Shown piece after piece: positions 1-64,000 of a DNA stretch of 64,000 nucleotides (position 1 is its first letter; every line of letters starts with the position of its first letter). The notes beneath the pieces were generated by a model that was given only the letters and a program-made list of their open reading frames with translations, did no database searches and had not been told where the DNA came from. The position numbers and the translations under genes were made by a program. The stretch covers positions 185,624-249,623 of the forward strand of contig JBDKLC010000005.1 of the NCBI GenBank assembly GCA_039795775.1, written 5' to 3'. This DNA comes from Candidatus Parcubacteria bacterium. Lineage in GTDB: Bacteria > Patescibacteriota > Minisyncoccia > Phycocordibacterales > CAIZLB01.

Positions 1-2122
1 CTTTTGTGGCGTGATTGAGAATATAGGCTGTTTCCACCATTTCTACCATGAATGTAGACAATCCACGACCAATGCTGTCAGAAGCCCCTGAACGCACAAA
101 AATACGGTCTACGAGCGATATTGTAGCCCGACGTGCTGGTACGAAGCACCCTATATGCGCCATGAGTACGATGAGGGCCACTTGTCGCATATACACAGAT
201 TTTCCTGCCATATTCGGGCCTGTAATTAGCAGCAATTGATTGTCCCGTGCATCGAGGGTTGTATCGTTAGGTACAAACGATGTGTCTTTCAGACGCTCTA
301 CGACAGGATGGCGACCATCAAAAATAGAGATGTCGCCATCCGACGTAATAGTTGGTTTGATGTATCGCTCTCGGTCTGCAATTTCTGCGAAGCAGGTGAG
401 ACAGTCGATGGTCGCAATATGTGTTGCAACTTCTTTGAGTTTCACAATATGTGTTAAAACTTCATCAATTAATTCTAAAAATAATTTGTACTCAAGTTTA
501 TTGATCACATCTTGTCCGCGAAGTACTTTGTCTTCGTATTCATGCAAATCTGCAGTGATGAATCGTTCAGCATTGACTGTCGTCTGCTTGCGTACATACT
601 CCTTTGGCACCATGTCGAGATTTGGTTTGCTTACTTCGATGTAATAACCAAACACATTATTGAATCGTACTTTAAGAGATGAAATACCCGTTCGCTCACG
701 TTCACGTTGTTCGAGGTTTGCAATCCACTGTTTACTATCAAAAATTCCATCATGGAGAGCATCGAGTTCAGTAACAACGCCTCTCTTGATGAGTCCTCCT
801 TCTTTTGCATCAAATGGCGGTTGGTCGACGATGAGCGACTGAATTTTTTCGGCAATACTATGAGGCCCAGACACAGCACTGATAGATGCATGTGCCTCAG
901 CAAACAAGGCAGGAACTTTTGAAACATCCGTAAGAAGCTCGCTCACATCTTTCGCAGCATTCAATGTCACTTTGAGATTGATAAGGTCGTGTGGAGTACT
1001 AATACCAACAGCAAGTCGAGAAACAATTCGCTCGATGTCATACATAGTCTGAAGACGTGCACGTACTTTTTGACGAATACTTCGCTCCTGGATAAAAAGA
1101 TCAACGACCGCTAGACGTTCTTCGATATGCTTTTTTACCCGAAGAGGTTCACGTACCCATTGCTTGAGGAGTCGACCACCCATGGCTGTCTTTGTCTCAT
1201 CAATACATTCTATAAATGAACCTCGCTCGTCCGCATCTCGAATAGTTTTGAACAGCTCAAGATTAGAAATAGTCGATGCATCAAGAGATACATATTCGTC
1301 GGATGCATACGTTCGTACCGTCGTCACATGACTGACTTTTTGTTTCTGCGTATGACTCAAATATCCAAACAGCGCGCCTGCTGCCTTGAGAGCTTGGTCT
1401 TTGTCGTGCAAACCAAATGACCGAAGAGTTTTTACATTGAATTGTTTTTTGAAAAGTTGTTCAGCATTCTTTGCATGAGTATCCCACTCAGGAAAATAGT
1501 ACACGTTGAGTGACCGTTCTTTGCGGAGGGCTCCCAGTATTCGTGGATCATTGTATGAAGTTTCATTGACAATACATTCAGCAGGAGAGAATCGCACGTA
1601 TTCGTTTGCAATTGCTTGTTCAAACTGTTCAGTGTACGGCACTTCAGTTACTTGAAAGTCTCCCGTAGAAACATCAGCAAATGCAATACCAACAGATGAG
1701 TCACCAATAGAAATACTCATCGTGTAGTTGTGTTCTTTCGCTGTGAGTGTTTTTTCATCAAGAATAGTACCCGGAGTAACAATACGCACCACTTCTCGCT
1801 CCACAATCCCTTTTCCTGGCTCACTCACTTGTTCACAGATAGCAACTTTGTGTCCAGCTTTTACGAGTTTAGCGATGTACGCATCTGCTGCATGAAAGGG
1901 AACACCGGCCATAGGAATATCGCCGTCTTTGCCACGAGGTCGTTTTGTCAAAATAATATCGAGTGCTTTTGCACCTACGAGCGCATCATCGAGAAAAAGT
2001 TCATAGAAGTCGCCAAGGCGAAAAAGAAGGAGACAGTCGGGATACTGTCGCTTGATGTGCATAAATTGTTGCATCATAGGAGTACTAAACTCTCGTTCTG
2101 CTTCTGGCGTCGGGCTCTGCAT
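1..2122 (-). CDS. mutS: DNA mismatch repair protein MutS. The N-terminus is complete and the C-terminus runs off the window start.
   Basis: The reverse strand reads without a stop from ATG at 2122-2120 down to position 1. The ORF track omits it because there is no stop inside the window. The translation contains TPMMQQF near the N-terminus, GHKVAICEQ, VVRIVTPGT and the Walker A TGPNMAGKS. These are canonical MutS motifs. Confidence 0.9.
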   Translation of the reverse strand, partial: MQSPTPEAEREFSTPMMQQFMHIKRQYPDCLLLFRLGDFYELFLDDALVGAKALDIILTKRPRGKDGDIPMAGVPFHAADAYIAKLVKAGHKVAICEQVSEPGKGIVEREVVRIVTPGTILDEKTLTAKEHNYTMSISIGDSSVGIAFADVSTGDFQVTEVPYTEQFEQAIANEYVRFSPAECIVNETSYNDPRILGALRKERSLNVYYFPEWDTHAKNAEQLFKKQFNVKTLRSFGLHDKDQALKAAGALFGYLSHTQKQKVSHVTTVRTYASDEYVSLDASTISNLELFKTIRDADERGSFIECIDETKTAMGGRLLKQWVREPLRVKKHIEERLAVVDLFIQERSIRQKVRARLQTMYDIERIVSRLAVGISTPHDLINLKVTLNAAKDVSELLTDVSKVPALFAEAHASISAVSGPHSIAEKIQSLIVDQPPFDAKEGGLIKRGVVTELDALHDGIFDSKQWIANLEQRERERTGISSLKVRFNNVFGYYIEVSKPNLDMVPKEYVRKQTTVNAERFITADLHEYEDKVLRGQDVINKLEYKLFLELIDEVLTHIVKLKEVATHIATIDCLTCFAEIADRERYIKPTITSDGDISIFDGRHPVVERLKDTSFVPNDTTLDARDNQLLLITGPNMAGKSVYMRQVALIVLMAHIGCFVPARRATISLVDRIFVRSGASDSIGRGLSTFMVEMVETAYILNHATK

Positions 2123-2180
2123 ATTGGATGCATTATAACATTTAAAATTTGTGAGCCGAAAAGATGAGGGAAATATGAGA

Positions 2181-2230
2181 AAAATATAAAACCCCTGGAG
2201 CCGAAGCGCTCCAGGGGTGCATGTTTTATT
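2181..2230 (-). terminator. Rho-independent terminator downstream of the methyltransferase gene.
   Basis: A perfect GC-rich inverted repeat, cccctggagc and gctccagggg, has a short loop. It is flanked by A-rich and T-rich runs. Confidence 0.6.
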
Positions 2231-2242
2231 TGTATTTGTGGG

Positions 2243-3136
2243 CTAGCCGACCGTAGGGGTTGCCACAAACATGTTGTATCGGTTCAGGCCGAGCTGGCCG
2301 CACGACAGCAGACGGTTGTCGCCCACGAGTTCTTGGTCGTCCACGTTCCAGCCGTTGAGGCGTAGTAACGTTTCAAACTCATCGCTTGGTGCAGTGGCCC
2401 ACGGCAGAGGGAGGTTGCGTCCATATTTCAGGACACGCTCCATGAAGTAGGCATTGAGCAGCTGGATGTTGGTCTCCAGGAAACTGCCATCGAGTGGCAC
2501 AGGCTCCACAAACACCACCGGCCCTTGGACAGCTTTCCGCAGCGCTTTGAGTGTCGCCACTCTGGATTCGGGTTCGATGTAACTGAGCACATCTACCACA
2601 AGAGCTCCAGTGAACTGATCCTTTGAGAAGCCCATTCCGTCTGGAGTGCCACCCAGCTGATGGAAGGGCACTCTGCAACCAACATCCTGTTGGTCAGTGA
2701 GGTCTGCTCCGAGCACATCGATTTCACTTTGCAGTTGAAGCAACTTGCTGATAGCAGCGTCGCCGCAGCCAAAGTCGAGCACGATGCCACCCGTGTGGGT
2801 GAGGTGCGGTGCGACCAGAGTGTGAATCTTTGATGCACGTTCCTCAAAGGCTGATGCCAAAGCGGTGGGGAAGTGTTTTCCTTCCAGTCCGCGTGTGTTT
2901 ATCCAAAGACCCTCGAGCATTGCATTTGCAATATATTCGATGGTCTCAAGTGGACAATTTCCGACTTGGTAGATCGTCAGCATCGCTGGCACGACTTTTT
3001 CTGCGTTATCTGCAGCGACACCGATGTGTTTGAGCATCGCGATCCAATCCTCTCGAATTCGGTCACGAACTTGGCTTTGTTTGAGCGCAGCTTGAATGAG
3101 CTGCAGCATATCTTCTAACGGGCGTGGTTGCGCCAT
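2243..3136 (-). CDS. SAM-dependent methyltransferase (class I).
   Basis: A 297 aa ORF carries the motif VLDFGCGDAAISKLL, which is a glycine-rich SAM-binding motif I. The gene is GC-rich relative to its surroundings. A canonical SD, AAGGAGGT, sits 4 nt upstream of the ATG. Confidence 0.7.
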   Translation of the reverse strand: MAQPRPLEDMLQLIQAALKQSQVRDRIREDWIAMLKHIGVAADNAEKVVPAMLTIYQVGNCPLETIEYIANAMLEGLWINTRGLEGKHFPTALASAFEERASKIHTLVAPHLTHTGGIVLDFGCGDAAISKLLQLQSEIDVLGADLTDQQDVGCRVPFHQLGGTPDGMGFSKDQFTGALVVDVLSYIEPESRVATLKALRKAVQGPVVFVEPVPLDGSFLETNIQLLNAYFMERVLKYGRNLPLPWATAPSDEFETLLRLNGWNVDDQELVGDNRLLSCGQLGLNRYNMFVATPTVG

Positions 3137-3254
3137 ATATACCTCCTTGTTTAGGTTTAGACTACGGGTTAAGAAGGCACCAATACAGATGTAAGGTGCT
3201 TTTCGTATACTATTATACTACAAAACGTGTAAAAAGTAAAGCGTATGAAGGTGT

Positions 3255-3503
3255 ATGAAAGCGTTTCAAATCGTGTGTCCGACATGTACAATTGTATACA
3301 TCATGAATATACATACACTTGCTCACAACGGAGTCATCCATACAAGTGCGGCCGAATCAGCAGCACACGTTTCAGCGAATACATCATCAGTACCAGCACA
3401 TTCTTTTGTAGAACATCACGCAGTACATATAGTTCTTATTGGTGCTGCAATTTTGTATTGCGTATATCTTATTATCTCAGATCGTATCAATCGGGCTCGC
3501 TAA
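3255..3503 (+). CDS. Hypothetical small His-rich protein with a C-terminal TM helix.
   Basis: An 82 aa ORF lies in an otherwise unannotated 350 bp gap. There is no homology signal, and an overlapping ORF occupies an alternative frame. Confidence 0.25.
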   Translation: MKAFQIVCPTCTIVYIMNIHTLAHNGVIHTSAAESAAHVSANTSSVPAHSFVEHHAVHIVLIGAAILYCVYLIISDRINRAR

Positions 3504-3894
3504 GGTATTTAAGATAGTAATCTGCGTTGTTTGAAGAGGCAGTCTTAAAGTGGTGAGTGAATACCATGATACCAATAATGACAGCTGCAACTGCTGTTAC
3601 AAGGACGAATGCTGCAAGAGTATCTTTTATTTTTCCAATGATGGGGTCATGTGCTGGTTCTACTTTATTACACAAATCTTCGATAGCAGTATTTACGATT
3701 TCTGCTCCAAGCACCATTACAATGGCCAAAATAAGAAGTGAAGATTCGACAAAAGAAAAATCAAAATATACTGAACAAAGAATAACGACGAGAGCCGCCA
3801 ATATATGAATTTTGAAGTTGTGTTCTTCTCGGGCTACAGTGGCAAACCCTCGGAGGGCGTGCTGAAATGATCGGAGTACTTTTTTGATTATCAT
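3487..3894 (-). CDS. dgkA: Diacylglycerol kinase / undecaprenol kinase family (DgkA).
   Basis: The protein is 135 aa with three predicted TM helices. It carries the motifs AREEHNFKIH and EIVNTAIE that are typical of prokaryotic DgkA. Confidence 0.75.
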   Translation of the reverse strand: MIIKKVLRSFQHALRGFATVAREEHNFKIHILAALVVILCSVYFDFSFVESSLLILAIVMVLGAEIVNTAIEDLCNKVEPAHDPIIGKIKDTLAAFVLVTAVAAVIIGIMVFTHHFKTASSNNADYYLKYLSEPD

Positions 3895-3925
3895 TGCCTT
3901 ATTTTAATTTACTATTTCTTTAGTA

Positions 3926-4840
3926 TTAATTGAAGATAAGTAAGAGATAATTATCGAGATCTCGTTGGTCGAAGTCATAGAAGAATTTTCCTTCACGCTT
4001 TAGTCGACTCGCAAGGTCTACACCCACAAATCGCCAATGCCACGGTTCATATATATAGTATTTGTTGTTTGGTGGATATGAAAGAGTGAATCCATATGAA
4101 TGAGCATTATTCATAAGCCATGTATACGCTGGAGTTTTTTCAAATCCGTCGAATGAAGCGCCTGTAGCTGATGTTGTGAAGTCGAGAGTAGTTCCGAGTT
4201 GGTGTTCTGAATATCCTTGGTCTGCAGAAAATTTATTTGCTGTTCCTGCACCATATGTAACTTTGTAGCTCGATTTGAGTTGTGCCTGAGTATTGAATGA
4301 TCGATACGCTGAAGCAACTTGAATATCGATACCTTGATTTCGAGCCGAAGAAATCATTTGCTGAAGGTAGGGAGCAACTTTAGAATGAATTTGAAGATCA
4401 CTACTCTTGTTGAAGAGGAACTGAGGAGCAATAGGAGAGAGAGCGTCAGGAGTGTAGTGTTCATTAAGGAAATAAATCTTTGAATATTTTTGAAGAAGTT
4501 GAGGATCAGTTTTACTCAATTTATCTAGTGTTCCGACAGTATCATACACACGTCCGATTTGTTCTTGAACAGTACTATTTTTTGATTGTTCTGTAGCAAG
4601 CACATCTTTGAGAGAAGCACTCTCACCACTAAGTGTGAGCACAATATCATTGAGGGCTTGAATTTTACTTTCTATATTGAGTGTCGATGATGCGATGAGC
4701 TGATCTCGTACGGTTATTTCGTCTTTCAGTTGTCTGAAACGGTACTCGCCGTAAATAGATGCTCCTAATGACAATACAACAATGGCTACTCCAAGAAGAA
4801 CATGTGTCCGTGTTGGAAAATGGCTTAAATGAGGGTTCAT
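3926..4840 (-). CDS. D-alanyl-D-alanine carboxypeptidase, VanY/peptidase M15B family, membrane anchored.
   Basis: An N-terminal TM anchor is followed by a coiled coil. The catalytic region carries SAYRSF, SEHQLGTTLDF and EPWHWRFVG. Confidence 0.75.
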   Translation of the reverse strand: MNPHLSHFPTRTHVLLGVAIVVLSLGASIYGEYRFRQLKDEITVRDQLIASSTLNIESKIQALNDIVLTLSGESASLKDVLATEQSKNSTVQEQIGRVYDTVGTLDKLSKTDPQLLQKYSKIYFLNEHYTPDALSPIAPQFLFNKSSDLQIHSKVAPYLQQMISSARNQGIDIQVASAYRSFNTQAQLKSSYKVTYGAGTANKFSADQGYSEHQLGTTLDFTTSATGASFDGFEKTPAYTWLMNNAHSYGFTLSYPPNNKYYIYEPWHWRFVGVDLASRLKREGKFFYDFDQRDLDNYLLLIFN

Positions 4841-4905
4841 GCCGATAATTGTATCATATTAAAAAACGATCATATTCGTAGAATGAAGCGTGATATACTT
4901 TTTAT

Positions 4906-5859
4906 ATGAAAAAAGGAATTATTATTCTTGCTAGTTTTATTCTTATTGCTGGTGCAGCGGGGAGTATAGTTTTATACACAAATTCATTGCCACAGCAGGC
5001 CGAAGGTCCACAAATCGCTACTTCGACAGACACTGATGTAACAGGTACGACTGATGTAAAGAGTCAGCAAACAAAAGATGAAGAAATTGCGTTGCAAGTA
5101 AGTACATTACTTTTTACAACTATCTATAAGACTACTATCGATGCGCGGACATTGGGTACACCTTCGACACCAACAGTGGGGTACAGGGTAAACGAACATA
5201 TTTTATTGATTTCAAAAAATCCTGAACCTCTTCGGAAGTATCTTTCATTAAATAAAGATATGAGTGCCCCTGTGCAGGAACGATTGTATAAAGAGTATGT
5301 GCTTTCTCTTGTCCTTCCTCGACCAGCGCAACAAGACAATTTTGATGAATACTATAATGATATGCTCAAAGAAAAAACTACATACGAAGAAATAGATACC
5401 ATGTATTCTGTAGATGCATACCAAACAAGCAGTACTACATATTCTGTCATTATGACAAATTTTTCGATGAGTGGGGCATACAATCTCGATCAACATCTCT
5501 ATACATTTTCTCCAAAAGATTATGTTCTTAAGCCTGCTACATTATTTTCAGTTGAAAATAATAAATTGGTAAAACAATCAGGAAAAGATCTAACAAACGT
5601 GTATGTTGATGATAGAGATCCAACAACAGTCCACCTTCTTGGATTCAGAGCTTTTGGTCTGTGGCCATGCTTTATAAATGAAGCATACAAACTCTATGGA
5701 GATAGATTTATTGTTGTATCAAAGACTCAGTTGAAAGGATGTATTGGCACATCGATAGATAGCCCCGATGATATTCCTGAAAACTTTGATGAAACTCCTG
5801 TCGTTATTTATACGACACCTGCATCTATGATAGAGAAGGTAAAGCAGGCAGCTTTATAA
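4906..5859 (+). CDS. Hypothetical secreted or membrane-anchored protein.
   Basis: The 317 aa protein begins with the signal/anchor MKKGIIILASFILIAGAAG. No recognisable motifs were found. Confidence 0.55.
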   Translation: MKKGIIILASFILIAGAAGSIVLYTNSLPQQAEGPQIATSTDTDVTGTTDVKSQQTKDEEIALQVSTLLFTTIYKTTIDARTLGTPSTPTVGYRVNEHILLISKNPEPLRKYLSLNKDMSAPVQERLYKEYVLSLVLPRPAQQDNFDEYYNDMLKEKTTYEEIDTMYSVDAYQTSSTTYSVIMTNFSMSGAYNLDQHLYTFSPKDYVLKPATLFSVENNKLVKQSGKDLTNVYVDDRDPTTVHLLGFRAFGLWPCFINEAYKLYGDRFIVVSKTQLKGCIGTSIDSPDDIPENFDETPVVIYTTPASMIEKVKQAAL

Positions 5860-5943
5860 AATACATACAACAAAAATCCACCGTCAACGACAGGGATTTC
5901 TGGGTTGAAAGTGGATGTGGATGTATGAGCAATTTGGGTTGAA

Positions 5944-6435
5944 TCACTCACGACATATGAAGATCGCTCCTTTTTGATTTCCCTTTGTAATGGAAACTTT
6001 AAGGAGGGCTTGAATACTTGGAATTTTATTCTCCCAAATGTGATGGATCGCGGCATTGTTGCCGTTACCGAGTCTCACCATAAAGATGTCATCGTTGTCG
6101 ATCGCAAGTTGCATAAAGCAAGCGATGAGTTGAATGCTGTAGCCATTTCCTCGGAACTTTTCTGGCACATAGACCGAGAATACCTTCCAAATCTGCTGCT
6201 CCTTTTGGAAGAAGACGTGGCCGATGAATTCTCCTGCATCGTTGTGGAAAAGAAGCCCGTCGTAGCCCATGAGATTCATGAGGACGAGGAGCACCCAATC
6301 AGGTAGCCAGTTACGGAACCATCGGGTCTTGAGGTCGAATGCGCTGCCTTTGTCGGGATTGCGAATACATGTAGCAACGTATGCGCGTTCTGCTTGGTGT
6401 GCTTTTGTGAGTGCACTAACTCGTTGGGTTTTCAT
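5944..6435 (-). CDS. GNAT-family N-acetyltransferase (putative).
   Basis: The 163 aa protein contains FRGNGYS, which is an acetyl-CoA binding Q/RxxGxG/A-like motif, within a GNAT-sized fold. The assignment is a weak inference. Confidence 0.5.
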   Translation of the reverse strand: MKTQRVSALTKAHQAERAYVATCIRNPDKGSAFDLKTRWFRNWLPDWVLLVLMNLMGYDGLLFHNDAGEFIGHVFFQKEQQIWKVFSVYVPEKFRGNGYSIQLIACFMQLAIDNDDIFMVRLGNGNNAAIHHIWENKIPSIQALLKVSITKGNQKGAIFICRE

Positions 6436-6568
6436 AATCGTAAAGAATCTCCGGTTGACTGATGCGTCATTGCGTCAGTTTTTCTGGATACAGAGTACAA
6501 TATGGTTTTTGTTTTGTAAATGTCTCTCTCATCTGTCACTTATCCATGTAAGATGATAAAATTTTGAT

Positions 6569-8080
6569 ATGAAATTTATCGACAACTTTTTGAACTCAGT
6601 CACTATGTACAATCTGGTACTCAAGTGCCTTTGGGTGATTGCGGGTGTAGCTATTGTATTAGGTGCGTTTGGTGTTATTCCATATAGTCCATTATCTCTT
6701 ATCGGTTCATTCCTTACGCTTGCAGTTGTGAGTTGGGCTGTGAATGGACTTTTTGCACATATTTTTAAAGTACCTGCAAACGTTGAATCATATTCGATCA
6801 CAAGTCTCATTTTGTTCTTCATCATGCCGCCAGCAACATCTATCGCTGGGTACGGTGTGCTCGCTCTTACGGCTGCAATTGCAATGGCATCAAAATATCT
6901 GCTTGTTGTGCATCATACACATATTGCTAATCCTGCAGCGTTTGGTGCATTTGTAGTTGGTCTTATAGGATTTGGTGACTCGTGGTGGGTGGGCAACTAC
7001 ATGTCTCTCTATCCATTTCTCATTGTGGCAGGTGCTCTTATCGTAAAAAAGATTCGTCGATGGCCGCTCTTTATCGGGTATGCTCTTGCTGCACTTGTCG
7101 GTTCGTCTATAGTCGCTCTACTCAATGACTTGAGTGTTCCAAGTGTTGCTCTAGGTGTTCTCACCAACGGTGCACTTATATTCTTGGGAACAGTGATGCT
7201 TACAGAGCCGCTGACAATGCCTTCGACTCGAAAGATGCAAATCATCTATGGAGTGATCGTAGGATTCCTTGCTACATTCACCGCGGGCGCCTTCTATGTT
7301 TCTCTCGAGCTTGCTCTTATTATTGGAAACGTATTTGCGTTTGTCGTGAGTCCAAAGTTTCGACTCAAACTGACACTTGTTGCAAAGCGTGCCTTATCAC
7401 CTGATATTCATGAGTTTGAATTTTCTTCAACTGAAAAAATACAGTTTGACCCAGGGCAGTATCTTGAATGGACATTAGCGCATCAGGGTCCAGACTCTCG
7501 AGGAAATAGACGATATTTTACGGTAGCGTCATCTCCGACTGAACAAACAATAAAGCTTGGTATTCGACTTGCTCCAGAAAAGGGAAGTTCATTCAAAAAC
7601 GCTCTTGTTGGTCTTGAAGTAGGACATGCTATTTTTGCAGGACAAATTGCTGGTGATTTCGTGTTGCCAAAAGATACATCAAAGAAAATAGTATTTGTAG
7701 CTGGTGGAATTGGTGTGACTCCATTTAGAAGTATGGCGAAATATCTTATCGACTCAGGTGAAAAACGAGATGTAACTCTTTTTTATGCAGCAATGACTCC
7801 TCAGAGTTTTGTATATTCAGATGTGTTTGCTGAAGCTGCTCAAAAGTTTGGTATGAAAACAGTCAATGTACTTTCTGGTGCAAAAGAAATTCCGCAAGGA
7901 TGGAATGGGGAAGCCGGTTTCCTTACTGCTGACATGATTAAAAAATATATTCTAGAATATACTGATCATTTGTTCTATCTCTCTGGTCCAAATGGTATGG
8001 TAATGGCGTACAAAGACATGCTCAAGAAGGCTGGAGTTATTGAAACAAATATTCATACAGACTATTTCCCAGGGTTCTAG
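6569..8080 (+). CDS. Membrane oxidoreductase. An N-terminal polytopic domain resembling the RnfD/NqrB (NQR2_RnfD_RnfE) family is fused to a C-terminal FNR-like FAD/NAD(P)-binding domain.
   Basis: The protein is 503 aa. The first roughly 270 aa are multi-TM and contain MLTEPLTMPSTRK, which resembles the D/E-P-x-T-x-P motif seen in RnfD/NqrB proteins. The C-terminal half carries RRYFTVASSP (the RxYS FAD motif), GGIGVTPF (the NAD(P) motif) and YLSGPNGMV. Confidence 0.7.
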   Translation: MKFIDNFLNSVTMYNLVLKCLWVIAGVAIVLGAFGVIPYSPLSLIGSFLTLAVVSWAVNGLFAHIFKVPANVESYSITSLILFFIMPPATSIAGYGVLALTAAIAMASKYLLVVHHTHIANPAAFGAFVVGLIGFGDSWWVGNYMSLYPFLIVAGALIVKKIRRWPLFIGYALAALVGSSIVALLNDLSVPSVALGVLTNGALIFLGTVMLTEPLTMPSTRKMQIIYGVIVGFLATFTAGAFYVSLELALIIGNVFAFVVSPKFRLKLTLVAKRALSPDIHEFEFSSTEKIQFDPGQYLEWTLAHQGPDSRGNRRYFTVASSPTEQTIKLGIRLAPEKGSSFKNALVGLEVGHAIFAGQIAGDFVLPKDTSKKIVFVAGGIGVTPFRSMAKYLIDSGEKRDVTLFYAAMTPQSFVYSDVFAEAAQKFGMKTVNVLSGAKEIPQGWNGEAGFLTADMIKKYILEYTDHLFYLSGPNGMVMAYKDMLKKAGVIETNIHTDYFPGF

Positions 8081-8090
8081 ATAAAAGAAA

Positions 8091-8150
8091 ACCGCCAATT
8101 CATACAGGTTGTCAGGCTGCATGAACGGCGGCTTGTTTTCTTCGGAGTCG
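8091..8150. terminator. Imperfect hairpin between convergent genes.
   Basis: ccgccaattcat pairs with atgaacggcgg, followed by cttgttttc. Confidence 0.35.
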
Positions 8151-8176
8151 GAGGACGAGTCCTCTTGTGCTGTGGT

Positions 8177-8839
8177 TTAGGTGACCTCTCCATCGAGCGG
8201 TTGCACGTTGGGGACGAGCGGACCTCGTGGCTGTGGAAACGCCCTGTTTGCACGGGTGCGCAAGGTGCCGAGCACCCAATCAGCAAATGGCAGGACAACG
8301 TTGAAGTTGTTGTCAGACATATACCGATGATGGAGTAAGTGATGACCGTTGAGCTTTTTGAAAATCCAGCCCACCAGTTTGAACTTAAACAGACGGCGTG
8401 GTCGCGGCAGGTGCATGCACCAGTGAAGGTATTCATACGTTGCATAGTATGCTGCAAGCACTGAGGCCAAGGTGATCATAGGCCACCACACACCCATCCA
8501 GATGCCCAAAGGCAAGAGTGGAAGAGATGCGATGACGATGAGCACGGGTCCATTCCACGGTGCCATTGGAATTGTTTTGGCATCTACGGGTCTTTGCAGC
8601 TCGTAGGTTTTGTCGGATCTAAATGTTCTGTGATGCACACGGGCGTGCGCGTCATAGGCATAGTTGAATCCAAAAAATGGTTGGTGCATGACGTAGCGGT
8701 GCAGAAACCACTCGAAGAACGATGTGTAGAGCACACATCCGATGAGAGTTAATGTGAAGATCATATGAAATGAGCGTTGGTTGTTTGTCAGAATCAGTGA
8801 AGTGCTGTTTTGGACGGTAGATTGCAGAATGACGCACAC
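8177..8839 (-). CDS. Fatty acid hydroxylase / sterol desaturase superfamily membrane protein. The exact start is uncertain.
   Basis: Three histidine boxes are present: HRYVMH, HARVHH and HHLLHH. The protein has several TM segments. The gene is GC-rich relative to the genome. Confidence 0.65.
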   Translation of the reverse strand: MCVILQSTVQNSTSLILTNNQRSFHMIFTLTLIGCVLYTSFFEWFLHRYVMHQPFFGFNYAYDAHARVHHRTFRSDKTYELQRPVDAKTIPMAPWNGPVLIVIASLPLLPLGIWMGVWWPMITLASVLAAYYATYEYLHWCMHLPRPRRLFKFKLVGWIFKKLNGHHLLHHRYMSDNNFNVVLPFADWVLGTLRTRANRAFPQPRGPLVPNVQPLDGEVT

Positions 8840-8914
8840 GCGTATTCAGGTCCGTTCGTAGTATACACGAAATTGTGCGTTATGATTATTTAAAAGTTAT
8901 TGAAAAAGTAGGTA

Positions 8915-8962
8915 ACAGAAAACCCACCATATCGCAGATGGGCATCTGTGATACGGTGGGTG
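8915..8962 (-). terminator. Hairpin terminator downstream of the 9060-9524 gene.
   Basis: An 18 bp stem with two mismatches pairs cccaccatatcgcagatg with catctgtgatacggtggg. The minus strand is T-rich after the stem. Confidence 0.45.
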
Positions 8963-9059
8963 ATTACATCATCCCACGTAGCGGCTCCTTCCGGTGTAAT
9001 AACCATTAGGGCCGACTTCATACTGGTATTTTCCGATACGTTGCCAGATCATAGTGTTG

Positions 9060-9524
9060 TTAAGCGTTGGCTTTCTCAGCGTTGTGTTGCGTGACATCTT
9101 GTCCACGCCAGAATGTCCAGGAAGCGGAGCATCCGAGGTGCGACACTTTGAGGCCGACGATTCCGAGGAACGTCGTGGAGATCATCCAGAGATTTCCTTC
9201 TTGGTGAGTCAGGACGATGCTGTTGTAGAGCACCACTTCTTCATTGAGGAAGTCGCCTTGAGTGTGGAAGAACCAAGAGCCGAAGCTCGAGTGTTGAAAC
9301 CACATCATGATCATGGGAAACATGATGATGAAGCAGGCGATCATGGTTGCTAGTGAGATTGCCCACAGCAAGGGCCAATACCAGGCGCCTTCCGTTTTTC
9401 GGATGGAGCGCAGGGCGTTGGCAACATGGGTGCTGATATTTTGGAACGCGATTATGAGGCTAAACGGTAGGACCCACAGCGAAGTGAGACCGAGGAGTAG
9501 TGCGGTGATGATGACGAGGTGCAT
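9060..9524 (-). CDS. Hypothetical polytopic membrane protein.
   Basis: The 154 aa protein has 4-5 predicted TM helices and no recognisable motif. It is GC-rich like the neighbouring hydroxylase gene. Confidence 0.5.
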   Translation of the reverse strand: MHLVIITALLLGLTSLWVLPFSLIIAFQNISTHVANALRSIRKTEGAWYWPLLWAISLATMIACFIIMFPMIMMWFQHSSFGSWFFHTQGDFLNEEVVLYNSIVLTHQEGNLWMISTTFLGIVGLKVSHLGCSASWTFWRGQDVTQHNAEKANA

Positions 9525-9552
9525 ATTATGTGATATTCAGGTTGTGTTGAGT

Positions 9553-9598
9553 TTAAAACTGCTTGTAAGACACAATGTCTTACGTCTTAGAAGCAGTT
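9553..9598. repeat. Nested inverted repeat (compound hairpin) in the intergenic region.
   Basis: aaaactgctt pairs with aagcagtttt as an outer 10 bp stem. gtaagaca pairs with tgtcttac as an inner 8 bp stem. Confidence 0.5.
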
Positions 9599-9698
9599 TT
9601 AGAATGTCACATCTGCGTATATAATAGCATACTTTATTATAAAAGTCAAGCATAACTATGGCTCAACAAAGGGATAAAGCGCGTTTTCTATGAATAAA

Positions 9699-10589
9699 TT
9701 ACTCCGTAAAAAATCCTCCTGGAAATGCTATAGAGTGGGTGAGTGAACCGTCCGCATGGAGAATAGCGTAGTCAAAATGAAATTCTTTTTGAAGCTTTTC
9801 AGGAGACACGAAAAAGAGCGCTGTAGTTAGGGCATCAGCAAGAAGAGTTGTTTCTGCAACTACCCACAAGGCAGTTATATGTCGTGGCGACTCAACAGAA
9901 TGTGCATCAATAACGTGATGAAATTTATTCCATGTTCGTCTATTGCCGGCGGATCCACAAATACTTTTGTTTACAATCGTTGCTACCCCAATTGCCTTTG
10001 ACGTATCACGTGGATCTTCAAGTCCTATCTGCTGAGGTATCTTGTCCTTACTTGTATGTAAAATATCACCGCCTGCATTGATAGTGTATTCTTCGATTCC
10101 TGAGTCTGTCATAAGCTGACCGACAATATCTATAATGTGTCCCTTACCCAAAGCGCCGAAGTCGAGAGACACGGGCTCTTTAATGATGAGTTTTGGATGT
10201 GGTCCGTCATTATGATATTCCATAACATCTTTCCACTTTTTTGCAGGGAGAATTTTTTCTTTTGGAGTGAGTGAATACTGCGCATCATATCCTGCATCTA
10301 CAAGTACTTGGCCAATGAGGGGTGTCATTTTGCCATGTGTAATGCTGTACAACTTTTCGTAGAGTGAAAGCATAGGTCCTGCATCTGTTGGAAGGTTGTA
10401 GGTGCCAGCAGTTTTTCTGATTTGTGCAATGAGTGAACCGTCTCGAAATCGTGAGTATGTTTCTTCAAAGTGTTCGATGCGAGCTTTTACCACATTAGCA
10501 ATAGAATCAGACGCGATAACGTCTGATTCTATAAAATCAATCTTCCATTCAGTACCAATTGCACGAAATGCAAATTGGAAGTGAGTCAT
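9699..10589 (-). CDS. apbE: FAD:protein FMN transferase (ApbE family).
   Basis: The 296 aa protein contains GALGKGHIID, INAGGDIL and GSAGNRR in an ApbE-like core. No N-terminal signal peptide is evident. Its start overlaps the stop of the upstream FMN-binding gene in a TAATG arrangement. Confidence 0.8.
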   Translation of the reverse strand: MTHFQFAFRAIGTEWKIDFIESDVIASDSIANVVKARIEHFEETYSRFRDGSLIAQIRKTAGTYNLPTDAGPMLSLYEKLYSITHGKMTPLIGQVLVDAGYDAQYSLTPKEKILPAKKWKDVMEYHNDGPHPKLIIKEPVSLDFGALGKGHIIDIVGQLMTDSGIEEYTINAGGDILHTSKDKIPQQIGLEDPRDTSKAIGVATIVNKSICGSAGNRRTWNKFHHVIDAHSVESPRHITALWVVAETTLLADALTTALFFVSPEKLQKEFHFDYAILHADGSLTHSIAFPGGFFTE

Positions 10590-11101
10590 TAGCTTCGAGC
10601 TTTAACTTTGATCTGCTCTACAGCATTGTTGAAACCAATTGGTGTGAGAGATGCGCCTGATACGTTGCCAAGTTTGAGACTTGCGATACTTTTGCCAACT
10701 ACTTGTGCTTTGAATCCAGAAATGAATTTAGCCTGAAGATCTTTAGAAATTGGGTTGATAGCTTTTGCTGTAACTGTAGCGTCTGTTACTACATCGCCTT
10801 TGAGCACGAGACTTACATCAATACTTTCAGCGCCAGCTGGTGACTTGTATGAGCCAGAAGCTGTGTATGTGCCATCTTTGTATGATTGAGTACTTTTTGG
10901 CTTGTCAGCTGGTGTTGTTGTAGGAGCCGATGTTCTAGAAGAAGTAGTTGTTGAAGATGTTGTTGCAGTTGCACCAGCTGAAGTAGTGTTATCAATTATA
11001 GGAGTAGGTGTTGTTGTAGACTGAGGTCGTGTTGAATACATACCTGCAATAATAAGTGCTGCTACCACGATGATTCCGATATATGTTTTCTTTGAATTCA
11101 T
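10589..11101 (-). CDS. Membrane-anchored FMN-binding domain protein, a candidate flavinylation substrate.
   Basis: An N-terminal TM anchor is followed by a Thr/Ser/Pro-rich linker and an FMN_bind-like domain. That domain begins DGTYTAS and ends GNVSGASLTPIGFNNAVEQIK. The second segment carries the SGAT-type flavinylation motif with Ser in place of the terminal Thr (SGAS). Confidence 0.7.
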   Translation of the reverse strand: MNSKKTYIGIIVVAALIIAGMYSTRPQSTTTPTPIIDNTTSAGATATTSSTTTSSRTSAPTTTPADKPKSTQSYKDGTYTASGSYKSPAGAESIDVSLVLKGDVVTDATVTAKAINPISKDLQAKFISGFKAQVVGKSIASLKLGNVSGASLTPIGFNNAVEQIKVKARS

Positions 11102-11166
11102 TGTTTCTAAATGTCTAAATTAACTAAATTTGTTGTGTTGATTATACCGAATAGCCCAGATTTTGG

Positions 11167-11823
11167 CTAATCAGGCATTTTTTCTCCTTCATCTCGCCAC
11201 TCGATTATCTTGCCGGACTTACGTTCCATGCGGTCAGCCCTTCGGAGGTGGCGTTTGTTTTTTGATGGGAGGTAAGGGAAGTGAGGAGACTTGTCGACTA
11301 CGGCTGCGAGATCAAAGAGCTCTTCTTCTGTTGTGAGCCACTCTGTACCAAATCGTTTGAGGTTGATGGGACGTGAATAGCTTTGGAGGACTTTGTCGCC
11401 TGTCGTATTCACAAAATATTCATGAAAATATGACATGGCAAGTTCTCTCACTGTGCGATATACAGGATCACGAAATCGTACGGTCGTATGATTTGTTTTT
11501 GAAATTGCTCCCCAGAATCCGTTTATTTTGTACAACGCAACGCAGTGATCATCATCGTAGGGATACGCTTTCATATTCATAATAAGTGGTTCATGCCCGT
11601 GGAGCCACAGTGTAGCTGCCGCAAAAAGTGCTGCTTCCATACAGTGCGCCTTTTTGTGACGGAGTACACGACGCGGAGACATGTTTGTCTCGCCATCATA
11701 TTCAAAATTGATAGAAAGCGTATCAAGAAAATCTTGTATTTGTATTGGCGTAGAAAGCGACTGCAATTTTTTCAGTTCTGATGCATTGAATATTTCTTTG
11801 GCGATTTTTTGAAACGATGACAT
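11167..11823 (-). CDS. Hypothetical protein with a papain/transglutaminase-like Cys-His signature.
   Basis: The 218 aa protein contains KAHCMEAALFAAATLWLHGH. The family assignment is tentative. Confidence 0.5.
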   Translation of the reverse strand: MSSFQKIAKEIFNASELKKLQSLSTPIQIQDFLDTLSINFEYDGETNMSPRRVLRHKKAHCMEAALFAAATLWLHGHEPLIMNMKAYPYDDDHCVALYKINGFWGAISKTNHTTVRFRDPVYRTVRELAMSYFHEYFVNTTGDKVLQSYSRPINLKRFGTEWLTTEEELFDLAAVVDKSPHFPYLPSKNKRHLRRADRMERKSGKIIEWRDEGEKMPD

Positions 11824-11904
11824 GTCTTTCTATTTTACAGTATTTATAACAGAAAACCCCAGCAGAGCTCGAGTCTCTGTGGGGTATTTTGGATGGTTGG
11901 GTGA

Positions 11905-12207
11905 TTACCAAATTAAGTCGTGGCGGCCTTCTTTCCGCTTGAGCCAAAGTGGAGCATCGTGCAGCCAGTCATAGTCATGTAGGCGTGCGTATCCATTTTT
12001 GTCTTGAATGCTTACGGTAGTGGCGATGCCTACTTTTTCAGGTTCTTTGAAAAAAGGGTTGGAGCCTCCCATAATGAGAATTCCTTCCCAGGCTTCTTCC
12101 GCAGTGCGACCGCGGGTTGTAGTTATTTTTTTGGGATCGTCAGATGTTGGTTTCTCTCTATACCCAAAGGTCCAGAGAGGGAACGTGTCGTCGGGATAGA
12201 TGGGCAT
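11905..12207 (-). CDS. Hypothetical protein.
   Basis: A 100 aa ORF with no motif. Its codon usage is compatible with coding. Confidence 0.4.
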   Translation of the reverse strand: MPIYPDDTFPLWTFGYREKPTSDDPKKITTTRGRTAEEAWEGILIMGGSNPFFKEPEKVGIATTVSIQDKNGYARLHDYDWLHDAPLWLKRKEGRHDLIW

Positions 12208-12267
12208 AGGTGCTTTCTTGTTGAGTTTCTTCTAGTATCAAAATACGTTAAATAATCAGATTTGTCT

Positions 12268-12312
12268 AGGTTAAAAGAAAAGGCGCCCGAATCCGCGAGG
12301 ATTCGTGCGCCT
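12268..12312 (-). terminator. Hairpin terminator after the 12337-12906 gene.
   Basis: ggcgcccgaatcc pairs with ggattcgtgcgcc over 13 bp with one mismatch. The minus strand is T-rich after the stem. Confidence 0.5.
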
Positions 12313-12336
12313 TGATTGCTGGAGTGTTTCCAGTGG

Positions 12337-12906
12337 TTACTTCTTGGCCTGGGTGTTCTGATTGGACGTGGTGTTTTGACTGTAGGTCAGGAGCATAGTC
12401 CCGTCGGCTTGTGGCTCCCTATTTATCCTCATATCTTTGCGTTGATCTTCGGATAAAGACATGAGCCACTCTTGTATGCTTCTAAAGTCAGCAGACTTTT
12501 TCTTTTCGTCCATAAGCCTTACGACAAAGGTTTTGACACCTTTTGGGGTCGCCGCTTCCTTGATTTCATCAGAGGCTGGTTTGTTTTCGCCTTTGACGTT
12601 CTGCTTGAACGTGACCTTGTAATTGAAAATCACGAGCACGCTGCCGTCGGCTCGGGCCACCGAGCTTCGGCTGATGACCTCGCGGTTGGTCTCGGGAAGA
12701 CCCGCGAGCCATTCGTTGATGTCATTGAGCTCGGCATCGATGCCTTGGGCGTCCTTGGCGGTCAGGACAAAGGCCTTGATGCGTTCGGAGGTCGTCGTTT
12801 GCTTGACTTGTTCGAAGCCTGGTAGATCTTCGTTGCCGCCCGCTTGGACGTTTGAGGCAGTGAAGCAGAGTGCCAGACTGAGAAGTATTGAATAGATGGT
12901 TTTCAT
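12337..12906 (-). CDS. Secreted protein with two tandem domains of about 65 aa.
   Basis: The N-terminus is the signal peptide MKTIYSILLSLALCFTASNVQA. Two internally similar repeats begin VKTFVLTAKDAQ and VKTFVVRLMDEK, and both contain the motif EWL. The gene is GC-rich. Confidence 0.6.
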   Translation of the reverse strand: MKTIYSILLSLALCFTASNVQAGGNEDLPGFEQVKQTTTSERIKAFVLTAKDAQGIDAELNDINEWLAGLPETNREVISRSSVARADGSVLVIFNYKVTFKQNVKGENKPASDEIKEAATPKGVKTFVVRLMDEKKKSADFRSIQEWLMSLSEDQRKDMRINREPQADGTMLLTYSQNTTSNQNTQAKK

Positions 12907-12960
12907 GGATTGTATGTGTATAGTAGCTGTGTTTTTGGATCACAACTCAACAAGAGCGTT

Positions 12961-13016
12961 GAGCTGCATCTGAGAAGGCAGACAATGTCTGCGCTCTCAG
13001 ATGCAGCTCTTTTCCA
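12961..13016 (+). terminator. Strong hairpin terminator-like element.
   Basis: A perfect 15 bp stem, gagctgcatctgaga and tctcagatgcagctc, has a loop containing the inner hairpin gcagaca and tgtctgc. TTTTCC follows the stem. Confidence 0.55.
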
Positions 13017-13126
13017 TCTATATTCTATATAATGTACTTTACCTATATTATTATATCACAATATGCTGTTTTGTCAAACTAGATTTAAACAAAAATCGTC
13101 CATATTTCTATGGGCGATGTTTATTT

Positions 13127-13552
13127 CTAACTTTTCATTGGTTCTACCTGGAAGTTGAGCATCCACTCTACACCGTACTTGTCAGTCACTACACCGAAGA
13201 TAGCACCCCAGAATGTTGGTTCTGGTGCCATGAAAACGTTGCCGCCTTCTGAAAGCTTTGCAAAAATGTCTCGAAGCTGCTGTTCACTTTCTAAGTTGAG
13301 TGACATACCTACGTTGTCTCCGATAGTTGCTTTGTCTTGCATCATGTCCATTCCTACGAAAGTGATTGGGCCTGCTGTAAGAATAGAATGCATAATGTTG
13401 TTCTGCTTTTCTTCTGGCATATCTTTTGCCATTGGAGAATCTTTCACAAGCATAGTTTCGAGCGTGCCTCCAAATACTGATGTATAAAAATTCATACCTT
13501 CTGTACCTTTGTTATCGTTGAAACGAATGAACGGTGTAAGTGTTGTTGTCAT
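13127..13552 (-). CDS. VOC-family (glyoxalase/PhnB-like) protein.
   Basis: The likely start is MTTTLTPFIRFNDNKGTEGMNFYTSVFGG, which is a PhnB/3-demethylubiquinone methyltransferase-like N-terminus. It is a paralog of the 14228-14656 gene. Confidence 0.65.
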   Translation of the reverse strand: MTTTLTPFIRFNDNKGTEGMNFYTSVFGGTLETMLVKDSPMAKDMPEEKQNNIMHSILTAGPITFVGMDMMQDKATIGDNVGMSLNLESEQQLRDIFAKLSEGGNVFMAPEPTFWGAIFGVVTDKYGVEWMLNFQVEPMKS

Positions 13553-13639
13553 GGTATGCATTCTAATACAAAAGTTGTAAAAACGAAAAACCACCACCCA
13601 CATTCATGGATGGCGGCATCGTGAATGGGGAAGTGGCTG

Positions 13640-13879
13640 TTAGCCTGCGGTCTTTGGAGATCCGCTTGGTTTTTTGGCGAGCTCGTGTATGAGTCGCATC
13701 AGTTCGATAGTGCGACGAGCATGTTCGCTTGGTGAAAGCTGAGGTGCGATTACTCGAACCTTAAATCCACAGCGATGAAACTCTCGCACAACTACATATC
13801 CTGGTTGCATAGGTTGTTTCTCCAGTTGAGGTTGTTGTTGCGTACTGACAGAAGTATCAGTCCGTATGGTATTATACAA
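13640..13879 (-). CDS. Hypothetical small protein.
   Basis: A 79 aa ORF, possibly starting at the internal Met of MQPGYVVVREFHRCGFK. It has no confident family assignment. Confidence 0.3.
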   Translation of the reverse strand: MYNTIRTDTSVSTQQQPQLEKQPMQPGYVVVREFHRCGFKVRVIAPQLSPSEHARRTIELMRLIHELAKKPSGSPKTAG

Positions 13880-13907
13880 TCAATTTGTATAAGGTCAAGT
13901 ATTGGGT

Positions 13908-14216
13908 TTATTTTTTGGATCGAGATCCGAGAATGTATTTTTGTGATGGACTCAGTGCTTTATCTTTTCTATGAGTACAACCAATCCAACAGCATGGACG
14001 TCGTTTGCCGCCTTTGAGTTCTGAAGCCGTTCGCATGACATGCTCTTTTCTTTTTTCTGGAGTCTTTACTGACTGTACCCAGCAAATCCATTCGTTGCGA
14101 GCAAGGGGAGTGATATCTTCCCATGCTGCTAGGGCTTTTTTATCTGCAAGGAGAACTTTTTTGAGATCAGCTGGGAGTGGGTGAGCTACACCACTAGAGA
14201 TACTTGTTTTGATCAT
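13908..14216 (-). CDS. YdeI/OmpD-associated family protein (DUF1801-related).
   Basis: The protein begins PLPADLKKVLLADKKALAAWEDITPLARNEWICWVQSVKTPEKRKEH. This is the signature of the YdeI family. Confidence 0.7.
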   Translation of the reverse strand: MIKTSISSGVAHPLPADLKKVLLADKKALAAWEDITPLARNEWICWVQSVKTPEKRKEHVMRTASELKGGKRRPCCWIGCTHRKDKALSPSQKYILGSRSKK

Positions 14217-14227
14217 ATACAGTTGAG

Positions 14228-14656
14228 TTATACAACCGGTACAAATTCAATAAGCCATTCAATACCGTACTTATCTCGTAGCATGCCAGCATAACTACCC
14301 CAAGGACTATCACCCATAGGACCTTCTACTTCGGCGCCATCTGAAAGACCATTAAAAATAGCATCTGCTTTTTCCTTAGTGTCTGCATTGATCACAATTT
14401 TACTTCTGTTTTCTTTTTCGTTTACGGTACCCATAAATGAAGGGATATCATTTCCCATGAGTACACTATTTGGACCGATAGGAAGGCTTATGAGCATGAG
14501 CTTGTTTGCTTCTGCCTCCGGAATCTGAACCTCTGCACTGGCAATGTCTTTGAACCGAACCGTTTTTGTAAATTCACCGCCGAATATTGATTTATAAAAA
14601 GTAAACGCTTCTTCGGCATTACCGTTAAAGTTGATCCAAGGGTTGATAGTTGTCAT
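14228..14656 (-). CDS. VOC-family (PhnB-like) protein.
   Basis: MTTINPWINFNGNAEEAFTFYKSIFGGEF is a typical PhnB-like N-terminus. The gene is 142 aa. Confidence 0.7.
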   Translation of the reverse strand: MTTINPWINFNGNAEEAFTFYKSIFGGEFTKTVRFKDIASAEVQIPEAEANKLMLISLPIGPNSVLMGNDIPSFMGTVNEKENRSKIVINADTKEKADAIFNGLSDGAEVEGPMGDSPWGSYAGMLRDKYGIEWLIEFVPVV

Positions 14657-14947
14657 GTGCTAATCATACCGTGGTATAGAGTATTTTCAACTTTTGTAGA
14701 CCTCGATGAATGATCACCGCTATGGTGTTTTCTCGCTGTCCTGTAATAACTGAAATTTCTCTCAAAGAAAGTCCATCAATATATTTCATTGTAAGAAGTT
14801 TTTGGTATGAGATGGGCAAAAAGCGAAGGAGAAGTATTGGTGGTTACTCCTTCTCCTTGCGGTGATTATCAGTTACTACGTATATCGTCAGTATAAAAAA
14901 GACGAATATAGAAAGTAGCTTATAGCACTGCACATAGTTCGGTACAA

Positions 14948-14990
14948 AAAAGCAACACCTCGAATATATGCCGAGGTGTTGTTTTTTGTA
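14948..14990. terminator. Bidirectional rho-independent terminator.
   Basis: A perfect 10 bp stem, caacacctcg and cgaggtgttg, has an A-run before it and a T-run after it. Confidence 0.6.
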
Positions 14991-15560
14991 TTATTTTTTT
15001 CGCTTAATGAACCCAGTCATGAGAGAGTTCGTACAAATCATGGCGATTGAATGGAAGGTTGTAGCTATGTTGTATGTTTGGAGTGAGAAAAGGGTGAGAA
15101 CATGTCGAGCAACATTCATTTCGTAGAGCAATGGTTTTTCTGATTGTGGGTGAGCCCATGTTTTTCGTAGTGTTGGAATAAACGCAATGATATCAATGAG
15201 AACAACTATGACTACAGAAATTGTCGGATCTTTTGTCAGTGCCCACGGAATGAGGCCGAGAAGACAAATGGCGAGGAAGTAATTATCTATAGTTCGAATA
15301 TGGCCAGCTTTTCCTTGAAATAGATGCTTAAGAGAAAATAAAAAAATAATGATGGTAAATCCTTCAGCAATTCCTGTTGGAAGTGCACCTATACCAGCTC
15401 CTTTTGCGAGGCCACCAAAAAATGTTGTCATTGATACGATAGACCACACAAGCCATGTGTATGGATGTGGCTGAACTCGTCCTTTAAACACATCTTTGAG
15501 ATACGAAATATTACCAACAAAGGCGAGAACTGCTGCAATAATGGCGATAGTTTCTTTCAT
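14991..15560 (-). CDS. Hypothetical polytopic membrane protein, paralog of 54856-55446.
   Basis: The 189 aa protein has multiple TM helices. Its layout aligns with the 196 aa protein at 54856-55446, including a shared C-terminal P-x-SE motif. Confidence 0.55.
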   Translation of the reverse strand: MKETIAIIAAVLAFVGNISYLKDVFKGRVQPHPYTWLVWSIVSMTTFFGGLAKGAGIGALPTGIAEGFTIIIFLFSLKHLFQGKAGHIRTIDNYFLAICLLGLIPWALTKDPTISVVIVVLIDIIAFIPTLRKTWAHPQSEKPLLYEMNVARHVLTLFSLQTYNIATTFHSIAMICTNSLMTGFIKRKK

Positions 15561-15587
15561 GAAAAAATGCGTAAGGAATTTTTATGT

Positions 15588-16064
15588 TTAATTGAGAATC
15601 CAGATTGAATAGTTGAGATAAGAAGCAAAACTTACCCAGAGAATGTAGGGGAGGAGAAGCCACATTGCTGGTTTCGAAATTTTGTAAAAAAGTGTCATGG
15701 TCCAAACTATTGCGAGCCACATTGCCACGATATTTACCAAAGCCCACCCTGGGCTCTGTAGTCCAAAGAATACAATTGACCAGGCTGCATTGAGTACGAG
15801 TTGTAGACTAAATATGCTTATTGCTTTTCGTACATCGTATCGGTCAAAGCCTTTTTTCCAAACAAGAAAGAGAGCAATACCCATGAGAGCATAGAGTGTT
15901 GTCCACACAGGTCCAAAGACCCAACTTGGAGGGTTGAGAGTTGGTTTAGTAAGTGTGGCGTACCAAGTTGGAATTGCTGATATCGAAAATACTGAACCAA
16001 TAAGACCAGCAAGTTCACAAATAATAATTGCACCAACTAGTTTGAGAATGGAATGTGATTTCAT
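15588..16064 (-). CDS. tspO: TspO/MBR family tryptophan-rich sensory protein.
   Basis: WYATLTKPTLNPPSWVFGPVWTTLYALMGIA is the classic TspO signature. The protein is 158 aa with 5 TM helices. Confidence 0.85.
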   Translation of the reverse strand: MKSHSILKLVGAIIICELAGLIGSVFSISAIPTWYATLTKPTLNPPSWVFGPVWTTLYALMGIALFLVWKKGFDRYDVRKAISIFSLQLVLNAAWSIVFFGLQSPGWALVNIVAMWLAIVWTMTLFYKISKPAMWLLLPYILWVSFASYLNYSIWILN

Positions 16065-16173
16065 AATAATAAGTATACTCTAAAATATTAAAACATTTCC
16101 AGATAAATATAAAAAACAGAAAACCTACCATCGCTCGACAGTGGTTTCTGTGGAGGGATGGTGGGGGTGTGTT

Positions 16174-16506
16174 TTAACCGAAGTGGGGCTTGACCATTTC
16201 TGGAATTTCCACGAGGATTTCCGCATCATTTTTTCCTTTCGTCTCGTAACGTTCATCGGTAAAAATTGCGATATCCTTCATGTTTTTAAGTTTAGGTAAA
16301 ATCCAGCCAATAACATCTTCTGGCGCTGGAGCCGCCTCTGCGAACAAGACGAACAAGTGAGGGTGAGACGGCACATGATGAAATCTGCCATCGTGTTCGT
16401 GTATAAACTCAAATGCCAATTCGGTCCATGTAAGAGTTTCTTGAGACCAAGGGGCTGTTAAGTGCTTAAAAACAACGAGTGCTAATGTTGTAGATTGGGT
16501 TGGCAT
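16174..16506 (-). CDS. Hypothetical protein.
   Basis: A GC-rich 110 aa ORF with no confident motif. Confidence 0.45.
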   Translation of the reverse strand: MPTQSTTLALVVFKHLTAPWSQETLTWTELAFEFIHEHDGRFHHVPSHPHLFVLFAEAAPAPEDVIGWILPKLKNMKDIAIFTDERYETKGKNDAEILVEIPEMVKPHFG

Positions 16507-16546
16507 GAATCGGGATTCCTTTCTCGTGATTGGTGTTTAGTTTGAG

Positions 16547-16855
16547 TTACTGAGGAAAATTCGTATTGAACCGTGTAAACACCAAGACCATTGGCATAAA
16601 ATCCATTACCTTATCTTGCGGGATGGGGCTGTCCAAGAGAGCCGCAGGAAAGTGTTCGAGCATGACTGTAGCCATAACGCCGAAAGCCTTGCATTGAGCG
16701 ATAATATCGATCTTGATTCTCTGGAGGGCAAGTTCAGCAAGTAATTCGCTTGGCTGTGCCGTTGCAAAGTCACCGACAGGCTTGATTGTCTTTTCGGCGG
16801 CTTCGATTTGTGTGGGGGTAATTACGCGAGTAGTGAGAAATTCACGGTATGTCAT
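16547..16855 (-). CDS. Hypothetical protein. The start is probably the internal Met of MTYREFLTTRV.
   Basis: The ORF track places the start further upstream, but the N-terminal extension looks non-native. Confidence 0.4.
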   Translation of the reverse strand: MTYREFLTTRVITPTQIEAAEKTIKPVGDFATAQPSELLAELALQRIKIDIIAQCKAFGVMATVMLEHFPAALLDSPIPQDKVMDFMPMVLVFTRFNTNFPQ

Positions 16856-16957
16856 TGTGTATTTTATTGTATGTTTTTTTGTGCTTGTTGAAATAGTTGT
16901 CTGGTAACACGATACCATTAAATTATAAAAAGTAAATGGTTCGAAAATAAAATATGA

Positions 16958-17010
16958 AAGATAAAAAAAGAGCCGTACCTGCTGTTACGGGTACGGCCTT
17001 TTTTTTTACT
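16958..17010. terminator. Bidirectional terminator.
   Basis: The stem gccgtacc and ggtacggc has poly-A on its 5' side and T9 on its 3' side. Confidence 0.6.
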
Positions 17011-17028
17011 CTCGATATCTGCTGATAT

Positions 17029-18063
17029 TTAGAGAGTCACTTCACCAACGAAGTTTGTTCCGATAACTGTTCGGAGTGCTTCAGATGAGTTGTGTCCTTG
17101 TGCGAGCGCCCACATGAATTTTACTTGAGCGCTGACATCGGTCATATCGAATGTGCCGATGGCTCCTGCTTCGAGGGCTTCCTTGCCTGGCTCATATAAG
17201 TCCATTCGTGTGTTGCCACCGACGAACTTTGTCGAAACCAGAATTGGAATGCCAAGATCTTTGGCAAGTCTGATGACAGGAATCAGTGAGTAGTCGTCGA
17301 GGCTTGGGACATTACCCGCACCAAGTGACTTCAGAAGCAGGCCTCTGCATGTTCCAGATCGCAAGACGACCAAGAGCATGCTCGGTTCGATTCCTGGGAC
17401 CAAATCCACAGTGAGAATGCCTCTTTGAAAGTGAGGCCTTAGATCAATCAGTCCGTTTCCACTTCTCACTTGAGCATGAGGATGGAAAGTCACTCCAACT
17501 GCAGTGATGTGTGCCAGGTCTGGATAGGCTGGTGACTCGAATGCAGTGAATCTCGCTTCACTCGATTTGATTGCTCTGCTTGCACGGAGCACCCGATCAT
17601 GAAAGACAATCATCACTTCACTTATGCGCAGTTCTATTGCGGCTTGCACTGCTTTCATCGCATTTTCAAGGTTGAACCTTGCATCCGTCCCGAACTCGAC
17701 CAAAGGCAATTGCGCTCCAGTAAAGACGATTGGGATGGGGGGCTTGCCACCGAGGGCAAAAGACACGGCTGTGGCTGTGTAAGCCATAGTGTCAGTTCCG
17801 TGGGTGATAATCATACCATCGTAGCCTATGTAATTTTCTGCGATCTTCATGGCCAACATGGTCCAATGACTTGGATTCACATTGGTGCTATCGATGTTGA
17901 GAACTTGCATCAAGGTTAGATCTTCATTATTTCCCAGCGATGGGACGATTGCCAGCATATCTTCGATTGATTTTGCTGGGACGAGAACATTGCCTCGTGA
18001 AGGATCGGGGACCATAGCTATGGTGCCTCCAAACCCAATTATCAGTATTTTCTTTTTGTTCAT
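17029..18063 (-). CDS. ansA: L-asparaginase (type I / GatD-like).
   Basis: IGFGGTIAM and THGTDTMAYTA are the threonine catalytic motifs. The protein is 344 aa. Confidence 0.85.
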   Translation of the reverse strand: MNKKKILIIGFGGTIAMVPDPSRGNVLVPAKSIEDMLAIVPSLGNNEDLTLMQVLNIDSTNVNPSHWTMLAMKIAENYIGYDGMIITHGTDTMAYTATAVSFALGGKPPIPIVFTGAQLPLVEFGTDARFNLENAMKAVQAAIELRISEVMIVFHDRVLRASRAIKSSEARFTAFESPAYPDLAHITAVGVTFHPHAQVRSGNGLIDLRPHFQRGILTVDLVPGIEPSMLLVVLRSGTCRGLLLKSLGAGNVPSLDDYSLIPVIRLAKDLGIPILVSTKFVGGNTRMDLYEPGKEALEAGAIGTFDMTDVSAQVKFMWALAQGHNSSEALRTVIGTNFVGEVTL

Positions 18064-18209
18064 CTAGTCGGTTCCTTTCGTGTTTTGTTGTTTGTGTGCA
18101 TGATTTTTACTACGGAATTTTTATCATAAATTGTCAACAATTGCAAAGAACCTATGTCTCGCAGCTAAAGTAGCAAGACATAGTTGTCTGGTAGTAATAG
18201 TGAAGTTAC

Positions 18210-18443
18210 TTACTTCAAATTTTGTATACCCCCACCATCTGTAACTTTATGAAAACCAGCTTGTTCCAAAAGATGTTTGGCAACTTGTGAGCGACGTCCT
18301 GATCCGCAGTAAACAGTAATATCGAGATCTGTATCAATATTCGGCAACATACCATTCATCATATCGTGCACATCAATATTGATAGCCCCAGAAATGTGTT
18401 CAGCGTCATATTCTTCTTTTGTTCGGACATCGATGATGATCAT
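18210..18443 (-). CDS. Single-domain rhodanese (sulfurtransferase).
   Basis: The 77 aa protein contains the active-site loop YCGSGRRS. Confidence 0.7.
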   Translation of the reverse strand: MIIIDVRTKEEYDAEHISGAINIDVHDMMNGMLPNIDTDLDITVYCGSGRRSQVAKHLLEQAGFHKVTDGGGIQNLK

Positions 18444-18447
18444 ACAA

Positions 18448-19077
18448 TTATTGTATTTCTGTAAGCACTCCGTTTTTCCATATGTAGTACGTGTATGTTT
18501 TCTGTTTTGTTTTAGAATCTGTCATATATGAGCTTAGCGTTTGCGGTTTGTCTTGTTCAATAGATAGATTCTCTAAGTAGCTCAACTCGAGGTTGTATTC
18601 AAATTGTCGCTCTTGCTTATCATAGAGAAATACAAGCGTTTGTACGAAATAATCAGGACCTACATCGTTTGTGATAGCAAGGTCATTGTATCCGTCGAAG
18701 TTGTAGTCTTTGGCTACTTGTATCATGTTTTTGTCTGGTGCTCCGAGGTCGGGATCCCCAGCAATGTGATGGTCATATGCGTCTTTATCAGAATTTGCAT
18801 AAATACCTTGAGTCACGCCACCTTCTATGAGTAGATTATTGAAATCGCATGAATAATGAAGTGTTACGGGAATATCCTTTGTGACATTTCCATAAAAAGT
18901 ATAGTAAGGAGTACTTGCAAATGACTGCTCACACGGATGTCGCTGCGCGTAATAGGGAAGCGCCACTTTTGCGCCGACTACAATGATGAGTATAACTATT
19001 GCAATAAGAAGATATATTTTTTTCACGATGTGTGGGTGTCGAGGAGCATATTGATAATGTATATATAAGTATAACAA
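18448..19077 (-). CDS. Hypothetical membrane-anchored protein.
   Basis: The 209 aa protein has an N-terminal TM helix and no known motif. Confidence 0.5.
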   Translation of the reverse strand: MLYLYIHYQYAPRHPHIVKKIYLLIAIVILIIVVGAKVALPYYAQRHPCEQSFASTPYYTFYGNVTKDIPVTLHYSCDFNNLLIEGGVTQGIYANSDKDAYDHHIAGDPDLGAPDKNMIQVAKDYNFDGYNDLAITNDVGPDYFVQTLVFLYDKQERQFEYNLELSYLENLSIEQDKPQTLSSYMTDSKTKQKTYTYYIWKNGVLTEIQ

Positions 19078-19144
19078 ATCCAGTTGCTCTTTTTTTTATA
19101 TGATTCATAATAATGTAATAAAAAATATTTAAATATTAACAGTA

Positions 19145-19960
19145 ATGCAAAAATCACACAGTAGTCTCTCAGTAGTTGGTGTCGCTCTAGTTATGGTGGC
19201 ACTTCTTGCCGGATCAGCATATGTATTTGGAAAAGCAGGAACATCAGATGATCTTGTGGCCCAAGTAAATAAGGCCGTTTCCGGACCTACTATTCCAGGC
19301 AGTGCTACAAAACCTCCTTCAACAGCCTCTACAACACCGCCGACAGCCTCTACAACTCCACTAAAGCTGCCAACATGTATGTTCAAACCTGTTGACTGCG
19401 CTAAGTACGAAAAAGCTGTAATTGATGCACAAGAAGTACTCGATAGTGACTTATTGAAGCTAAGAGATCTGTATAAGGATCAAGCTAAGTACGAAAGACA
19501 ATTGACTGAAAATAGAAAACAACAAAAAGAGATTATTGATGAACTAGTGTATCAGTACTCACTGATTGAGGGAGAGCAACGAGATATTGCAAATATACAA
19601 GAGGAGATTACAAGTGTTCAGCGACGCTTAACTGATCCAGGAATAACACCTCAAAAGAAAGCGCAATTGCAGCAGCAACTAAAGAAGCTTCAAGAGCAAT
19701 TATTCGAATCTCAGGAAGTGGTTAAAGTTGCGCGGGCAACCGTGGAATATCTAGACGGCGAACTACAGTCACTCGAAGAAGCTGAACGTAGAATTAATGC
19801 AGCTCTTGCTGGAGTGAACGAGAGCATCACAAGAATGAATGCCAAAATTAGAACAGATGAAAGTGAATTGGCTAAAGCAAAGAGAAATCTGGAAACATGT
19901 AGAAAGCTTCAGCAGCAGGCGATCGATCTATATCTAAGTTGTGTGTCTAGTTTCTACTAA
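19145..19960 (+). CDS. Membrane-anchored coiled-coil protein with a TP-rich linker.
   Basis: A signal anchor is followed by a PSTASTTPPTASTTP linker and a long heptad-rich region. Confidence 0.55.
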   Translation: MQKSHSSLSVVGVALVMVALLAGSAYVFGKAGTSDDLVAQVNKAVSGPTIPGSATKPPSTASTTPPTASTTPLKLPTCMFKPVDCAKYEKAVIDAQEVLDSDLLKLRDLYKDQAKYERQLTENRKQQKEIIDELVYQYSLIEGEQRDIANIQEEITSVQRRLTDPGITPQKKAQLQQQLKKLQEQLFESQEVVKVARATVEYLDGELQSLEEAERRINAALAGVNESITRMNAKIRTDESELAKAKRNLETCRKLQQQAIDLYLSCVSSFY

Positions 19961-20006
19961 GAGCAAAAGACTTACTTAAATAATATTTAAAGTTAGACGA
20001 CTTGTT

Positions 20007-20047
20007 AAAAAAAAGCATCAATGTAAATACATTGATGCTTTTTTTAC
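20007..20047. terminator. Bidirectional terminator between convergent genes.
   Basis: agcatcaatgta pairs with tacattgatgct in a perfect stem. It is flanked by A8 and T7 runs. Confidence 0.65.
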
Positions 20048-20070
20048 TGCATTACTTTGGTTGAAAACAT

Positions 20071-20922
20071 TTAGAAAAGAAGTAACAACAATAGTATGGC
20101 TAAGGTAAAGGCCATTCCGCCGTAGTATTTAGTTTTCATTACTTTTTTGTATTCTGATCTATCTCCTGTGATTGTTTTGACAACTTGCCATATTGATATG
20201 TACGCGACTACTCCAATGATGAAAAGTGAAAGCGCAACTGGATTGTTTGAATGAAATGAAGAGGAGAGTAACAAAAAACCAATGATAAAAAGATAGAGAT
20301 AGTTTTTTTGTATTGCTTGTATACCGTATGCGGCTGCAAATGTACGGTCACCTCTCTTTGTATCTTCTTTAATTTGATATGCCTGAGAAAATGGATACAT
20401 ACTGAGAATGATGATGGTTATACCTAGTGCTCCGAGTATGAGTTCACTAGATACAGTAGTTCCGCCACTGGCGAGGTATCCCATAATTGTTGTGTTGAAG
20501 GCCGTGCCGATACCAACCACAAAAAAACTGAGTAGTGGTTTTGCTTTGAGTCGTACTGTCGTACCGCTGTACATCCACGATAGCAGTATTGAAACCAAAT
20601 ACAGCACACCAAATATAAAGTTTATAGAGATAGATACTATGAATCCAAGTATCTGAATGAGCCAGGCACCATAGTACATCCATCTCGCCATCTTCGGTGG
20701 ATGTTCAAGTCCACCAATTGGTCCTTCATCTTTATCAATATATGAGTTGTACGCATTCGCTCCACCAAAGAGCAAAATGTAAACGAGGAAAAATAAAAAA
20801 GCAAAATGTGTATAGTCTGAAATTGTAGGGAGGTACAGCGCTCCAAGAAAGAAGGGAGCTGAAAGAATAAAAAGGTTGTAGTTCAACCGTAGGTGCAACA
20901 CAAAGTCTTTTATGTGAGACAT
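20071..20922 (-). CDS. UbiA-family prenyltransferase.
   Basis: A polytopic membrane protein containing NAYNSYIDKDEG, an Asp-rich motif of the UbiA type. Confidence 0.7.
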   Translation of the reverse strand: MSHIKDFVLHLRLNYNLFILSAPFFLGALYLPTISDYTHFAFLFFLVYILLFGGANAYNSYIDKDEGPIGGLEHPPKMARWMYYGAWLIQILGFIVSISINFIFGVLYLVSILLSWMYSGTTVRLKAKPLLSFFVVGIGTAFNTTIMGYLASGGTTVSSELILGALGITIIILSMYPFSQAYQIKEDTKRGDRTFAAAYGIQAIQKNYLYLFIIGFLLLSSSFHSNNPVALSLFIIGVVAYISIWQVVKTITGDRSEYKKVMKTKYYGGMAFTLAILLLLLLF

Positions 20923-20975
20923 AGTGAAAGTATAGCAAAAGTTTGAATTTGAGTTGCGGTTCTGAGTCTACGTTT

Positions 20976-21140
20976 CTATTTTGATGAACGAATAAGTGAT
21001 ATTGCTGTATGTAACATTACAAATATAACTAAGGCGAGGACAGTCACAATCAGCAAGTTTGGACCTTCGGGATCATCGATGAGAAAAAACATCAGACGAG
21101 AGAGAATGAATGATGCTATGAGTAGTGTGACGCGGAGCAT
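20976..21140 (-). CDS. Hypothetical small membrane protein (54 aa), absent from the ORF track.
   Basis: The protein begins MLRVTLLIASFILSRLMFFLIDDPEG and has a single TM helix. Confidence 0.25.
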   Translation of the reverse strand: MLRVTLLIASFILSRLMFFLIDDPEGPNLLIVTVLALVIFVMLHTAISLIRSSK

Positions 21141-21274
21141 GGCAAGGTTTATTTTTTGCTTTTATAACTAAATTGTATCACGTCCTAAAATCGCTTTGTG
21201 GCAGCAAAAACAAAACCCCACCTGCCATGGCAGATTCGGGTCTGCTGATGAGGTGGGGGGATTGAGGATGGTAG

Positions 21275-21664
21275 TTAACCAACGATATTGGCGATGAGCC
21301 GCTGCATTTCAAACATTTCTTCAGCAAGAGAGAGTTGCCAGGTTTGGAGTCCTGTCTCGCGATCTCTAAGTAGAGTGCCAAGGCGTTCATTGACTTGGTG
21401 GAGTGCGTTTAGATCACTGTCCATTCCCTTGGACTCATGGCCATACTTTTCCTTCTGCTGTTGGAGGTAGCGGGCGACATCTTTTACAGATTCGTTTTTT
21501 GAAATTTTGAGTTCGTCCACGCGACGAGTCCAGACTGTGATAAGAGCTAAGTGCCCATTATGGATGTCTGCTTTCAGGATGAGCTGTGCCAAGAAGGCCA
21601 TTTGCACAGGAGTTGCTTGTGGAATGCTTGCGATGATTGCTTTTACGAATGATTTGGATGTCAT
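21275..21664 (-). CDS. Hypothetical protein. The start is probably the internal Met of MTSKSF.
   Basis: The ORF is GC-rich and about 129 aa from the internal Met. Confidence 0.4.
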   Translation of the reverse strand: MTSKSFVKAIIASIPQATPVQMAFLAQLILKADIHNGHLALITVWTRRVDELKISKNESVKDVARYLQQQKEKYGHESKGMDSDLNALHQVNERLGTLLRDRETGLQTWQLSLAEEMFEMQRLIANIVG

Positions 21665-22190
21665 AGATGTTGTGTTCTGTTTCGCAACAAAAGTATCACA
21701 AAAGTTATATATGTCAATATACACAAAATGAAGTATGTATTGAATTTAAACCTGTCTCCCTGACTTTGCATATCATATCTAGTATCAATATTTTACAAAT
21801 TACAAAATGAAAAGCGCGCCGTAGGGGGGTTACGGTCGCGCTTGATCTGAAGAGCGGGGGCTCTTTAGAAGAGACTGAGTATCCATCTTACTGGACTTTG
21901 GTCTCCGTCAATAAACCACGAAAGTGTGGCAAAGAGACCGAGTGCTAGTGCGAAGAGGATGACACGAGTAGATGTTTTCATAGATGACAGATGTTTAGAT
22001 GCGGTGTGAAGGTCAGTAATCCATTCATGTGGCTTTTGCCAAACGAGCGTTTACAGAACCACTACTGAATCCAAACATCAAAAGATCTATATATGTATAT
22101 AATAACACATATTAGTGTTTATGTCAAATATGATAGTGAGCCGTACAGAGGCTTACAAAGACAGTAAAAATGTAGATCTGTGGGTAATAC

Positions 22191-23168
22191 CTAAGCCAAC
22201 AAATTCTTGTTTTGTGAAAGATATTCTCTTAAATAAGCAAGTCTTTTTTCTTGTGCTGTTTTATTCCAATACGGAAATTTCATATATGTCCCCAAGAGGA
22301 TAGAAGCTTGTAACGCTTTCTTATCATAGGTCTCATTTTTAAAATATCCTTCTATAAGCTGATGTGCTGCATCACTTGGTCCGCATCGAGATGTCGCAAT
22401 CACAATGGTTCTTCCAAGATCAATAATAGGATGATTGAACATCGGGTCTGGGTCAAAAACTGTCAACGGAGTTGTTGCAAAAATATTTTCTGGAGCAAAG
22501 TCATTATGGCAATACGTACTGCGAGGATCTTTTTCAACATACTCAATTAGTATTCGTAGAGCTGTATCTATAGATCCATGATCTTGGTCATTCAGTAATG
22601 ATTTCTCTTGTACCTCCTCAATGTTTTTTGTTACATGATCATAATCAGTAATCCAAGATGAAAATGTTGAGAATTGAGGTTTGTTATCAAGTATCTGTCC
22701 ATATCCCTGTGCAACGGTAGTATGCATTTGCTTGAGAGTTGATCCCATTTGTACAAATACTTTTTCTCGAACTAAACCTCCGAGTTTGTACTGTTCTGTA
22801 AGATGTACGGCATCAATATAATTCATCAAAATATATCTATGTGTATCAATGACTCCTTCTTCAATAACATGGGGAACTGATACACCAACCTTTTCCCAGG
22901 CTGTAAGAAAAGCACCTTCTTGTTCAACAGGTTTGGCTCGAAGGGGAATTTTAAGCACATATTTTGTATCAGGTGTTTCAATGATACTTACAAGAGACAT
23001 GACACCCTTTTGCGCAAAAAACACCTGTACATCTTTATCTTTAAATAAGTCATGTGATGAAAGAAACGTTTCTATTTTTGGAACAAGGCTAAGTCGCTTT
23101 TCATTACGTTCTTTATCTACTTCATGTTCAGTGAGACGAGGCTGATTGAGAAAGGTGATTGATGACAT
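22191..23168 (-). CDS. Aminoglycoside/choline kinase-like phosphotransferase (APH family).
   Basis: HNDFAPENIF is the Brenner motif. DPDPMFNHPIIDLG follows it. The protein is 325 aa. Confidence 0.7.
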   Translation of the reverse strand: MSSITFLNQPRLTEHEVDKERNEKRLSLVPKIETFLSSHDLFKDKDVQVFFAQKGVMSLVSIIETPDTKYVLKIPLRAKPVEQEGAFLTAWEKVGVSVPHVIEEGVIDTHRYILMNYIDAVHLTEQYKLGGLVREKVFVQMGSTLKQMHTTVAQGYGQILDNKPQFSTFSSWITDYDHVTKNIEEVQEKSLLNDQDHGSIDTALRILIEYVEKDPRSTYCHNDFAPENIFATTPLTVFDPDPMFNHPIIDLGRTIVIATSRCGPSDAAHQLIEGYFKNETYDKKALQASILLGTYMKFPYWNKTAQEKRLAYLREYLSQNKNLLA

Positions 23169-23243
23169 GGGTACAGTATAGCAAAAGATGTACGCACGTT
23201 GGTTTTAACCATATAATTGAGGGACATCAATTATTGTACGAAC

Positions 23244-23690
23244 ATGAAAACACTGCTTATTATTGTGGGTATCGGACTGGTTAGTCTTCCCGTGTATATT
23301 CTTTCTCAAAGACACAAAGGATCTGTCGAACTTGGAAAAGTGTTTTCTTTAGAATCAAAAAGCACTATTTACTATAAAAATATTTCTTTTCACTTTTCAA
23401 CTGAAACAGTCCCATTTTCAAAAGATCCTGTTACTGGTAGAGAGAAATATCCCCACGATATATATGTGGTTGATGTTGTATTGAATGGGCTTGTTTCAAA
23501 TAAAAATTCTGATGTTCCAAAAAGTAAACTTTATTTTGATACGAGTGGAGGGTACCAAGAATTTACTCTGAATTCTATGAGATACGAATTACAATTAGTT
23601 AACTATAAGGATGGTAAGGGTGAATTTATTTTAAAAGAAGTCGGTCCTGGTTTGAAAGATACAGGTATCTCGAAAGAGAAGGCGATATAG
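23244..23690 (+). CDS. Hypothetical membrane-anchored protein.
   Basis: The start is at MKTLLIIVGIGLVSL, an N-terminal TM helix. Confidence 0.5.
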   Translation: MKTLLIIVGIGLVSLPVYILSQRHKGSVELGKVFSLESKSTIYYKNISFHFSTETVPFSKDPVTGREKYPHDIYVVDVVLNGLVSNKNSDVPKSKLYFDTSGGYQEFTLNSMRYELQLVNYKDGKGEFILKEVGPGLKDTGISKEKAI

Positions 23691-23714
23691 CTACTGAGCT
23701 CCGGCTTTCGATCC
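23687..23714. repeat. Partial tRNA 3'-end-like repeat, copy a.
   Basis: atagctactgagctccggctttcgatcc is about 80% identical to the sequence at 25442-25470. It shares the gctccggc core with the 3' end of tRNA-Asn. Confidence 0.5.
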
Positions 23715-23824
23715 TGGCTACCAAACCAGACAAAAGTGGGACGATGTTCGAACTTCTTTTTGTAAAACAAAACCCCGACCTACACCTGTAAGTCGGGGCT
23801 TGTGATGTGTGTCGGGGGGGCGGC

Positions 23825-23983
23825 TTAGTAGCGCCAGCTTGTTCTGGCTCCGGATTGGTTTTTTCGGATTTGCTCCAGGCGCGCGGCTTCCTGTGCTTTG
23901 ATGTGTTCTGGGATTGAAGCGCAGGCTCCTGATTCGGCCCACTTTTTCCAAAAACGGTGCTGTCTTGACTTGCTAGTGTTCAT
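23825..23983 (-). CDS. Small basic protein (52 aa) with a canonical SD.
   Basis: AAAGGAGGTGA sits 8 nt upstream of the ATG. The translation begins MNTSKSRQHRFWKKWAESGACASIPEHIK. The ORF is GC-rich and lies in a different frame from the track ORF at 23718-23951. Confidence 0.35.
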   Translation of the reverse strand: MNTSKSRQHRFWKKWAESGACASIPEHIKAQEAARLEQIRKNQSGARTSWRY

Positions 23984-24146
23984 TCGGGTGTTCACCTCCT
24001 TTCAGGTGTTAATGGTTTTGATCAGCCAGAGGAATTCTAGCTGTATCTTCAAGAACACTTAAATAAATGTCCAAAAAGATACAGCCAGCACGTGAAAAGA
24101 ACTGGCTGTATATTGCAATATATCTAATATCCAGTCAACAGTTTGC

Positions 24147-24240
24147 TCGCTCTTGTGGACGATTTCAGAACGATAGACTGGGCTAAAGAGTATCCATATC
24201 CAACTTTAGCCTTATCTGAACTGAAAGAGCTGATTTTGAT
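24147..24240 (+). repeat. Junction repeat R, about 90 bp, directly upstream of the 24252 gene.
   Basis: The repeat begins ggacgatttcagaacgatagactgggcta and ends gccttatctgaactgaaagagctgatttt. It is about 75% identical to R' at 24819-24900. Its core resembles the sequence at 23738-23753. Confidence 0.55.
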
Positions 24241-24251
24241 ATAATGATGAA

Positions 24252-24746
24252 ATGGAAGCAGAATTTGTTGCCCTAAGAAATAGGTACTTACCAAAGAAAA
24301 TAAAAGCTGTTTTTATATTGGAATCACCACCAGCAGGTCACGGCTATTTCTATAATCCAGCAGGGCGAGTATCCGAAGTATTGTTTAGAGCTTTTATGAA
24401 AGCTGTATTGAATTTCAAACCTGAAACAAAGGAAGAAGGTTTACGGAAACTTGCAGATGAAGGATATTTACTTGTAAATCCAATCTATACACCTGTAAAT
24501 AAATTGAGTGATAAAGAAGCTGACAAACTCATTCTTGCTAATTACGACAATTTCAAAAAAGATTTAGTTTCATTGATTGGAAAATCAAACACTCCGATTA
24601 TTCTAGTAAAGTCGAGCATATTCAGATTATTGGAGAAACCTATGTTGGTTGACGGGTTCAATGTAGTAAATAATGGTGTACTTATTCCATTTCCACTTCA
24701 TTATCATATGAATACTTTTGAAGAGAGAGTAAAAGCTTTGTTATAG
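24252..24746 (+). CDS. Hypothetical protein (164 aa), cargo of the cassette-like array.
   Basis: An intact ORF with no recognisable motif, flanked by the R and H repeat elements. Confidence 0.5.
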   Translation: MEAEFVALRNRYLPKKIKAVFILESPPAGHGYFYNPAGRVSEVLFRAFMKAVLNFKPETKEEGLRKLADEGYLLVNPIYTPVNKLSDKEADKLILANYDNFKKDLVSLIGKSNTPIILVKSSIFRLLEKPMLVDGFNVVNNGVLIPFPLHYHMNTFEERVKALL

Positions 24747-24748
24747 GA

Positions 24749-24812
24749 GTTCGAAACTATTTTAGGGTAAACAAAAATCACCTTGTTTTATAAGGTGATT
24801 TTGCTTGCTCGC
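24749..24812. repeat. Hairpin repeat H, a terminator-like element shared by two cassettes.
   Basis: gttcgaaactattttagggtaaac precedes an 11 bp perfect hairpin, aaaatcacctt and aaggtgatttt. The copy at 25283-25345 is near-identical. Confidence 0.6.
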
Positions 24813-24818
24813 TTTACA

Positions 24819-24900
24819 GGACGATTTTCGAACTATCGATTGGGCTAGGGAATATCCGTTTCCGTCAATTGCCTTAAAAGAAATTGAAAGTCTCTTATCT
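24819..24900 (+). repeat. Junction repeat R', second copy.
   Basis: The repeat begins ggacgattttcgaactatcgattgggctagggaatatcc and ends gccttaaaagaaattgaaag. It is homologous to R at 24147-24240. Confidence 0.55.
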
Positions 24901-24904
24901 CAAA

Positions 24905-25264
24905 CTACTTAACCGGTGTGCCTTGATGAAAATACATCTGCCAATCATTGCCTGTCTTTTTCCATATTGAACTTCTGAGAGAAGTCAGCCTCGTGCCATC
25001 AAGGTTAATTCTATCTGTTTTGAACCTTGTTTGAGCAAATGTTTCAGAGAGAGAAATTATCTCGAAGTCATAAATCTTGTAGGTCGGTGATGGGGCACTG
25101 GTCAGAGAGTTGATTGTTATTTCTTTATTGTAAATTAAGCCTGAACTACCATATTCAATAAAATCATCAGCCAATAACTTGTTCAGTTTTTCAGCCGAAG
25201 AACGATTGTCTTGATTTACAAGGCTTAGTTCAAGTTGATAGAGAGTATCCTTTAATTCATTCAT
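24905..25264 (-). CDS. DUF4440 / SnoaL-like (NTF2-fold) protein.
   Basis: The start is at MNELKDTLYQLELSLVNQDNRSSAEKLNKLLADDFIEYGSSG and the protein ends WQMYFHQGT. The 15 codons upstream of this Met are encoded by the H' repeat, so the shorter start is preferred. Confidence 0.55.
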   Translation of the reverse strand: MNELKDTLYQLELSLVNQDNRSSAEKLNKLLADDFIEYGSSGLIYNKEITINSLTSAPSPTYKIYDFEIISLSETFAQTRFKTDRINLDGTRLTSLRSSIWKKTGNDWQMYFHQGTPVK

Positions 25265-25282
25265 AAGATAATTATACCAAAA

Positions 25283-25345
25283 AGTTCGAAACAGTTTTAG
25301 GGTAAACAAAAATCACCTTGTTTTATAAGGTGATTTTGCTGGCTC
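25283..25345. repeat. Hairpin repeat H', second copy of H.
   Basis: gttcgaaacagttttagggtaaacaaaaatcaccttgttttataaggtgattttgct. Confidence 0.6.
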
Positions 25346-25481
25346 CGGCGGTAGGGATCGGTCACGGATAATAATTGCTACGCAATTATTTCCTCGACCC
25401 CGCCTCACTCGTGGCAGTCGCCTTCTACTATAGAAGGCGACATAGCCACTTCGCTCCGGCTTTTCGATCTCTGCAGTCAGA
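25341..25481. repeat. Degenerate tRNA-3'-end-derived segment with two perfect hairpins, bounded by partial att-like repeats b and c.
   Basis: The 19 nt gctccggcggtagggatcg at 25342-25360 is identical to the tRNA-Asn 3' end at 25532-25550. Two internal hairpins are aataattgc with gcaattatt, and tcgccttcta with tagaaggcga. The right end at 25442-25470 matches copy a at 23687-23714. No cloverleaf can be drawn. Confidence 0.5.
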
Positions 25482-25491
25482 ATAGTAGAAA

Positions 25492-25526
25492 TAAAAAAGA
25501 ACGTCCTTGTGGGACGTCTTTTTATT
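25492..25526. terminator. Bidirectional terminator downstream of tRNA-Asn.
   Basis: aaaaaagaacgtccttgtgggacgtctttttatt has the stem gacgtcc and ggacgtc flanked by A-runs and T-runs. Confidence 0.55.
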
Positions 25527-25532
25527 TCTATG

Positions 25533-25604
25533 CTCCGGCGGTAGGGATCGAACCTACGACCAAGCGATTAACAGTCGCTTGCTCTACCTCTGAGCTACAC
25601 CGGA
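25533..25604 (-). tRNA. tRNA-Asn (anticodon GTT). No CCA is encoded.
   Basis: The reverse complement is tccggtgtagctcagaggtagagcaagcgactgttaatcgcttggtcgtaggttcgatccctaccgccggag. It folds with a 7 bp acceptor stem, a D arm (gctc/gagc) and an anticodon stem (agcga/tcgct) with the loop ctGTTaa. The T arm is gtagg-ttcgatc-cctac. Confidence 0.85.
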
Positions 25605-25807
25605 ATGTGTTCTCCGCTCAAGCTTGCTCTACCTCTTCGTCAGTAGCTGCTTGCTGGAATGTGTTCTTGCGATCCTCAAAGAGAATATCGCTTGAATACG
25701 GTGTCATAATATCCAAAAACCATCAAATATGCAACCCAATGCCTGGGGCCAGAACCTGTGACTAACATCCTTGTGTACAGGCCACCTTGTTCATATATAA
25801 TTATAGT

Positions 25808-26188
25808 ATGAACATCATAATAAAAGGTAATCATCTTGAAGTAACAGAAGCCATTCAGGCCTATGTTGCCAAGCGTTTTGAGGGAGTTAACAAGTTCCTC
25901 GCAGAAAACGCTCAAGTAGAAGTAGAACTTTCACGTACTACGAACCATCACAAGTCTGGAGATATTTTCCGGGCTGAAGTGAATATTGATAATAATGGTG
26001 ATCAGACTTATGCCTCTGCAAATCTTTCAGATATGTACGCAGCAATAGATGAAGTGCGAGAAGAAACGCTTCGTGTATTGTCTTCAAAAAAGGGAAAGAA
26101 GCAAAGTTTGTGGAAGCGAGGAACGCTCCGTCTCAAGAAGATGCTTCGATCTTCGGCTCCAGAAACTGACTCTACAGACCAAGAATAA
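25808..26188 (+). CDS. hpf: Ribosome hibernation promoting factor / RaiA (short form).
   Basis: The start is at MNIIIKGNHLEVTEAIQAYVAKRFE. The fold is of the YfiA/HPF type. The protein is about 127 aa. Confidence 0.8.
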   Translation: MNIIIKGNHLEVTEAIQAYVAKRFEGVNKFLAENAQVEVELSRTTNHHKSGDIFRAEVNIDNNGDQTYASANLSDMYAAIDEVREETLRVLSSKKGKKQSLWKRGTLRLKKMLRSSAPETDSTDQE

Positions 26189-27041
26189 AATCTTCGTATC
26201 GCATCTCTTTCTTTCCTTCAGGTACAACACGAGTAGGTACGAGTTGTCCTTCGATAAAGTCCGCGTCAATCACTTTGACGCGGATTTTTGTACCGTGTCG
26301 TTCAACAAAAAAGTATGTACCAGGCCAACCCTGAAACGCTTTCACTTTCAAAAAATCTGCATACTGTTCTTCAGGTGAACGTGACTCATCAATAGAAATA
26401 AGTCCGTCTTCTTTTGTAATTTTTCGAGTACATGTAGCTCGTGCTTCATCTTGTACCTCTGGCACGATAGACCCATCAATATATCCGGGAATACTATCAG
26501 CGAGAATTTCTCCTCCAATAGTTGCCAATTTTTGTTCGAGCTCGAGTACGCCAATTGGCCATGGGTCAATAGCAACTTCTTTCACTGCGACAATCGGGCC
26601 GTGGTCCATGAGTGCATCCATTTTGATAATAGTAACGCCAGTATTGGCATCATCAGCAAGAATAGACGACTGTAATGGTGAAGCTCCTCTATAAAGCGGA
26701 AGAAGTGAAGGATGCACATTGAGCGCACCTTTGGCAGGAATATCAAGAACTTTTTGTGGAATTATTTTTCCGTATGAAGCTACTATATATAAGTCAGCGC
26801 CAATCTTTTTAAGTTCAGCTACAGCATCATCATTGAGCTTTTCAAACTGATGCACTGGAATACTGTGCTCATGCGCCCACACTTTTGTAAGTGGAGGAGT
26901 GAGAACCATTTTTCGTCCCTGTGGTTTGTCAGGTGTTGTCACAAGAGCAATAGGCAACAATCCTTTTTGTTTGAGGGTGTTAAGTACAACGACTGAAAAT
27001 TCAGATGTTCCAAAAAATATAAATGAAGGGTGTGTGTGCAT
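26172..27041 (-). CDS. fmt: Methionyl-tRNA formyltransferase.
   Basis: The start is at MHTHPSFIFFGTSEFS. NVHPSLLPLYRGASP is the formyltransferase motif. A 4 nt gap separates it from the def stop, consistent with a def-fmt operon. Confidence 0.85.
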   Translation of the reverse strand: MHTHPSFIFFGTSEFSVVVLNTLKQKGLLPIALVTTPDKPQGRKMVLTPPLTKVWAHEHSIPVHQFEKLNDDAVAELKKIGADLYIVASYGKIIPQKVLDIPAKGALNVHPSLLPLYRGASPLQSSILADDANTGVTIIKMDALMDHGPIVAVKEVAIDPWPIGVLELEQKLATIGGEILADSIPGYIDGSIVPEVQDEARATCTRKITKEDGLISIDESRSPEEQYADFLKVKAFQGWPGTYFFVERHGTKIRVKVIDADFIEGQLVPTRVVPEGKKEMRYEDFILGL

Positions 27042-27045
27042 ATAA

Positions 27046-27657
27046 TTAGCGAGCTTTTGTTCGTTCGTCTTCAGGCATTTCTTCGATGTCCTTTGCTTTA
27101 TCAATAAAAAGCACTCCGTCGAGGTGATCCACTTCGTGTTGGAAGATGTGCGCCAAAATACCACCTGCACCACGTTCTACTTTTTTGCCTTGTTCGTCAT
27201 AGGCTACAAGCGTTACTTTTGTAGATCGTTCTACTTTTCCATAGAGCCATCGTACAGAGAGACATCCTTCACCTTCCATCCATCGCTTTTCTTTTGAAAA
27301 TTTTGTGATGACTGGGTTGATGAATACGAGGTCCGCAGGGATAGGAGTTTTTGAAGATCGCTTTTTTCCTTCAGAAAGTTCGAGACGTTCTTCAGGCGGG
27401 AGTAACACTTTTCCAGACACAATAAAGATCCGAACTGATTCACCAATCTGAGGTGCTGCAAGTCCAATGCCGTCTTCTTGTGTTGAGAGCACTTTTTTCA
27501 TACGAGCGATAAGTGTCTTGATTTTTTCAGAAGAAATGTCGCCAAGCGCCACAGGAGTAGCTTTTTGGTGCAATACAGGATCGCCAATCTGTACGATGTC
27601 TTTCGTACTATGACCACTTGCTGGTGTAGATGCTGTTTGATGATTATGTGAAGCCAT
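27046..27657 (-). CDS. def: Peptide deformylase.
   Basis: The three PDF motifs are GIGLAAPQIG, EGCLS and HEVDHLDG. Confidence 0.9.
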   Translation of the reverse strand: MASHNHQTASTPASGHSTKDIVQIGDPVLHQKATPVALGDISSEKIKTLIARMKKVLSTQEDGIGLAAPQIGESVRIFIVSGKVLLPPEERLELSEGKKRSSKTPIPADLVFINPVITKFSKEKRWMEGEGCLSVRWLYGKVERSTKVTLVAYDEQGKKVERGAGGILAHIFQHEVDHLDGVLFIDKAKDIEEMPEDERTKAR

Positions 27658-27715
27658 TGGTAGGTATTATATCAAATCAATGATGTAGGAACGCATCCGT
27701 GTGAGACAAATACGT

Positions 27716-29647
27716 TTACAAGAGACTTTCAGGGTTTACTTTTACCATAAACTCATGGGGAAGCGCTACTAACGTATCTCGCAGTCTCGCCTCAGGCCAT
27801 TGTTCTGGTGGCACACTAATAAGCATGTGGAGGACAGCCTTTCCACGCTGCGTAGGAATAAATGCAGGGAATACCATCGGCTTCCATTGTTCAAGAATGT
27901 GGTGGAGGCGTTCCATTTCGTCAGCGGCTTTTTCTCGAGTATCTTCTACGGTGATTTTTATTTGCACTGAAAATGGCGGATAGTTGATAGCTTTGCGAAC
28001 AGCAATTTCATCTCGATAAAAATCTACAAACGTTCCGGTTGTAATTTGTTTGAGGAGTGGTACGTGAGCATTTCGTGTTTGGATAAGGAAATACGTAGAT
28101 GCTCTATATATAAGTCGAAGAAGAATATGAGCGATACGTTCGTTCACACGGAAATCAGGGAGAGAGAACAAACTATCCATAGAGGCAATAGCTATATGTG
28201 GCACTGGTGGCAAGAAGGTGAGCGCCGTTTCTGTTCCAATGAGAATTGATCCAGGAGTTCGTTCATATTGTTTGATGATATCTTTTGCCTGCTTTTCTGT
28301 TTTGACAGAATCTTTATCTATTTTGAAAAGTTTCACATCTGGGAATTTTTTTTCAATTTCTTCGTACACAGTGTCGATACCAATTCCAAGAGTAATGAGT
28401 TTCCAACTCGTACATTTTTTACAACACTCCATTGCACTTCGTTTGTGACCGCAGTGATGACAGAGAAAATACCGGCCACCTTCATTTTTTGAATTATGTA
28501 ACACAACAGGTGCACTACAATGCGTACAGAGTACTGTCGATCCACAATCTCCACACACCGCCTGAGGTGAGAGACCACGACGTGCACAAAAAATAAACAT
28601 ATTCTCTTTTTTCTTTTGAGAATATTCAATCATTGAGATGAGCTCTTCACTGAGCACTCGGAAGCCATCTTTTTCTCTATGACTTTTTTCTGTCATATCT
28701 ACAATGATAGTTCCAGGCAAATTTTCGAGTCGGAATGATGGGGGAAAGAGATCATGTATTTCACCACGTTCTCGTCTATATAATGTCTCTACGCGTAGAA
28801 GCGTATCAGCGAGAATAAGTCGTGCGTGCATGTGTTGAGCGTAGTACTCGATATGTGTTCGGAAATCTATATACGGAGGAAATGAGTTTATATATGAGCG
28901 TGATGATTCTCTGTCTAGAATAATAGTGCTGATATCTGTTCGAGGCACAGACATAAACATCGGCGTAGCAATAATGACCATCGGGTGGTCTTCACGAAGT
29001 GCTTTGTCCCAGTTTTCTTTTTGCGCTTTTTTAGAAAGACCACTGTGAAGTCCTACTACATAATCGTCGATTCCTTTTTTGAGCAGTTCTTTGAACATCT
29101 CTACATGCACTGTAGTTGGCACAATGAGGAGTACAGATTTTTTTCGAGCAAATTCTTCTCGCACTATCCCTTTGTATGTTGAATATCTATCTTGATTGTG
29201 CGATTGGAAGGTCAGTACTTCTGGAATAAATTCATCTTCGTCTGGTGTGTCGTTATCTGATGATGTATCAGTGTCTGTAACAGAATCAGCTGGAGCTACA
29301 TCTGGGATTGTTGCTTCAGATAAAATCGCTTCAGGAATGAGGGCTTTCATCACTGTGCCAAGTGGCTCCGCAAAATAGTACGCTGTTTGTTCTGCCGCTT
29401 TTATACATTCAGGATGGACGATTTTGTAGGGAGTTGTTACCTCGAGTTTTCGTGTAACGAATGAAGCATTTTTGATGTCACTTTTTGCAGCAGATGCATC
29501 ACTCGATGATTCTACGAGAGCAAGCACGGACCCACTTCGGAAGGGCACTTTGATGACAGAGCCAGGAGATACTTGATGGCTACTCCAGTAGGAGAGCCGT
29601 TCTTTGAATGCGCCTTTGGTAATAGGGAAGACAGTAATAATAAACAC
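27716..29647 (-). CDS. priA: Primosomal protein N' (PriA-like) with degenerate helicase motifs.
   Basis: The protein is 643 aa. The N-terminal 3' DNA-binding region is VIKVPFRSGSVLALV. The Cys-rich zinc-binding insertion is CGDCGSTVLCTHCSAPVVLH followed by CHHCGH and CKKCTS. No GxGKT Walker A is present. The position of the DExH box is occupied by ILDRESS. Confidence 0.7.
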   Translation of the reverse strand: MFIITVFPITKGAFKERLSYWSSHQVSPGSVIKVPFRSGSVLALVESSSDASAAKSDIKNASFVTRKLEVTTPYKIVHPECIKAAEQTAYYFAEPLGTVMKALIPEAILSEATIPDVAPADSVTDTDTSSDNDTPDEDEFIPEVLTFQSHNQDRYSTYKGIVREEFARKKSVLLIVPTTVHVEMFKELLKKGIDDYVVGLHSGLSKKAQKENWDKALREDHPMVIIATPMFMSVPRTDISTIILDRESSRSYINSFPPYIDFRTHIEYYAQHMHARLILADTLLRVETLYRRERGEIHDLFPPSFRLENLPGTIIVDMTEKSHREKDGFRVLSEELISMIEYSQKKKENMFIFCARRGLSPQAVCGDCGSTVLCTHCSAPVVLHNSKNEGGRYFLCHHCGHKRSAMECCKKCTSWKLITLGIGIDTVYEEIEKKFPDVKLFKIDKDSVKTEKQAKDIIKQYERTPGSILIGTETALTFLPPVPHIAIASMDSLFSLPDFRVNERIAHILLRLIYRASTYFLIQTRNAHVPLLKQITTGTFVDFYRDEIAVRKAINYPPFSVQIKITVEDTREKAADEMERLHHILEQWKPMVFPAFIPTQRGKAVLHMLISVPPEQWPEARLRDTLVALPHEFMVKVNPESLL

Positions 29648-29690
29648 ACCTCTATATTGGCAGAAAATACGTTGAAAAACAATGTTATTT

Positions 29691-29744
29691 TGGAGCTCTA
29701 AACATTGACTTTTGTGTCATTTATGCTATAATGTATAACAGAGC
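29691..29744 (+). promoter_or_regulatory. Consensus-like sigma70 promoter framed by an 8 bp inverted repeat.
   Basis: TTGACT at 29704-29709 and TATAAT at 29727-29732 are separated by 17 nt. ggagctct and agagctcc flank the promoter. The tandem repeat actgtctgaa x2 at 29779-29802 abuts the ATG at 29804. Confidence 0.45.
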
Positions 29745-29836
29745 TCCTTAACCCAGGATCTCATTCACAACAACCCAAACTGTCTGAACATACTGTCTGA
29801 ATCATGAACCTATCGTTCTTCCTTGAAAACTTCACC

Positions 29837-30238
29837 ATGATCTTCCAAACCCGTTACGGCCTTTGGGTCGCGGCGGGGATCATCATTGTCGTGCTGGCGG
29901 TCTCTGGTTTTCTCAAATGGGTGGGAGCGCATCGCGAACCCACCGAAGCTGAGAAAATCTGGCTCGCCATTTTCACCGCGATTGACCCCTTCGTCACCTC
30001 ATCCGTAGAAGAAAAGCTCGCTAAGCTTTATTCCAACGGTGTAGCAGGTGTGCTTTTTACCAGAGCTTCAGGCTCTTTTATTTGGCAAGTTCGTTGGGAC
30101 AATCGTGCAGGACGCAACCAAGGCATCATTGCCGTCAGTTGCCCCAATAACCCGCAGCTTCGACGTCAAGTCGAATTTATAGGCACAAAAGAGCTTAAAC
30201 GCTTGCGTTGGCCTATAGTTGCTGTATGCGGTGAATAA
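29837..30238 (+). CDS. Hypothetical membrane-anchored protein (GC-rich).
   Basis: The start is probably MIFQTRYGLWVAAGIIIVVLAV. No motif was found. Confidence 0.45.
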   Translation: MIFQTRYGLWVAAGIIIVVLAVSGFLKWVGAHREPTEAEKIWLAIFTAIDPFVTSSVEEKLAKLYSNGVAGVLFTRASGSFIWQVRWDNRAGRNQGIIAVSCPNNPQLRRQVEFIGTKELKRLRWPIVAVCGE

Positions 30239-30295
30239 GCCAGACAAATACATCAGGAACGCGTAAGCGATCCAAGTCTTGGGTTCAATCCCTGA

Positions 30296-30330
30296 GGCGC
30301 GTCACTCCAACCGGGTGACGTTTTTTTGTT
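30296..30330 (+). terminator. Rho-independent terminator.
   Basis: The stem cgtcac and gtgacg has the loop tccaaccgg, followed by T7. Confidence 0.6.
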
Positions 30331-30438
30331 GAAATTTTCTAACTAGAGCGACAAGATCCGGTACTTGATTTTTGTATAAATATGTGTTATTATATACACG
30401 TACTAAGTCCTTTTGAAATTACATATAACGGATAGTGG

Positions 30439-30518
30439 TTTTGTTGGTGTGGTCAGTGCAATGTGGCCGGAATGCCTATATATCGCTTCGCGACGGGCAA
30501 GCATTCTTTCTTCATTGC
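30439..30518. repeat. Perfect 14-15 bp inverted repeat enclosing a 50 nt GC-rich loop.
   Basis: gtggtcagtgcaatg pairs with cattgcactgaccat. It lies about 100 bp upstream of the 30617 gene. Confidence 0.55.
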
Positions 30519-30616
30519 ACTGACCATATGCCATACAGGCTCTTCTATGAAACGAAGTGAATACAAGCAACCCTGCTTTTATTCTATATGCAATATGCAA
30601 CCCAAAAAAAACCATT

Positions 30617-31429
30617 ATGAAAGTGTTCGTATCAAGTAGTGAATTCCTCCACAAAGTCCGCATTGTGTTGGGCTGTCGGACCCCCCTCAACGTTGTTGAA
30701 GGCCACGCCATCGAGAAACTCATCAAGGTCCTTAAACCCGTCTGGCCGAAGATTCAGTTCGACCCTATGTTGAATTGCATCTTCGGTGAACCTCAGTCAC
30801 TCGATGCAATTGTCGCATCCGCGATCGGGGCCGGCGAAATGCCTTTGCTCGTCAACATCACTCGCACGACGGTGCTCAAAGGATTCTGCCAGTTTGTGAG
30901 TGCAGAGTCTCACCTCTACGGTCGCTCTGCGCTTCTGCAATTGTGTGACATGTTTCAGCAGCCACCCACGCGCTACATGGTGCAGGTGGCGGCGTATGTC
31001 ACGGCGGGCATCCTCGGACTCAAAGCCGTCGGGATGACGGAGAAAGTGGATATTGAGGCCTTCCTCACGTTCGCACGAAAGTTGATTGATGTGCCTTGTG
31101 AAGATGAGATCGCGGCGACCAGGTTTATGGCCAACCCAAAGAAGGATGGCAACCTGCTGATTGCGGATCTTCCGGAATGCAAAGCGCCGCATGCGGTCCA
31201 TGATCATGTTGCGGTGGACTCACCACTTGGAGTGGCAGAATGTCTCTTGGTCCACTGTGGCCGGGGGCAATCTACCTTCTATGGTTCCTACAATGTGTGT
31301 CTGAAGCTGCGCGAAACCTTTGGCGGAGAAATCACCTTCGCCCTGGGTAACAACGACTATGCCCACATTAGCGTGTCATCCGATCGCCGCCAAGGCTTCG
31401 AGGCCGCTGTGAAGCATCACGTGAAGTAG
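30617..31429 (+). CDS. Hypothetical protein (GC-rich, about 270 aa).
   Basis: The long ORF has a markedly higher GC than the genome background. No motif was found. The start is uncertain, either 30557 or MKVFVSS at 30617. Confidence 0.5.
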   Translation: MKVFVSSSEFLHKVRIVLGCRTPLNVVEGHAIEKLIKVLKPVWPKIQFDPMLNCIFGEPQSLDAIVASAIGAGEMPLLVNITRTTVLKGFCQFVSAESHLYGRSALLQLCDMFQQPPTRYMVQVAAYVTAGILGLKAVGMTEKVDIEAFLTFARKLIDVPCEDEIAATRFMANPKKDGNLLIADLPECKAPHAVHDHVAVDSPLGVAECLLVHCGRGQSTFYGSYNVCLKLRETFGGEITFALGNNDYAHISVSSDRRQGFEAAVKHHVK

Positions 31430-31494
31430 CACCACTCACCATCCGTTGTCAGTTCAAATCTGACGAGGTTCCTGATCCTTACAAAACTTGCAGG

Positions 31495-31530
31495 AGGCCC
31501 AGCGCAACGCGCTGGGCCTTTTCCTTTTAT
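31495..31530 (+). terminator. Rho-independent terminator.
   Basis: ggcccagcgc pairs with gcgctgggcc in a perfect stem, followed by a T-run. Confidence 0.65.
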
Positions 31531-31635
31531 ATCTCCTTTATATTTTTTTGAATTTTTCTTTATTTTTCATAACAACTTCAACATTATGTCCAAATTGTAT
31601 TGTGACTAGAAAAGCCGTATGATAGTCACATCTTT

Positions 31636-32649
31636 ATGGGATTTTTTTCTAAAAAACTTGGCATCGATTTAGGTACAGCAAATACACTCGTATTTTTGCC
31701 TGGAAAAGGAATTGTACTCAACGAACCATCTGTGGTGGCAGTGTCAGAACAAGACAATCAGATTCTTGCGGTAGGCATTGAAGCAAAAGAAATGATTGGT
31801 AAAACTCCTGAAAGTATTATTGCGTATCGTCCTATGAAGGATGGCGTGATTGCTGACTACCGAGTGACAGAAGCAATGCTTCGATATTTCATCAACAAAG
31901 CTCTTGGCAAATGGAATATTTGGAAACCAGAAGTGATGGTATCAGTGCCAGCGGGTGTGACATCTACAGAACGACGAGCGGTGATTGAGGCTGCCGTAAA
32001 AGCGGGCGCAAAAATGGCGTACGTTGTGAAGGAACCAATTCTCGCTGCTATAGGCGCAGGTATTTCTATTCAAGAAGCAGTAGGGCACATGATTGTAGAT
32101 ATTGGTGGCGGTACCACAGACGTGGCGGTGATTTCTCTTGGAGGTATTGTGTCTTGTACATCGGTTAAATGCGCAGGCAACAGAGTAGACGCAGCTATCA
32201 CAGACTATATAAAGAAGACATACAACCTCGCTATCGGTGACCGAACAGCAGAAGAAGTCAAAATCAAGATTGGCTCTGCTGTACCACTTGAAGAAGAACT
32301 TACTATGTCAGTGAAGGGACGAGATTTTCTTACAGGTCTTCCACGATCTGTAGAAGTGAAGACAAACGAAGTTGTGAAAGGAATTTCAAAAGAACTTCGA
32401 GAAATAGTGAAAGCTATCAAAGATGTACTTCAAGAGACACCTCCTGAATTGGCTTCAGATATTATTGATCACGGCATCATCATGACTGGGGGATCATCAC
32501 AGCTTCGAAATCTTCCTGAACTCGTATTCCGACGAACGGGTGTAAAGGCAGTGCTTGCGGAAGATCCACTCTACTGTGTGGCAAAGGGCACTGGTGTAGC
32601 ACTCGACCACCTCGACACCTACAAGAAGACTATTATTTCTAAACGATAA
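31636..32649 (+). CDS. mreB: Rod shape-determining protein MreB.
   Basis: The protein begins LGIDLGTANTLVF and contains DIGGGTTDVAVISLGG. These are actin-fold ATPase motifs. Confidence 0.9.
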   Translation: MGFFSKKLGIDLGTANTLVFLPGKGIVLNEPSVVAVSEQDNQILAVGIEAKEMIGKTPESIIAYRPMKDGVIADYRVTEAMLRYFINKALGKWNIWKPEVMVSVPAGVTSTERRAVIEAAVKAGAKMAYVVKEPILAAIGAGISIQEAVGHMIVDIGGGTTDVAVISLGGIVSCTSVKCAGNRVDAAITDYIKKTYNLAIGDRTAEEVKIKIGSAVPLEEELTMSVKGRDFLTGLPRSVEVKTNEVVKGISKELREIVKAIKDVLQETPPELASDIIDHGIIMTGGSSQLRNLPELVFRRTGVKAVLAEDPLYCVAKGTGVALDHLDTYKKTIISKR

Positions 32650-32655
32650 AGCACT

Positions 32656-33384
32656 ATGGCTTTACACAAAGAAACACTTCAACAACAACTTCCTCTCCAG
32701 AAGCTGCATCATACATATATAGTAGTGGGTCCTCGTGAGACTGCTGTGGTTTCTGTGGTAGATTTTTTGCGAGATTCATTTAGTCTTGAACATTCATATC
32801 CAGATATGTGGGTGAAGTCGTATGATTCAGTGGGTGTTGATGACACAGAAGAAATTGCATCAGTACATCAGCGACGACCGATTGGCACAAACAAAAAATT
32901 TATTATTTTTGAAACATCGCAGATTACTCAGCAAGCGCAAAACAGTTTACTTAAAATGCTTGAAGAGCCTTCAGCCGAAACTCATTTCTTTATTGTTATA
33001 CCGTCAGTGGTGATGTTGCTTCCTACAATTCTTTCTCGAGTGCATGTGGTAACGTTGGACGAGACAGATGCAACATCTAGCCAAACGTCAGAAGTGGCAG
33101 AATTTTTGGCTTCATCTATGGGAAGTCGTGTCGCATTTGTAGCGGGGCTTTTGGCCGACTACGATAAGGAAAACATCACAAAAGAAGACATCTATTCGTT
33201 TGTAAATGGGGTAGAGCAGATGGTTCATGAAGAAATGCTCAAAAAATCATCAAAAGATGGAGCGTATGGTGAGGCGCAACAAGCCCTCGCAGCTGTGGCA
33301 CATGTGCAGACATATATACGAGATACGGCATCATCTTTGAAGCTCCTTCTCGAGTATCTTGCACTTCGCTTGCCTAGACTTTAG
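32656..33384 (+). CDS. holB: DNA polymerase III delta' subunit-like protein.
   Basis: The clamp-loader box is NSLLKMLEEPSAETHFFIVIP followed by LLPTILSRVHVV. The P-loop is degenerate, as is typical of delta'. Confidence 0.65.
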   Translation: MALHKETLQQQLPLQKLHHTYIVVGPRETAVVSVVDFLRDSFSLEHSYPDMWVKSYDSVGVDDTEEIASVHQRRPIGTNKKFIIFETSQITQQAQNSLLKMLEEPSAETHFFIVIPSVVMLLPTILSRVHVVTLDETDATSSQTSEVAEFLASSMGSRVAFVAGLLADYDKENITKEDIYSFVNGVEQMVHEEMLKKSSKDGAYGEAQQALAAVAHVQTYIRDTASSLKLLLEYLALRLPRL

Positions 33385-33431
33385 AATAAGTACATATTAT
33401 AGGAGGTTTATACGAGCAAATATCATCATTT

Positions 33432-33983
33432 ATGGCATACAATTTTTCGAAATTTCAACAGAAAATCAAAGAAACACAAGACTGGCTTACACGCGAAATG
33501 TCGGCTATTCGAACAGGACGAGCATCTACAGCTTTTCTTGATAGTGTCCGAGTAGACTCATACGGGTCAGAAATGCCACTTAGTGGTGTTGGCTCTCTTT
33601 CTACAGAAGACGCACGAACAATTCGAATCACTCCATGGGATCACAGTCAGACTCAGGCTGTAGAGAAAGCTATCGTTGCATCAAATCTCGGTGTATCAGT
33701 TGTGGTAGACGACAAAGGCCTTCGAGTAATCTTCCCAGAACTCACAGGTGAACGACGAGAACAGCTCATCAAAGTAGCTAAACAGAAACTGGAAGACGGT
33801 AAGGTTGCAATTCGACAGGAACGAAATGAAGTTTCAAACGATTTGAACGATAAAAAGAAAGAAGGAACAATGGGTGAAGATGATGTAGCTCGAGCAAAAG
33901 CTGAAATGGAAAAGATAACACAAGAAGGTTCAAAGAAACTTGAAGAAATGTTCAATAAAAAAGAACAAGAAATCAAAGGCTAA
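33432..33983 (+). CDS. frr: Ribosome recycling factor.
   Basis: The 183 aa protein has the RRF fold signature MSAIRTGRASTAFLDSVRVDSYG. Confidence 0.9.
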   Translation: MAYNFSKFQQKIKETQDWLTREMSAIRTGRASTAFLDSVRVDSYGSEMPLSGVGSLSTEDARTIRITPWDHSQTQAVEKAIVASNLGVSVVVDDKGLRVIFPELTGERREQLIKVAKQKLEDGKVAIRQERNEVSNDLNDKKKEGTMGEDDVARAKAEMEKITQEGSKKLEEMFNKKEQEIKG

Positions 33984-34048
33984 TGTAAGGTGAGTAGAAC
34001 GCAGACAGGAACAGTACAAAAAAGGTCGGGAAACTAACAACATATTAC

Positions 34049-35140
34049 ATGATTACAATTATTCTATTCTTACTCGTTCTCACCGCTCTCGTGTTTGTCC
34101 ACGAACTCGGGCATTTTCTTGCTGCGAGATTCTTTGGTGTCCGAGTAGATGAATTTGCTATCGGTTTTCCTCCTCGACTTTTCTCAAAAAAATATAAAAA
34201 TACTGACTACTCAATCAACCTTCTTCCTGTCGGTGGATACGTGAAAATTTACGGAGAAAATCCTGAAGATGCTCCAACACAAGACAACCTCCTCGTGAAG
34301 CCAAAGTGGCAGCAGCTCGTTGTCCTTGTCGCAGGTGTTACATTCAATATTATCTTTGCTTGGATTCTTTTGTCACTCGCTCTTATGGTAGGTACAAAAA
34401 CATCTACTGATGGTTTTCCTCAGCAATATGTTCAGAGTCAGTCAATTCTCATTTCATATGTAAGTCCAAATAGTCCAGCAGCTACAGCTGGTCTCAAAAC
34501 TGGTGATGAAATTATAAATGTGACAGGTATAGATACAGTGCTCGCTACCACAAGTCTTTCAGTAGCAAACATCCAGAAGCTCACAAATGATAATGGTGGA
34601 AGTCTCACAGTCACATACAAACCTGCAAAAGGTGAAGAAGTAAAAAGTGTACGTGTTGAACCTGCAGCGGGTCTTGTAGAAGGGAAGCGAGCTATTGGTA
34701 TCGCTATGTCAGAAGTTGGAGAAGTGAAGACAGGATTTTTCTCATCATTCTATTACGGAGCAAAGCAAACATTCTTCCTTACAATTAATATTGTCGTAGG
34801 TTTGTACGGATTCTTCAAAGATATTGTTGTAGGTCATCCAAACTTCAGCGAAGTTGCTGGGCCCGTGGGTATCGCAAACATCGTAGGCGATGCTTCTCGA
34901 GTAGGTCTTGCTGCACTCATCACTATCACTGCGGTCATCTCTGCCAACCTTGCTGTTATCAACCTTCTTCCATTCCCGGCCCTCGACGGTGGCCGAATCG
35001 TAGTGATTCTCATCGAAGCTATTCGAAGAAAGACACTTTCACCCAAAATCATCAACTACATCAATATGGCAGGATTTTTCCTCCTTATTGCACTCATGGT
35101 TATCATTACATTCAAAGATATTCTTAAATTGATCAAATAA
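34049..35140 (+). CDS. rseP: RIP metalloprotease RseP (site-2 protease).
   Basis: HELGHF is the zinc motif. A PDZ-like central domain is followed by the C-terminal NLLPFPALDGGR motif. Confidence 0.85.
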   Translation: MITIILFLLVLTALVFVHELGHFLAARFFGVRVDEFAIGFPPRLFSKKYKNTDYSINLLPVGGYVKIYGENPEDAPTQDNLLVKPKWQQLVVLVAGVTFNIIFAWILLSLALMVGTKTSTDGFPQQYVQSQSILISYVSPNSPAATAGLKTGDEIINVTGIDTVLATTSLSVANIQKLTNDNGGSLTVTYKPAKGEEVKSVRVEPAAGLVEGKRAIGIAMSEVGEVKTGFFSSFYYGAKQTFFLTINIVVGLYGFFKDIVVGHPNFSEVAGPVGIANIVGDASRVGLAALITITAVISANLAVINLLPFPALDGGRIVVILIEAIRRKTLSPKIINYINMAGFFLLIALMVIITFKDILKLIK

Positions 35141-35167
35141 TTCGTACAATAAGTACATAATCTCTAT

Positions 35168-36427
35168 ATGCGACAATCACAACTTTTCACTAAAACACGA
35201 CGTGAAGCTCCAAAGGATGAAGTAGCAAAAAATGCGCAGCTCCTCATTCGAGCTGGATATATTCACAAAGAAATGGCGGGCGTGTATGCCTTCTTGCCAC
35301 TTGGTCTTCGAGTTCTCAAAAACATCGAACATATTATTCGTGAAGAAATGAATGCAATCGGCGGACAGCAAGTATCGCTCACTGCTCTTCAGGATAAAAA
35401 TCTTTGGGAAAAAACAGATCGATGGGACGATGCAAAAATCGACAACTGGTTTAAAACAAAACTCAAGAACGGCAGCGAAACTGGTCTTGGTATTACACAC
35501 GAAGAACCTCTAACAAACATTATGTCTGAGTATGTTTCGTCATATCGAGATTTACCAGCGTACGTCTATCAGTTCCAAACAAAGTTCCGAAACGAAACTC
35601 GAGCAAAGAGTGGTATCATGCGAGGACGAGAATTTCTCATGAAAGATTTGTACTCATTCTCAGCCACAGAAGAACAGCACGCTGAATTTTATCAAAAAGC
35701 AAAAGCAGCGTATGTTCGCATCTTCGACAAAGTAGGTCTAGGCGAATCTACATACGTCACATTTGCTGATGGAGGAATCTTCAGTAAATATTCTGAAGAA
35801 TTTCAGACTGTGTCTGAAGCAGGTGAGGACCTTATATATGTAGATGTTCAGAAGGGCATCGCTGTGAACAAAGAAGTACTCAATGACGAAGTACTCGCTG
35901 AGCTCGGCCTCAAACGAGAAGATCTCATAGAAAAGAAATCTATTGAAACTGGAAACATTTTCAACCTTGGTACTCGATTTGCAGAACAGCTCGGTCTTCA
36001 ATTTAAAAACGAAGCTGGTGAACTCAAACACGCCATCATGGGTTGCTATGGTATTGGACTCAGTCGGCTCATGGGTACAGTGGTAGAAACTCTTTCAGAT
36101 GAAAAGGGAATTGTGTGGCCAATCAACATTGCACCATTCAAAGCTCATATCATCCTTGTTTCTTCATCAGAAGAAAGTAAGGCACGAGCAGAAGAAGCAT
36201 ACAAAGTGCTTGGTGAACAACTCGACGGTGTACTTTACGACGACAGAGATGCACGAGCAGGAGAAAAGTTTGCAGATGCAGATCTCATTGGTCTTCCATA
36301 TCAAATTCTCATTGGAGACAAAAACCAAAAAGATGGCAACGATAACTGGCTCTGTGAAGTAAAGAATCGAAAGACAGGTGAAGTACAGCATGTGGTGCTT
36401 GCGGATATTGCGTCAGCTATAAAATAA
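35168..36427 (+). CDS. proS: Prolyl-tRNA synthetase, short bacterial form without an editing insertion.
   Basis: The class II motifs are FRNETRAKSGIMRGREF and GCYGIGLSRL. The protein is 419 aa. Confidence 0.9.
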   Translation: MRQSQLFTKTRREAPKDEVAKNAQLLIRAGYIHKEMAGVYAFLPLGLRVLKNIEHIIREEMNAIGGQQVSLTALQDKNLWEKTDRWDDAKIDNWFKTKLKNGSETGLGITHEEPLTNIMSEYVSSYRDLPAYVYQFQTKFRNETRAKSGIMRGREFLMKDLYSFSATEEQHAEFYQKAKAAYVRIFDKVGLGESTYVTFADGGIFSKYSEEFQTVSEAGEDLIYVDVQKGIAVNKEVLNDEVLAELGLKREDLIEKKSIETGNIFNLGTRFAEQLGLQFKNEAGELKHAIMGCYGIGLSRLMGTVVETLSDEKGIVWPINIAPFKAHIILVSSSEESKARAEEAYKVLGEQLDGVLYDDRDARAGEKFADADLIGLPYQILIGDKNQKDGNDNWLCEVKNRKTGEVQHVVLADIASAIK

Positions 36428-36430
36428 ATC

Positions 36431-37495
36431 ATGTTCAAAAAACTGAAACAAAAATTTTTCAAGATGGCGTCAAACGATATCGGGATTGATCTCGGTACTG
36501 CTAATACGCTGGTGTATGTTTCAGGACAAGGTGTCATCATCAATGAGCCTTCTGTTGTGGCTGTAAACCAAAAGACAGGGCAGGTTGTAGCCGTTGGTAC
36601 ACAGGCAAAGCTCATGCTTGGAAGAACGCCAGGCCACATCACCGCTGTAAGACCTCTCGTCGACGGCGTTATTTCTGATTTCGAAGTAACAGAAGAAATG
36701 CTTTCATACCTCATCAAAAAAGCAGAAGGCATGTCAAAGAAAATGCTTGGTCCAAAAGTTGTGATCGGTGTTCCATACGGAGTTACAAACGTAGAGCGAA
36801 GAGCTGTACGAGATGCTGCAAAAAACGCAGGAGCACGAGAAGTGCATATTGTAGAAGAACCTATGTCTGCAGCTATTGGTGTACGACTTCCTGTACGTGA
36901 AGCTGTTGGCACAATGATTATTGATATCGGAGGTGGTACAACAGACATTGCTGTCATTTCTCTTGGTGGTATCGTGAAAGCAAAAAATCTCAAAATTGCA
37001 GGCGATCGTTTCAACAACGACATCATTTCATATATTAGAAATGAATTTAAAATTTTGATTGGTGAAAAGACAGCCGAGACAATCAAGATTGCTATCGCAA
37101 GTATGGTCCCATGTCAGCCACCGCTTGAAGCTGCTATTCGAGGTCGAGATCTCGTTACAGGTCTTCCACGAGAAGTGATCATCACTGACGGTGATATTCG
37201 TGAAGCTATTGGTTCATCAGTAGACACACTCCTCGATGCGGTAAAAGAAGTACTCGAAACAACACCACCAGAAATTCTTTCTGATGTGATGCAGCATGGC
37301 ATTTATCTTTCTGGTGGAGGTGCACTTATCCGAGGGTTGCCAGAAATCCTTTCTGAATACGTTGGCATTCCAGTGAAAGTTGCAGATGATCCTTTGACTG
37401 CGGTTGCACGTGGAGCTGGTATAATCTTAGAGAACTTAGAAGATTACGTAGACGTACTAATACAAAACGAGGATGAACTACCTGCGGCTCGATAA
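36431..37495 (+). CDS. mreB: MreB paralog (second actin-like protein).
   Basis: The protein begins IGIDLGTANTLVYV and contains DIGGGTTDIAVISLGG. It lies directly upstream of mreCD. Confidence 0.85.
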   Translation: MFKKLKQKFFKMASNDIGIDLGTANTLVYVSGQGVIINEPSVVAVNQKTGQVVAVGTQAKLMLGRTPGHITAVRPLVDGVISDFEVTEEMLSYLIKKAEGMSKKMLGPKVVIGVPYGVTNVERRAVRDAAKNAGAREVHIVEEPMSAAIGVRLPVREAVGTMIIDIGGGTTDIAVISLGGIVKAKNLKIAGDRFNNDIISYIRNEFKILIGEKTAETIKIAIASMVPCQPPLEAAIRGRDLVTGLPREVIITDGDIREAIGSSVDTLLDAVKEVLETTPPEILSDVMQHGIYLSGGGALIRGLPEILSEYVGIPVKVADDPLTAVARGAGIILENLEDYVDVLIQNEDELPAAR

Positions 37496-38213
37496 TAGAA
37501 AAAGAAAATCAAATAATAGCGACATTGCAAAAGCATCAATTGTCGTTGTTATTCTTATTATTGTTTTCTATGCACTTTCAGGTCCAATTTCTGATGGCCT
37601 TCGCTGGATTCAAAGTTCAATAGCTCAAACATTTGGACGTACCAGTACTATTGTTCGAGACGAAGCTGATAACGCTCTCATCAAAAGTCTTGAAGCTGAA
37701 AATACACAACTCAAAGAACTCATTGGACGAAAAGTTGCATCTGAGCCAGTTATTTTGGCAGCTGTAGTAGTTCATCCACCAAAAAGTCCGTACGACACTA
37801 TCGTTGTGGATGCTGGAGAGTCTCAGGGAGTAAAAAAAGACATGGTTGTATTTGGTGAACTTCAATACGCAATCGGTCGAGTAACAGATGTTCGTACAAA
37901 CTCATCTGTCATTACACTTTTCTCATCATCAAATCAAAAAGAAACTGTCATCATTGGTACAAGTACAAGTGGTAGTAGTACAGAAGCTATTGCAGAAGGA
38001 AGAGGAGGAGGAAATTTTTATATAAAGCTTCCGCGAAATGTTGAAGTCGCTGTTGGTGATCCTATTGTATGGCCGGCGTCATCAATCGTGCTTCTTGGTG
38101 CAGTAGAAAAAGTAGATGCAGATAAAGGTGGCACATATGCACATATCTACTTCAAGAGTCCTATTAATATTCAATCGCTTCGATATGTCCAAATCAAAGA
38201 ACAGCTTTACTAG
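37473..38213 (+). CDS. mreC: Rod shape-determining protein MreC.
   Basis: An N-terminal TM helix is followed by a coiled coil and a beta domain. The position after mreB is canonical. Confidence 0.75.
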   Translation: MNYLRLDNRKRKSNNSDIAKASIVVVILIIVFYALSGPISDGLRWIQSSIAQTFGRTSTIVRDEADNALIKSLEAENTQLKELIGRKVASEPVILAAVVVHPPKSPYDTIVVDAGESQGVKKDMVVFGELQYAIGRVTDVRTNSSVITLFSSSNQKETVIIGTSTSGSSTEAIAEGRGGGNFYIKLPRNVEVAVGDPIVWPASSIVLLGAVEKVDADKGGTYAHIYFKSPINIQSLRYVQIKEQLY

Positions 38214-38469
38214 GCTTTATCTCAACATAGGCGTTCTCGTGGCTCTCTTTTTCTTGCCATGGTGGGTGTCGTTGGTAGCTGGCATGATCGCTATGCGATG
38301 GTTCAACTACTACGAGCTCATAGGTATTGGCTTTGTGCTTGATCTACTCTATGGCAGTAGTGTTATTTGGAAAGACCATTATCTCTATCCGCCACTCTTT
38401 TTTATGTGGTTGAGCTTCGCATATTTTGTTGCTTTCCAGCTCATCAAAAAGAGAGTAAGATTGCACTAA
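38185..38469 (+). CDS. mreD: Rod shape-determining protein MreD (putative).
   Basis: A small polytopic membrane protein between mreC and mrdA. The start at MSKSKNSF is assumed. Confidence 0.55.
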   Translation: MSKSKNSFTRLYLNIGVLVALFFLPWWVSLVAGMIAMRWFNYYELIGIGFVLDLLYGSSVIWKDHYLYPPLFFMWLSFAYFVAFQLIKKRVRLH

Positions 38470-40154
38470 TGCGAAGGCTTAAGTTACGTTCACATCATGA
38501 GATTGCACCAGATGAAATATTCCTGGACTCATCAAACATACCTGAGTTTGATCGAAATCAGTTTGAAGGACGTATCGAAAAAACTATTTCTCGAAGAACT
38601 TTGTATATTACAGGTACCTTCTTTTTAGCAATCGGTTGTTTTTTCCTCTTTAAAATTTCCGCTCTTCAAATTGCACAAGGAGACAAGTATCAGGCTATTT
38701 CAGAAAACAATACACTTCACCACAGTTTGATTTTCTCTGAGCGTGGAGCAATCACAGACAGAAACGGAAAGCTTCTGGCCTGGGATACTATTGATCCAAA
38801 TCAAACAGACTATTCACTTCGTGCATATATCAAAGAGCCTGGTATTAACAATCTTCTCGGATATGTGAAATATCCGAAGAAAGATAAATACGGCTTCTAC
38901 TACAACACTGATTACAACGGCGCAGATGGTATTGAACAATACTTCAACGGCGTGTTGAGTGGTGAGAGTGGTTTGAAAATAAACGAGACAGATGCGCTTG
39001 GGCACAAAGTATCAGAAAGTATGATTCGTCCTGCAAAGAAAGGTGATAACTTGGCGTTGTCTATAGATCTTCGTCTTCAAAAAGCAATGTTCCAAGCAAT
39101 CAAGAACACTGCTGATAGTTCAGGATTCAAAGGGGGAGCGGGAGTCATCATGGATGTAAATACGGGTGAAGTGCTCGCATCAGTTACATATCCTGAATAC
39201 GATTCAAATATTCTTACAGATGGTAAAGATACAGAAAGTATCAAAGCCATTCTCTCAAATGACAGCAATCCATTTCTCGATAGAGTGACATCTGGATTGT
39301 ACTCACCCGGATCTATTGTGAAGCCGTTTTTTGCACTCGCAGCTCTAGAGGAGCAGATCATTTCTCCTCAAAAAGAAATTGAAAGTACGGGTTCACTCAA
39401 GTTGGCAAATCCATACCGACCAGGCGAATTTAGCGTTTTTAACGACTGGAAAGCTCACGGGTGGACCGATATGCGAAAAGCTATCGCCGTCTCGTCAGAC
39501 GTCTATTTTTACCAAATTGGAGGGGGTTTTACGGGTCAGCAAGGACTGGGTATAGAGCGTATCGATAAGTACTCAAAAATGTTTGGTTTTTCTACTGTGA
39601 TTGAGAATAGTTTCTTCACTGGAAAGAAAGGAAATATTCCAACACCTGAATGGAAAAAAGAGACATTCGGTGGCGATATCTGGAGAGTAGGAGATACCTA
39701 CAACACGTCTATTGGTCAGTACGGATTCCAAGTGACTCCAATACAAGCTGTACGAGCTGTTGCTGCTCTTGCCAATGGTGGAAAACTCCTCGAACCAACC
39801 ATCCAGCTCGAAGACAAAGCTGCTATTGGTCGGGCCACAACCGTCAGCGTTCAAAATCCTGAATATTATAAGGTGATTCGAGAGGGAATGCGTATGACTG
39901 TGACAGATGGTACTGCCCAGTCTATAAACGTTCCTTATGTGAATGTTGCTGCAAAGACAGGTACTGCACAGGTGGGTACTCGTAATCAGTACATCAACTC
40001 GTGGGTAGTTGGATTTTTCCCATATGATAAGCCAAAATATGCCTTTGCACTGCTCCTCGAGCGAGGTCCAAACAGTATTACGGTGGGAGCTTCTCCAGCC
40101 TTCCGATTTTTCCTTGATTCAGTGAATTTGACCGCCAACGAATACTTCCAATAA
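38469..40154 (+). CDS. mrdA: Penicillin-binding protein 2 (peptidoglycan transpeptidase).
   Basis: The start ATG overlaps the mreD stop in a TAATG arrangement. The SxxK motif is SIVKP, and the KTG box is KTGTAQ. Confidence 0.85.
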   Translation: MRRLKLRSHHEIAPDEIFLDSSNIPEFDRNQFEGRIEKTISRRTLYITGTFFLAIGCFFLFKISALQIAQGDKYQAISENNTLHHSLIFSERGAITDRNGKLLAWDTIDPNQTDYSLRAYIKEPGINNLLGYVKYPKKDKYGFYYNTDYNGADGIEQYFNGVLSGESGLKINETDALGHKVSESMIRPAKKGDNLALSIDLRLQKAMFQAIKNTADSSGFKGGAGVIMDVNTGEVLASVTYPEYDSNILTDGKDTESIKAILSNDSNPFLDRVTSGLYSPGSIVKPFFALAALEEQIISPQKEIESTGSLKLANPYRPGEFSVFNDWKAHGWTDMRKAIAVSSDVYFYQIGGGFTGQQGLGIERIDKYSKMFGFSTVIENSFFTGKKGNIPTPEWKKETFGGDIWRVGDTYNTSIGQYGFQVTPIQAVRAVAALANGGKLLEPTIQLEDKAAIGRATTVSVQNPEYYKVIREGMRMTVTDGTAQSINVPYVNVAAKTGTAQVGTRNQYINSWVVGFFPYDKPKYAFALLLERGPNSITVGASPAFRFFLDSVNLTANEYFQ

Positions 40155-40271
40155 GACAGAAGGGTAAAACAATAGACAACAGGATGTGTGCAGGCGAAAC
40201 TGGACTTTTTAGTCATTTTGATGTATCTTTGTTGTCTTAGACAGCTTAAAAATATACTTTTTCGCAAACAC

Positions 40272-40736
40272 ATGGCAGCAAAAGAATATCTCACAAAAGA
40301 AAAGCACAAAGAGCTCACAATCGAATTGGAGCATCTTAAGACTGTTCGACGAAAGGAAATCGCAGAAGAATTGGAATTCGCCAAGTCCCTCGGTGATCTC
40401 TCCGAAAATGCTGAATATCACGAAGCTCGAGAAGCTCAGGCTGCTCTTGAGGATCGTATTTCTCAACTCGAATCTATTCTTTCAACTGCTGAAATTGTGA
40501 AGGTACACCACAGTAACACTGTGGAAATTGGATCAAAGGTACATGTGAAGAAAACTGGCGATAAGATTGAAAAAATCTACGTTATCGTTGGTTCAGAAGA
40601 AGCAGATATGGCAGCTGGAAAAATCTCATTTAAATCACCACTTGGTGAAGCTATGCTCGGAAAGAAGAAAGGTGACGAATTTACATTCAAATCTCCAGTT
40701 GGAGTGATGAAGTATACAATCGTCTCAATCGAATAA
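40272..40736 (+). CDS. greA: Transcription elongation factor GreA.
   Basis: The start is at MAAKEYLTKEKHKELTIELEHLK. GDLSENAEYHEAREAQ is the GreA signature. Confidence 0.85.
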   Translation: MAAKEYLTKEKHKELTIELEHLKTVRRKEIAEELEFAKSLGDLSENAEYHEAREAQAALEDRISQLESILSTAEIVKVHHSNTVEIGSKVHVKKTGDKIEKIYVIVGSEEADMAAGKISFKSPLGEAMLGKKKGDEFTFKSPVGVMKYTIVSIE

Positions 40737-40750
40737 CACTCCATATCATA

Positions 40751-40836
40751 TCTAGTTGCTTCCTACGCGTTCTGGCCTGCTGGCCAGCCGCTCTGCTCGG
40801 TCCGTCGACCTACGCAAGAGTCATCAACTAGATATG
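40751..40836. repeat. An 11 bp AT-rich inverted repeat enclosing a 64 nt GC-rich palindromic core.
   Basis: atatctagttg pairs with caactagatat. The core contains ctggcctgctggccag and gtcgac. Confidence 0.5.
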
Positions 40837-40879
40837 CTATTATGTCAGGTATCATTACTTGCATTCATACATATAATTC

Positions 40880-42808
40880 ATGGCATCACTCGAAGAACTA
40901 CGAGAGGTTCGGTTACAAAAACTTCAACTATTAAAAGACAAAGGGATTGATCCATATCCTGCGGTTTCAACTATTACCTCTACGGTTGCAGAAGCAATAA
41001 AAAACTTTGATACACTCGCATCAGAAGTGAAGTCTCTTGTTCTTGGTGGCCGAATTATGTCACTTCGATCTCAGGGTGCAATTACATTCTTCAACTTTTT
41101 TGATGGTACAGGTACATTCCAAGCGCTCCTCAAAAATGATGACACCATCGATCAATCTACAAAAGACTCATTTGAATTATTTAGTAAAGTAACTGACATC
41201 GGTGACTTCGTAGAAGTGACAGGTACACTTTTTGTTACAAAGACAGGTCAGCAGACTATTCAGGTGACAAACTGGCGAATGCTCGCAAAAAGTCTTCGAC
41301 CACTTCCAGAAAAATGGCACGGTCTTCAGGATGTAGAAGAACGATACCGAAAGCGATATCTCGACATTCTCACAAACCCAGAGCTCCGAGATCTTTTTGA
41401 AAAGAAATCAAAATTCTGGGATGTCACACGAAATTTTTTGAAATCAAAAGGCTTTCTTGAAGTTGAGACTCCAACTCTCGAAGTAACAACAGGAGGCGCT
41501 GAAGCTAACCCATTTAAAACACACCACAACGACTATGACATGCCGGTGTATCTTCGAATTTCAGTAGGAGAATTGTGGCAGAAACGACTCATGGCTGCAG
41601 GTTTTCCAAAGACATTTGAAATTGGACGACTCTATCGAAATGAAGGCTCAAGTCCAGAACACCTTCAGGAATTTACAAACATGGAATTCTATTGGGGATA
41701 CGCAAACTTCGAAGACGGCATGAATCTTGTACAAGAAATGTACACAACTATTGCTCAAGAAGTATTTGGTACTACAAAGTTCACAACTCGTGGTCATACA
41801 TTCGACCTTGCAGATGAATGGAAGATTGTTGATTACAAAGATGAAATCAAACGACAGACAGGTGTAGATATTATTACTGCATCAGACAAAGAGATCACCG
41901 CAAAACTCGATGAACTCGGTGTGAAATATGACGGTACAAACAGAGAACGACTTACAGATACGCTCTGGAAATACTGCCGAAAGGGAATTGCTGGTCCTGC
42001 GTTCCTCATCAACCATCCAAAACTCGTTGCACCACTTGCAAAAGCAAATCCAAACGATCCGACAACTGTGCAGCGATTCCAGCCTATTCTCGCAGGAAGT
42101 GAAGTGGGCAACGGATACTCTGAACTCAACGATCCAATCGATCAGCGACAGCGATTTGAATTACAACAGAAACTCATCGAATCAGGTGATGAAGAAGCGA
42201 TGATGCCAGAATGGGAATTCGTTGACATGCTCGAGCACGGTATGCCACCAACATGTGGATTCGGATTCGGCGAACGACTCTTTGCATTCTTTGTAGATAA
42301 GCCTGTACGAGAAACTCAACTCTTCCCACTTATGAAGCCAGAAGACGCTGAAGGATCAGCAGGCAAAAAGTCTAAAGATAAAGATACAAAAGTTGCGGTA
42401 GCAGTAATCAACAAGGGCAGTAAGCTCGAAGCGTGGCAAGAACTCAATACTATTGGGCATCTTTCGGCTGCCTTTGGTGCACGAACAGGCAAAAATCTTT
42501 TCTCACAGCCTCACATTACGACAAAAGACGGCCAGCACATCAATCTCAATATTCAGCATGCAATTGTCATCAAAGAAGCACATGCAACAGCTGACCTCAA
42601 AACACTCGTCGCACATGCAAAGAAAGCAGGACTCATCATTGAAGAATTTACTCGAGAAATGATTGAGACAACAAACGATAAAAAAGTTGCAGCTAAGACA
42701 AAAGAAAAAAATCACGAAGAAATTGAATATCTCGGTGTACTTGTCTTTGGTCCAAAATCTTCAGTAGATGAATTCACATCATCATTTGCGCTTTATAGTG
42801 GAAAGTAG
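40880..42808 (+). CDS. lysS: Lysyl-tRNA synthetase (class II) with a C-terminal extension of about 145 aa.
   Basis: The core motifs are FEIGRLYRNEG, and GFGFGERLF as motif 3. After about residue 495 an extra domain begins KVAVAVINKGSKLEAWQELNTIGHLSAAFGAR and ends VLVFGPKSS. Confidence 0.9.
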   Translation: MASLEELREVRLQKLQLLKDKGIDPYPAVSTITSTVAEAIKNFDTLASEVKSLVLGGRIMSLRSQGAITFFNFFDGTGTFQALLKNDDTIDQSTKDSFELFSKVTDIGDFVEVTGTLFVTKTGQQTIQVTNWRMLAKSLRPLPEKWHGLQDVEERYRKRYLDILTNPELRDLFEKKSKFWDVTRNFLKSKGFLEVETPTLEVTTGGAEANPFKTHHNDYDMPVYLRISVGELWQKRLMAAGFPKTFEIGRLYRNEGSSPEHLQEFTNMEFYWGYANFEDGMNLVQEMYTTIAQEVFGTTKFTTRGHTFDLADEWKIVDYKDEIKRQTGVDIITASDKEITAKLDELGVKYDGTNRERLTDTLWKYCRKGIAGPAFLINHPKLVAPLAKANPNDPTTVQRFQPILAGSEVGNGYSELNDPIDQRQRFELQQKLIESGDEEAMMPEWEFVDMLEHGMPPTCGFGFGERLFAFFVDKPVRETQLFPLMKPEDAEGSAGKKSKDKDTKVAVAVINKGSKLEAWQELNTIGHLSAAFGARTGKNLFSQPHITTKDGQHINLNIQHAIVIKEAHATADLKTLVAHAKKAGLIIEEFTREMIETTNDKKVAAKTKEKNHEEIEYLGVLVFGPKSSVDEFTSSFALYSGK

Positions 42809-42868
42809 TGTGGTGCGTGTTTATTTGACGCTGTCTAAGGAATAGGTAGAATTTGGGACAGGCTAGTC

Positions 42869-43408
42869 ATGACGCAAAAACAACCTAGTTCGTGTCACCA
42901 TCTGAATGGCCACAGTATCACTGGAGAAGATGCACAACATCTCCTTCGGCCTCTTTGGGAATTCCCAGTCCACTTACAACAAGATGCAAGTTTGAATCGT
43001 TGCCCAACCCGCACTATTCGTTTCTGGCCTGATGACCTCACGCCGGAGAACTTTCGCTCTGAATTGGAATCTGGAGAATATGTAGTTGAAGTGTATGAAG
43101 TCCTCGACGCTGTATCAAACGATCAGCTTGTTGATATCGGTCTTAAACGGGGAAAAGTTATGCCAGGTTCACTTGGCCTCGCTTGTCTCTGTCATCCCGA
43201 TCATGCGGAAAAACTCCCGCAGGGTCTCATCGTAAGTCCACATGCAGAGTCTCAACGTTTCTTCTCAGGAAGACGCGAAAAGACGCCGCTACGCCTTATG
43301 GCAGCTCACTACGAACCTGTTGTCTTCGAGTTCTCACTCGTGGCCAACACCAAATTGATCACTGTCGGCACGTACGTGATTTACTACAGGATTCTAACCC
43401 AATCCTGA
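42869..43408 (+). CDS. Hypothetical protein (GC-rich insertion).
   Basis: The 179 aa protein has no motif. The segment is compositionally distinct. Confidence 0.45.
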   Translation: MTQKQPSSCHHLNGHSITGEDAQHLLRPLWEFPVHLQQDASLNRCPTRTIRFWPDDLTPENFRSELESGEYVVEVYEVLDAVSNDQLVDIGLKRGKVMPGSLGLACLCHPDHAEKLPQGLIVSPHAESQRFFSGRREKTPLRLMAAHYEPVVFEFSLVANTKLITVGTYVIYYRILTQS

Positions 43409-43469
43409 ACAATCACGGCACGTTGTGAAGTCTTTGTCCCAACACTGACTTCTGTAACCTGAACTTCCA

Positions 43470-43540
43470 CGGCTCCCGCCGGCATCACTGCCTGCGGGAG
43501 CTTTCACTTTGTCTCAATTTCCCTCGGAAATGAGGCTTTT
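43470..43540 (+). terminator. Tandem hairpin terminators after the GC-rich ORF.
   Basis: The first stem is gctcccgc and gcgggagc. The second is cctc-ggaaat-gagg followed by T7. Confidence 0.55.
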
Positions 43541-43592
43541 TTTGATGTTTCGTCAAAACAACCTCTATACAAAAAACCAAACCTATTTCGTA

Positions 43593-43669
43593 CTTGGTAA
43601 ATGTGGATAAAAAGGTATCAAAGTGTTTGCGAGTGGGAGAGCAGTGGTATAAAATGTAATCAAGTGGGA
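43593..43669 (+). promoter_or_regulatory. MraZ-box array upstream of mraZ.
   Basis: Six GTGG(G/T) or GTGTT motifs lie at 43593, 43613, 43623, 43634, 43654 and 43664. Their spacings of 10, 11 and 20 bp are helically phased. Confidence 0.6.
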
Positions 43670-43723
43670 TGAAGTGGTAAAGAAAAAGAAAGTAGTGTAA
43701 GGTAGGTAGTAACGTCCAAATAT

Positions 43724-44158
43724 ATGCTGATCGGCGAATATACTCATACACTCGATGAAAAGAAACGACTCTCGCTCCCTTCTAAATTTAGAAAGGAACT
43801 CGGGAAGACAATTGTAGTGACACATGGTCTCGACAACTGTTTGTTTCTCTACACAGTGAAAGAGTGGTCAAAGATCTCAGAAAAACTTGGCAACCTATCT
43901 ATGGGTCAGGCAGATACACGAGGTTTCAATCGAATTATGCTTGCCGGAGCTGTGGAGCTCGAAGTTGATTCAATCGGTCGAGTGTTACTTCCTGAATTTC
44001 TTAGAGATTTCGCTTCTCTCACGTCAAAGGCCGTATTCGCAGGTGTTCACAGTAGAGTGGAAATCTGGGATGAAGCTAAATGGAAGGAATACAAGACAAA
44101 GGTTTTGAAGCAAGCAGATCAGTTGGCACAGAAGCTTGGCGAAATCGGCGTTATCTAA
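43724..44158 (+). CDS. mraZ: Division/cell wall cluster transcriptional regulator MraZ.
   Basis: MLIGEYTHTLDEKKRLSLPSKFRKEL reflects the duplicated MraZ fold. Confidence 0.9.
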   Translation: MLIGEYTHTLDEKKRLSLPSKFRKELGKTIVVTHGLDNCLFLYTVKEWSKISEKLGNLSMGQADTRGFNRIMLAGAVELEVDSIGRVLLPEFLRDFASLTSKAVFAGVHSRVEIWDEAKWKEYKTKVLKQADQLAQKLGEIGVI

Positions 44159-44182
44159 TCCATCTATTTAATACTCATCTTT

Positions 44183-45106
44183 ATGCGACATACGCCAGTT
44201 CTTTTACAAGAAGTGATCAGTGAGGCAGGTCTTACACCAAAGAGCGTCTTTGTCGACTGCAACTTGGGGGACGGTGGCCACACACAAGCAGTGATCGAAC
44301 ATATGCATGGAAAAGTATCAGTTGTGGGAATTGATCTTGACCAAGATGCAATCGATCGAGCTACGGAGAACATCTTTTCATCAAAAGACGTCCAGAAAAG
44401 TGGGTTTAAGAAAGAGCAATTGTTCTTTTTTAGAAAAAATTTCAGACATCTTAAGGAAATGTATGCTTCTACCGGCTTGGATAATGCACAAGCAGTATTG
44501 TTTGACCTTGGAATCAGTTCATATGAGCTCCAAGAGTCGGGAAGGGGGTTTAGCTTTTTGAAAGAAGAACCACTTTCTATGATGTTCGGTACAAAAGAAG
44601 ATCATCATTTTACTGCGTATGACATTATCAACACTTGGGATGAAGAAAATATTCGAACAATAATTCAAGCCTATGGCGAAGATAAATTCGCCCTTCGAAT
44701 TGCTCGAGCACTCGTTGAACAGAGAGAACACAAGCCGATTCTCACTACTTCACAGCTCGCAGACATTGTTAAACATGCGGTACCAAGTTTTGCACGATTT
44801 GGCCGCATCCATCCAGCCACCAAAACCTTTCAGGCCCTACGAATTGCAGTCAACGACGAATTACGCTCTATCGAGGATGCGCTACCACAAGCTTTTGATA
44901 TTTTGAAAAAAGGTGGACGATTACTCGTTATCTCATATCACAGTCTCGAAGATAGAATCGCAAAACGATTTTGCAAGAGACTTGTGGCAGAAGATAAGGC
45001 CGTAGAACTTTCCAAAAAGCCGATCACTCCTTGTACTGAGGAACTGGAGAAAAATCCACGATCTCGAAGCGCAAAACTTCGAATTATCGAGAAACTCACA
45101 GATTAA
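44183..45106 (+). CDS. rsmH: 16S rRNA (cytosine1402-N4)-methyltransferase RsmH (MraW).
   Basis: The protein begins VDCNLGDGGHTQAV and contains FDLGISSYEL. Confidence 0.9.
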   Translation: MRHTPVLLQEVISEAGLTPKSVFVDCNLGDGGHTQAVIEHMHGKVSVVGIDLDQDAIDRATENIFSSKDVQKSGFKKEQLFFFRKNFRHLKEMYASTGLDNAQAVLFDLGISSYELQESGRGFSFLKEEPLSMMFGTKEDHHFTAYDIINTWDEENIRTIIQAYGEDKFALRIARALVEQREHKPILTTSQLADIVKHAVPSFARFGRIHPATKTFQALRIAVNDELRSIEDALPQAFDILKKGGRLLVISYHSLEDRIAKRFCKRLVAEDKAVELSKKPITPCTEELEKNPRSRSAKLRIIEKLTD

Positions 45107-45143
45107 ACAACCATTACAAAGCACATTAGTTAGAGTACATTCA

Positions 45144-45461
45144 ATGAAAACAGCAGCAATCGCAATCAAATCAATAGAAAAGACATCAGCCGTAATCTTT
45201 TGGGCGCAGGTAGGCCTTATTGTGGCTATGATTTCAATGTATATGTACTTGGTAAACAAGACAGTGTGGAATGTAGTGGCGCGACAGCAGGCAGAATCAT
45301 CAATCGTGAGCCTCAACTCAAAGCTCAGTGATCTCGAATTCCAATACATCACTTCAAAGAACAACATTACTCTTGAAATGGCACAGTCTCTTGGATATGA
45401 GTCAACACACAATACTGTGTTTGTAACACGAGATCAGGCTGCTGCTGTCGCTTTGCGATAA
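45144..45461 (+). CDS. ftsL: Cell division protein FtsL (putative).
   Basis: The 105 aa protein has a single TM helix followed by a coiled coil. Its position between rsmH and ftsI is canonical. Confidence 0.65.
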   Translation: MKTAAIAIKSIEKTSAVIFWAQVGLIVAMISMYMYLVNKTVWNVVARQQAESSIVSLNSKLSDLEFQYITSKNNITLEMAQSLGYESTHNTVFVTRDQAAAVALR

Positions 45462-45473
45462 TTCCGTTAAAAG

Positions 45474-45512
45474 CCCTCATGTTGGATTTGTCCAGCATGA
45501 GGGTTTTTAACT
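45474..45512 (+). terminator. Rho-independent terminator.
   Basis: The stem ccctcatg and catgaggg is followed by TTTTT. Confidence 0.55.
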
Positions 45513-45559
45513 GCCAAATTTTTTAAACTGGCTTTCAAATATGATAAAATACTCACACA

Positions 45560-47266
45560 ATGCTTAGAACTCGAATCAGAATTATTTCTCTTGGCTTTCT
45601 CGTATTTGCACTGTTTCTTTTTGTAAAATTGTATTCACTTCAGATCATCCATGCTGATGATTTTGCAGAACGAGCTGACCACCAGTACCAAAGACCTTCA
45701 AACAACTTGTTTAGTCGTGGCACTATTTATTTTCAGGATAAAAATGGCGGGCTCATTTCAGCTGGCTCTATCAAATCCGGCTTTACCATCACCATCAACC
45801 CAAAAGTAGTCCAGAAAGAGGGAATTGATAAGATTTACACAAAGTTGTCTGCCGTGCTCGAATTTGAAAAAGACGACTTTATCCAAAAAGCAAACAAGCA
45901 AAACAGCTCGTACGCTGAAATCAAAAAGCGTGTAGATGAAGACACTGGCAAAAGTATTGCTGCTCTCAAAATTCCAGGGGTAGGAGTGTACAAAGAAAGT
46001 TGGCGATACTATCCAGGCAACTCTCTTGCTGCGCATACACTTGGTTTCCTCGCCTTCAACAAAGAGAACGAATACGGCGGACGATACGGTCTCGAACGAT
46101 ACTACGACCAGACACTCAATCGTGACACAGACAATGTGTACGTGAACTTCTTCGCTGAAATCTTTTCTAATTTTAAAAAGAAAGTGATTGAAGGTGACGA
46201 CCTTGCGGGAGACATTGTCACAACAATCGAGCCAACAACACAGTCATATCTCGAAACAACGCTCAAGGGCATCATGACACGGTATTCATCGCAGAGTGCC
46301 GGGGCTATTATCATGGACCCAAAGACGGGCGAAATTTATGCTATGGCTCTCGCTCCAAGTTTTGATCCAAACAATCTCAAAGAACAAAAAAGTGTAGATA
46401 TTTTTCAAAATGACCTTGTAGAAAACGTGTACGAAATGGGATCTATCATCAAACCGCTCACTATGGCTGTGGGTATTGATACAGGAAAAGTGACTGCACA
46501 ATCTACATACAACGACGAAGGTTCTGTTACCTTGAGTGGCAAGACTATGTACAACTTCGACAAAAAAGGTCGAGGTGTCATCAACTATCAGCTCGCTTTG
46601 GCAAAATCACTCAACACAGGCTTCATTCATATTGCACAGCTTGTGGGGAACGAAACGATGTCTACCTATTTCAAAAAGTTTGCTCTTGGAGAAAAGACAG
46701 GTATCGACCTTCCAAATGAAGGGTCAGGACTCATCAGTACACTCGATAGAAACATCGATGTCGAAATTGCTACAGCGGCATTCGGACAGGGTATTGCTAT
46801 GACGCCTATTGAAACTGCACGTGCTCTTTCAACAATCGCAAACGGCGGATACCTTGTGACTCCGCATGTTGTAAAAAAGGTTGACTATCGAGTGGGCTAC
46901 ACAAAAACAATTGAACCAAAAATAGGCGAGCGAGTGATCAAAGAGTCGACAGCAACAGCAGTGACAGATATGCTCATCAACAACGTCGACACATCACTTC
47001 TTGATGGAAAAGCAAAGAATGCACACTACGCTGTAGCAGCAAAGACAGGGACAGCTCAGATGCGAGGTCCAGGTGGTACATATTATGACGATAGATATCT
47101 TCACTCATTCGTTGGCTTCCTTCCTGCCAAAGAACCACGATTCTTGGTCTTCATGTACACGATCAACCCACGAGGCGTGCAGTATGCGTCAGAAACACTT
47201 GCGCAGCCGTTCATCGACCTCACCAAATTCCTCATCAACTACTATCAGCTACCGCCGGATAGATAG
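45560..47266 (+). CDS. ftsI: Penicillin-binding protein 3 / FtsI (septal transpeptidase).
   Basis: The three PBP motifs are SIIKPL (SxxK), SLN and KTGTAQ. Confidence 0.85.
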   Translation: MLRTRIRIISLGFLVFALFLFVKLYSLQIIHADDFAERADHQYQRPSNNLFSRGTIYFQDKNGGLISAGSIKSGFTITINPKVVQKEGIDKIYTKLSAVLEFEKDDFIQKANKQNSSYAEIKKRVDEDTGKSIAALKIPGVGVYKESWRYYPGNSLAAHTLGFLAFNKENEYGGRYGLERYYDQTLNRDTDNVYVNFFAEIFSNFKKKVIEGDDLAGDIVTTIEPTTQSYLETTLKGIMTRYSSQSAGAIIMDPKTGEIYAMALAPSFDPNNLKEQKSVDIFQNDLVENVYEMGSIIKPLTMAVGIDTGKVTAQSTYNDEGSVTLSGKTMYNFDKKGRGVINYQLALAKSLNTGFIHIAQLVGNETMSTYFKKFALGEKTGIDLPNEGSGLISTLDRNIDVEIATAAFGQGIAMTPIETARALSTIANGGYLVTPHVVKKVDYRVGYTKTIEPKIGERVIKESTATAVTDMLINNVDTSLLDGKAKNAHYAVAAKTGTAQMRGPGGTYYDDRYLHSFVGFLPAKEPRFLVFMYTINPRGVQYASETLAQPFIDLTKFLINYYQLPPDR

Positions 47267-47413
47267 TCTGTCAGGAGATTGCCAAGGGGATACTTGTCGA
47301 TATTGTGCTGAAGTCGCTGAAATAGTAGGATAGGCAAGTTGCGGCGGGCGTTCACGTTAGCACTCTCTGAGTGCGGAACAGAACAGTACGACCGTCGCAA
47401 TAGAACAGAAAAC

Positions 47414-47485
47414 GGCCCTATCGTCTAACGGTTAGGACAGAGCCTTCTCAAGGCTTAAATCGGGGTTCGATTCCCCGTGGGGTCA
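47414..47485 (+). tRNA. tRNA-Glu (anticodon CTC). No CCA is encoded.
   Basis: The sequence is ggcccta-tc-gtct-aacggtta-ggac-a-gagcc-ttCTCaa-ggctt-aaat-cgggg-ttcgatt-ccccg-tggggtc-a. The T arm and D arm are canonical, and the acceptor stem has two G-U pairs. The overall form resembles bacterial tRNA-Glu. Confidence 0.75.
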
Positions 47486-47486
47486 T

Positions 47487-47527
47487 GGTAAATAAAAAGC
47501 ACCAGACATGCTGGTGTTTTTTATTTG
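47487..47527 (+). terminator. Terminator after tRNA-Glu.
   Basis: agcaccag pairs with ctggtgtt, followed by T6. Confidence 0.55.
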
Positions 47528-47602
47528 CCACATGATCGCCGGGGGCGAGAACCTGTGACCACTTCTCCTGGACGGTGTGACAATTGAGGTATACTGTAAT
47601 GT

Positions 47603-47890
47603 ATGAAAACAAGATATACATACGGATTACTATTTTTAGTAATTCACTCGATCTTATCTCTTGGAGCAATATTGTTTGTATATGATGCTAATATTCCAAA
47701 TAGTGATTTGGGACTGATTATGTTCCCAAATATTTTTATTCCTTTGCTTTTAACTGATCAATTACCTCGTATTTTTGGATATTGGTCTAACTTATATTGG
47801 AGTGGAATCTTTTGGTTTATTATAGGTTATTTAATTGGATTAATTGTTGAAAAGAGAAGATTAAGAAAATCAAATGAACACCTCCAATAA
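47603..47890 (+). CDS. Hypothetical small membrane protein.
   Basis: The 95 aa protein has 3 TM helices and AT-rich codon usage. Confidence 0.45.
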   Translation: MKTRYTYGLLFLVIHSILSLGAILFVYDANIPNSDLGLIMFPNIFIPLLLTDQLPRIFGYWSNLYWSGIFWFIIGYLIGLIVEKRRLRKSNEHLQ

Positions 47891-49298
47891 CAATCTTGAA
47901 CAAACAAGGCAAGAAGTACAAAAGTTTTTACACGATGACATTTCAGTTTTTACTGTAAAAGGAAAAGGCGCAGTAAATAACGCTTATTATGTTGAAACAA
48001 AAAGCGGGTCTACATACATAGTGAAACAAGAACGCGAAGATAAAGAGTTTCAACCTCAGAACGATTTACTTGTAGAAGCGAATGTTATACAACAGCTTTC
48101 ATCAGTAGGTCTGACACTTTCAATACCCAAAGTTTCATTTATATCTGAGAAGCCAAAGATGTATGGCTATGAGTATATCGAAGGTGAAATGCTTCGAGGA
48201 ACATGGCCATCTCTTTCTGAAGAAGAAAAAATAAGCATATGCACTGCTTTGGGTGAATTTCATGCAGAAATTGGAAAGAAATGTACTAAAGAAATGGCTG
48301 AATCTCTGGGTATTACAATTGACCTATCTACAGGCTTACACCCAGAAGTCTCAAGAGATTATGAATTAATCCTACAAAATTCACAGGTACCAGACTCATT
48401 TAAAATTCTCGCACGACGGGCAAAAGAGATATTTGATATCACAGAGCATGATATACTCTTTCAGTTTCTTCATAATGATGCTCATCACGAGAATGTTTTA
48501 ATCAAAAATAAGCAGATCTCTGGAATCATCGACTTTGGTAATGCCGAGTATGGTGAAATTGCAAAAGAGTTTTCACGCTACATACGAGATTTCCCATTTC
48601 ATTTTCAATATATTGTCTCTGCCTACGAAAAAGCATCTGGCAATAAGCTTTCATATACGCGTCTCGTAACCAACTCTTTTTTGAGCGGTCTTATTGATAC
48701 TGTAGGAGATTATTTGAAAGGGGGAGAGGGAAGAGTGAATGCTGAAAAAGCTATGGCTAGATATAAAAAACTCATAGATACATATACGCAGACACAAAAT
48801 CCCAAACGTATTCTGATAGTCGGTGATGCTGGTAGAGGAAAAAGTACATTTGCAAAAAAACTTTCGGCCAAGCTTGGTATTCCAGCGTATGAGACAGATG
48901 ACTTTTATTGGATAAAGAAATTTTCTGTACCAGCAAACAAACAGGAGAGTATAGATGCTATTGCAAAAGTATATCTAGAAGATACGTGGATTGTAGAAGG
49001 CACTACACGACACTTGGTACAGGGAGCATTTGAAAAAGCTGATGTAATTTATAGTCTCGAATTTAAGTGGATCATCTCGCAGTATTACCGGCTTATTAAA
49101 AGATCATTTGGCAGAGATCATGAAAGCTGGAGGGGACTGTGGGTTCTTCTGGTACACGTCACACGAAAAAGATTTAAAAAAGGATACAGAGCCGAGCTCC
49201 CGTCTATTCAAGAGATGATCAAACCGTATGAGAGTAAAGTGGTACATCTTTGTTCGTTCAAAGAGATACAATCTGAATTACATAAATATAATTTGTAA
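47874..49298 (+). CDS. Fusion protein: an N-terminal APH/choline-kinase-like phosphotransferase domain and a C-terminal P-loop NTPase (adenylate-kinase/zeta-like).
   Basis: The kinase-like half carries HNDAHHENVL (Brenner motif) and IDFGNAEYG. The C-terminal half carries the Walker A LIVGDAGRGKSTFAKKL. Confidence 0.65.
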   Translation: MNTSNNNLEQTRQEVQKFLHDDISVFTVKGKGAVNNAYYVETKSGSTYIVKQEREDKEFQPQNDLLVEANVIQQLSSVGLTLSIPKVSFISEKPKMYGYEYIEGEMLRGTWPSLSEEEKISICTALGEFHAEIGKKCTKEMAESLGITIDLSTGLHPEVSRDYELILQNSQVPDSFKILARRAKEIFDITEHDILFQFLHNDAHHENVLIKNKQISGIIDFGNAEYGEIAKEFSRYIRDFPFHFQYIVSAYEKASGNKLSYTRLVTNSFLSGLIDTVGDYLKGGEGRVNAEKAMARYKKLIDTYTQTQNPKRILIVGDAGRGKSTFAKKLSAKLGIPAYETDDFYWIKKFSVPANKQESIDAIAKVYLEDTWIVEGTTRHLVQGAFEKADVIYSLEFKWIISQYYRLIKRSFGRDHESWRGLWVLLVHVTRKRFKKGYRAELPSIQEMIKPYESKVVHLCSFKEIQSELHKYNL

Positions 49299-49330
49299 TC
49301 TGATATAAAAGGTATGCTAAGCTTTGTAAT

Positions 49331-49786
49331 ATGGAATCAAAATATAACTTCAAAAGAAATAGTCCTAGCCAAATAGTAATCTATAGTGTGTTTGGAGTTT
49401 TAACGCTCATTTTAATACTTGTCTGGATGGTGTTGAGGTCTATTAACCCAGAGTTGGCTTTTGTTTCTAATATATTTGTGCCGATAATGATTTTCTTCGG
49501 AATAGCCGGATTCCTTATGCAGATCTTTGTAGTAAGCAAGAGGCAGTTTATAAAACTAACTGATACATCAGTAATGGTTTATAGGGGATTAGGAATTATT
49601 CCAAATACATTTAAATATATAGACATTAAGAGAGTTAACATCTCTGGAGAAATGCTCAAAGGTATTGATACAGGATTATATGCAGCATGGCCAATATTTT
49701 TAAACGTAGAAAATGTTCAGCAGTTTGTTCAAGATTTATCATTGAGATACAAAAGTAGCACTGGGACTGACATAGTCATATATTAA
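49331..49786 (+). CDS. Hypothetical membrane protein with a PH-like (bPH) C-terminal region.
   Basis: Two TM helices are followed by a soluble domain of about 80 aa. Confidence 0.5.
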   Translation: MESKYNFKRNSPSQIVIYSVFGVLTLILILVWMVLRSINPELAFVSNIFVPIMIFFGIAGFLMQIFVVSKRQFIKLTDTSVMVYRGLGIIPNTFKYIDIKRVNISGEMLKGIDTGLYAAWPIFLNVENVQQFVQDLSLRYKSSTGTDIVIY

Positions 49787-49869
49787 GACTGTTTAGGTAA
49801 GGAAATACCTATAATAGTTGAAGAGGGGGTTCGATTTTAGTTGGAATGAGCAAGATGTATAGCGCTAAG

Positions 49870-49955
49870 TTGACAGCTTAATTTTGACATAGAGATTCTT
49901 TATGAAAATTGACAAAGTAGCAATTTTGTCATATTATAAAATCAGCAACTGACAA
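49870..49955 (+). promoter_or_regulatory. Promoter with TGACA repeats and a palindrome upstream of the helicase gene.
   Basis: TTGACA at 49909-49914 and TATTAT at 49932-49937 are separated by 17 nt. tgacaaa pairs with tttgtca as a palindrome spanning the spacer. Additional TGACA(A/T)AG copies lie at 49871, 49885 and 49950. Confidence 0.45.
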
Positions 49956-50030
49956 AGCTCTTTAATAATCTGAAGGGCTATTTTCATTTCTCAACAATCA
50001 ATCTCAAACCAACTCAGAACATCATACATA

Positions 50031-51779
50031 GTGAAAGTAATACAACCGCGCCCATATCAGGCGATCGCTGTGAGGGCCGCACTTAAGGCTCTTCGTTCGA
50101 AGCTGAAACGTGCGTTAGTTGTTATGGCTACTGGACTCGGTAAAACGATTACTGCGGCTATGATAACAAAAGCACTTTTCGCAAAAGGGAGAATTCTCTT
50201 TTTGGTGCATAACACCTTCATCCTTGATCACGCCGTGTCTGAGTTCAAACTCATTTTCGGTGAAGACATGGATGTATCGATCTACAAGGGCGGATCTAAA
50301 ACGGCTCCTCACAAAGCACAATTCGTCTTTGCTACATGGCAGACAATGGGTATCAATCTCAATAACTGGGACACAAAGCATTTTGACCTAGTCATTGTGG
50401 ACGAGGCCCATCATACTGAAGCAATTACCTACGCTCCTACTATTCGGTATTTCCTTGCTGCCAAACTTGGCATCACGGCAACTCCTGATCGAAACGACGA
50501 TGCGGATATCCGCGAAGTATTCGGTGAGGAAGTCGTTAACTTCAGTTTGGAGGAGGCAATCGTTAATGGTTGGCTCCCACCGATTGAGTATCGACTTTGT
50601 CATGACAACAGTCTCGACAACGTGGAACTGCAAAAAGTCCTCGACGAGATTCGGACAGCAAAAAGAAGAATGTCGATTGCGGAAATTAATCGGCGTGTTT
50701 TTATTCGAAAAAAAGCGAAAGTCGTGGCAAAGACCATCATGGACGAAGGTAAGCCCGCACTTATCTTTTGTAAGGATATTAGCCACGCTAAACGCATGGC
50801 ACGTATTATTCCCAAATCTCGCGCATTTCATTCTGGAAAGGATGCAAAGCATAAAACGCAGAGGAAGATATGGGATCGTAATCTAAAGACACTTAGTGAC
50901 TTTCGCAGTGGTAAGTTGCGTTATGTTACTGCCGTCGATGCATTCAACGAGGGTGTCGATGTCCCAGCAATTCATCTCATTGCTCTGTTACGTCAACATG
51001 GCGTGATTACCAGATGGAAGCAGCAGATTGGACGTGGTGCTCGACCCGATGACGGAAAGACAAAGTTGGTGGTTATGGATTTCGTAAGTAATCTAGAGCA
51101 TCTGCAATTTCTTCTATCTTTCAAAAAGAAGATCGCCCAAATGGAGCGTAAGAAGTATCCGAAAGGTCCAAAGGTTTCAAAATCCATTGAGATAAGCGGA
51201 GACCCATTTACGTTCACATTCACACAAGAAATTGTGAATCTCATGGAGGTACTGGAATCCTGTTCAAAAGATTTCTACGCGACGTGGGAGGAAGCATCTG
51301 AAGTTGTCAAAAAACTTGGAATTACAGGAACCTACAGTTACAGACAAAAAAGAAGTTTTGATTCGAAGCTTCATTCTGCACCTGATCAGTTTTATGCCAA
51401 TTTCCCCGGCTGGAAAACGTTTTTTGGAAGAGTTGAGTATTACTCTACGTGGGAAGACGCATCAATAGCGGTCAAGGCTCTTGGAATACGTTCATGGGAA
51501 GAATACAAAAGTCTTCACAAAAACGATCCACGGCTGCCTCCAGACTTGTATGGTGCCTATCCAGCACTCCCGAACTTTAAAAAGTTGTGCGGGTTAGAAG
51601 AAAAAAACCTATACGTGACAGTCCAAGAAGCATCAACAGCGGCTATAGCTTTAGGGATCAAAACGAGCACTCAGTATTGGAAAGACTCGCACTTAGACGG
51701 GCGCTTGCCAAAAAATCCAAGAAACAAATACAAGAAAAAGTTCCCAGGGTGGGATATGTTTTGGGGAAAGAAGAAGTAG
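50031..51779 (+). CDS. SF2 DEAH-box helicase (ResIII/type III restriction-like) with three C-terminal tandem repeats of about 50 aa.
   Basis: The helicase motifs are ATGLGKT (motif I), VIVDEAHH (II), ITATP (III) and QQIGRGAR (VI). Residues 420-580 contain three repeats of the form WEEAS-x-VKKLGI ... P-x-FPGW-x-FFG. Confidence 0.8.
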   Translation: MKVIQPRPYQAIAVRAALKALRSKLKRALVVMATGLGKTITAAMITKALFAKGRILFLVHNTFILDHAVSEFKLIFGEDMDVSIYKGGSKTAPHKAQFVFATWQTMGINLNNWDTKHFDLVIVDEAHHTEAITYAPTIRYFLAAKLGITATPDRNDDADIREVFGEEVVNFSLEEAIVNGWLPPIEYRLCHDNSLDNVELQKVLDEIRTAKRRMSIAEINRRVFIRKKAKVVAKTIMDEGKPALIFCKDISHAKRMARIIPKSRAFHSGKDAKHKTQRKIWDRNLKTLSDFRSGKLRYVTAVDAFNEGVDVPAIHLIALLRQHGVITRWKQQIGRGARPDDGKTKLVVMDFVSNLEHLQFLLSFKKKIAQMERKKYPKGPKVSKSIEISGDPFTFTFTQEIVNLMEVLESCSKDFYATWEEASEVVKKLGITGTYSYRQKRSFDSKLHSAPDQFYANFPGWKTFFGRVEYYSTWEDASIAVKALGIRSWEEYKSLHKNDPRLPPDLYGAYPALPNFKKLCGLEEKNLYVTVQEASTAAIALGIKTSTQYWKDSHLDGRLPKNPRNKYKKKFPGWDMFWGKKK

Positions 51780-51867
51780 TCGTCATGAAAGTGACTTCAG
51801 ATAGAGGGGGCACGGCGTGTCCTTATAGTGGTATTCTCCACAGGTAGAGTTATCCAGAAGCTCAAAA

Positions 51868-51905
51868 TCATCCCCCGCACCAGCAATGGTGCCGGGGATG
51901 TTTTT
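51868..51905 (+). terminator. Rho-independent terminator after the helicase gene.
   Basis: A 14 bp stem with one mismatch pairs catcccccgcacca with tggtgccggggatg. The loop is gcaa, followed by T6. Confidence 0.65.
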
Positions 51906-51926
51906 TATACTATAATGTACACAACA

Positions 51927-52382
51927 ATGAAAAAAAACATTGCCTCAATTGCAATACTCCTCATCGCATGTGTCGGTATCTTTTTTATAATTAAAAGCGT
52001 GTACGTGAGCAAGGCTGAACCAACACCTCCCGACATTCCGTTTACTGATACTCAAGGTAGAACCGTTATGACACCGTCAGGTCGTTCTGCTGTTTTGACT
52101 ATATCACCATGTGAATCAACATCAATTCAAGCTTGCTTTGGATCAGGAATGACTTTTATGGCGAGTTCAACTGGTGTAGATATATATAGTCTTGTCAGTA
52201 CCGAATCACTGACACGCTATGGTGCGGCTTTGTCTGACACATCGAGCACAGCAAACACACCTGACTCTTCTGATCCTCAAAGATTGTTTGAAGTTACGTT
52301 CGACACAAAAGATCAACCTGCAACAGGAGACGATATACTATTTTTCAACAAGCTCGTTTCTAATTTATTCACACGTACATAA
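51927..52382 (+). CDS. Secreted or membrane-anchored protein carrying a novel Cys-containing domain.
   Basis: The start is at MKKNIASIAILLIACVGIFF. The C-terminal region reads ISPCESTSIQACFGSGMTFMASSTGVDIYSLVSTESLTRYG. It is homologous to the C-terminus of the 53928-54830 protein. Confidence 0.5.
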   Translation: MKKNIASIAILLIACVGIFFIIKSVYVSKAEPTPPDIPFTDTQGRTVMTPSGRSAVLTISPCESTSIQACFGSGMTFMASSTGVDIYSLVSTESLTRYGAALSDTSSTANTPDSSDPQRLFEVTFDTKDQPATGDDILFFNKLVSNLFTRT

Positions 52383-52383
52383 T

Positions 52384-52811
52384 ATGGCTGAACTTAAAAC
52401 AACAAAAACAAAAGCGAGTGTAATGCATTTATCAAATCTCTCTCAGATGAACAACGTCGGAAAGATGCACAACTGTTACTTACTATTTTCAAGAAAGCGA
52501 CTGGTCTGAAACCTGTGATGTGGGGGACAAGTATTATTGGATTCGGTTCGTATCATTACAAATCAGAAAAGTCGTCGCAAGAAGGAGATTGGATGCTTAC
52601 TGCGTTTTCTCCACGTAAGGCTAATATGACGGTGTACATTATGTCAGGTGCCAAACAGTATCCAGAATTATTGAAAAAGCTTGGAAAGCATAAAGTATCA
52701 AGCGGTTCTTGCATTTATATACGTACAGTTGATGATATTCATATTCCTACTCTGAGCGCTCTTATCAAACAGTCTGTAAAAGATATGAAAGTACGATATA
52801 ACGTGAAATAG
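52384..52811 (+). pseudogene. DUF1801 (YdhG-like) family gene disrupted by a -1 frameshift.
   Basis: Frame 1 reads MAELKTTKTKASV and then runs into a stop at 52509. The adjacent frame, from about 52422, encodes NAFIKSLSDEQRRKDAQLLLTIFKKATGLKPVMWGTSIIGFGSYHY and continues to YPELLKKLGKHKVSSGSCIYI. The two frames can be joined by adding one A in gtaatg at about 52420-52425. Confidence 0.55.
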
Positions 52812-52994
52812 TTCCGGTTATAAGTGTTATATTGAGCGATGTAACATGAATCGACGAAGTATGAAGGCTCAGGTGACAAGTCGTTGACTTTTTGTATATT
52901 TATTGTAATGTTATCTCAGCAAACATTTTGTTCTCCACAACAATTCAACTGAATTCACACACAAACCCACACACCACACAACCAGTATCATACA

Positions 52995-53357
52995 ATGCAA
53001 ACAGCCAGATTAACTACCGAATCGTTTGCTCGCTACATACGCGGGCAAGTTCACTTCAGCAGTCCAGAACTTGGGCTTAGCTTTGAATGTCGCGCCGTCG
53101 TCTCAAGCGTCAATCTCGATGATAGCGGCATCCTGACTATTCAATTTGAGGTCGCTGCGTCTCGTCCTACAGACCGGAAAGATGAACAGCCCTGGGCACG
53201 CATCTCTCGCATGAGCTTCGTGACCAGCATCACAGGCTACAATGTGAGTGAAGACGTTGAGCGTTCGCTTACGCTTCAATCCGACAGCAGGAACACGCAC
53301 ATGATCTTCCGCATGCCCGAGCATGACGATGATCTCGACTTCAACACCATCCACTGA
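52995..53357 (+). CDS. Hypothetical protein (GC-rich insertion).
   Basis: The 120 aa protein has no motif. It is followed by a hairpin with a T-run at 53385-53440. Confidence 0.4.
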   Translation: MQTARLTTESFARYIRGQVHFSSPELGLSFECRAVVSSVNLDDSGILTIQFEVAASRPTDRKDEQPWARISRMSFVTSITGYNVSEDVERSLTLQSDSRNTHMIFRMPEHDDDLDFNTIH

Positions 53358-53496
53358 CCAGTGATGACTACCGACCAGGGTTCTAGCCCCACAAGAAATG
53401 ACTCACCCGATTCATTTCAGGTGGGGCTTTTCTTTTTATCGCGAAGTATATGTTGTGTATCTATAAGTTTTGAATGTAGGTTATACTATATGTACT

Positions 53497-53913
53497 ATGA
53501 AAGATAGATCGTCTTGGTTACATTGGTTTTTGGGAAGTATTCTTATATACACTGTGGTCGTCGGACTCACTGTTCTAATGGAGCTTTCTTGTGAAGGAGA
53601 AACAATGTGTGGAATTCTTACATTTGGTGCAGCAGTTTTCCTCCTCCCAATTATTCCTGTTGCTACTTTTGTGGGTTGGTACAAAGGGAGAAAAGACCCC
53701 AACGCCGCTTCTTTGAAGTTATTTTGGCTTAGAGGTGCAATATTTGGTCTTACTGCGTGGATTGTTATTTTCGCGATTTCAGAGTCTTTCTACTTCTATG
53801 GTAATTTTCCAGTCATCTATAAGTTACTATACTTTGGTTATGATGAAATTGGTGGTTTGCTGTATGTGGTTGCCGGTGGGGTGTGCGGTTTTGTTTATCA
53901 GAAATTTCAGTAA
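53497..53913 (+). CDS. Hypothetical membrane protein.
   Basis: It starts at MKDRSSWLHWFLGSILIY and has 4 TM helices. Confidence 0.45.
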   Translation: MKDRSSWLHWFLGSILIYTVVVGLTVLMELSCEGETMCGILTFGAAVFLLPIIPVATFVGWYKGRKDPNAASLKLFWLRGAIFGLTAWIVIFAISESFYFYGNFPVIYKLLYFGYDEIGGLLYVVAGGVCGFVYQKFQ

Positions 53914-53927
53914 ACTTTTAACATAGT

Positions 53928-54830
53928 ATGAAAGAACTCATCACTAAAATTCTCAGAAAGCCTCTCGATATAATGGGATTTAATTTTCGAAACGAACCAA
54001 CACTCACAACGATTCTCATTTCATATGCTATCTTGATAGCCATTTTTGTTGTGATGGCACTTCTATTATTTTCATACATACCATCTCCTTATATATACCA
54101 GATATATCTTCGTAATATCCTCGCCTTAATATTTGGAGCAATTTCTATTGTCGGTCTTGGTTATTCTTTAAAAAATATCAAGTCTACTTCAAATGGTGGT
54201 TATTTAGTTGCTCTGTGTCTTATTGTGGGAGTAGTTTGTTGTATAGTAGTTAGTAGTTTTATATATGATAGCTTTGGTTTTAAAAGAGAAATAATTGAAA
54301 CAAAACTCACAACACATTATGGAGCAAAAACTAGAAATGTTGTTTGTAATGGGAGTGTACGAGCTGAAATAGATAATAAGCTCTACGGTTTTGGATGTTT
54401 AGATTCTAATGTCGAACAAATTTTACCTCACAACTTAAATACAGACAGTACCTATAGATTGGTCATCTTGCCGCATTCACACGACATAATAAGTGCCGAA
54501 AAAATAGAAACCAAACAACATGTGCTGAAATTGCCATCAGGTCTTTCTGCCAAAATGGAACTATCTTCTTGTGAGACATCTGCTCTGCAAACTTGTTTTG
54601 GTTCGGGAATGGAGTTCGTAGCAAGCTCAACAAAGCTTGATGTATACAGTTTAGTAAGTACAGAGTCTGCAACTCGGTATGGAGTGGTAATTGATCCTAC
54701 GATTGATTCTCCAGCTGCATATGTGGTGGTTATTAGTACTGAAAGTGGCACTGGCACTTTTTCAGATCGAGATTTTGTATTCTTAGATACAATAGTACGC
54801 AATATAGATAAGTTGGGCTTAATTAAATAA
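53928..54830 (+). CDS. Membrane protein with a C-terminal Cys-containing domain, paralogous to 51927-52382.
   Basis: An N-terminal multi-TM region is followed by LSSCETSALQTCFGSGMEFVASSTKLDVYSLVSTESATRYG. Confidence 0.5.
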   Translation: MKELITKILRKPLDIMGFNFRNEPTLTTILISYAILIAIFVVMALLLFSYIPSPYIYQIYLRNILALIFGAISIVGLGYSLKNIKSTSNGGYLVALCLIVGVVCCIVVSSFIYDSFGFKREIIETKLTTHYGAKTRNVVCNGSVRAEIDNKLYGFGCLDSNVEQILPHNLNTDSTYRLVILPHSHDIISAEKIETKQHVLKLPSGLSAKMELSSCETSALQTCFGSGMEFVASSTKLDVYSLVSTESATRYGVVIDPTIDSPAAYVVVISTESGTGTFSDRDFVFLDTIVRNIDKLGLIK

Positions 54831-54855
54831 CAGAAAAAATTGATATAATACTCAT

Positions 54856-55446
54856 ATGACTATCCCAGAAATTCTCGGACTTTTATCCGGTATCTTCCTC
54901 ATTGCAGGATATATTCCGTACATGTATGAAGTACTCAAGGGTACTGACATTCCAAATAGAGCGAGTTGGTTTATTTGGTCACTATCTACCATAACTATTC
55001 TTATTGGAGTACGAGAGACAGGTACAAATGAAGCTATCTGGGTGCCTATCGCCGATGCTATCGGTTGTTTCATTATCTTCATATTATCTATCCGAAAGGG
55101 AACAGGAGGCTGGAATCGCACAGACAAAATCTCTCTTGCTTTTGCAGCCGTTAGTCTCGCGCTCTGGGCATTTACAGGAAATATACTTGTCGCACTTATA
55201 ACAAATCTTGCTATTTATACAAGTGGCTATATTTCTACCATCAAAAAATCAATTGATGATCCAAAGAGTGAAAGTTTTGTGGCGTGGACAATGTTCTTCA
55301 TGGGTGTGGTTCTCAATCTTGTGACAGTTATTATTGGCACAGACACTGGCTTCGCGGTGTGGCTCTATCCAATCGTGCTTGTGGCAACCGTTGGCACGTT
55401 GTATGCAGTGCTCTTCAGACGGTTTAAAAATGAGATTCCGGCTTAG
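54856..55446 (+). CDS. Hypothetical polytopic membrane protein, paralog of 14991-15560.
   Basis: The 196 aa protein has a TM topology and a conserved KKSIDDPKSE-type segment shared with the 14991-15560 product. Confidence 0.55.
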   Translation: MTIPEILGLLSGIFLIAGYIPYMYEVLKGTDIPNRASWFIWSLSTITILIGVRETGTNEAIWVPIADAIGCFIIFILSIRKGTGGWNRTDKISLAFAAVSLALWAFTGNILVALITNLAIYTSGYISTIKKSIDDPKSESFVAWTMFFMGVVLNLVTVIIGTDTGFAVWLYPIVLVATVGTLYAVLFRRFKNEIPA

Positions 55447-55511
55447 CTGAATAAATAACCAGCAAAGCACAATTAGCATATCTGCCCACACAGCCAGCCC
55501 CAATACTTATA

Positions 55512-55631
55512 TTGACAAACTATTTAAATGTAGTATAATATAATAGTAATTTGGGTTAGTTCTTTCACAAATGCAAGTGTTTGATTTCGGCTTTTTATGT
55601 ACCTTTTGTAGGTATCTAAAAAGCCGAAATC
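55512..55631 (+). promoter_or_regulatory. Consensus sigma70 promoter followed by a 14 bp perfect leader hairpin.
   Basis: TTGACA at 55512-55517 and TATAAT at 55534-55539 are separated by 16 nt. In the transcribed leader, gatttcggcttttt at 55583-55596 pairs with aaaaagccgaaatc at 55618-55631. Confidence 0.5.
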
Positions 55632-55674
55632 AACGGCAAAACATCTCAACAATCCAAAATACCATAATAACCGT

Positions 55675-56109
55675 ATGAAAAAACTGTCCGATATGAATCT
55701 AGGTGCCCTTGTGGAACTAACCCGCTACGCTAAGGATTTCTTCAGTGCAAACTATCTTCCACTGATTCGCAAAAATCTCGAGGAAGTCGTGGTTGGCGAA
55801 GACCGATGTGTAGTAGCTACCTGCCTCCCTACAGTGGCAGTAACATCATTGTTGCGTGGAAGAGACAAAGTCGAACCAGCACACAGCAGGGCGCAATACA
55901 TCCATTACGTTACAAAGGCAACTACCATGAGCTCAGGTCGAATCATCCTCGGTCCGCTCAATCCTAATGTTGAAAATGCTCAGGCGGATGACACATGGGT
56001 CATTATCATCATGGAAAAACATCCTACAAGTAGTGACTTTTGCAAAAGCCGTGAGTTCTTTGGTAACGCTGCCTGGCATTTCATCCAGGTAGGTAAACTC
56101 CAACCCTAG
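55675..56109 (+). CDS. Hypothetical protein (moderately GC-rich).
   Basis: The 144 aa protein has no confident motif. Confidence 0.45.
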   Translation: MKKLSDMNLGALVELTRYAKDFFSANYLPLIRKNLEEVVVGEDRCVVATCLPTVAVTSLLRGRDKVEPAHSRAQYIHYVTKATTMSSGRIILGPLNPNVENAQADDTWVIIIMEKHPTSSDFCKSREFFGNAAWHFIQVGKLQP

Positions 56110-56127
56110 TAACCAACACTCGCATTA

Positions 56128-56176
56128 ATTTAGCCCCGTCTAGTAACTTCAAAAGTGAACGACGGGGCTTTTTTCT
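56128..56176 (+). terminator. Rho-independent terminator.
   Basis: gccccgtc pairs with gacggggc, followed by T6. Confidence 0.65.
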
Positions 56177-56256
56177 TTCTCTAATTAATGCATTAATTAT
56201 GCTGTTCTTGTCTTGAATGTATTATGCATGCGATTTATTGTTGTATAATTATATAT

Positions 56257-57441
56257 ATGAAAAAACTCATCATTCCAATTATTATTCTTGCGATTGCAGC
56301 GTTTGCTTTTGTGAAATTTAATACTGGTGCCCCACGCATTACTCCACAGACTATAGATGTATCAGGCACTACAAGCACTCAGGGAGCTTCATCTTCTGTT
56401 GCATCAAACGAAGTTGCTATTGTCACGCCTCTTTCTGCTGATGTGAATGTCAAAACAACTACACTTGCTCCTTTTAGAACAATAACAGAAGCAGCATCGA
56501 CAACTATCGGCACAGTGGTGAAGACATCTTCATCTGGACGAGCTATTGTCGAAGCATCATTTAGTCATCCTACCGCCCTCGACTATAGTTCTGAACTTGT
56601 TATCAAAGACAGTCGAGCTGAACAAAAGAGAACATCTATCGAACTTACGACAGGCGGTCTGTGGGCGCGAGCTAAGAAGCTTTTTGAAAAAGGAGAATTT
56701 TATGAAATTAAAACAAGTAACGCTGTCGCCGTGGTGCGAGGCACATCGTTTGGTGTGACATACAAGGCAAACAAAACGACAGTTATTGTTACGCAGGGTG
56801 AAGTTTCAGCTTTTAATAGAGACCCTAAAACAGGTAATGCAGCTTCATCAACACAGATAGTAGTTCTCGCAGGATACAAACTAGAAATAACAGGAACAAG
56901 CAAGGGAGTACTTACAAGAATTTCATCAGAGGACATGCGAAGTGATTGGTACAAATACAACACGTCAGCAGATGGTACAGGTGCCAGCACTGGCAAGGGC
57001 ACAAGTGCGGCTGGTTCAACATCTGGCACACAATCTGGAACACAAGGCGTGAGCACAACGGGTACTACAGCACCTGCTGGCTCAGTACCAGCGTCAGGAG
57101 GTTCAAGTGTTCCTACAACCGTTCCTGGAGCAGGTAGTACTTCATATGGAGGTACAGGAGCGACATCTGTAAAGGTTTCATCGGTGAGTCCTCGAAGTGT
57201 TATGGCTGGTGATAGTCGTACATATGTAGTGGTGAATGGTGTTGGCCTCAAACAAATAGAAGAAGTATCAGCAGGCGAATCTGTCATGATCGATCTTATG
57301 GTTGTAAATGATAATAAGTTGCAATTCCATGTCGATCCACAACTTCCAGTTGGAACATATGATCTCATCTTGATTGCATCAGATGGTTCTGACGTCACTC
57401 TTAACGCCGCACTTACTGTTCAATACGGATCAGTACGATAG
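56257..57441 (+). CDS. FecR-domain protein with a Ser/Thr/Gly-rich linker and a C-terminal Ig-like domain.
   Basis: It starts at MKKLIIPIIILAIAAFAFV, a signal or anchor. The FecR-like beta region begins ELTTGGLWARAK and ends NAVAVVRGTSFGV. A low-complexity stretch begins GTSAAGSTSGTQSGTQGVSTTG. Confidence 0.6.
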   Translation: MKKLIIPIIILAIAAFAFVKFNTGAPRITPQTIDVSGTTSTQGASSSVASNEVAIVTPLSADVNVKTTTLAPFRTITEAASTTIGTVVKTSSSGRAIVEASFSHPTALDYSSELVIKDSRAEQKRTSIELTTGGLWARAKKLFEKGEFYEIKTSNAVAVVRGTSFGVTYKANKTTVIVTQGEVSAFNRDPKTGNAASSTQIVVLAGYKLEITGTSKGVLTRISSEDMRSDWYKYNTSADGTGASTGKGTSAAGSTSGTQSGTQGVSTTGTTAPAGSVPASGGSSVPTTVPGAGSTSYGGTGATSVKVSSVSPRSVMAGDSRTYVVVNGVGLKQIEEVSAGESVMIDLMVVNDNKLQFHVDPQLPVGTYDLILIASDGSDVTLNAALTVQYGSVR

Positions 57442-57453
57442 CCGGTAAAAAGT

Positions 57454-59367
57454 ATGAAAAAATACTCAAAAAAATATTGGATTATTGCGGTAGTACTTAT
57501 CGGAGTATTCCTGTTGAGTTTTTGTTCATATTATTTTCATTTATTTGAAACTCTTCAAAATAAATTCACTGATCGTTTATTCTTGAAACGTCAGCCTTCG
57601 CAACATATTGTGATAGTTGCAATTGATGAGCAAAGTCTTGCGCAAATAGGGAAGTGGCCCTGGAGTCGTGATGTGTTTGCAAAAGTGATCCCGCAATTCG
57701 ACGCTTCTAAGGCTGTTGGATTTGATATTAATTTTTCCGAATCTTCATCTCTCTCTAATAATGGTGTAGACGCAGACAAAATACTTGCCCAAGCATTGGC
57801 TAGTTCAAATTCGGAAATATTCCTACCAATTCAACTGAGAGCTGACGGTGTAGTAGAAGTCGCTCCGCTTTCTCTCTTGGCTGAACATGCAAAGCTTGGG
57901 TATGTAAATGTTCTTGTAGATTCAGACAATACTGTTCGCTCGCTCATTCACTCAAGATCGGGAGCTACAAGCTTTTCATCTCTTTTCGCACCATCGCAAG
58001 CTATCACTTCTGAGCCTCAAATCATCAATTACACCGGACCGGCAAAAACTATTCTCACAGTTTCATTCGTAGACGTGTTGAATAAGAAAATACCACCAAG
58101 TATTTTTAAAGACGCAAACGTCCTCATTGGTGTAACAGCAAATGATTTGCACGATGTTCTCAATACTCCCTTTGGTCTCATGCCTGGAGTAGAAGTTCAT
58201 GCAAATGCTCTTGAGACTTTAGCATCAGGCTCGGCGATTAAACCGGCATCCAAAGAAACAGCAGCAGCTAGTCTTGCTATTGTCATTCTCATAGGTGCAG
58301 CTATTGTCTTCTTATTCAAGAGATTTATATATATTATTGCAACGCTCATAGCACTTTTTGTTGGAATTATTGCTGCTACGTTTGTCTCATTTCAGTTGGG
58401 CATAATTTTACCAGCTGCATATATGCTCTTGGCGTTCTTACTAGGCTCTGTAAGTACACTCATATATCAATATGTTGTTGAATCAAAAGAAAAGCGATTT
58501 ATCCAAAAGACATTTCAATATTATTTAATGCCAGAAGTGATCAAGGAGATTATGGAGAATCCAAAAAAACTCTCACTTGGTGGGGAAAAGAAAAAACTTA
58601 CAATTCTTTTCTCAGACATTCGAGGATTCACAGCACTTTCAGAAAAACTGACAGCCGAAGAACTCGTGCATATTATCAACCAGTACTTTACTCGTATGAG
58701 TGATAGCATTATGGAGCATAGAGGGTTGGTAGATAAATACATTGGTGATGCAATTATGGCTTTTTGGGGAGCACCAATCGCCAATGAATCTCAGGCTGCT
58801 GACGCATGTCTCACTGCTCTCGCTATGTCTGCACAGCTCAAGAGCCTCAATGCTGCGTGGAAAGCCGCAGGAGTACCTGAAATAGGTATTGGTATCGGAC
58901 TCAACACAGGAGAGGTAATTGTAGGCAATATGGGAAGTGAAAAGCGGTTCAACTATACGATTATGGGAGATGAAGTGAATTTTGGCTCGCGACTTGAAGG
59001 TCTCAACAAAATGTACGGTACAGAATGTATTTTGAGTGAAGAAACAAAAAAGGCTGTCGAAGGTGATAGTCGTTTCGTTATTCGTGAACTTGATACTGTA
59101 ATGGTAAAAGGCAAGAAAGAACCAAAGAACATTTACGAGCTCATCACAGCTGAAGTGACTGATCCGTTTAAACAAGTGTTACCACTGTTTGCAGAAGGTT
59201 TAGATCTGTACAAGAAAGGGAATTTTAAGCAGGCTCTAGAAACCTTTAAAAAGGTCCTCGATACATATCCGGATGGACCAAGTCAGACATTTATGGAACG
59301 ATGTAACTATCTGATTGAACATCCACCTGAAGTATGGAACGGTGTATATGAATTTAAGACAAAATAA
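57454..59367 (+). CDS. CHASE2 sensor-containing class III adenylate/guanylate cyclase.
   Basis: An N-terminal TM helix is followed by an extracytoplasmic domain of about 300 aa, three TM helices and the cyclase core. The core contains LTILFSDIRGFTALSE, DKYIGDAIMAFWGAP and NLGSRLEG. A helical C-terminus follows. Confidence 0.8.
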   Translation: MKKYSKKYWIIAVVLIGVFLLSFCSYYFHLFETLQNKFTDRLFLKRQPSQHIVIVAIDEQSLAQIGKWPWSRDVFAKVIPQFDASKAVGFDINFSESSSLSNNGVDADKILAQALASSNSEIFLPIQLRADGVVEVAPLSLLAEHAKLGYVNVLVDSDNTVRSLIHSRSGATSFSSLFAPSQAITSEPQIINYTGPAKTILTVSFVDVLNKKIPPSIFKDANVLIGVTANDLHDVLNTPFGLMPGVEVHANALETLASGSAIKPASKETAAASLAIVILIGAAIVFLFKRFIYIIATLIALFVGIIAATFVSFQLGIILPAAYMLLAFLLGSVSTLIYQYVVESKEKRFIQKTFQYYLMPEVIKEIMENPKKLSLGGEKKKLTILFSDIRGFTALSEKLTAEELVHIINQYFTRMSDSIMEHRGLVDKYIGDAIMAFWGAPIANESQAADACLTALAMSAQLKSLNAAWKAAGVPEIGIGIGLNTGEVIVGNMGSEKRFNYTIMGDEVNFGSRLEGLNKMYGTECILSEETKKAVEGDSRFVIRELDTVMVKGKKEPKNIYELITAEVTDPFKQVLPLFAEGLDLYKKGNFKQALETFKKVLDTYPDGPSQTFMERCNYLIEHPPEVWNGVYEFKTK

Positions 59368-59369
59368 AT

Positions 59370-59651
59370 ATGAATAAAATTTGGTTTAAAGCAAAGCGAT
59401 ACGGTTGGGGATGGACTCCTTCGACATGGGAAGGTTGGCTTTCTCTTGTTATTTTTATTGTGCTTCAGTTTGCAAATGCGAGACGCCTCGAAGTTGTATC
59501 TGAGTCTCCAAGCAATACTGTAGTTATATTTATTATTGAAACAATTGTACTTGTAGCTGCACTCATTGCCGTTTGTTATTGGAAAGGGGAGAAGCCATCA
59601 TGGCGCTGGGGTGATCGAGATGCAGGAAAAGATGATTTGAATAATACATAA
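59370..59651 (+). CDS. Hypothetical small membrane protein.
   Basis: The 93 aa protein has 2 TM helices. It is 2 nt downstream of the cyclase stop. Confidence 0.45.
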   Translation: MNKIWFKAKRYGWGWTPSTWEGWLSLVIFIVLQFANARRLEVVSESPSNTVVIFIIETIVLVAALIAVCYWKGEKPSWRWGDRDAGKDDLNNT

Positions 59652-59655
59652 TACA

Positions 59656-60147
59656 ATGCGCTTCAAAAGCTTCAATAGTCTTCGAGCTATTATATATAAG
59701 CTCGGCTATCCTATTGCAAAGTCGGTCTGGTTTTTTACACGACCAACTACTCAGGGAGTAAAATGTTTGATAATTAAAAAAGGTGAACCCGCGACTTCGG
59801 GGAGTGATCAGCTGCTTCTTATTCGTCACACGTATGGAAAGGGTACATGGAACCTACCTGGTGGGGGAATAAAAAGAGATGAAGATCACGTAGAGGCAAT
59901 TAAACGTGAGGTGTTTGAAGAATTAGGAATCTGTCTTGAAGACACAAAGATACGTGCGGTTGGGTCCTTTTTTACAACAAGAGAATTTAAGAAAGATACA
60001 GTGTTTTGTTTTGCTGCAGAGGTGACAAATGAGTATTTTAAAATTGATGAGCATGAAATAGCTGAAGCAAAATGGTTTTCTCTGGATACTATACCTGATC
60101 ACACTTCAACAATAGTAGGAAAGATTCGGAAACTTTCTAGTGTTTGA
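59656..60147 (+). CDS. NUDIX hydrolase.
   Basis: The Nudix box is GGGIKRDEDHVEAIKREVFEELGI. Confidence 0.75.
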   Translation: MRFKSFNSLRAIIYKLGYPIAKSVWFFTRPTTQGVKCLIIKKGEPATSGSDQLLLIRHTYGKGTWNLPGGGIKRDEDHVEAIKREVFEELGICLEDTKIRAVGSFFTTREFKKDTVFCFAAEVTNEYFKIDEHEIAEAKWFSLDTIPDHTSTIVGKIRKLSSV

Positions 60148-60308
60148 TTTTGTACTATATTTGTAAACATATTCATATCTAGACTATATACGATAATGTG
60201 GCCTAATAAAGCCATGTTTTTCACACAATATACTTGATAATCCTGCAAGATGGGTGTAGAGTTTTAAATCGTCTGTTAGACATTTTATCTAAAGCTTATT
60301 ACCACATT

Positions 60309-61943
60309 ATGAAATCAATTTTGTCTGAAATGAAAGCAAACTGGAAAGCTGCTTTGTCCGTTGCTCTTATTAACATCCCGATGTCAATTTCTCTCGCTAT
60401 CGCCTCAGGTGTTGCACCTACAGTAGGTATCGTGACAGCCATTTGGGCAGGTCTCGTAGCAGCAATCTTTGGAGGAAGTCACTACAACGTTGTAGGACCA
60501 GCCGGAGCTCTCTCTGGTATCCTCGCCGGCTACTCACTCATTTTCGGTCCACAAATTCTTCCTGTTATTGCACTTATCACTGGCGTGATGGTGCTTATTA
60601 TTTGGGCGCTTCGATGGGATAGATACATTGTATTCATTCCTTCAAGTGTGGTGCACGGATTCACACTCTCTGTGGCTTTTGTAATCGGTCTTGGTCAGCT
60701 CAACTCAGCATTTGGTCTCAAGGGATTGATCAAACATGAAAAGTTTGTCGGAAATGTGGTGGAAACGCTCCGACACCTCGGTTCAACACACGCTCCAACA
60801 TTCATTCTTTTTATTATTGGTCTTGCCATGATGTTTGCTCTTTTCAAGTGGTTACCAAAGATTCCAAACTCAGTAGTAGTAGCACTCTTCGGTATTGCGG
60901 TTGGTGTTGTTGCATCAAAAGGCTACCTTCCATATGGATTCGAGACTATTCAGTCAAAGTATGGCGCTCTTTCTCTCAACCTTTTCTCAATGCCACACTT
61001 CACAAAAGAAATGTTTAGTATCGCAGTATTCAAAGCCATTCCACTTGTAGCTATTGTTGTTATTTTGGAAACACTCCTCAGTGCCAAGATTGCTGATGGT
61101 ATGACAAAGACACGATACAACCAAAAGAAAGAAGTATTTGGTATTGGTCTTGCCAACGTCGTATCAGGTCTCTTTGGTGGTTTGCCTGCAACTGGTGTAT
61201 TCGCTCGAACAGCTATGAATATCAAGAGTGGAGCCACATCTCGATACTCAGCTATTATGAACACTATTGTAGTAGCCATCGTCTCATTTTTCCTACTTCA
61301 GTACTTCTCATATTTACCAATGGCCATCGTTGCATCAATCCTCATTTACATTGCGCTCCGAATGGTTGCGTTGAAGCACTTCCAAAATCTCTACCGATTC
61401 GACAAGACTGCATTCATTCTTTCAATTGTAGTAGCCGTGCTTTCAATTGTGTATGACCCACTTATTGGTATTTTGCTTGGTTCAGGTGTATCACTCCTTA
61501 TCTTCATGAACTACATGTCAAAAGCTCAGTCAGAAGTATTGATTGGAAGTGCGCAAGGTGAAATGGAAAGACTTCGAGTGAACGACATCAACTTCGAGGA
61601 AGTAGGCGGGGACACAATGATCTATCGATTCGTAGGTGAGCTTAACTACATGAACGCCGAAACACACAAAACATTCCTTGTGAATCTCAAAGCTGATAAG
61701 TATGTCATTTTCAACTTTAAAAACCTCTTCTACATCGACATCGACGGTCTCGATGCTCTTGATGAAATCATTGAAGAACTCGAACTCCACGGTAAGCATG
61801 TGTATGTCTCTGGTCTTCCTCCAATCTTAGAAAGTCTTTTCCTTCAGAAAGCATGGTATCTCCGAAAGAAAGAACAAAAGCATGTATTTGAAGGGACAGC
61901 TGGCGCTCTTGATAAGATCACAAATGAATTTCCTAAAAATTAA
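60309..61943 (+). CDS. SulP-family anion transporter with a C-terminal STAS domain.
   Basis: The start is at MKSILSEMKANWKAAL. The SulP signature is VALINIPMSISLAIASGVAPTVGIVTA. The STAS-like C-terminus reads YRFVGELNYMNAE. Confidence 0.85.
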   Translation: MKSILSEMKANWKAALSVALINIPMSISLAIASGVAPTVGIVTAIWAGLVAAIFGGSHYNVVGPAGALSGILAGYSLIFGPQILPVIALITGVMVLIIWALRWDRYIVFIPSSVVHGFTLSVAFVIGLGQLNSAFGLKGLIKHEKFVGNVVETLRHLGSTHAPTFILFIIGLAMMFALFKWLPKIPNSVVVALFGIAVGVVASKGYLPYGFETIQSKYGALSLNLFSMPHFTKEMFSIAVFKAIPLVAIVVILETLLSAKIADGMTKTRYNQKKEVFGIGLANVVSGLFGGLPATGVFARTAMNIKSGATSRYSAIMNTIVVAIVSFFLLQYFSYLPMAIVASILIYIALRMVALKHFQNLYRFDKTAFILSIVVAVLSIVYDPLIGILLGSGVSLLIFMNYMSKAQSEVLIGSAQGEMERLRVNDINFEEVGGDTMIYRFVGELNYMNAETHKTFLVNLKADKYVIFNFKNLFYIDIDGLDALDEIIEELELHGKHVYVSGLPPILESLFLQKAWYLRKKEQKHVFEGTAGALDKITNEFPKN

Positions 61944-61974
61944 ATCAAATTAGTATAAAAAAGTAAGAAAGAGT

Positions 61975-62012
61975 AAACGCCGGCGCCCTGTAAAGGGGGC
62001 CGGCGTTTTAAC
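61975..62012. terminator. Bidirectional GC-rich terminator.
   Basis: aaacgccggcgccc pairs with gggggccggcgtttt. Confidence 0.6.
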
Positions 62013-62029
62013 GAGGAATGCAAGGATTC

Positions 62030-62344
62030 CTAGTAGTCTTCAGGGAGAAGGTGATCTCCTCGTTCTTCGGCGACGCGCTGTGCGTCGGCGTAGAGGGCAG
62101 CTCGGCTCATAGGAATTAAGCGTATTCCTTGAACTTGGCGTAGTGCTCTTGGTCTGGATACACGACCGCTACCTTGCAGGCGGCGTTTTTTGCCGCTGGC
62201 GAGGAGCTTTCCTACATCGGACATGAGTGTGCCGACTTGGATGCGTTCTTCGCGTGCGATTGGTAAGCAAACATCATAGAGTGAAGTGCCCTGACGTGCT
62301 GATTTGAAGGCTGCAGCAGCCTTTTCAACGATCGAACTGTTCAT
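62030..62344 (-). CDS. Hypothetical basic protein (GC-rich), possibly nucleic-acid binding.
   Basis: The start is at MNSSIVEKAAAAFKSARQ. GGAGGA lies 9 nt upstream. The protein has an Arg/Lys-rich central segment. Confidence 0.45.
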   Translation of the reverse strand: MNSSIVEKAAAAFKSARQGTSLYDVCLPIAREERIQVGTLMSDVGKLLASGKKRRLQGSGRVSRPRALRQVQGIRLIPMSRAALYADAQRVAEERGDHLLPEDY

Positions 62345-62527
62345 TGTCTGTTTTCCTCCGTGTTGTGGGTTGTGGTGTTCGGCGGGTGAGTGCCGAGAGA
62401 GTATTGACAAATCGTGAGATCTATCTGGAACTATATTATACCACTATAAATTTAGTTGTAAATAGCTGTAAAAAGGACTGTTTTCCACAGGCTGAGATCA
62501 AGATATGATCAAAACCAGACAAAGTAA

Positions 62528-62570
62528 AAAGTAGGAAAGATTCCTACTTTTTACTTAGATACATATTTAT
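62528..62570 (-). terminator. Terminator downstream of yqeY.
   Basis: aaaaagtagg pairs with cctacttttt in a stem with a T-run. Confidence 0.55.
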
Positions 62571-62619
62571 ATGTGTAGTCTGGCTTAAACGCTGCAAAGC
62601 GATGCAAAACTATCCGAAA

Positions 62620-63075
62620 CTATGCAAACAATCCTTCTACCACAGCTTTCACATCAGCACCGTCAGCTTTGCCTTTAAGGTCTTTCATAAGAGCACTCAT
62701 GAATTTTCCTGTTTCAGATTTGTCTGTAATACCAAGCTCAGCTTTCTTTGCTTCTGCAATTTTCTGAATTTCTTCTCGAGACATCATCTGAGGGAGATAC
62801 GCTTCGAGTATAGAAAGTTCTTTCTTTTCATCTTCTGCGAGTTCTGGTCGGCCACCGGCAATGAATTGATCGATAGAATCTTTTCGCTGCTTAGCTGATC
62901 GTCGAATAACAGCGAGTGCTTCGTCGTCAGTGAGGGTATCCTGAGGAGTTCGGTTTGTCGCTACGAGCTCATTCATGAAAGCTGTAGTGAGACCTCGTAC
63001 TACAGTCAATTTGATAGCATCCTTTGCAAGCATTGCTTCCTTAATCTGGCCTTTAATCTGGTCGTGTAGAGACAT
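62620..63075 (-). CDS. yqeY: GatB/YqeY domain protein.
   Basis: MSLHDQIKGQIKEAMLAKD is followed by RGLTTAFMNELV, which is the YqeY fold signature. Confidence 0.8.
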   Translation of the reverse strand: MSLHDQIKGQIKEAMLAKDAIKLTVVRGLTTAFMNELVATNRTPQDTLTDDEALAVIRRSAKQRKDSIDQFIAGGRPELAEDEKKELSILEAYLPQMMSREEIQKIAEAKKAELGITDKSETGKFMSALMKDLKGKADGADVKAVVEGLFA

Positions 63076-63108
63076 ATATTTGTTCGTATTTTTGATATAC
63101 TAATTCGT

Positions 63109-64000
63109 ATGACTAATAATTCGATACTGCTCATTGTAGCCTTTCTTTTCGTCGCTATCAACGTAGGGGCGTTTTTGTACATTATCAGACGTGATAAACG
63201 AAAAGAGGAACTGGCAGCTCTCGAAGCCCTCAAACCTCAAGATAATTCTGGTCTTCAGCTCCTTCTTCAGCAAATTAACGAGCTCAGTCGAACTGTCGAT
63301 GGTCGTATCAGCGACATGGCAAAGACAGTTGATAATAAATTGGGGGAAAGTTCAAAAAATATGCAGGAATCCTTCAGACACCAGACATCTGAATCATTCC
63401 AACTTCTCAAGGACGTAACAGAGCGAATCACAAAGCTCGATGAGACTAACAGACAAGTAGTGTCATTTGCAGATCAGCTCCAAAGTCTTCAGGATATTTT
63501 GAAGAATCCAAAACAGCGAGGAATTCTCGGTGAATATTATCTCGAAACACTTCTTAAGAACGTGCTTCCACCTGGTAGTTTTCAAATGCAATACGCGTTT
63601 AAGGATGCCACTATTGTCGATGCTGTTGTCATGGTAAAAGACAAGATCATTCCAGTTGACTCAAAGTTTAGTCTTGAGAACTACAATCGTCTCGCAGAAG
63701 AACGAGATCCGGTAGAGCGAGAGCGACTCGAAAAACTTTTTAAATCTGATCTCAAAAACCGAATCGACGAAACATCGAAGTACATTAAACCAGAAGAAAA
63801 TACTATGGAGTTCGCCTTCATGTTTATTCCGCACGAAGCCATTTACTATGATCTTCTCGTTGCTCAGGTAGGTTCTGTGAAAATTAATACACGAGACCTC
63901 ATCGAATATGCATTTAAAGAAAAGAGAGTGATTATCGTATCTCCAACATCATTCCTCGCGTATCTACAGACCGTGCTTCAAGGTCTCAAGGCCATGCAAA
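63109..64000 (+). CDS. rmuC: DNA recombination protein RmuC. The C-terminus runs off the window end.
   Basis: An open frame runs from ATG at 63109 to the end of the window and is absent from the ORF track. It has an N-terminal TM helix and a coiled coil. The RmuC core begins QRGILGEYYLETLLKN and ends FMFIPHEAIYYDLL. Confidence 0.85.
   Translation, partial: MTNNSILLIVAFLFVAINVGAFLYIIRRDKRKEELAALEALKPQDNSGLQLLLQQINELSRTVDGRISDMAKTVDNKLGESSKNMQESFRHQTSESFQLLKDVTERITKLDETNRQVVSFADQLQSLQDILKNPKQRGILGEYYLETLLKNVLPPGSFQMQYAFKDATIVDAVVMVKDKIIPVDSKFSLENYNRLAEERDPVERERLEKLFKSDLKNRIDETSKYIKPEENTMEFAFMFIPHEAIYYDLLVAQVGSVKINTRDLIEYAFKEKRVIIVSPTSFLAYLQTVLQGLKAMQ

Follow-up and report, generated by a model that had tools for sequence, protein, structure and literature searches.

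A phage moron, as described by Hendrix and colleagues, is a promoter, a single open reading frame (ORF) and an intrinsic terminator of atypical composition, located between conserved genes. In the Bacteroidia, translation is independent of Shine-Dalgarno (SD) sequences, and the exceptional genes that do have an SD are native ones, for example rpsU. Among the Parcubacteria, the anti-SD motif is detectable in just 48% of the 16S rRNAs, and its loss has been linked to that of the ribosomal protein uL1 (rplA) (PMC9297842). Patescibacteria often have genomic islands and genes that were transferred singly, with 83% of the transfers being intra-phylum (mSystems 2025, PMC12455944).

Here we describe a chromosomal locus from a metagenome-assembled genome (MAG) of Candidatus Parcubacteria with 41.7% GC, and we use the term window for the whole 64-kb stretch of DNA that was analysed. 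The window contains GC3-rich single-gene cassettes on an SD-free native background, and judging from composition and gene order these cassettes are probably horizontal acquisitions of one gene each. We assign this reading a probability of about 0.6.

The original prediction named three GC-rich ORFs with strong SD sequences. All three strings were found at a workable spacing, with predicted pairing energies (dG, kcal/mol) from -9.5 to -15.9:

3141-3148, minus strand: SD AAGGAGGT, 4 nt (GGAGG core 5 nt) before the ATG (3134-3136) of ORF 2243-3136, dG -12.8
23992-24002, minus strand: SD AAAGGAGGTGA, 8 nt before the ATG of the 52-aa ORF 23825-23983, dG -15.9
62354-62359, minus strand: SD GGAGGA, 9 nt before the ATG of ORF 62030-62344, dG -9.5

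The energies were computed against the canonical anti-SD, which is assumed here, and the remaining starts of the 68 genes in the window never fall below -6.7 kcal/mol. We speak of SD-led initiation where 5-6 nt or more can pair with the 16S tail and the match precedes the start codon by about 5-10 nt. With 8, 11 and 6 nt complementary to the canonical tail and gaps of 4, 8 and 9 nt to the ATG, the three sites show the complementarity and the spacing of SD-led initiation. AGGAGG occurs 20 times in the window compared to 16.4 expected, so there is no overall enrichment and the placement of the SD sites is non-random. All three SD-led ORFs, including the 52-aa ORF, are encoded on the minus strand and not on the plus strand.

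The census of start sites in the 64-kb window found an SD in 3 out of 11 GC-rich ORFs and in 0 out of 57 other genes (Fisher p=0.0033). The set of 11 comprises the GC-rich ORFs listed in the original prediction, and the remaining 57 of the 68 genes were taken as native. The native genes hpf, mreB, mraZ, rsmH and lysS had been said to have no SD, which agrees with our anti-SD pairing scan, and mutS has none either. Extending the census to 52 related Parcubacteria loci upheld the SD-poor background: in these loci and the window together only two of 516 core genes pair at -8.5 kcal/mol or stronger, no different from shuffled controls. No 16S rRNA was detected in the window (Rfam) or in 170 other loci (regular expression for the 3' end).

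The native genes have a different kind of upstream signal. A -10 box of the form TA[TC][AG][AC]T is found 4-12 nt (mostly 6-7 nt) before the start in 12 of the 68 window genes, compared to 2% of random positions, and in the core genes of the relatives the box likewise peaks 6-8 nt upstream. The box of mutS is an example:

2132..2137, minus strand: TATAAT box of the leaderless-type mutS promoter, 9 nt 5' of the mutS ATG (2120-2122)

In three relatives (L003, L004 and L005) TATAAT is positioned 7 nt before the ATG of mutS. We infer that operon-first native genes, with a -10 box about 6-9 nt from the ATG, are probably transcribed as leaderless mRNAs. The upstream sequence of operon-internal native genes is A/T-rich.

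The claim that the ORFs in question are GC-rich holds at the codon level. The mean GC3 is 0.562 in the 11 GC-rich ORFs and 0.344 +/- 0.064 in the native genes (Mann-Whitney p=2.7e-7), and the z-scores of the 11 ORFs range from +1.5 to +5.5. One conserved Patescibacteria gene, the asparaginase at 17029-18063, also has an elevated GC content (48.5%), therefore a mild rise in GC alone is not diagnostic of foreignness. A relative with a 76%-identical asparaginase (L171/L172) does not conserve the surrounding synteny. The GC-rich ORFs, their predicted signals and one further GC3-rich ORF outside the earlier list are:

2243..3136, minus strand: 297-aa ORF, class I methyltransferase, GC 0.543, GC3 0.587
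3212..3240, minus strand: predicted methyltransferase promoter TTTACT-17-TATAAT, 10/12 match, leader of about 70 nt
2191..2218, minus strand: predicted intrinsic terminator between the methyltransferase gene and mutS, 11-bp stem with 8 GC and a T-tract, top-ranked in 1-20000
5944..6435, minus strand: GNAT acetyltransferase (the ORF outside the earlier list), GC3 0.54, weak SD-like CCGGAG
8177..8764, minus strand: fatty-acid-hydroxylase family ORF (JGI start), GC3 0.60, C/A-rich leader, no SD
9060..9649, minus strand: cassette with a 154-aa membrane ORF (9060-9524), promoter 9621-9649, 25-bp leader hairpin, GC3 0.70, no SD
12337..13077, minus strand: cassette with a 189-aa secreted ORF (12337-12906), perfect promoter TTGACA-16-TATAAT (13050-13077), predicted leader of 137 nt with a 22-bp hairpin, GC3 0.64, no SD
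23825..23983, minus strand: 52-aa ORF of uncertain coding status, GC 0.516, no family matches found
23770..23801, minus strand: predicted intrinsic terminator after the 52-aa ORF, 14 pairs
29705..30321, plus strand: cassette A in the priA-mreB gap, promoter 29705-29732 (11/12, TG), 144-aa ORF 29804-30238, terminator 30299-30321
30365..31522, plus strand: cassette B in the priA-mreB gap, promoter 30365-30393, ORF 30557-31429 (likely ATG at 30618), GC3 0.63, terminator 31492-31522
42825..43535, plus strand: cassette in the lysS-mraZ gap, promoter 42825-42852, 179-aa ORF 42869-43408, terminator 43522-43535
52995..53357, plus strand: 120-aa ORF, GC3 0.59, strongly C/A-rich leader, no SD
55512..56109, plus strand: cassette with a 144-aa ORF (55675-56109), perfect promoter TTGACA-16-TATAAT (55512-55539), leader of about 130 nt, GC3 0.46, no SD
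62030..62344, minus strand: 104-aa basic ORF, NCBI hypothetical protein RL094_462, GC 0.537
62435..62462, minus strand: predicted promoter TTTACA-16-TATAAT with TG of the 104-aa ORF, 11/12, C/A-rich leader of about 85 nt

Each GC-rich ORF is predicted to be a stand-alone unit: a promoter of the sigma-70 type precedes it, its leader is rich in C/A, and a hairpin terminator follows. There are about 11-12 such cassettes of 0.3-1.2 kb, each with a single gene, and their predicted leaders are 10-140 nt long. The leaders are C/A-rich and G-poor, with a C/G ratio of 1.9 compared to about 1.0 upstream of native genes, and often a stable hairpin is predicted at the leader start. The best consensus promoters and the strongest terminators predicted in the window flank the GC-rich islands. 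Since they have their own -35/-10 promoter, leader and terminator, the cassettes are predicted to be transcribed as leadered monocistronic mRNAs, unlike the host genes.

Near-consensus promoters and a common C/A-rich leader style would not be expected from unrelated donors, which speaks against acquisition. The common style suggests either one gene pool or a reshaping in the recipient. In the relatives, C/A-rich leaders are found on some accessory ORFs only. GC-richer relatives were considered as donors by way of C/A-rich upstream regions, and this was unsupported, as the C/G ratio of core genes is about 1 in every GC class.

We compared the insertion sites with those of relatives. In L059 VanY abuts mutS, so the site of the methyltransferase gene is empty. 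The spacing between priA and mreB is 30-190 bp in about half of 50 relatives and 1990 bp in the window, and that between lysS and mraZ is about 120-155 bp in L126 and 916 bp in the window. Because the flanking genes are adjacent in relatives, the cassettes at VanY-mutS, priA-mreB and lysS-mraZ are insertions; this evidence covers three sites with 4 of the 11 ORFs. Other relatives have different inserts in the priA-mreB slot, which are GC-elevated in the three examined. The GC-rich segments had been described as interrupting conserved gene strings. This is right in that the three sites are insertions relative to the related loci, but the segments occupy intergenic gaps between transcription units.

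The searches for homologs point to genes that are particular to this organism. Eight of the ORF products are present in a collection of 15 billion proteins, where the 90%-identity clusters of all eight hold sequences of this organism only; the exact 52-aa and 290-aa products are absent from the collection. The N-terminal 50 residues of the 104-aa ORF product were modelled as a three-helix bundle (AF2 from a single sequence; pLDDT 71 overall, 79-92 for residues 1-50), and Foldseek gave no significant fold match for it (best E 0.49, among HTH-type proteins).

No donor or close homolog was traced for the island ORFs and the window has no mobility hallmarks, both of which speak against acquisition. 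Pfam detected no integrase or transposase domains in the window, and the islands have no flanking direct repeats or shared end sequences. A repeated mobile element was rejected, as the islands share only chance matches of 12-17 nt (blastn-short). Neither of the two tRNAs in the window adjoins an island. We also considered whether a fragment resembling a tRNA at 30270-30300 might be a scar of integration, but discarded this because it shows no more than a 3-bp stem similar to a T-arm.

Horizontal origin is inferred because of the composition, the clusters limited to the own organism and the empty sites in relatives. Together with the stand-alone units, these lines of evidence support the repeated acquisition of short foreign segments that the original prediction proposed. 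In the acquisition reading single genes would have been gained one by one and placed in gaps between transcription units. Each cassette would bring its own promoter, leader and terminator and give rise to a leadered monocistronic mRNA, and three of them would have kept a strong, correctly spaced SD. Since the complementarity is perfect over 8-11 nt, each SD would either have been imported recently with its gene or still be used by the ribosome, depending on whether the lineage has retained the anti-SD of its 16S rRNA.

The higher-GC, SD-using donors of the original prediction are not shown: just 3 of the 11 cassettes have an SD, and homologs of the methyltransferase are also found in SD-poor loci with a Patescibacteria-like gene content (L083, L087 and L170). 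As some homologs sit in such loci, an intra-phylum transfer from the accessory pool of GC-richer Patescibacteria is as likely as a transfer from classical SD-using phyla.

Among the alternatives, the one that survives best takes the SDs as working, selected signals. Leadered mRNAs could not be started by the leaderless route, and some of them would instead pair with a retained 16S tail, so that an SD would be uninformative on the donor. A complementarity of 8-11 nt at a workable spacing is unlikely to persist without selection, and the leader of the 52-aa ORF is predicted to fold such that the SD is partly paired with an upstream CACC (z=-3.5), as in regulated translation. There are also SD-led genes in SD-poor surroundings elsewhere: the methyltransferase homolog P0006 in L083, a Patescibacteria-like locus, has the SD GGAGGGG (-9.8 kcal/mol), and L170 has two SD-led hypothetical ORFs. 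However, an SD is lacking in 8 of the 11 leadered cassettes and is therefore not required for leadered translation here, and the family members in L086, L087, L169 and L170 have none either. The core genes of the clade have no SD signal, and the anti-SD is not detectable in about half of the Parcubacteria 16S rRNAs (PMC9297842). Overall we consider selected SDs unlikely, but worth keeping in mind. The SD as a conserved trait of the methyltransferase family was also considered and rejected, as it is seen in the window, L083 and L088 and absent from the four loci just named; in L088 several other genes besides the homolog also have SD-like sites.

The SD-positive ORFs of the relatives are mostly accessory, with 14 of 16 falling outside the core class, and several of them are GC-rich relative to their own locus (L140, L134, L128/129 and L122). 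A more far-reaching possibility is that genes with a perfect SD form a rare accessory class throughout the clade. Either the anti-SD would be kept only for imported leadered genes, or it would be lost and the SDs would be untranslatable fossils. We regard this as rather doubtful.

It is improbable that the GC-rich ORFs are native, fast-evolving and lineage-specific genes, for example for host interaction, with a composition that results from selection or a local mutation bias. Their promoters are of the host type and near consensus, neither mobility genes nor donor homologs were found for them, and the asparaginase illustrates that a conserved gene can be GC-elevated. Against this, the GC3 shift amounts to 3-5 standard deviations and is restricted to ORF, leader and terminator, which would hardly arise in place from DNA with 34% GC3. 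The island sites are empty in relatives and the same slot is occupied by unrelated genes in others, and a lineage free of SDs would need to evolve canonical ones anew.

It is very improbable that phages or plasmids of Parcubacteria delivered the cassettes and that these are what is left of prophages, morons or defence islands. The arrangement of promoter, ORF and terminator with an atypical composition does fit a phage moron, and phages and plasmids of the CPR are poorly sampled. But scans with PHROG and PADLOC gave no matches, and the three ORFs that were searched were matched neither in 50,697 phage and 72,556 plasmid records (tblastn) nor in IMG/VR. The window contains no phage structural or integrase genes, and the cassettes are scattered singly instead of clustered.

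As MAG contigs can be chimeric, it is a general concern that GC-richer reads may have been joined on by mistake during assembly or binning. Yet 13.1 kb with four of the islands are 100% identical in an NCBI contig of 509 kb, a JGI contig of 57 kb and a Logan contig of 27 kb, and 11 intergenic inserts of 0.3-1.2 kb bounded by promoters and terminators are not the pattern of a chimera. An artefact is thus highly improbable.

For the methyltransferase, a word-indexed protein search returned only the protein itself, and a search of 1.84 billion representatives returned 47 distant homologs of mixed origin, all with at most 28% identity. In the alignment of 24 family sequences motif I, LDFGCGDA (D121, G123, G125), and D145 are invariant; the family has no conserved stretch of 7-10 alignment columns. 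The window protein on its own scores 18.3 and 16.8 bits with the Pfam methyltransferase families, under the cut-off of 27. The family as a whole is matched by Methyltransf_23, Methyltransf_11 and Methyltransf_25, with all 24 members matching Methyltransf_23 at E<=0.01 (best 5e-14). In the AF2 model (pLDDT 90, pTM 0.89) strands and helices alternate from residue 118. With motif I, the acidic residue ending beta-2 and a seven-stranded Rossmann-like fold in the model, the protein has the features of class I methyltransferases. The top Foldseek matches of the model are O-, C- and N-methyltransferases of natural products (probability 1.0, E about 1e-8), and all profile matches in the PDB are small-molecule methyltransferases. 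Going by the model and these matches, the protein belongs to a small, uncharacterised family of small-molecule-type class I methyltransferases that depend on SAM, and within it the protein is divergent. The HMM classification agrees with this, giving only generic or small-molecule methyltransferase families and none for DNA.

The original prediction had raised the idea of an orphan DNA methyltransferase. The gene does adjoin mutS-mutL on the same strand and its product has a SAM-binding motif. However, a regular expression search of the 297-aa protein found no [DNS]PP[YFW], PCQ or ENV motifs, and DNA methyltransferase families were matched neither in Pfam (protein and 23 homologs) nor in NCBIfam (protein and two homologs). 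The strong terminator that is predicted between the methyltransferase gene and mutS, and the leaderless-type promoter of mutS itself, indicate that the methyltransferase gene is transcriptionally insulated from mutS. The gene is also missing beside mutS in L003, L004, L005 and L059. With these motifs and families lacking and all profile and fold matches on the small-molecule side, a Dam-like orphan enzyme that works with MutS and MutL is almost certainly not what this ORF encodes.

In terms of biology, this is ordinary accessory-gene gain in a CPR genome, and the methyltransferase adds another uncharacterised enzyme to those of the small-molecule type. The practical use lies in annotation. Gene finders and start callers trained on SDs would treat native and foreign genes differently, and a view with two classes of genes, leaderless native ones and leadered cassettes, improves the annotation. 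The combination of SD and GC3 is a cheap flag for recent imports in SD-free Parcubacteria, and the pattern recurs in related loci. If the anti-SD is absent from the 16S rRNA, the three SDs would be direct evidence of a recent transfer from SD-using genomes, and the translation of such genes would be in question. In this case the lost recognition of SDs would stand in the way of translating foreign genes, and the decay of SDs could be used as a transfer clock.

Compared to known enzymes, the methyltransferase shares with Dam, CcrM and Dcm the dependence on SAM and the location beside mismatch-repair genes, but it differs from them in lacking DPPY/NPPY or PCQ/ENV motifs as well as a target-recognition domain, and it matches them neither in family nor in fold. 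With MitM, RebM, TleD and the PDB entries 3l8d and 3i9f it shares the Rossmann-type fold, the motif I DxGxGxG and the acidic residue after beta-2. The identity to methyltransferases of the MitM/RebM/TleD type is only 12-18%. At its N-terminus the protein is extended by a domain of four helices, which is shared with about 46 uncharacterised relatives only. It has also lost the HH, ETVP and PGTYET motifs that are near-invariant in its own family.

Moron-like traits of the window cassettes are the own promoter and terminator and a composition unlike that of the neighbours. Unlike phage morons, the cassettes are located outside a prophage, with no phage genes nearby and no viral homologs found. 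The islands described in Patescibacteria (PMC12455944) are similar to our cassettes in that they are lineage-specific atypical genes in streamlined CPR genomes, mostly of intra-phylum origin and with many hypothetical proteins. The units in the window differ from them as single-gene cassettes of 0.3-1.2 kb with a promoter, a C/A-rich leader and a terminator but no mobility genes. Canonical SDs in an SD-free background, as in the three window cassettes, are not addressed in that study, in which the word 'Shine' is absent. As in the SD-independent Parcubacteria without the 16S anti-SD motif (Tsurumaki et al. 2022, PMC9297842), the core genes have no SD signal and there are few exceptions with a strong SD. 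In contrast to the Bacteroidia, the SD-led genes of the window are accessory, GC-rich and lineage-specific.

Three of the 68 gene starts in the window carry a strong Shine-Dalgarno (SD) site, and all three belong to the 11 ORFs that had been picked out as GC-rich islands. The duplex energies were calculated against the anti-SD (the complementary 16S rRNA 3' tail), which was assumed to be canonical:

2243-3136, minus strand: methyltransferase ORF beside mutS, upstream sequence acaAGGAGGTatatATG, -12.8 kcal/mol
23825-23983, minus strand: 52-aa ORF, upstream sequence AAAGGAGGTGAacacccgaATG, -15.9 kcal/mol
62030-62344, minus strand: 104-aa ORF, upstream sequence cGGAGGAaaacagacaATG, -9.5 kcal/mol

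The fourth-best duplex reaches -6.7 kcal/mol and most are close to 0. SD-positive starts occur in 3 of the 11 GC-rich ORFs and in 0 of the 57 remaining genes (Fisher p=0.0033), and no SD pairing was found at the mutS, hpf, mreB, mraZ, rsmH and lysS starts with the same assumed anti-SD. The original prediction of three GC-rich ORFs with strong SDs, set against genes such as hpf, mreB, mraZ, rsmH and lysS without any, is borne out by this census. AGGAGG is not enriched across the whole window (20 observed vs 16.4 expected), so the SD signal is one of motif placement. Use of the three sites hinges on the 16S rRNA tail. The leader of the 52-aa ORF (23981-24060, minus strand; MFE -23 kcal/mol, z=-3.5) is predicted to fold so that the GGUG part of the SD pairs with an upstream CACC and a 5' GUGUUC with GAACAC right after the SD, an arrangement that resembles a translational switch. 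Another perfect AGGAGGT lies at 33401-33407 (plus strand) in the mreC-frr intergenic region. Its distance of 24 nt to the frr ATG is too great for an SD of frr, and no other start codon was found at SD distance.

The SD-poor background extends to relatives. We pooled the window with 52 mreB-syntenic loci, each of at least 8 kb, and called a gene core if it had homologs in at least five loci. Only 2 of the 516 core genes reach -8.5 kcal/mol. Their energies equal those of shuffled upstream regions (mean -1.31 vs -1.37 kcal/mol; at -8.5 kcal/mol, 0.4% vs 1.1 +/- 0.4%), thus the core genes of the clade have no SD signal in these loci. In the window, 12 of 68 genes have a -10-like hexamer 4-12 nt upstream of the start codon, mostly at 6-7 nt, against 2% at random positions; tgatatactttttatATG and tgctatactttcactATG are examples at native starts. 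Native operon-first genes have a TATAAT or TATACT box 6-9 nt before the ATG, for example at 4906, 20922, 23168, 24252, 54856, 63109 and at mutS (2122). For mutS in three relatives (L003, L004, L005) TATAAT stands exactly 7 nt before the ATG, and in the 52 related loci the boxes peak at 6-8 nt before core-gene starts. This geometry implies that leaderless mRNAs are probably widespread among the native genes.

The island ORFs also differ in composition. Their mean GC3 is 0.562 compared with 0.344 +/- 0.064 for native genes (z +1.5 to +5.5, p=2.7e-7), in a window of 41.7% GC, which confirms the predicted GC enrichment; the combined SD and GC3 observation is real and statistically sound. Most island ORFs show GC1>GC2, the pattern expected of real coding sequence; the 52-aa ORF is the least convincing of them as a coding gene. 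Every GC-rich segment is a stand-alone unit outside operons, and the best predicted promoter matches of the window sit in front of island ORFs:

13077-13050: promoter of 12337-12906, match 12/12, with TG
55512-55539: promoter of 55675-56109, match 12/12
29705-29732: promoter of 29804-30238, match 11/12, with TG
62462-62435: promoter of 62030-62344, match 11/12, with TG
9649-9621: promoter of 9060-9524, match 10/12
42825-42852: promoter of 42869-43408, match 10/12
3240-3212: promoter of the methyltransferase (2243-3136), match 10/12
30365-30393: promoter of 30557-31429, match 9/12

Island leaders span 10-140 nt and are rich in C and A and poor in G (A.38, C.27, G.14, T.21), compared with A.37, C.16, G.16, T.32 upstream of native genes. 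Several island leaders are predicted to form a hairpin of very high stability at their 5' end (z = -6.7 in the case of ORFs 12337 and 9060). The strongest predicted terminators close island units at 2218-2191, 23801-23770, 30299-30321 and 31492-31522. No common repeats or end motifs were found in the island comparison. Judged from this anatomy, the cassettes are probably expressed as leadered monocistronic mRNAs.

A palindrome, AGACA-N(1-4)-TGTCT, is present in four copies (0.6 expected; four reached in 0 of 100 shuffles), at 9568-9580, 11677-11690, 12980-12990 and 18176-18189. Two copies are at the centre of the 5'-leader hairpins of ORFs 9060-9524 and 12337-12906 and one is upstream of the asparaginase gene; it may be a common operator or RNA element. 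There are also GC3-elevated ORFs beyond the original list, all on the minus strand: a GNAT acetyltransferase (5944-6435) preceded by CCGGAG, as well as a pair of hypothetical ORFs adjoining asparaginase (16174-16506 and 16547-16918). A GAAAGGAA motif precedes the ATG by 8-10 nt at both ORF 16174-16506 and asparaginase. For the 104-aa ORF a small three-helix N-terminal domain is predicted, which may be HTH-like; its fold search gave no significant match.

At NCBI the window proteins carry the label 'MAG: Candidatus Parcubacteria bacterium, RL094_391...462' and belong to a 509-kb contig; the left 13.1 kb of the window recurs with 100% identity in one JGI and one Logan contig. Pfam annotation covers mutS, dgkA, vanY, an RnfD-like flavoprotein with ApbE, two glyoxalases, TspO, asparaginase, UbiA, fmt, hpf, priA, two mreB paralogs, frr, rseP, proS/hisS, PBP2, greA, lysS, mraZ-rsmH-ftsI, a helicase, a CHASE2 cyclase, a SulP transporter, YqeY and RmuC, with no integrase or transposase. 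The only hits of Rfam and ARAGORN are tRNA-Asn and tRNA-Glu. Two of the proteins, at 50031-51779 and 57454-59367, are a ResIII/SNF2-type helicase whose C-terminal part matches the 'integrase repeat unit' (INT_rpt), and a CHASE2-adenylate/guanylate cyclase-TPR protein, an unusual kind of signalling protein for a CPR genome of reduced size. The two full-length MreB paralogs (31636-32649 and 36431-37495) are separated by 4 kb. By tblastn each of them matches every one of the 80 fetched relatives' loci, with best matches at separate positions in L091, L093, L094 and L095. Among Parcubacteria loci with 77-91% identical MreB (L089-L168), locus GC runs from 29% to 56%, e.g. 56% in L092 and 41.5% in L089 at ~90% MreB identity each, so that base composition diverges unusually fast inside one clade.

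The claim that GC-rich segments interrupt conserved gene strings holds in part, at VanY|mutS, priA|mreB and lysS|mraZ, where the gap is short or absent in relatives; around asparaginase, synteny is not kept in locus L171, which confines the empty-site comparison to these three. In the closest mutS relative (L059, 78% identity) VanY directly adjoins mutS, with neither dgkA nor the methyltransferase at that site, and L003, L004 and L005 have other neighbours and no methyltransferase upstream of mutS. Of 80 relatives, 50 have priA and mreB as divergent neighbours, and in about half of these, including the closest (L089, L092, L098, L099), the gap is ~30-190 bp. The window has 1990 bp here (29648-31635), containing cassettes 29705-30321 and 30365-31522. 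Among relatives this gap varies from 31 bp to 7 kb with unrelated genes inside (inserts in L091, L093, L094, L102, L138, L152, L155 and others), GC-elevated in all three inserts examined (L091, L093 and the LeuD-like one of L094), which makes the slot a hotspot. L126 has an unbroken greA-lysS-mraZ-rsmH string in which lysS and mraZ are ~120-155 bp apart, compared with 916 bp in the window. LysS (40880-42808) ends in a DUF2000 domain (residues 507-639). Since the alignment with the L126 ortholog covers residues 1-506 only, this is a lineage-specific fusion, and it adjoins cassette 42869-43408.

Eight island ORF products were found in a collection of 15 billion proteins, and all of them fall into 90%-identity clusters with sequences of this organism only; the exact 52-aa and 290-aa products are absent from it. 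PHROG, PADLOC, Pfam and NCBIfam scans gave no match for most island ORFs, and neither did phage, plasmid and IMG/VR searches with three of them. The GC3 shift, the own-organism clusters and the empty sites in relatives support the predicted repeated gain of foreign segments, and the cassettes were probably acquired horizontally. Mild GC elevation is not diagnostic, since asparaginase (17029-18063, 48.5% GC) is GC-elevated yet native, with homologs 56-86% identical, all named ones Patescibacteria. The further proposal of higher-GC, SD-using donors is plausible for the three SD cassettes but unproven. Relatives with 77-91% identical MreB reach 56% GC, so the phylum itself offers GC-richer candidate donors. 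In the relatives' loci, 14 of 16 SD-positive ORFs lie outside the core class, several of them GC-rich relative to their own locus:

L140: 330 aa, ACGGAGGTGGATT, GC 49% vs locus 39%
L134: 116 aa
L128/129: 197 aa, GC 65% vs locus 46%
L122: desaturase-like

The window pattern is thus a recurring property of the accessory genes of the clade. Isolated hypothetical or accessory ORFs with strong SDs (GGTGGAGG, CCAGGAG, GGAGGGG) are also seen in other SD-poor loci of Patescibacteria-like gene content (L170, 8315-8617 and 8807-9220; L083, 6001-6843).

The suggestion of an orphan DNA methyltransferase beside mutS is rejected. A word-indexed search with the methyltransferase returned only itself; exhaustive HMMER search found 47 proteins at E<=1e-3, all <=36% identical (near-full-length matches <=28%), mostly of 270-330 aa and spanning its full length. 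Methyltransf_23 is matched by 24 of 24 family members and Methyltransf_11/25/31 by most, a DNA-methyltransferase Pfam family by none of the 24. D121, G123, G125 (motif I), D145, E211, R100 and P245 are invariant, the near-invariant HH, ETVP and PGTYET motifs are lost from the window protein, and its sequence has no DPPY-type, PCQ or ENV motif. PDB profiles lead to small-molecule methyltransferases (3i9f, 3l8d, AtmM, RebM, MitM, TleD), NCBIfam matches are sub-threshold and small-molecule only, and the top Foldseek matches of the confident AF2 model (pLDDT 90, pTM 0.89) are natural-product O/C/N-methyltransferases. The homologs lie in unrelated gene contexts; named ones are annotated as generic SAM or UbiE-type methyltransferases, one from a Chlorobium MAG. 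Homolog P0006, flanked by ftsI and a Mur ligase in a locus whose gene content is Patescibacteria-like, has an SD there; others have none. The strongest predicted terminator of the region separates the methyltransferase from mutS. Families, motifs, fold and context together with this terminator argue that it is neither a DNA methyltransferase nor a mismatch-repair partner. Its N-terminal helical domain (residues 7-99) matches nine repeated stretches (E=2e-9 overall) of P0010, a plant 'WIYLD domain-containing protein' (Buddleja alternifolia, 1104 aa), an unexpected likeness for a bacterial helical domain.

The case is a new instance of two known phenomena: the horizontal transfer of genes into Patescibacteria, and the lack of SD usage in Parcubacteria. 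Of the detected transfers into Patescibacteria, 83% are intra-phylum (PMC12455944), and the anti-SD motif was detected in only 48% of Parcubacteria 16S rRNAs (Tsurumaki et al. 2022, PMC9297842).

Follow-up and report, generated by a model that had tools for sequence, protein, structure and literature searches.

A stretch of 64,000 nucleotides from a Candidatus Parcubacteria bacterium (GCA_039795775.1, JBDKLC010000005.1:185624-249623), here called the window, raises the question of whether three of its genes form a minimal electron path across the membrane, and how the flavin at the outer end of such a path would be put in place. The first-pass annotation had picked out an RnfD/NqrB-like domain fused to a ferredoxin reductase-type (FNR-like) domain, an FMN_bind protein and an ApbE flavin transferase. 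All three reading frames are present where it had placed them (Table 1), their domain identities are backed by Pfam and NCBIfam, and the trio probably carries electrons from cytoplasmic NAD(P)H to a flavin protein on the outside. We consider it likely that the three genes make up a complete NQR/RNF-like system, that is, a two-subunit, all-flavin transmembrane electron-transfer complex together with a dedicated flavin transferase. The class has already been published under the name 'NQR/RNF-like system' (Méheust, 2021, eLife, PMC8238504; Huang, 2024, PMC10979944), and the window locus is another member. Its published basis is bioinformatics and AlphaFold only (PMC8238504, PMC10979944); since there is no experiment for any member, the mechanism discussed below is one that we infer throughout.

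Table 1. Positions of the features discussed, counted from the first nucleotide of the window.
Feature	Position	Strand	Basis
RnfD/NqrB-like–FNR fusion, 503 aa	6569-8080	+	ORF and Pfam
Fusion membrane domain, aa 1-265	6569-7363	+	AF2 helices, profile match
Fusion cytoplasmic FNR-like domain, aa 266-503	7364-8080	+	RRYFTVASS, GGIGVTP, SGP
RRYFTVASS	7508-7534	+	fusion FNR-like domain
GGIGVTP	7703-7723	+	fusion FNR-like domain
SGP	7982-7990	+	fusion FNR-like domain
ApbE-family FAD:protein FMN transferase, leaderless, 296 aa	9699-10589	-	Pfam ApbE E 2e-37
HHVID with catalytic-type His225	9906-9920	-	ApbE conservation
TAATG stop/start overlap of FMN_bind gene and apbE	10587-10591	-	read directly from sequence
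FMN_bind protein, NqrC/RnfG-like subunit, 170 aa	10589-11101	-	profile homology, anchor, AF2
S148-G149-A150-S151, predicted ApbE flavinylation motif	10649-10660	-	translation, conservation, alignment
Promoter-like TAGCCA-17-TATAAT, 5′ of FMN_bind gene	11141-11169	-	consensus match only

For the fusion, we take the 503-residue version, whose start (MKxIDxFLNSITMY) is the one conserved in the homologue alignment, rather than the 491-residue start annotated in the source MAG. Pfam recognises NQR2_RnfD_RnfE at residues 149-259 (28.1 bits against a gathering cut-off of 27.7), and the membrane domain matches RnfD (8ahx_D) at profile level with an E of 1.3e-6; the N-terminal part is thus placed with RnfD and not in an unrelated transporter family, the outcome that would have spoken against the first-pass proposal. 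FAD_binding_6 (residues 268-355) and NAD_binding_1 (residues 376-482, E 1e-15) follow, and the RxYS, GGxGxxP and SGP motifs noticed earlier are there as RRYFTVASS, GGIGVTP and SGP, each invariant across 20 fusion homologues. The AF2 model has ten predicted transmembrane helices in a predicted N-in/C-in arrangement. Across the homologues, lysine and arginine residues number 11.4 per sequence in the predicted cytoplasmic loops against 0.75 in the outer loops, a bias that assigns the FNR domain to the cytoplasmic side and the equivalent of the RnfD flavin loop to the outer one. This outward TM5-TM6 loop is short (12 residues, 133-144), and the flavinylated Thr of RnfD and NqrB is absent from it. 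No [ST]G[AS][ST] sequence occurs in residues 1-265 of the window fusion, nor is [ST]GA[ST] found in any membrane domain among 80 fusion homologues.

The FMN_bind protein consists of a hydrophobic anchor (residues 8-24; Kyte-Doolittle hydropathy 2.26 over 17 residues), a Ser/Thr/Pro-rich linker and a divergent FMN_bind domain (residues ~72-170), and the K/R-rich flank on the N-terminal side of the anchor suggests an N-in/C-out subunit. Homologues from Actinobacteria and some CPR bacteria have lipoboxes, some of these partners being clear lipoproteins. As a single sequence, the window protein falls below the Pfam FMN_bind cut-off (PF04205; 12.1 bits against 22, E 0.32), so the original family call does not hold in that form. 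At profile level, however, it does: a profile of the subfamily finds 8p2a, a flavinylated FMN-binding domain of solved structure (E 0.0022), and lines the motif up with its SGAT, and hhalign relates it to the canonical subfamily with a probability of 97.8% (E 9e-13), again with the motif in register. Homology to flavinylated domains is therefore upheld, the modified residue being aligned in both comparisons. Pfam at E<0.01 finds only 7 of 26 members of the window subfamily, against 18 of 18 in the canonical one. The AF2 model reaches a pLDDT of at least 95 over residues 71-170, and its Foldseek matches include 8p2a (target-normalised TM-score 0.70), RnfG and NqrC; all are weak, none at E<1e-3, with IscU-like folds interleaved.

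The SGAS motif reported before is found close to the end of the chain, ~20 residues from the C-terminus. Ser151, Leu152 and Thr153 are invariant in 26 homologues, and Ser151 is the predicted attachment residue for FMN. In its wider form, G-N-V-S-G-A-S, the motif is missing the Asp of D-x-x-[ST]-G-A-[ST], a residue whose change to Ala has minor effects only (review, PMC12052999). The protein belongs to a divergent subfamily, characterised by VSG[S/A]S-LTP and an ApbE of ~290 residues, in which most members have S-G-S-S and the final Ser is invariant.

The predicted translational coupling of the FMN_bind gene and apbE is borne out by a TAATG overlap, as is the gap of ~1.6 kb between the ends of the fusion (8080) and of ApbE (9699), which holds two unrelated genes; the fusion is convergent to the FMN_bind-ApbE pair. 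Elsewhere the arrangement is tighter. Among 72 informative loci (related genome loci with enough upstream DNA), all three genes are present at 65, and at 58 they form a contiguous, same-strand FMN_bind > ApbE > fusion operon, giving the co-occurrence in related genomes on which the first-pass annotation had made its proposal depend. A cultured actinobacterium, Rathayibacter agropyri, has this operon too. No further gene is conserved with the trio, no other family being found at more than 18 of 80 loci. The usual operon is rearranged in this genome, and a system that is decoupled or decaying, whose fusion and FMN_bind-ApbE pair no longer cooperate, might look like this: the order is atypical, unrelated genes intervene, the GC content of the stretch concerned is 0.469 against ~0.42 in the flanks, and only 7 of the 65 informative three-gene loci depart from the canonical order. 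We think this very improbable, as all three genes are intact and full length, the family-invariant residues that were inspected are all kept (those of the fusion in a 20-sequence alignment, and S151, H225, D252 and T256), and a detached apbE or an inverted pair is found in other genomes as well (loci L006, L030, L031, L055 and L073). Promoter-like sites such as that in Table 1 are no more numerous in the region than in shuffled sequence.

The locus closely resembles the published NQR/RNF-like complexes. These have the same PF03116 + PF00175 fusion, an NqrC/RnfG-like partner and an association with apbE, they share the loss of the NqrB/RnfD flavinylation Thr, and they come from the same taxa (CPR, Actinobacteria, Chloroflexi); the window differs in its rearranged gene order and divergent subfamily (PMC8238504, PMC10979944). 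Méheust (2021) admitted systems lying no more than five genes from one for ApbE or an FMN_bind protein, and two genes lie between the fusion and apbE here. The second subunit described by Huang (2024), an NqrC/RnfG homologue carrying the flavinylation site, corresponds to the FMN_bind protein, and the non-conservation of the NqrB/RnfD Thr in the same description is seen in the fusion. The path from NAD(P)H through FAD and the membrane to an extracytoplasmic FMN, likened in the first-pass annotation to a stripped-down NQR or RNF, thus corresponds to a published class. To what is known of that class the present analysis adds that its ApbE is leaderless throughout the sequences compared, and not through an error of start, that the VSG[S/A]S-LTP subfamily is mostly missed by Pfam, and that CPR bacteria hold the family in very wide distribution, far beyond the 127 published clusters.

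In the path that we envisage, NAD(P)H would reduce FAD in the cytoplasmic FNR-like domain, and electrons would then cross the membrane by way of one or more flavins in the RnfD/NqrB-fold domain, whose own covalent-FMN Thr has been lost. They would arrive at the outer face on an FMN held by a phosphoester link to Ser151 of the anchored subunit, placed there by ApbE with FAD as the source, and may be passed on from it to an extracellular acceptor; no electron-acceptor gene is evident among the window genes that were scanned. That the two subunits form a physical complex is suggested by an AlphaFold-multimer model from Ktedonobacter racemifer, in which the NqrC-like flavin adjoins the NqrB-like flavin pocket (PMC10979944). 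In function this would match the half of RNF that starts from NADH (RnfC to RnfD to RnfG), except that a fused NqrF-like reductase takes the place of RnfC. Compared with RNF as a whole (RnfABCDGE), the window system is without RnfA, RnfE, RnfB and RnfC, it has a cis-fused FNR-type domain as its NAD(P)H module, its RnfD-like domain has no covalent FMN site, and its path is presumably one-way and independent of ferredoxin. Against the six subunits of Na+-NQR (NqrA-F) it has two, with no NqrD/E iron centre, NqrA or evident quinone, and the direction of electrons through the NqrB-like domain would be reversed.

For Na+-NQR, the path of Na+ has been proposed to run through NqrB, and by analogy the complex could conserve energy by redox-driven ion pumping, as a minimal NQR whose RnfD/NqrB-like domain moves Na+ or H+ as electrons pass. 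Such a role would suit the invariant acidic residues E73 and E213 in or at the fusion membrane domain and the abundance of the family in CPR bacteria, which are not known to possess respiratory chains. It is nevertheless unlikely, as the NqrD/E or RnfA/E pair, which with conformational coupling is part of the pumping machinery of NQR and RNF, is absent. No canonical six-subunit operon (RnfABCDGE or NqrABCDEF) was seen in the scanned part of the window or at the 80 loci: the other window genes from ~2.2 to 23.2 kb have unrelated domains or none, and the recurrent neighbour families at the 80 loci include no Rnf or Nqr subunit.

Electron transfer towards the outside is a feature of two other kinds of system. 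Flavin-based extracellular electron transfer in Listeria (Ndh2, EetA/B, PplA, FmnB) likewise delivers electrons from NADH to an ApbE-flavinylated, membrane-tethered FMN_bind protein at the surface of a single-membrane cell, but there the electrons pass through a quinone pool and unrelated membrane proteins, and the ApbE (FmnB) is itself an exported lipoprotein, whereas the window system would be quinone-independent and has a leaderless ApbE. FNR fusions of the NOX/ferric-reductase, MsrQ-like and PepSY-like types also combine, in one chain, a membrane redox domain with a FAD/NAD(P)H domain in the cytoplasm, and SpNOX is among the fold matches, through its dehydrogenase domain. Their membrane domains carry haems, in contrast to the RnfD/NqrB fold found here, which presumably holds flavins.

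The ApbE itself (PF02424) aligns with E. coli ApbE structures and keeps the catalytic His and the residues for Mg2+ and FAD binding. Over 67 family sequences, H225 is kept in all, D252 in 66 and T256 in 65, while K149-G150 and G174-D175 are present in every one, as is an aromatic side chain at position 48. Its lack of a signal peptide, noted at the outset, is genuine: the alignment pairs residue 9 with residue 21 of the E. coli ApbE chain in the crystal structure (PDB 4xgw), and an in-frame stop lies four codons 5′ of the ATG. Not one of 73 neighbouring maximal ApbE open reading frames has a hydrophobic N-terminus or room for a signal peptide, the median being 9 residues ahead of the first conserved strand, and the 120 nearest further homologues (277-316 residues) have neither an extra domain nor such room. 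Of the two explanations first offered, a mis-called start is ruled out by these observations, and a cytoplasmic target is disfavoured by the predicted export of the partner FMN_bind proteins, some of which have lipoboxes. The family ApbE has no export signal and yet the domain that it presumably modifies faces the exterior, a mismatch at the maturation step that counts against the proposed reading; a text search of PMC8238504 and PMC10979944 found no mention of leaderless ApbE in NQR/RNF-like systems.

Were the target cytoplasmic, for instance a residue of the fusion, the FMN_bind protein would hold flavin without a covalent bond, or hold none. The missing leader and three invariant Thr residues that lie at the cytoplasmic side of the fusion, T12, T212 and T216, agree with such an arrangement, which we nonetheless judge improbable. 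T212 and T216 sit in a TEPxTxP motif common to canonical RnfD, at which RnfD is not known to be modified. The membrane domains of the 80 fusions contain no [ST]GA[ST]-like motif, and within the operon only the FMN_bind protein carries an ApbE-type motif, whose Ser is invariant. Furthermore, the subtypes of ApbE and motif go together (A and GA[TS] in 42 of 42 cases, B and G[SA]S or SSS in 23 of 24), although operons inherited as units from common ancestors could give the same match. A cytoplasmic ApbE without a signal peptide is known from Klebsiella pneumoniae, where it matures fumarate reductase (PMC12052999); its substrate is a soluble cytoplasmic enzyme, whereas the sole candidate here is an exported, membrane-anchored or lipidated protein.

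With Ser151 as the target, the same complex could arise by a different order of events, a suggestion which we make tentatively and which affects the maturation step only, leaving the electron path unchanged. Across CPR, Chloroflexi and Actinobacteria, the dedicated, leaderless ApbE may act in the cytoplasm, flavinylating the FMN_bind protein at its C-terminal SG[A/S]S motif before or during export, so that a flavinylated chain crosses the translocon. This would be a new maturation route, in which a covalent flavin is attached inside and then moved across the membrane, and these flavin-scavenging, single-membrane cells would have no need to export FAD. Export of a flavinylated chain is without precedent, co-translational insertion, normal for a signal-anchored protein of 170 residues, would leave little time for modification in the cytoplasm, and the window FMN_bind protein has no twin-arginine (Tat) motif for export in a folded state. 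The upstream stop, the short N-termini of the 73 reading frames, the plain architecture of the 120 homologues and the exported, in part lipobox-bearing partners are all in keeping with cytoplasmic flavinylation. So too is the observation that ApbE can modify a tag of seven residues, best at protein termini, and that cytoplasmic ApbEs exist (review, PMC12052999), the motif here lying near the C-terminus.

The first-pass annotation proposed that three genes, encoding a fusion of RnfD/NqrB-like and FNR-like domains, an FMN_bind protein and the flavin transferase ApbE, could form one system, and their distribution across related genomes bears this out. A scan of species-representative genomes revealed more than 580 with relatives of the fusion, and in the best 80 loci iterated HMMs detected ApbE in 71 and the FMN_bind protein in 72. 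Of the 72 informative loci, defined by 1.7 kb or more of DNA upstream, 65 contained all three genes, and in 58 of these 72 they lie on one strand in the order FMN_bind, apbE, fusion, usually overlapping or nearly abutting. The loci span many lineages of the candidate phyla radiation (CPR) and the Chloroflexi, and a separate look-up added the actinobacterium Rathayibacter agropyri. No further gene was consistently linked to the trio among the 80 loci. Tandem FMN_bind genes occur upstream of apbE in some of them (related loci L078:1053-2090 and L021:7948-9256), the second copy in L021 appearing to be split over two reading frames.

Between 6569 and 11101 the window contains five ORFs, listed below with other genes discussed here. 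The motifs RRYFTVASS, GGIGVTP, SGP and SGAS are all found as previously described, as is the TAATG overlap of the FMN_bind gene and apbE.

Features of the window, with the family assignment or basis for each
Feature	Position	Strand	Family or basis
Fusion, 503 aa	6569-8080	+	Pfam NQR2_RnfD_RnfE, FAD_binding_6, NAD_binding_1
FA_hydroxylase protein, 220 aa	8177-8839	-	Pfam FA_hydroxylase, E 4e-10
Membrane ORF, 154 aa	9060-9524	-	no significant Pfam family
ApbE, 296 aa	9699-10589	-	Pfam ApbE, E 2e-37
FMN_bind protein, 170 aa	10589-11101	-	no significant Pfam family as single sequence
PhnB/VOC-type protein	13127-13603	-	
PhnB/VOC-type protein	14228-14656	-	
TspO/MBR protein	15588-16064	-	Pfam E 4e-52
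Rejected FMN_bind candidate	19145-19960		HMM E 0.004
UbiA-family prenyltransferase	20071-20922	-	E 8e-17

Given the standard operon found elsewhere, and the unrelated genes that lie between the partners here in a stretch of higher GC content (0.469 over 8001-10000, against about 0.42 in the flanks), the window holds an interrupted, rearranged form of that operon with its three genes intact. The 80 loci contain no homologue of the 220-aa or the 154-aa intervening gene, which rules both out as parts of the system, and for the same reason the segment carrying them was probably inserted into the operon and so divided it. The 220-aa product is a membrane protein of the fatty-acid-hydroxylase superfamily with the histidine boxes HRYVMH, HARVHH, HWCMH and HHLLHH. 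Promoter and terminator scans of the region gave no more matches than expected by chance.

The membrane half of the fusion is at the limit of detection by standard models: NQR2_RnfD_RnfE scores 28.1 bits against a Pfam cut-off of 27.7, and NCBIfam returns weak RnfD, RsxD and NqrB matches alongside many FNR-type reductases, including NqrF. Foldseek with the whole chain matched the FNR half only. When the membrane domain is searched as a sequence profile it does match RnfD (E 1.3e-6), in line with the proposed RnfD/NqrB-like identity. The source metagenome-assembled genome (Candidatus Parcubacteria) annotates the protein as 491 aa from Met13, 12 residues short; since D5, L8, N9 and T12 in the preceding segment (6569-6604(+)) are invariant in 20 homologues, the true start is at 6569, and the conserved beginning reads MKxIDxFLNSITMY. 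The AlphaFold2 model, built with 20 homologues (mean pLDDT 86), shows ten membrane helices and, after them, an FNR domain of two lobes. When lysine and arginine were counted on the alignment using the helix boundaries of this model, the mean per sequence was 11.4 in the predicted cytoplasmic loops and 0.75 in the outer loops, which predicts an N-in/C-in topology and places the FNR domain in the cytoplasm and the TM5-TM6 loop on the outer face. In RnfD and NqrB this loop bears the threonine that is flavinylated; in the window fusion it is 12 residues long. The motif [ST]GA[ST] is absent from the membrane domain in all 80 homologues, in agreement with the description of the class of NQR/RNF-like systems by Huang et al. 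(2024; PMC10979944).

As a single sequence, the 170-aa protein is missed by Pfam FMN_bind (E 0.32), and its assignment to that family is borne out at the level of profiles. Its homologues share the pattern YKDGTY...VSG[S/A]S-LTPxGFN, in which Ser151, Leu152 and Thr153 are invariant, and their profile matches 8p2a, a crystal structure of a flavinylated FMN-binding domain, at E 0.0022, with VSGsSLT aligned to VSGATYT. Across the 80 loci the FMN_bind proteins fall into two subfamilies. Subfamily A has the canonical D-x-x-S-G-A-[TS] and matches Pfam FMN_bind in 18/18 cases, while subfamily B, which includes the window protein, does so in only 7/26; hhalign nevertheless relates A to B with 97.8% probability (E 9e-13) and the motifs in register. 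The AlphaFold2 model of the 170-aa protein has a pLDDT of at least 95 for residues 71-170, and a Foldseek search with it returned 8p2a, 8p2b, RnfG and NqrC interleaved with IscU/SufU-like folds, none at E<1e-3. A signal anchor preceded by K/R residues forms the N-terminus. Several homologues, including that of Rathayibacter, have a lipobox in its place, and the FMN_bind domain is accordingly predicted to be extracytoplasmic.

The best-supported reading of these components is the electron path put forward in the first-pass annotation. NAD(P)H would reduce FAD in the FNR domain, electrons would pass to one or more flavins in the RnfD-like domain and then to covalent FMN on Ser151, outside the membrane, and this FMN would in turn reduce an acceptor outside. 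The components, their membrane topology and the co-occurrence of their genes are shown here; the cofactors, direction, nucleotide preference, formation of a complex and acceptor are what we infer. Compared with RNF, the path would correspond to the RnfC-RnfD-RnfG branch with a fused NqrF-type entry module. It is possible that the complex also pumps ions, although nothing tested here supports such a role. CPR bacteria (Patescibacteria) have tiny genomes and are not known to possess a respiratory chain or quinones. A quinone-independent, two-subunit outlet by which electrons of NAD(P)H leave the cell would be one of the few membrane redox devices that they encode, and bears on the question of how such cells get rid of reducing equivalents.

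ApbE in this locus presents a difficulty, already noted in the first-pass annotation: it has no signal peptide, whilst its presumed substrate is extracytoplasmic. The discrepancy is real and general across the family. The suggestion that the start had been mis-called did not hold, because the ORF already begins at its earliest possible start, its frame being closed by a stop codon four codons before the ATG; there is likewise no room upstream in neighbouring apbE genes, of which 0/73 maximal ORFs encode a hydrophobic N-terminal segment. The stretch before the invariant glycine of the first conserved strand has a median length of nine residues, and where it is longer, in a few proteins, it is hydrophilic. 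Aligned with the E. coli ApbE chain crystallised as PDB 4xgw, the window protein begins to match at residue 21 of that chain. ApbE ORFs of 444 aa (L021) and 432 aa (L048), both from GC-rich Chloroflexi, are probably artefacts of taking the maximal ORF. The variable junction, which ranges among loci from overlaps to gaps of 2-80 nt, and the lack of any added domain in the 120 closest database homologues (277-316 aa) rule out that FMN_bind is joined to ApbE by programmed frameshifting or read-through. Judged by conserved residues, the trio ApbE proteins look like active transferases: in the 67 homologues adjoining fusion genes, the catalytic-type histidine H225 (HHVID), K149-G150, G174-D175 and an aromatic residue at position 48 are kept in every case, and the AD-x-x-x-T pair in nearly all (D252 in 66/67, T256 in 65/67).

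Flavinylation in the cytoplasm before export, unconventional export of ApbE, or another, cytoplasmic target are all possible resolutions. According to a review, a tag of seven residues can be modified by ApbE, whose activity is best at protein termini, and some ApbEs are cytoplasmic (PMC12052999). One requirement of the survey of Méheust et al. (2021; PMC8238504) was that some member of the cluster have a signal peptide or lipidation site. Our text searches of that paper and of Huang et al. (2024) found no comment on leaderless ApbE, a point which we add here to the published description. Leaderless ApbE with exported substrates, seen family-wide, is a concrete, testable puzzle about the site of protein flavinylation and a worthwhile side-question beyond the locus itself.

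The ApbE subtype tracks the motif subtype. Operons of subfamily A (for example L016:2650-5336) encode an ApbE of about 248 aa ('MGMP...FSTYK') with D-x-x-S-G-A-[TS], and those of subfamily B (L004:8634-11521) one of about 290 aa ('FEAIGTxW...YSRFR') with VSG[S/A]S-LTP, where a Ser at the -1 position departs from the Ala of the published consensus. All 42 type-A enzymes are paired with GA[TS], and 23 of 24 type-B enzymes with G[SA]S or SSS. Such co-variation could reflect an enzyme-substrate pair, and co-inheritance of whole operons would fit equally well. A subfamily-B operon is also present in the cultured Rathayibacter agropyri (JABRPL010000001.1; L081:6001-8832), in which the FMN_bind protein is a lipoprotein (lipobox LAAC), ApbE is leaderless at 294 aa and the fusion has 500 aa. 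This organism is a possible model in which to study the class experimentally.

The trio is a member of a class already published as a prediction, which the first-pass annotation re-derived independently. Méheust et al. (2021; PMC8238504) defined NQR/RNF-like systems as flavinylation gene clusters with a PF03116-PF00175 fusion, counted 127 of them and found flavinylation "strikingly underrepresented" in CPR. Huang et al. (2024; PMC10979944) modelled a Ktedonobacter pair by AlphaFold-multimer, noted loss of the threonine in the NqrB-like subunit and suggested that the covalent flavin of the NqrC-like subunit samples the NqrB-like flavin pocket. Our full-text literature search on the class returned no other paper and no experiment. 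The figure of 127 looks like a large underestimate: a search with the fusion gave at least 6579 clusters (90% identity) at E<=1e-5 among 8000 scored candidates, and the membrane domain alone gave 695 clusters (50% identity) at E<=1e-10, nearly all made up of proteins some 500 aa long. Among the matches listed, about 40% of the close homologues carry only PF00175 in precomputed annotation, the reason being that the RnfD-like domain scores right at the Pfam gathering threshold. With subfamily-B FMN_bind below threshold and ApbE leaderless as well, this probably explains the low count and the apparent rarity in CPR, which is probably in part a detection artefact. The cluster and genome counts indicate that the outlet is common.

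We looked for the acceptor through conserved neighbour genes in the 80 loci. Recurrent neighbours occur in 6-18 of them, and none is universal: an ECF sigma factor with an anti-sigma-like protein, the sigma factor being present in 18 loci and often having a multi-pass membrane protein after it (9), two-component pairs of histidine kinase and response regulator (14), a CopA-like P-type ATPase (9) and cytoplasmic MsrA/MsrB (6-7, mostly subfamily B), with examples at L004:6995-8294, L005:11551-12567, L006:4485-5490 and L045:4174-6468. These hint at envelope, metal or oxidative-stress contexts or regulation. MacB-like ABC genes recur within the same range, and none of all these neighbours is found in the window. 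A possible second FMN_bind copy in the window was rejected as a composition-only match, the protein consisting of an anchor, a Ser/Thr/Pro linker and a coiled coil. Near the locus are a TspO/MBR protein and two paralogous PhnB/VOC-type proteins of glyoxalase fold, about 600 bp apart. A UbiA-family prenyltransferase is also encoded nearby, and may be of interest, since synthesis of respiratory quinones is not expected of CPR genomes.

Follow-up and report, generated by a model that had tools for sequence, protein, structure and literature searches.

The analysed DNA, a stretch of 64,000 nucleotides here called the window, holds a tRNA-Asn gene on the minus strand and, next to it, a series of small genes, repeats and hairpins. 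The features are as follows (coordinates, strand where one applies, and description).

23677..23720, plus: D3a, left copy of a direct repeat of ~42 nt that contains the tRNA-Asn 3' octamer GCTCCGGC
23737..23754, plus: R0, putative eroded P' half-site GTGGGACGATGTTCGAAC, without the core and without the downstream coding part
23770..23995, minus: high-GC cargo, a 56-aa ORF (23825-23995) with an AGGAGG ribosome-binding site and a terminator (23770-23801, 14-bp stem)
24037..24114: operator-like inverted repeats of the CTGTAT/ATACAG type, from the repeat search; the operator role is putative
24128..24244, plus: R1, orphan 3' part of a gene for a large serine recombinase (LSR)
24252..24746, plus: 164-aa cargo (passenger) gene of a conserved Patescibacteria family, no Pfam match
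24748..24804: H1, predicted terminator of 57 nt, which starts with AGTTCGAAA and ends at the core
24805..24912, plus: R2, orphan LSR 3' end with a TTG-CTC core (GCTC at 24807-24810), a P' half-site and a 35-codon ORF
24905..25264, minus: 119-aa cargo gene (DUF4440), convergent with R2 and adjoining it
25283..25339: H2, the other H copy, with homology to the flank of an intact tRNA-Asn in two relatives (L004 and L041)
25340..25360, minus: 3' end of an older copy of tRNA-Asn, displaced and truncated, made up of TG plus 19 nt, GCTC core at 25342-25345
25361..25531: remnant of 171 bp from the displaced tRNA end to the live tRNA, holding D3b (25432-25475) and T3
25486-25530: T3, predicted terminator adjoining the live tRNA-Asn, within the remnant
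25532-25604, minus: tRNA-Asn(GTT), putative attB target, with the B' half-site GCTC-CGGCGGTAGGGAT-CGAAC
25618..25667, minus: a second, degenerate copy of the 5' half of tRNA-Asn together with its upstream flank, from the repeat search

Repeats and gene content of the locus

All repeats that an earlier note on this DNA had described were recovered in a repeat search with chance controls, and they are genuine and non-random. Specifically, the two R copies align over 72 nt with 74% identity (24143-24214 vs 24805-24876) and the two H copies over 63 nt with 95% identity (24748-24810 vs 25283-25345), while the 19 nt at 25342-25360 are, as had been stated, 100% identical to the tRNA-Asn 3' end at 25532-25550. 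Moreover, a copy of the R core at 23739-23754 matches 24819-24834 in 15/16 positions. For the H core two exact copies were found where 0 were expected, and for the tRNA-end 19-mer two where 0.01 were expected. The direct repeats with a gctccggc core likewise hold up as four copies of GCTCCGGC, all on the same strand and inside 1.85 kb, the expectation being 0.64 per 64 kb on both strands. The element previously given as 28 nt is present but longer: the D3 pair (23677-23708 vs 25432-25463, 88% identity) extends to ~23720/25475 with one gap. As for the TTCGAA core said to recur at the boundaries, 4 of the 24 copies in the window are located in 23747-25290, but the motif is not enriched across the whole window (24 found vs 26.6 expected).

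The 164-aa and DUF4440 cargo ORFs have the opposite orientations that had been assigned to them. The high-GC cargo has a GC content of 0.54 vs ~0.36, and its 56-aa ORF has no family match. Searches of the cargo ORFs and the LSR tails in PHROGs and PADLOC gave nothing meaningful. The observation that no integrase is present also holds for what was scanned: tblastn of the window and a profile search of the locus found neither an LSR nor an LSR fragment, and ten further ORFs of 270-405 aa are without an integrase domain. With no LSR in the window, no recombinase-bearing element flanked by attL and attR is seen there.

R elements and large serine recombinase genes

R is coding sequence, because the differences between R1 and R2 are largely synonymous in frame 0 and because third-position entropy is high. 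Of 93 nt, 31 differ between R1 and R2; in frame 0 the differences fall in 20 codons, 10 of which are synonymous, and in the remaining two frames there are 2-3 synonymous changes and stops. Across codons 11-31 of 32 R copies the entropy is 1.45 bits at third positions vs 0.65 at second positions, and the frame is intact in 31/32 copies, with an in-frame stop in the other one. The same sequence forms the C-terminus of two proteins of 549-552 aa, P0011 and P0033, in which Resolvase, Recombinase and Zn_ribbon_recom domains are found. Comparison with these proteins shows R to be the final ~33 codons of an LSR gene; the first ~25 nt of R would be the P' half of the LSR attP. Thus R1 would consist of 5 leftover P-side codons (YPVNS), the GCTC core (24145-24148), the P' half-site and 31 tail codons. 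The R0 sequence, GTGGGACGATGTTCGAAC, is similar to a variant tail, GGGATGATGTTCGAC, of the LSR in another genome (L021).

Protein-level conservation and the largely intact frames might also be expected if R1 and R2 were independent genes for proteins of 33-35 aa, with a function of their own and no link to recombination. We regard this as very improbable: the orphan R ORFs have neither an ATG nor a ribosome-binding site, their start being whatever precedes them, R is also the C-terminus of 550-aa LSRs, and the left boundary of the homology falls on the att core and covaries with the target tRNA. R was also considered as a degenerate tRNA and rejected; ARAGORN and Rfam detect none, and the likeness, confined to the half-sites, appears to be the resemblance between attP and attB. 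Of the nested partial tRNA copies that had been proposed, the 19-mer stands, and probably the 42-nt repeat bearing GCTCCGGC, but R does not belong among them. D3a, which overlaps the stop codon of a 157-aa ORF, is probably an eroded att/tRNA-end relic at the outer edge of an island. In frame, it matches the P0021 LSR tail weakly, as AFDP-7aa-W.D..RT (E 0.05); this match alone stands, a reading of D3 as EGDIATELRAFDP having been discarded as being in the wrong frame.

The earlier note had suggested looking for further R copies elsewhere, and these were found: 39 copies in 37 loci from 37 genomes, all of them Patescibacteria (candidate-phyla-radiation, CPR), with an R-less LSR at 9 loci. A scan of viral contigs gave no match to R. 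Thirty-six of the 39 copies are orphans, preceded by no more than 64 open codons, and orphan R lies 0.6-10 kb from tRNA-Asn in a fixed orientation; at all 14 loci where a tRNA-Asn was called, it is downstream of R and in the opposite orientation. The 9 LSR genes without R end in the tRNA, and attL and attR flank the recombinase-bearing element; R-less family members run into the antisense tRNA instead (P0009/L006 and P0035). When the LSR is joined to the distal R at GCTC, the family tail is restored in frame in 9/9 loci, giving ORFs of 541-587 aa. Intact LSR+R ORFs are present as well (L007, L025, P0011 and P0033). Tandem insertion can be observed directly in L025 and L004, where the reading frame of an upstream LSR continues into the R of the unit that follows. 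The (C/A)GAAC motif starts 18 nt past the core in 30 of 35 R copies, vs 13 nt in 16/16 tRNA-Asn genes, which corresponds to the 5-bp shift between attP and attB that is typical of LSRs and has been described for the zinc-ribbon-domain motif (PMC3783163). The shift is seen again in R variants linked to tRNA-Trp, in which the core TGGCGGGC matches the tRNA-Trp end. Across the 37 related loci no integrase other than the LSR was found, and the islands, of 5.5-9.7 kb, carry R-M, Gabija-like and Schlafen-like systems. Taken together, R as LSR tail, the architecture, the core, the reading frame and the half-site geometry are shown in relatives, where the att site is predicted to lie within an integrase ORF that is split by integration.

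Terminators and the history of the tRNA-Asn locus

H folds into a regular hairpin of 11-13 bp that has a T-run. The antisense strand of H1 folds as an intrinsic terminator that starts 5 nt from the core, and the antisense strand of the LSR P arms of relatives makes terminators with the geometry of H1, H2 and T3. Folding thus suggests that H is an intrinsic terminator adjoining the crossover core on the tRNA-downstream side. H1 and H2 have a common left boundary at AGTTCGAAA, which is an inverted repeat of TTTCGAACT in R2. Beyond the window, where copies of H had been proposed to be sought, H-like sequence flanks the intact tRNA-Asn in L004 and L041. We also considered H as a relic of the LSR tail; this lacks sequence support, since an nhmmer profile of 14 LSR P arms run on the window misses H1, H2 and T3, and H has no recognisable P half-site. 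In alignment A5 the 171-bp remnant and the LSR P arms have a colinear layout, but by nhmmer the remnant is not significant. The suggestion that R and H form a novel composite junction is not upheld: R is an LSR 3' end with its putative P' half-site, and H a predicted terminator.

The locus is best read, with a probability of about 80%, as a graveyard of small islands that were serially inserted at the tRNA-Asn 3' end by a CPR-specific LSR family. According to this model, the attP would lie inside the LSR gene, ~33 codons ahead of the stop, and recombination, predicted at the GCTC core, between attP and the terminal GCTC of the tRNA would split the gene. At attR the LSR body would read antisense into the tRNA and stop after 2-16 tRNA-encoded codons, and at attL the last 33 codons (R), P' half-site first, would be left at the far end of the island beside the old tRNA flank. 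Newer insertions at the tRNA would displace earlier islands outward, and the recombinase genes would have been lost afterwards, leaving R0, R1, R2, the three small cargo genes, the older truncated tRNA end and H1, H2 and T3, which would occupy the exact place where each junction should have its tRNA-proximal arm. We infer how events followed one another in the window, that its LSRs were lost and that the recombinase is active, the history being reconstructed by analogy with relatives. Serial site-specific insertion at the tRNA 3' end and decay with loss of the integrase, both proposed in the earlier note, are supported. To our knowledge, canonical LSRs recombine attP with attB only, so tandem arrays require insertion at attR-like sites, which counts against it. 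Identity between the displaced tRNA end and the live tRNA-Asn stops in the T-loop; the 19-nt fragment implies that in one or more events the crossover fell in the T-loop and not at GCTC, and another integrase type may therefore also have acted at the locus.

The 95%-identical duplication of H1 and H2, bounded at the core, would not be predicted from simple decay. R1-164aa-H1 and R2-DUF4440-H2 could instead be non-autonomous single-gene cassettes, each closed into a circle through an attP-like junction of H, core and R, which an LSR from elsewhere would have integrated in trans and stacked at tRNA-Asn. We consider this rather unlikely; it refines the reading as serial islands and does not exclude it. 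Both units have the same layout with the cores at 24145, 24807 and 25342 as bounds, an analogous unit, R'-187aa-H_b followed by tRNA-Asn, closes the L004 locus, and a 43-nt flank duplication is present in L037. The absence of LSR debris at 11 LSR-less loci (profile E<=1), the inverted repeat of TTTCGAACT in R at the left boundary of H1 and H2 and the rarity of in-frame stops (1/32 R copies) also speak for such cassettes. However, H lacks a recognisable P half-site and does not match LSR P arms significantly, R does not flank homologues of the 164-aa gene elsewhere, neither unit was found a second time and no strain variation was recovered. The difference between R1/R2 (74%) and H1/H2 (95%) is as compatible with local duplication or gene conversion as with shared ancestry. 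The cassette system of a new type that had been suggested is in this respect supported only in part, R and H being explained by an LSR tail and a terminator.

Neither a metagenome scan nor exact-protein look-ups turned up a close relative whose site is empty or filled differently. The look-ups with the 164-aa, DUF4440 and HPF proteins returned the same strain only (JGI 3300043397, Logan SRR35181295 and 3300049847), and the metagenome scan with the neighbouring HPF protein gave relatives of at most 49% identity, without R or LSR. Homologues of the 164-aa protein at 78-90% identity have unrelated neighbourhoods without R and without tRNA-Asn. The H repeat and tRNA sequence common to other taxa account for the breaks in the Logan contigs.

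Comparison with known integrative systems

The serial-island reading places the family near the large serine integrases (A118/LI, phiC31, Bxb1 and SPbeta SprA), with which it shares the Resolvase, Recombinase and Zn-ribbon set, a crossover at a short common core and related attP/attB half-sites with the distal motif 5 bp inward in attB (PMC3783163). In contrast to these, the attP of the CPR family would lie within the recombinase coding region, so that the ~33 last codons are lost on integration; the target would be the extreme tRNA 3' end, the P arm would double as an antisense terminator for the target tRNA, tandem insertion occurs, presumably at attR-like sites (L025 and L004), and the hosts here are CPR bacteria.

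A site within the integrase gene, a tRNA target and a partitioned gene are also known from the SSV-type 'suicidal' tyrosine integrases (SSV1, pTN3 and pT26-2), and self-partitioning integrases of this type were stated to be exclusive to archaea in a 2021 review (PMC8371274). The CPR LSR resembles them in all three respects. Unlike them it is a serine recombinase and bacterial (37/37 loci in Patescibacteria), and it would lose a short C-terminal tail only, the catalytic and DNA-binding domains being kept together.

Prochlorococcus tycheposons are serially inserted at one tRNA, with older elements pushed out, partial tRNAs and integrase debris (10.1101/2020.12.28.424599). Serial insertions at one tRNA and adaptive or defence cargo are common to both, and the window has the exact 19-nt tRNA 3' repeat, the four GCTCCGGC copies and the live tRNA at the edge. 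Tycheposons, however, mostly use tyrosine recombinases and leave partial-tRNA repeats, and no split recombinase has been described for them, whereas the recurring scar here would be a recombinase tail.

The array is like an integron in that small promoter-less genes in either orientation are separated by structured repeats, with no integrase within the array. An integron-like attC array, or insertions by tyrosine integrases alone with R and H as folded single-strand sites, would account for the likeness of the 19-nt tRNA repeat and the GCTCCGGC copies to classical tRNA att repeats, and H+R as single-stranded DNA can make a long imperfect stem. Against this, folding H+R gives z-scores of just -2.3 to -2.6, H forms a simple hairpin with a run of T, Rfam matches the tRNA only, and LSR homology accounts for R. 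The scanned ORFs contain no integrase domain, and neither IntI nor attI was found. The repeats do not appear to be attC-like folds, and the junctions would derive from an LSR gene and a tRNA. Such an origin thus has hardly any probability left, in line with the note's remark that the type does not obviously match known integron attC sites.

In mycobacteriophage integration-dependent immunity the attP lies in the repressor gene, and integration swaps the C-terminus to give a state-dependent product; there it is the repressor gene that is affected, and a tyrosine recombinase integrates. In the split-gene islands the 33-aa tail would be swapped for tRNA-encoded residues and regained on excision or on neighbouring insertion, which might act as a switch of state or directionality, and R-gene-terminator cassettes moved in trans might in addition form integron-like arrays at tRNA-Asn. 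We hold this combined scheme to be doubtful, and a regulatory role of the R tail is only a hypothesis.

A non-exhaustive literature search found no prior description of a split serine recombinase or of CPR integrative elements. If the serial-island reading is true, self-partitioning integrases extend from archaeal tyrosine to bacterial serine recombinases (cf. PMC8371274), and the islands would be a vehicle for the exchange of defence genes in CPR bacteria, about whose mobile elements little is known. Dual coding would be present as well, with LSR codons on one strand and the terminator of a tRNA on the opposite one. Moreover, attP/attB pairs could be read straight from genomes, and compact tRNA-targeting LSRs may interest genome engineers. 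Finally, widespread metagenome 'hypothetical proteins' of ~40-130 aa would be explained, at least 50 cluster representatives corresponding to orphan tails.

Repeats of the window and the coding capacity of R

The earlier note had read the locus as a cassette array built by serial integrations at tRNA-Asn; all the repeats that it named were found at or near their reported positions, and none is a chance match (window positions):

23677-23720 and 25432-25475: D3, a repeat of ~42 nt (copies D3a and D3b)
23739-23754: R core, 16 nt
24143-24214 and 24805-24876: R repeat, 74% identity
24748-24810 and 25283-25345: H repeat (hairpin/terminator module), 95% identity
25342-25360 and 25532-25550: 19-mer, identical to the tRNA-Asn(GTT) 3' end

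A JGI metagenome contig (3300043397) and Logan contigs of SRR35181295 match the window at 100% identity, and homologues of the window's genes carry Parcubacteria/Patescibacteria labels.

Codon-level comparison shows that R codes for protein. The copies R1 and R2 translate as LLALVDDFRTIDWAKEYPYP... and LLALQDDFRTIDWAREYPFP..., respectively, and 10 of their 20 differing codons are synonymous in the coding frame, against 2-3 in either of the other frames, both of which contain stop codons. Among 32 copies from many genomes the positional entropy of R codons 11-31 is lowest at the second codon position (0.65 bits), against 0.94 bits at the first and 1.45 bits at the third, and only one copy has a stop codon.

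Matches to a concatenated R query were short proteins, every one ending in R. One R-ended protein, P0006, has 95 extra residues upstream of R, and in an exhaustive HMMER search it matched 147 cluster representatives, including P0011 and P0033 (549 and 552 aa), which have Resolvase, Recombinase and Zn_ribbon_recom domains and R as their natural C-terminus. The family members P0035 and P0009 (in locus L006) lack R and read into an antisense tRNA, e.g. ending in ...HPVWLPG-stop at tRNA-Asn. R thus originates from a large serine recombinase (LSR) gene.

LSR genes and tRNA 3' ends in related genomes

The earlier note had suggested looking for further copies in related genomes; scanning one genome per species with the R alignment gave 37 loci, in Patescibacteria only. 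R is an orphan in 36 of their 39 copies (≤64 open codons upstream, script analysis), and tRNA-Asn lies downstream in opposite orientation in all 14 loci having a called tRNA-Asn; three further loci have R variants linked to tRNA-Trp. In nine loci an LSR gene without R, its ORF ending within the tRNA 3' end, is located 5.5-9.7 kb from an orphan R, and fusing the LSR body with the distal R at a GCTC core gave an uninterrupted 541-587-aa ORF with the canonical family tail in 9/9 cases, the frame match alone having a probability of (1/3)^9 by chance. The intervening cargo is defence-like (AlwI R-M with a LexA-fused methylase; Schlafen/AlbA_2; AAA_21 ATPase; Gabija-like OLD-TOPRIM + UvrD; Mrr/Z1/DUF4420/HATPase/MTase). 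Intact junctions between one LSR and the R of the next unit are present in L025 and L004, and insertion beside an already occupied tRNA thus occurs.

GCTC, mostly inside T(T/G)GCTC, is common to all attL-type (flank|R) and attR-type (LSR|tRNA) junctions. In 30/35 R copies (C/A)GAAC begins at +18 from this core, and in 16/16 tRNA-Asn genes at +13; this is the displacement, 5 bp inward, described for the zinc-ribbon-domain motif of LSRs in attB vs attP (PMC3783163). The tRNA-Trp-linked R variants, whose core TGGCGGGC equals the tRNA-Trp 3' end, show the 5-bp shift again. Given the core and the shift, the first ~25 nt of R are the P' half-site, which also explains the third-position constraint in R codons 1-10; beyond it the constraint is at the protein level. 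The mechanism would be of the LSR class. A sister R subfamily (ALTEDFRTIDW...; L029-L031, L038) lies 0.7-2 kb from tRNA-Trp, and the match of its core to the 3' end of this tRNA indicates that the family was retargeted between tRNAs.

The antisense strand of the 40 nt before the core in LSR genes folds into strong hairpins followed by a U-run (L022, -22.7 kcal/mol, z -5.0). Opposite the ~20 last codons (...KRQK.xF....P..) a GAAA-loop hairpin and U-run lie directly downstream of the tRNA, in:

L022, 18490-18549
L025, 18115-18174
L024, 16507-16566
L017, 15387-15446
L004, 1290-1348

The final LSR codons are therefore predicted to double as a terminator for the newly joined tRNA. H1, H2 and T3 (the hairpin adjoining the live tRNA, 25486-25530) have the same geometry, and the intact tRNA-Asn in L004/L041 is directly flanked by H-like sequence (75% identity over 81 nt).

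Some loci showed further irregularities. The tRNA-Asn sequence stops after the anticodon loop in L009 (17802-17845) and L011 (8592-8635), and L014 (11148-11464) has two tRNA-Asn halves 237 nt apart; ARAGORN called no tRNA at these places, which an intron, or else another insertion at the anticodon loop, could explain. T-arm-like plus-strand fragments just past the tRNA-Asn terminator in L039 (~5345-5370) and L023 (~10932-10955) (AAGTTCGAGTCC..., GTTCGATTCC...) could be remnants of tRNA genes in convergent orientation.

The gene splitting seen here in an LSR family resembles that of the "suicidal" tyrosine integrases (SSV-type), described as archaea-only in a 2021 review (PMC8371274), and the accumulation of relics beside a tRNA, as in the window, is reminiscent of tycheposon islands. 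In the literature searched, neither a serine recombinase that splits its own gene nor these islands of CPR bacteria are described. What makes the locus of interest is the LSR family that it revealed rather than the locus itself.

The window locus as a probable relic

No LSR or LSR fragment was detected in the window, and the locus is most likely an inert relic. Read from left to right it consists of:

23677-23754: D3a and R0, the most eroded junction
23770-24000: high-GC 56-aa gene (minus strand) and its terminator
24037-24114: operator-like palindrome
24128-24244: P-side stub (YPVNS) and R1
24252-24746: 164-aa gene
24748-24912: H1, core and R2
DUF4440 gene, convergent with and abutting R2
25283-25360: H2, core and 19 nt of an older tRNA-Asn
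171-bp remnant with D3b and T3
live tRNA-Asn

Cargo abuts R convergently also in L003 and L004. The H1/H2 repeat stops exactly at the core, leaving two like-shaped R-gene-H units. Such units might be recombinase-less cassettes mobilised in trans, which we consider unlikely: a similar unit ends L004, L037 has a flank duplication of 43 nt and eleven LSR-less loci are free of LSR debris (profile E≤1), but H shows neither a recognisable P half-site nor significant similarity to the P arms of LSR genes, homologues of the 164-aa gene occur elsewhere without flanking R, and no strain polymorphism of the units was recovered. The 19-nt tRNA fragment implies that the crossover of one event lay in the T-loop, and another integrase type may therefore have acted at the locus.

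The 164-aa ORF is a member of a well conserved family found across Patescibacteria (119 clusters, 40-91% identity), whose length is uniform and whose neighbourhoods vary, and which is without Pfam, PHROG or PADLOC assignment. The GC-rich patch (0.54 vs ~0.36) is clearly foreign by composition; its 56-aa ORF has an AGGAGG ribosome-binding site and a 14-bp-stem terminator, and no family match. The palindrome between this ORF and R1 comprises three CTGTAT/ATACAG-type inverted repeats; a LexA-domain fusion is among the cargo of L022, a related element. A degenerate second tRNA-Asn 5' half with upstream flank (25618-25667; 25577-25591 = 25622-25636 and 25602-25613 = 25656-25667), immediately 5' of the live tRNA, suggests an earlier rearrangement on the 5' side too.
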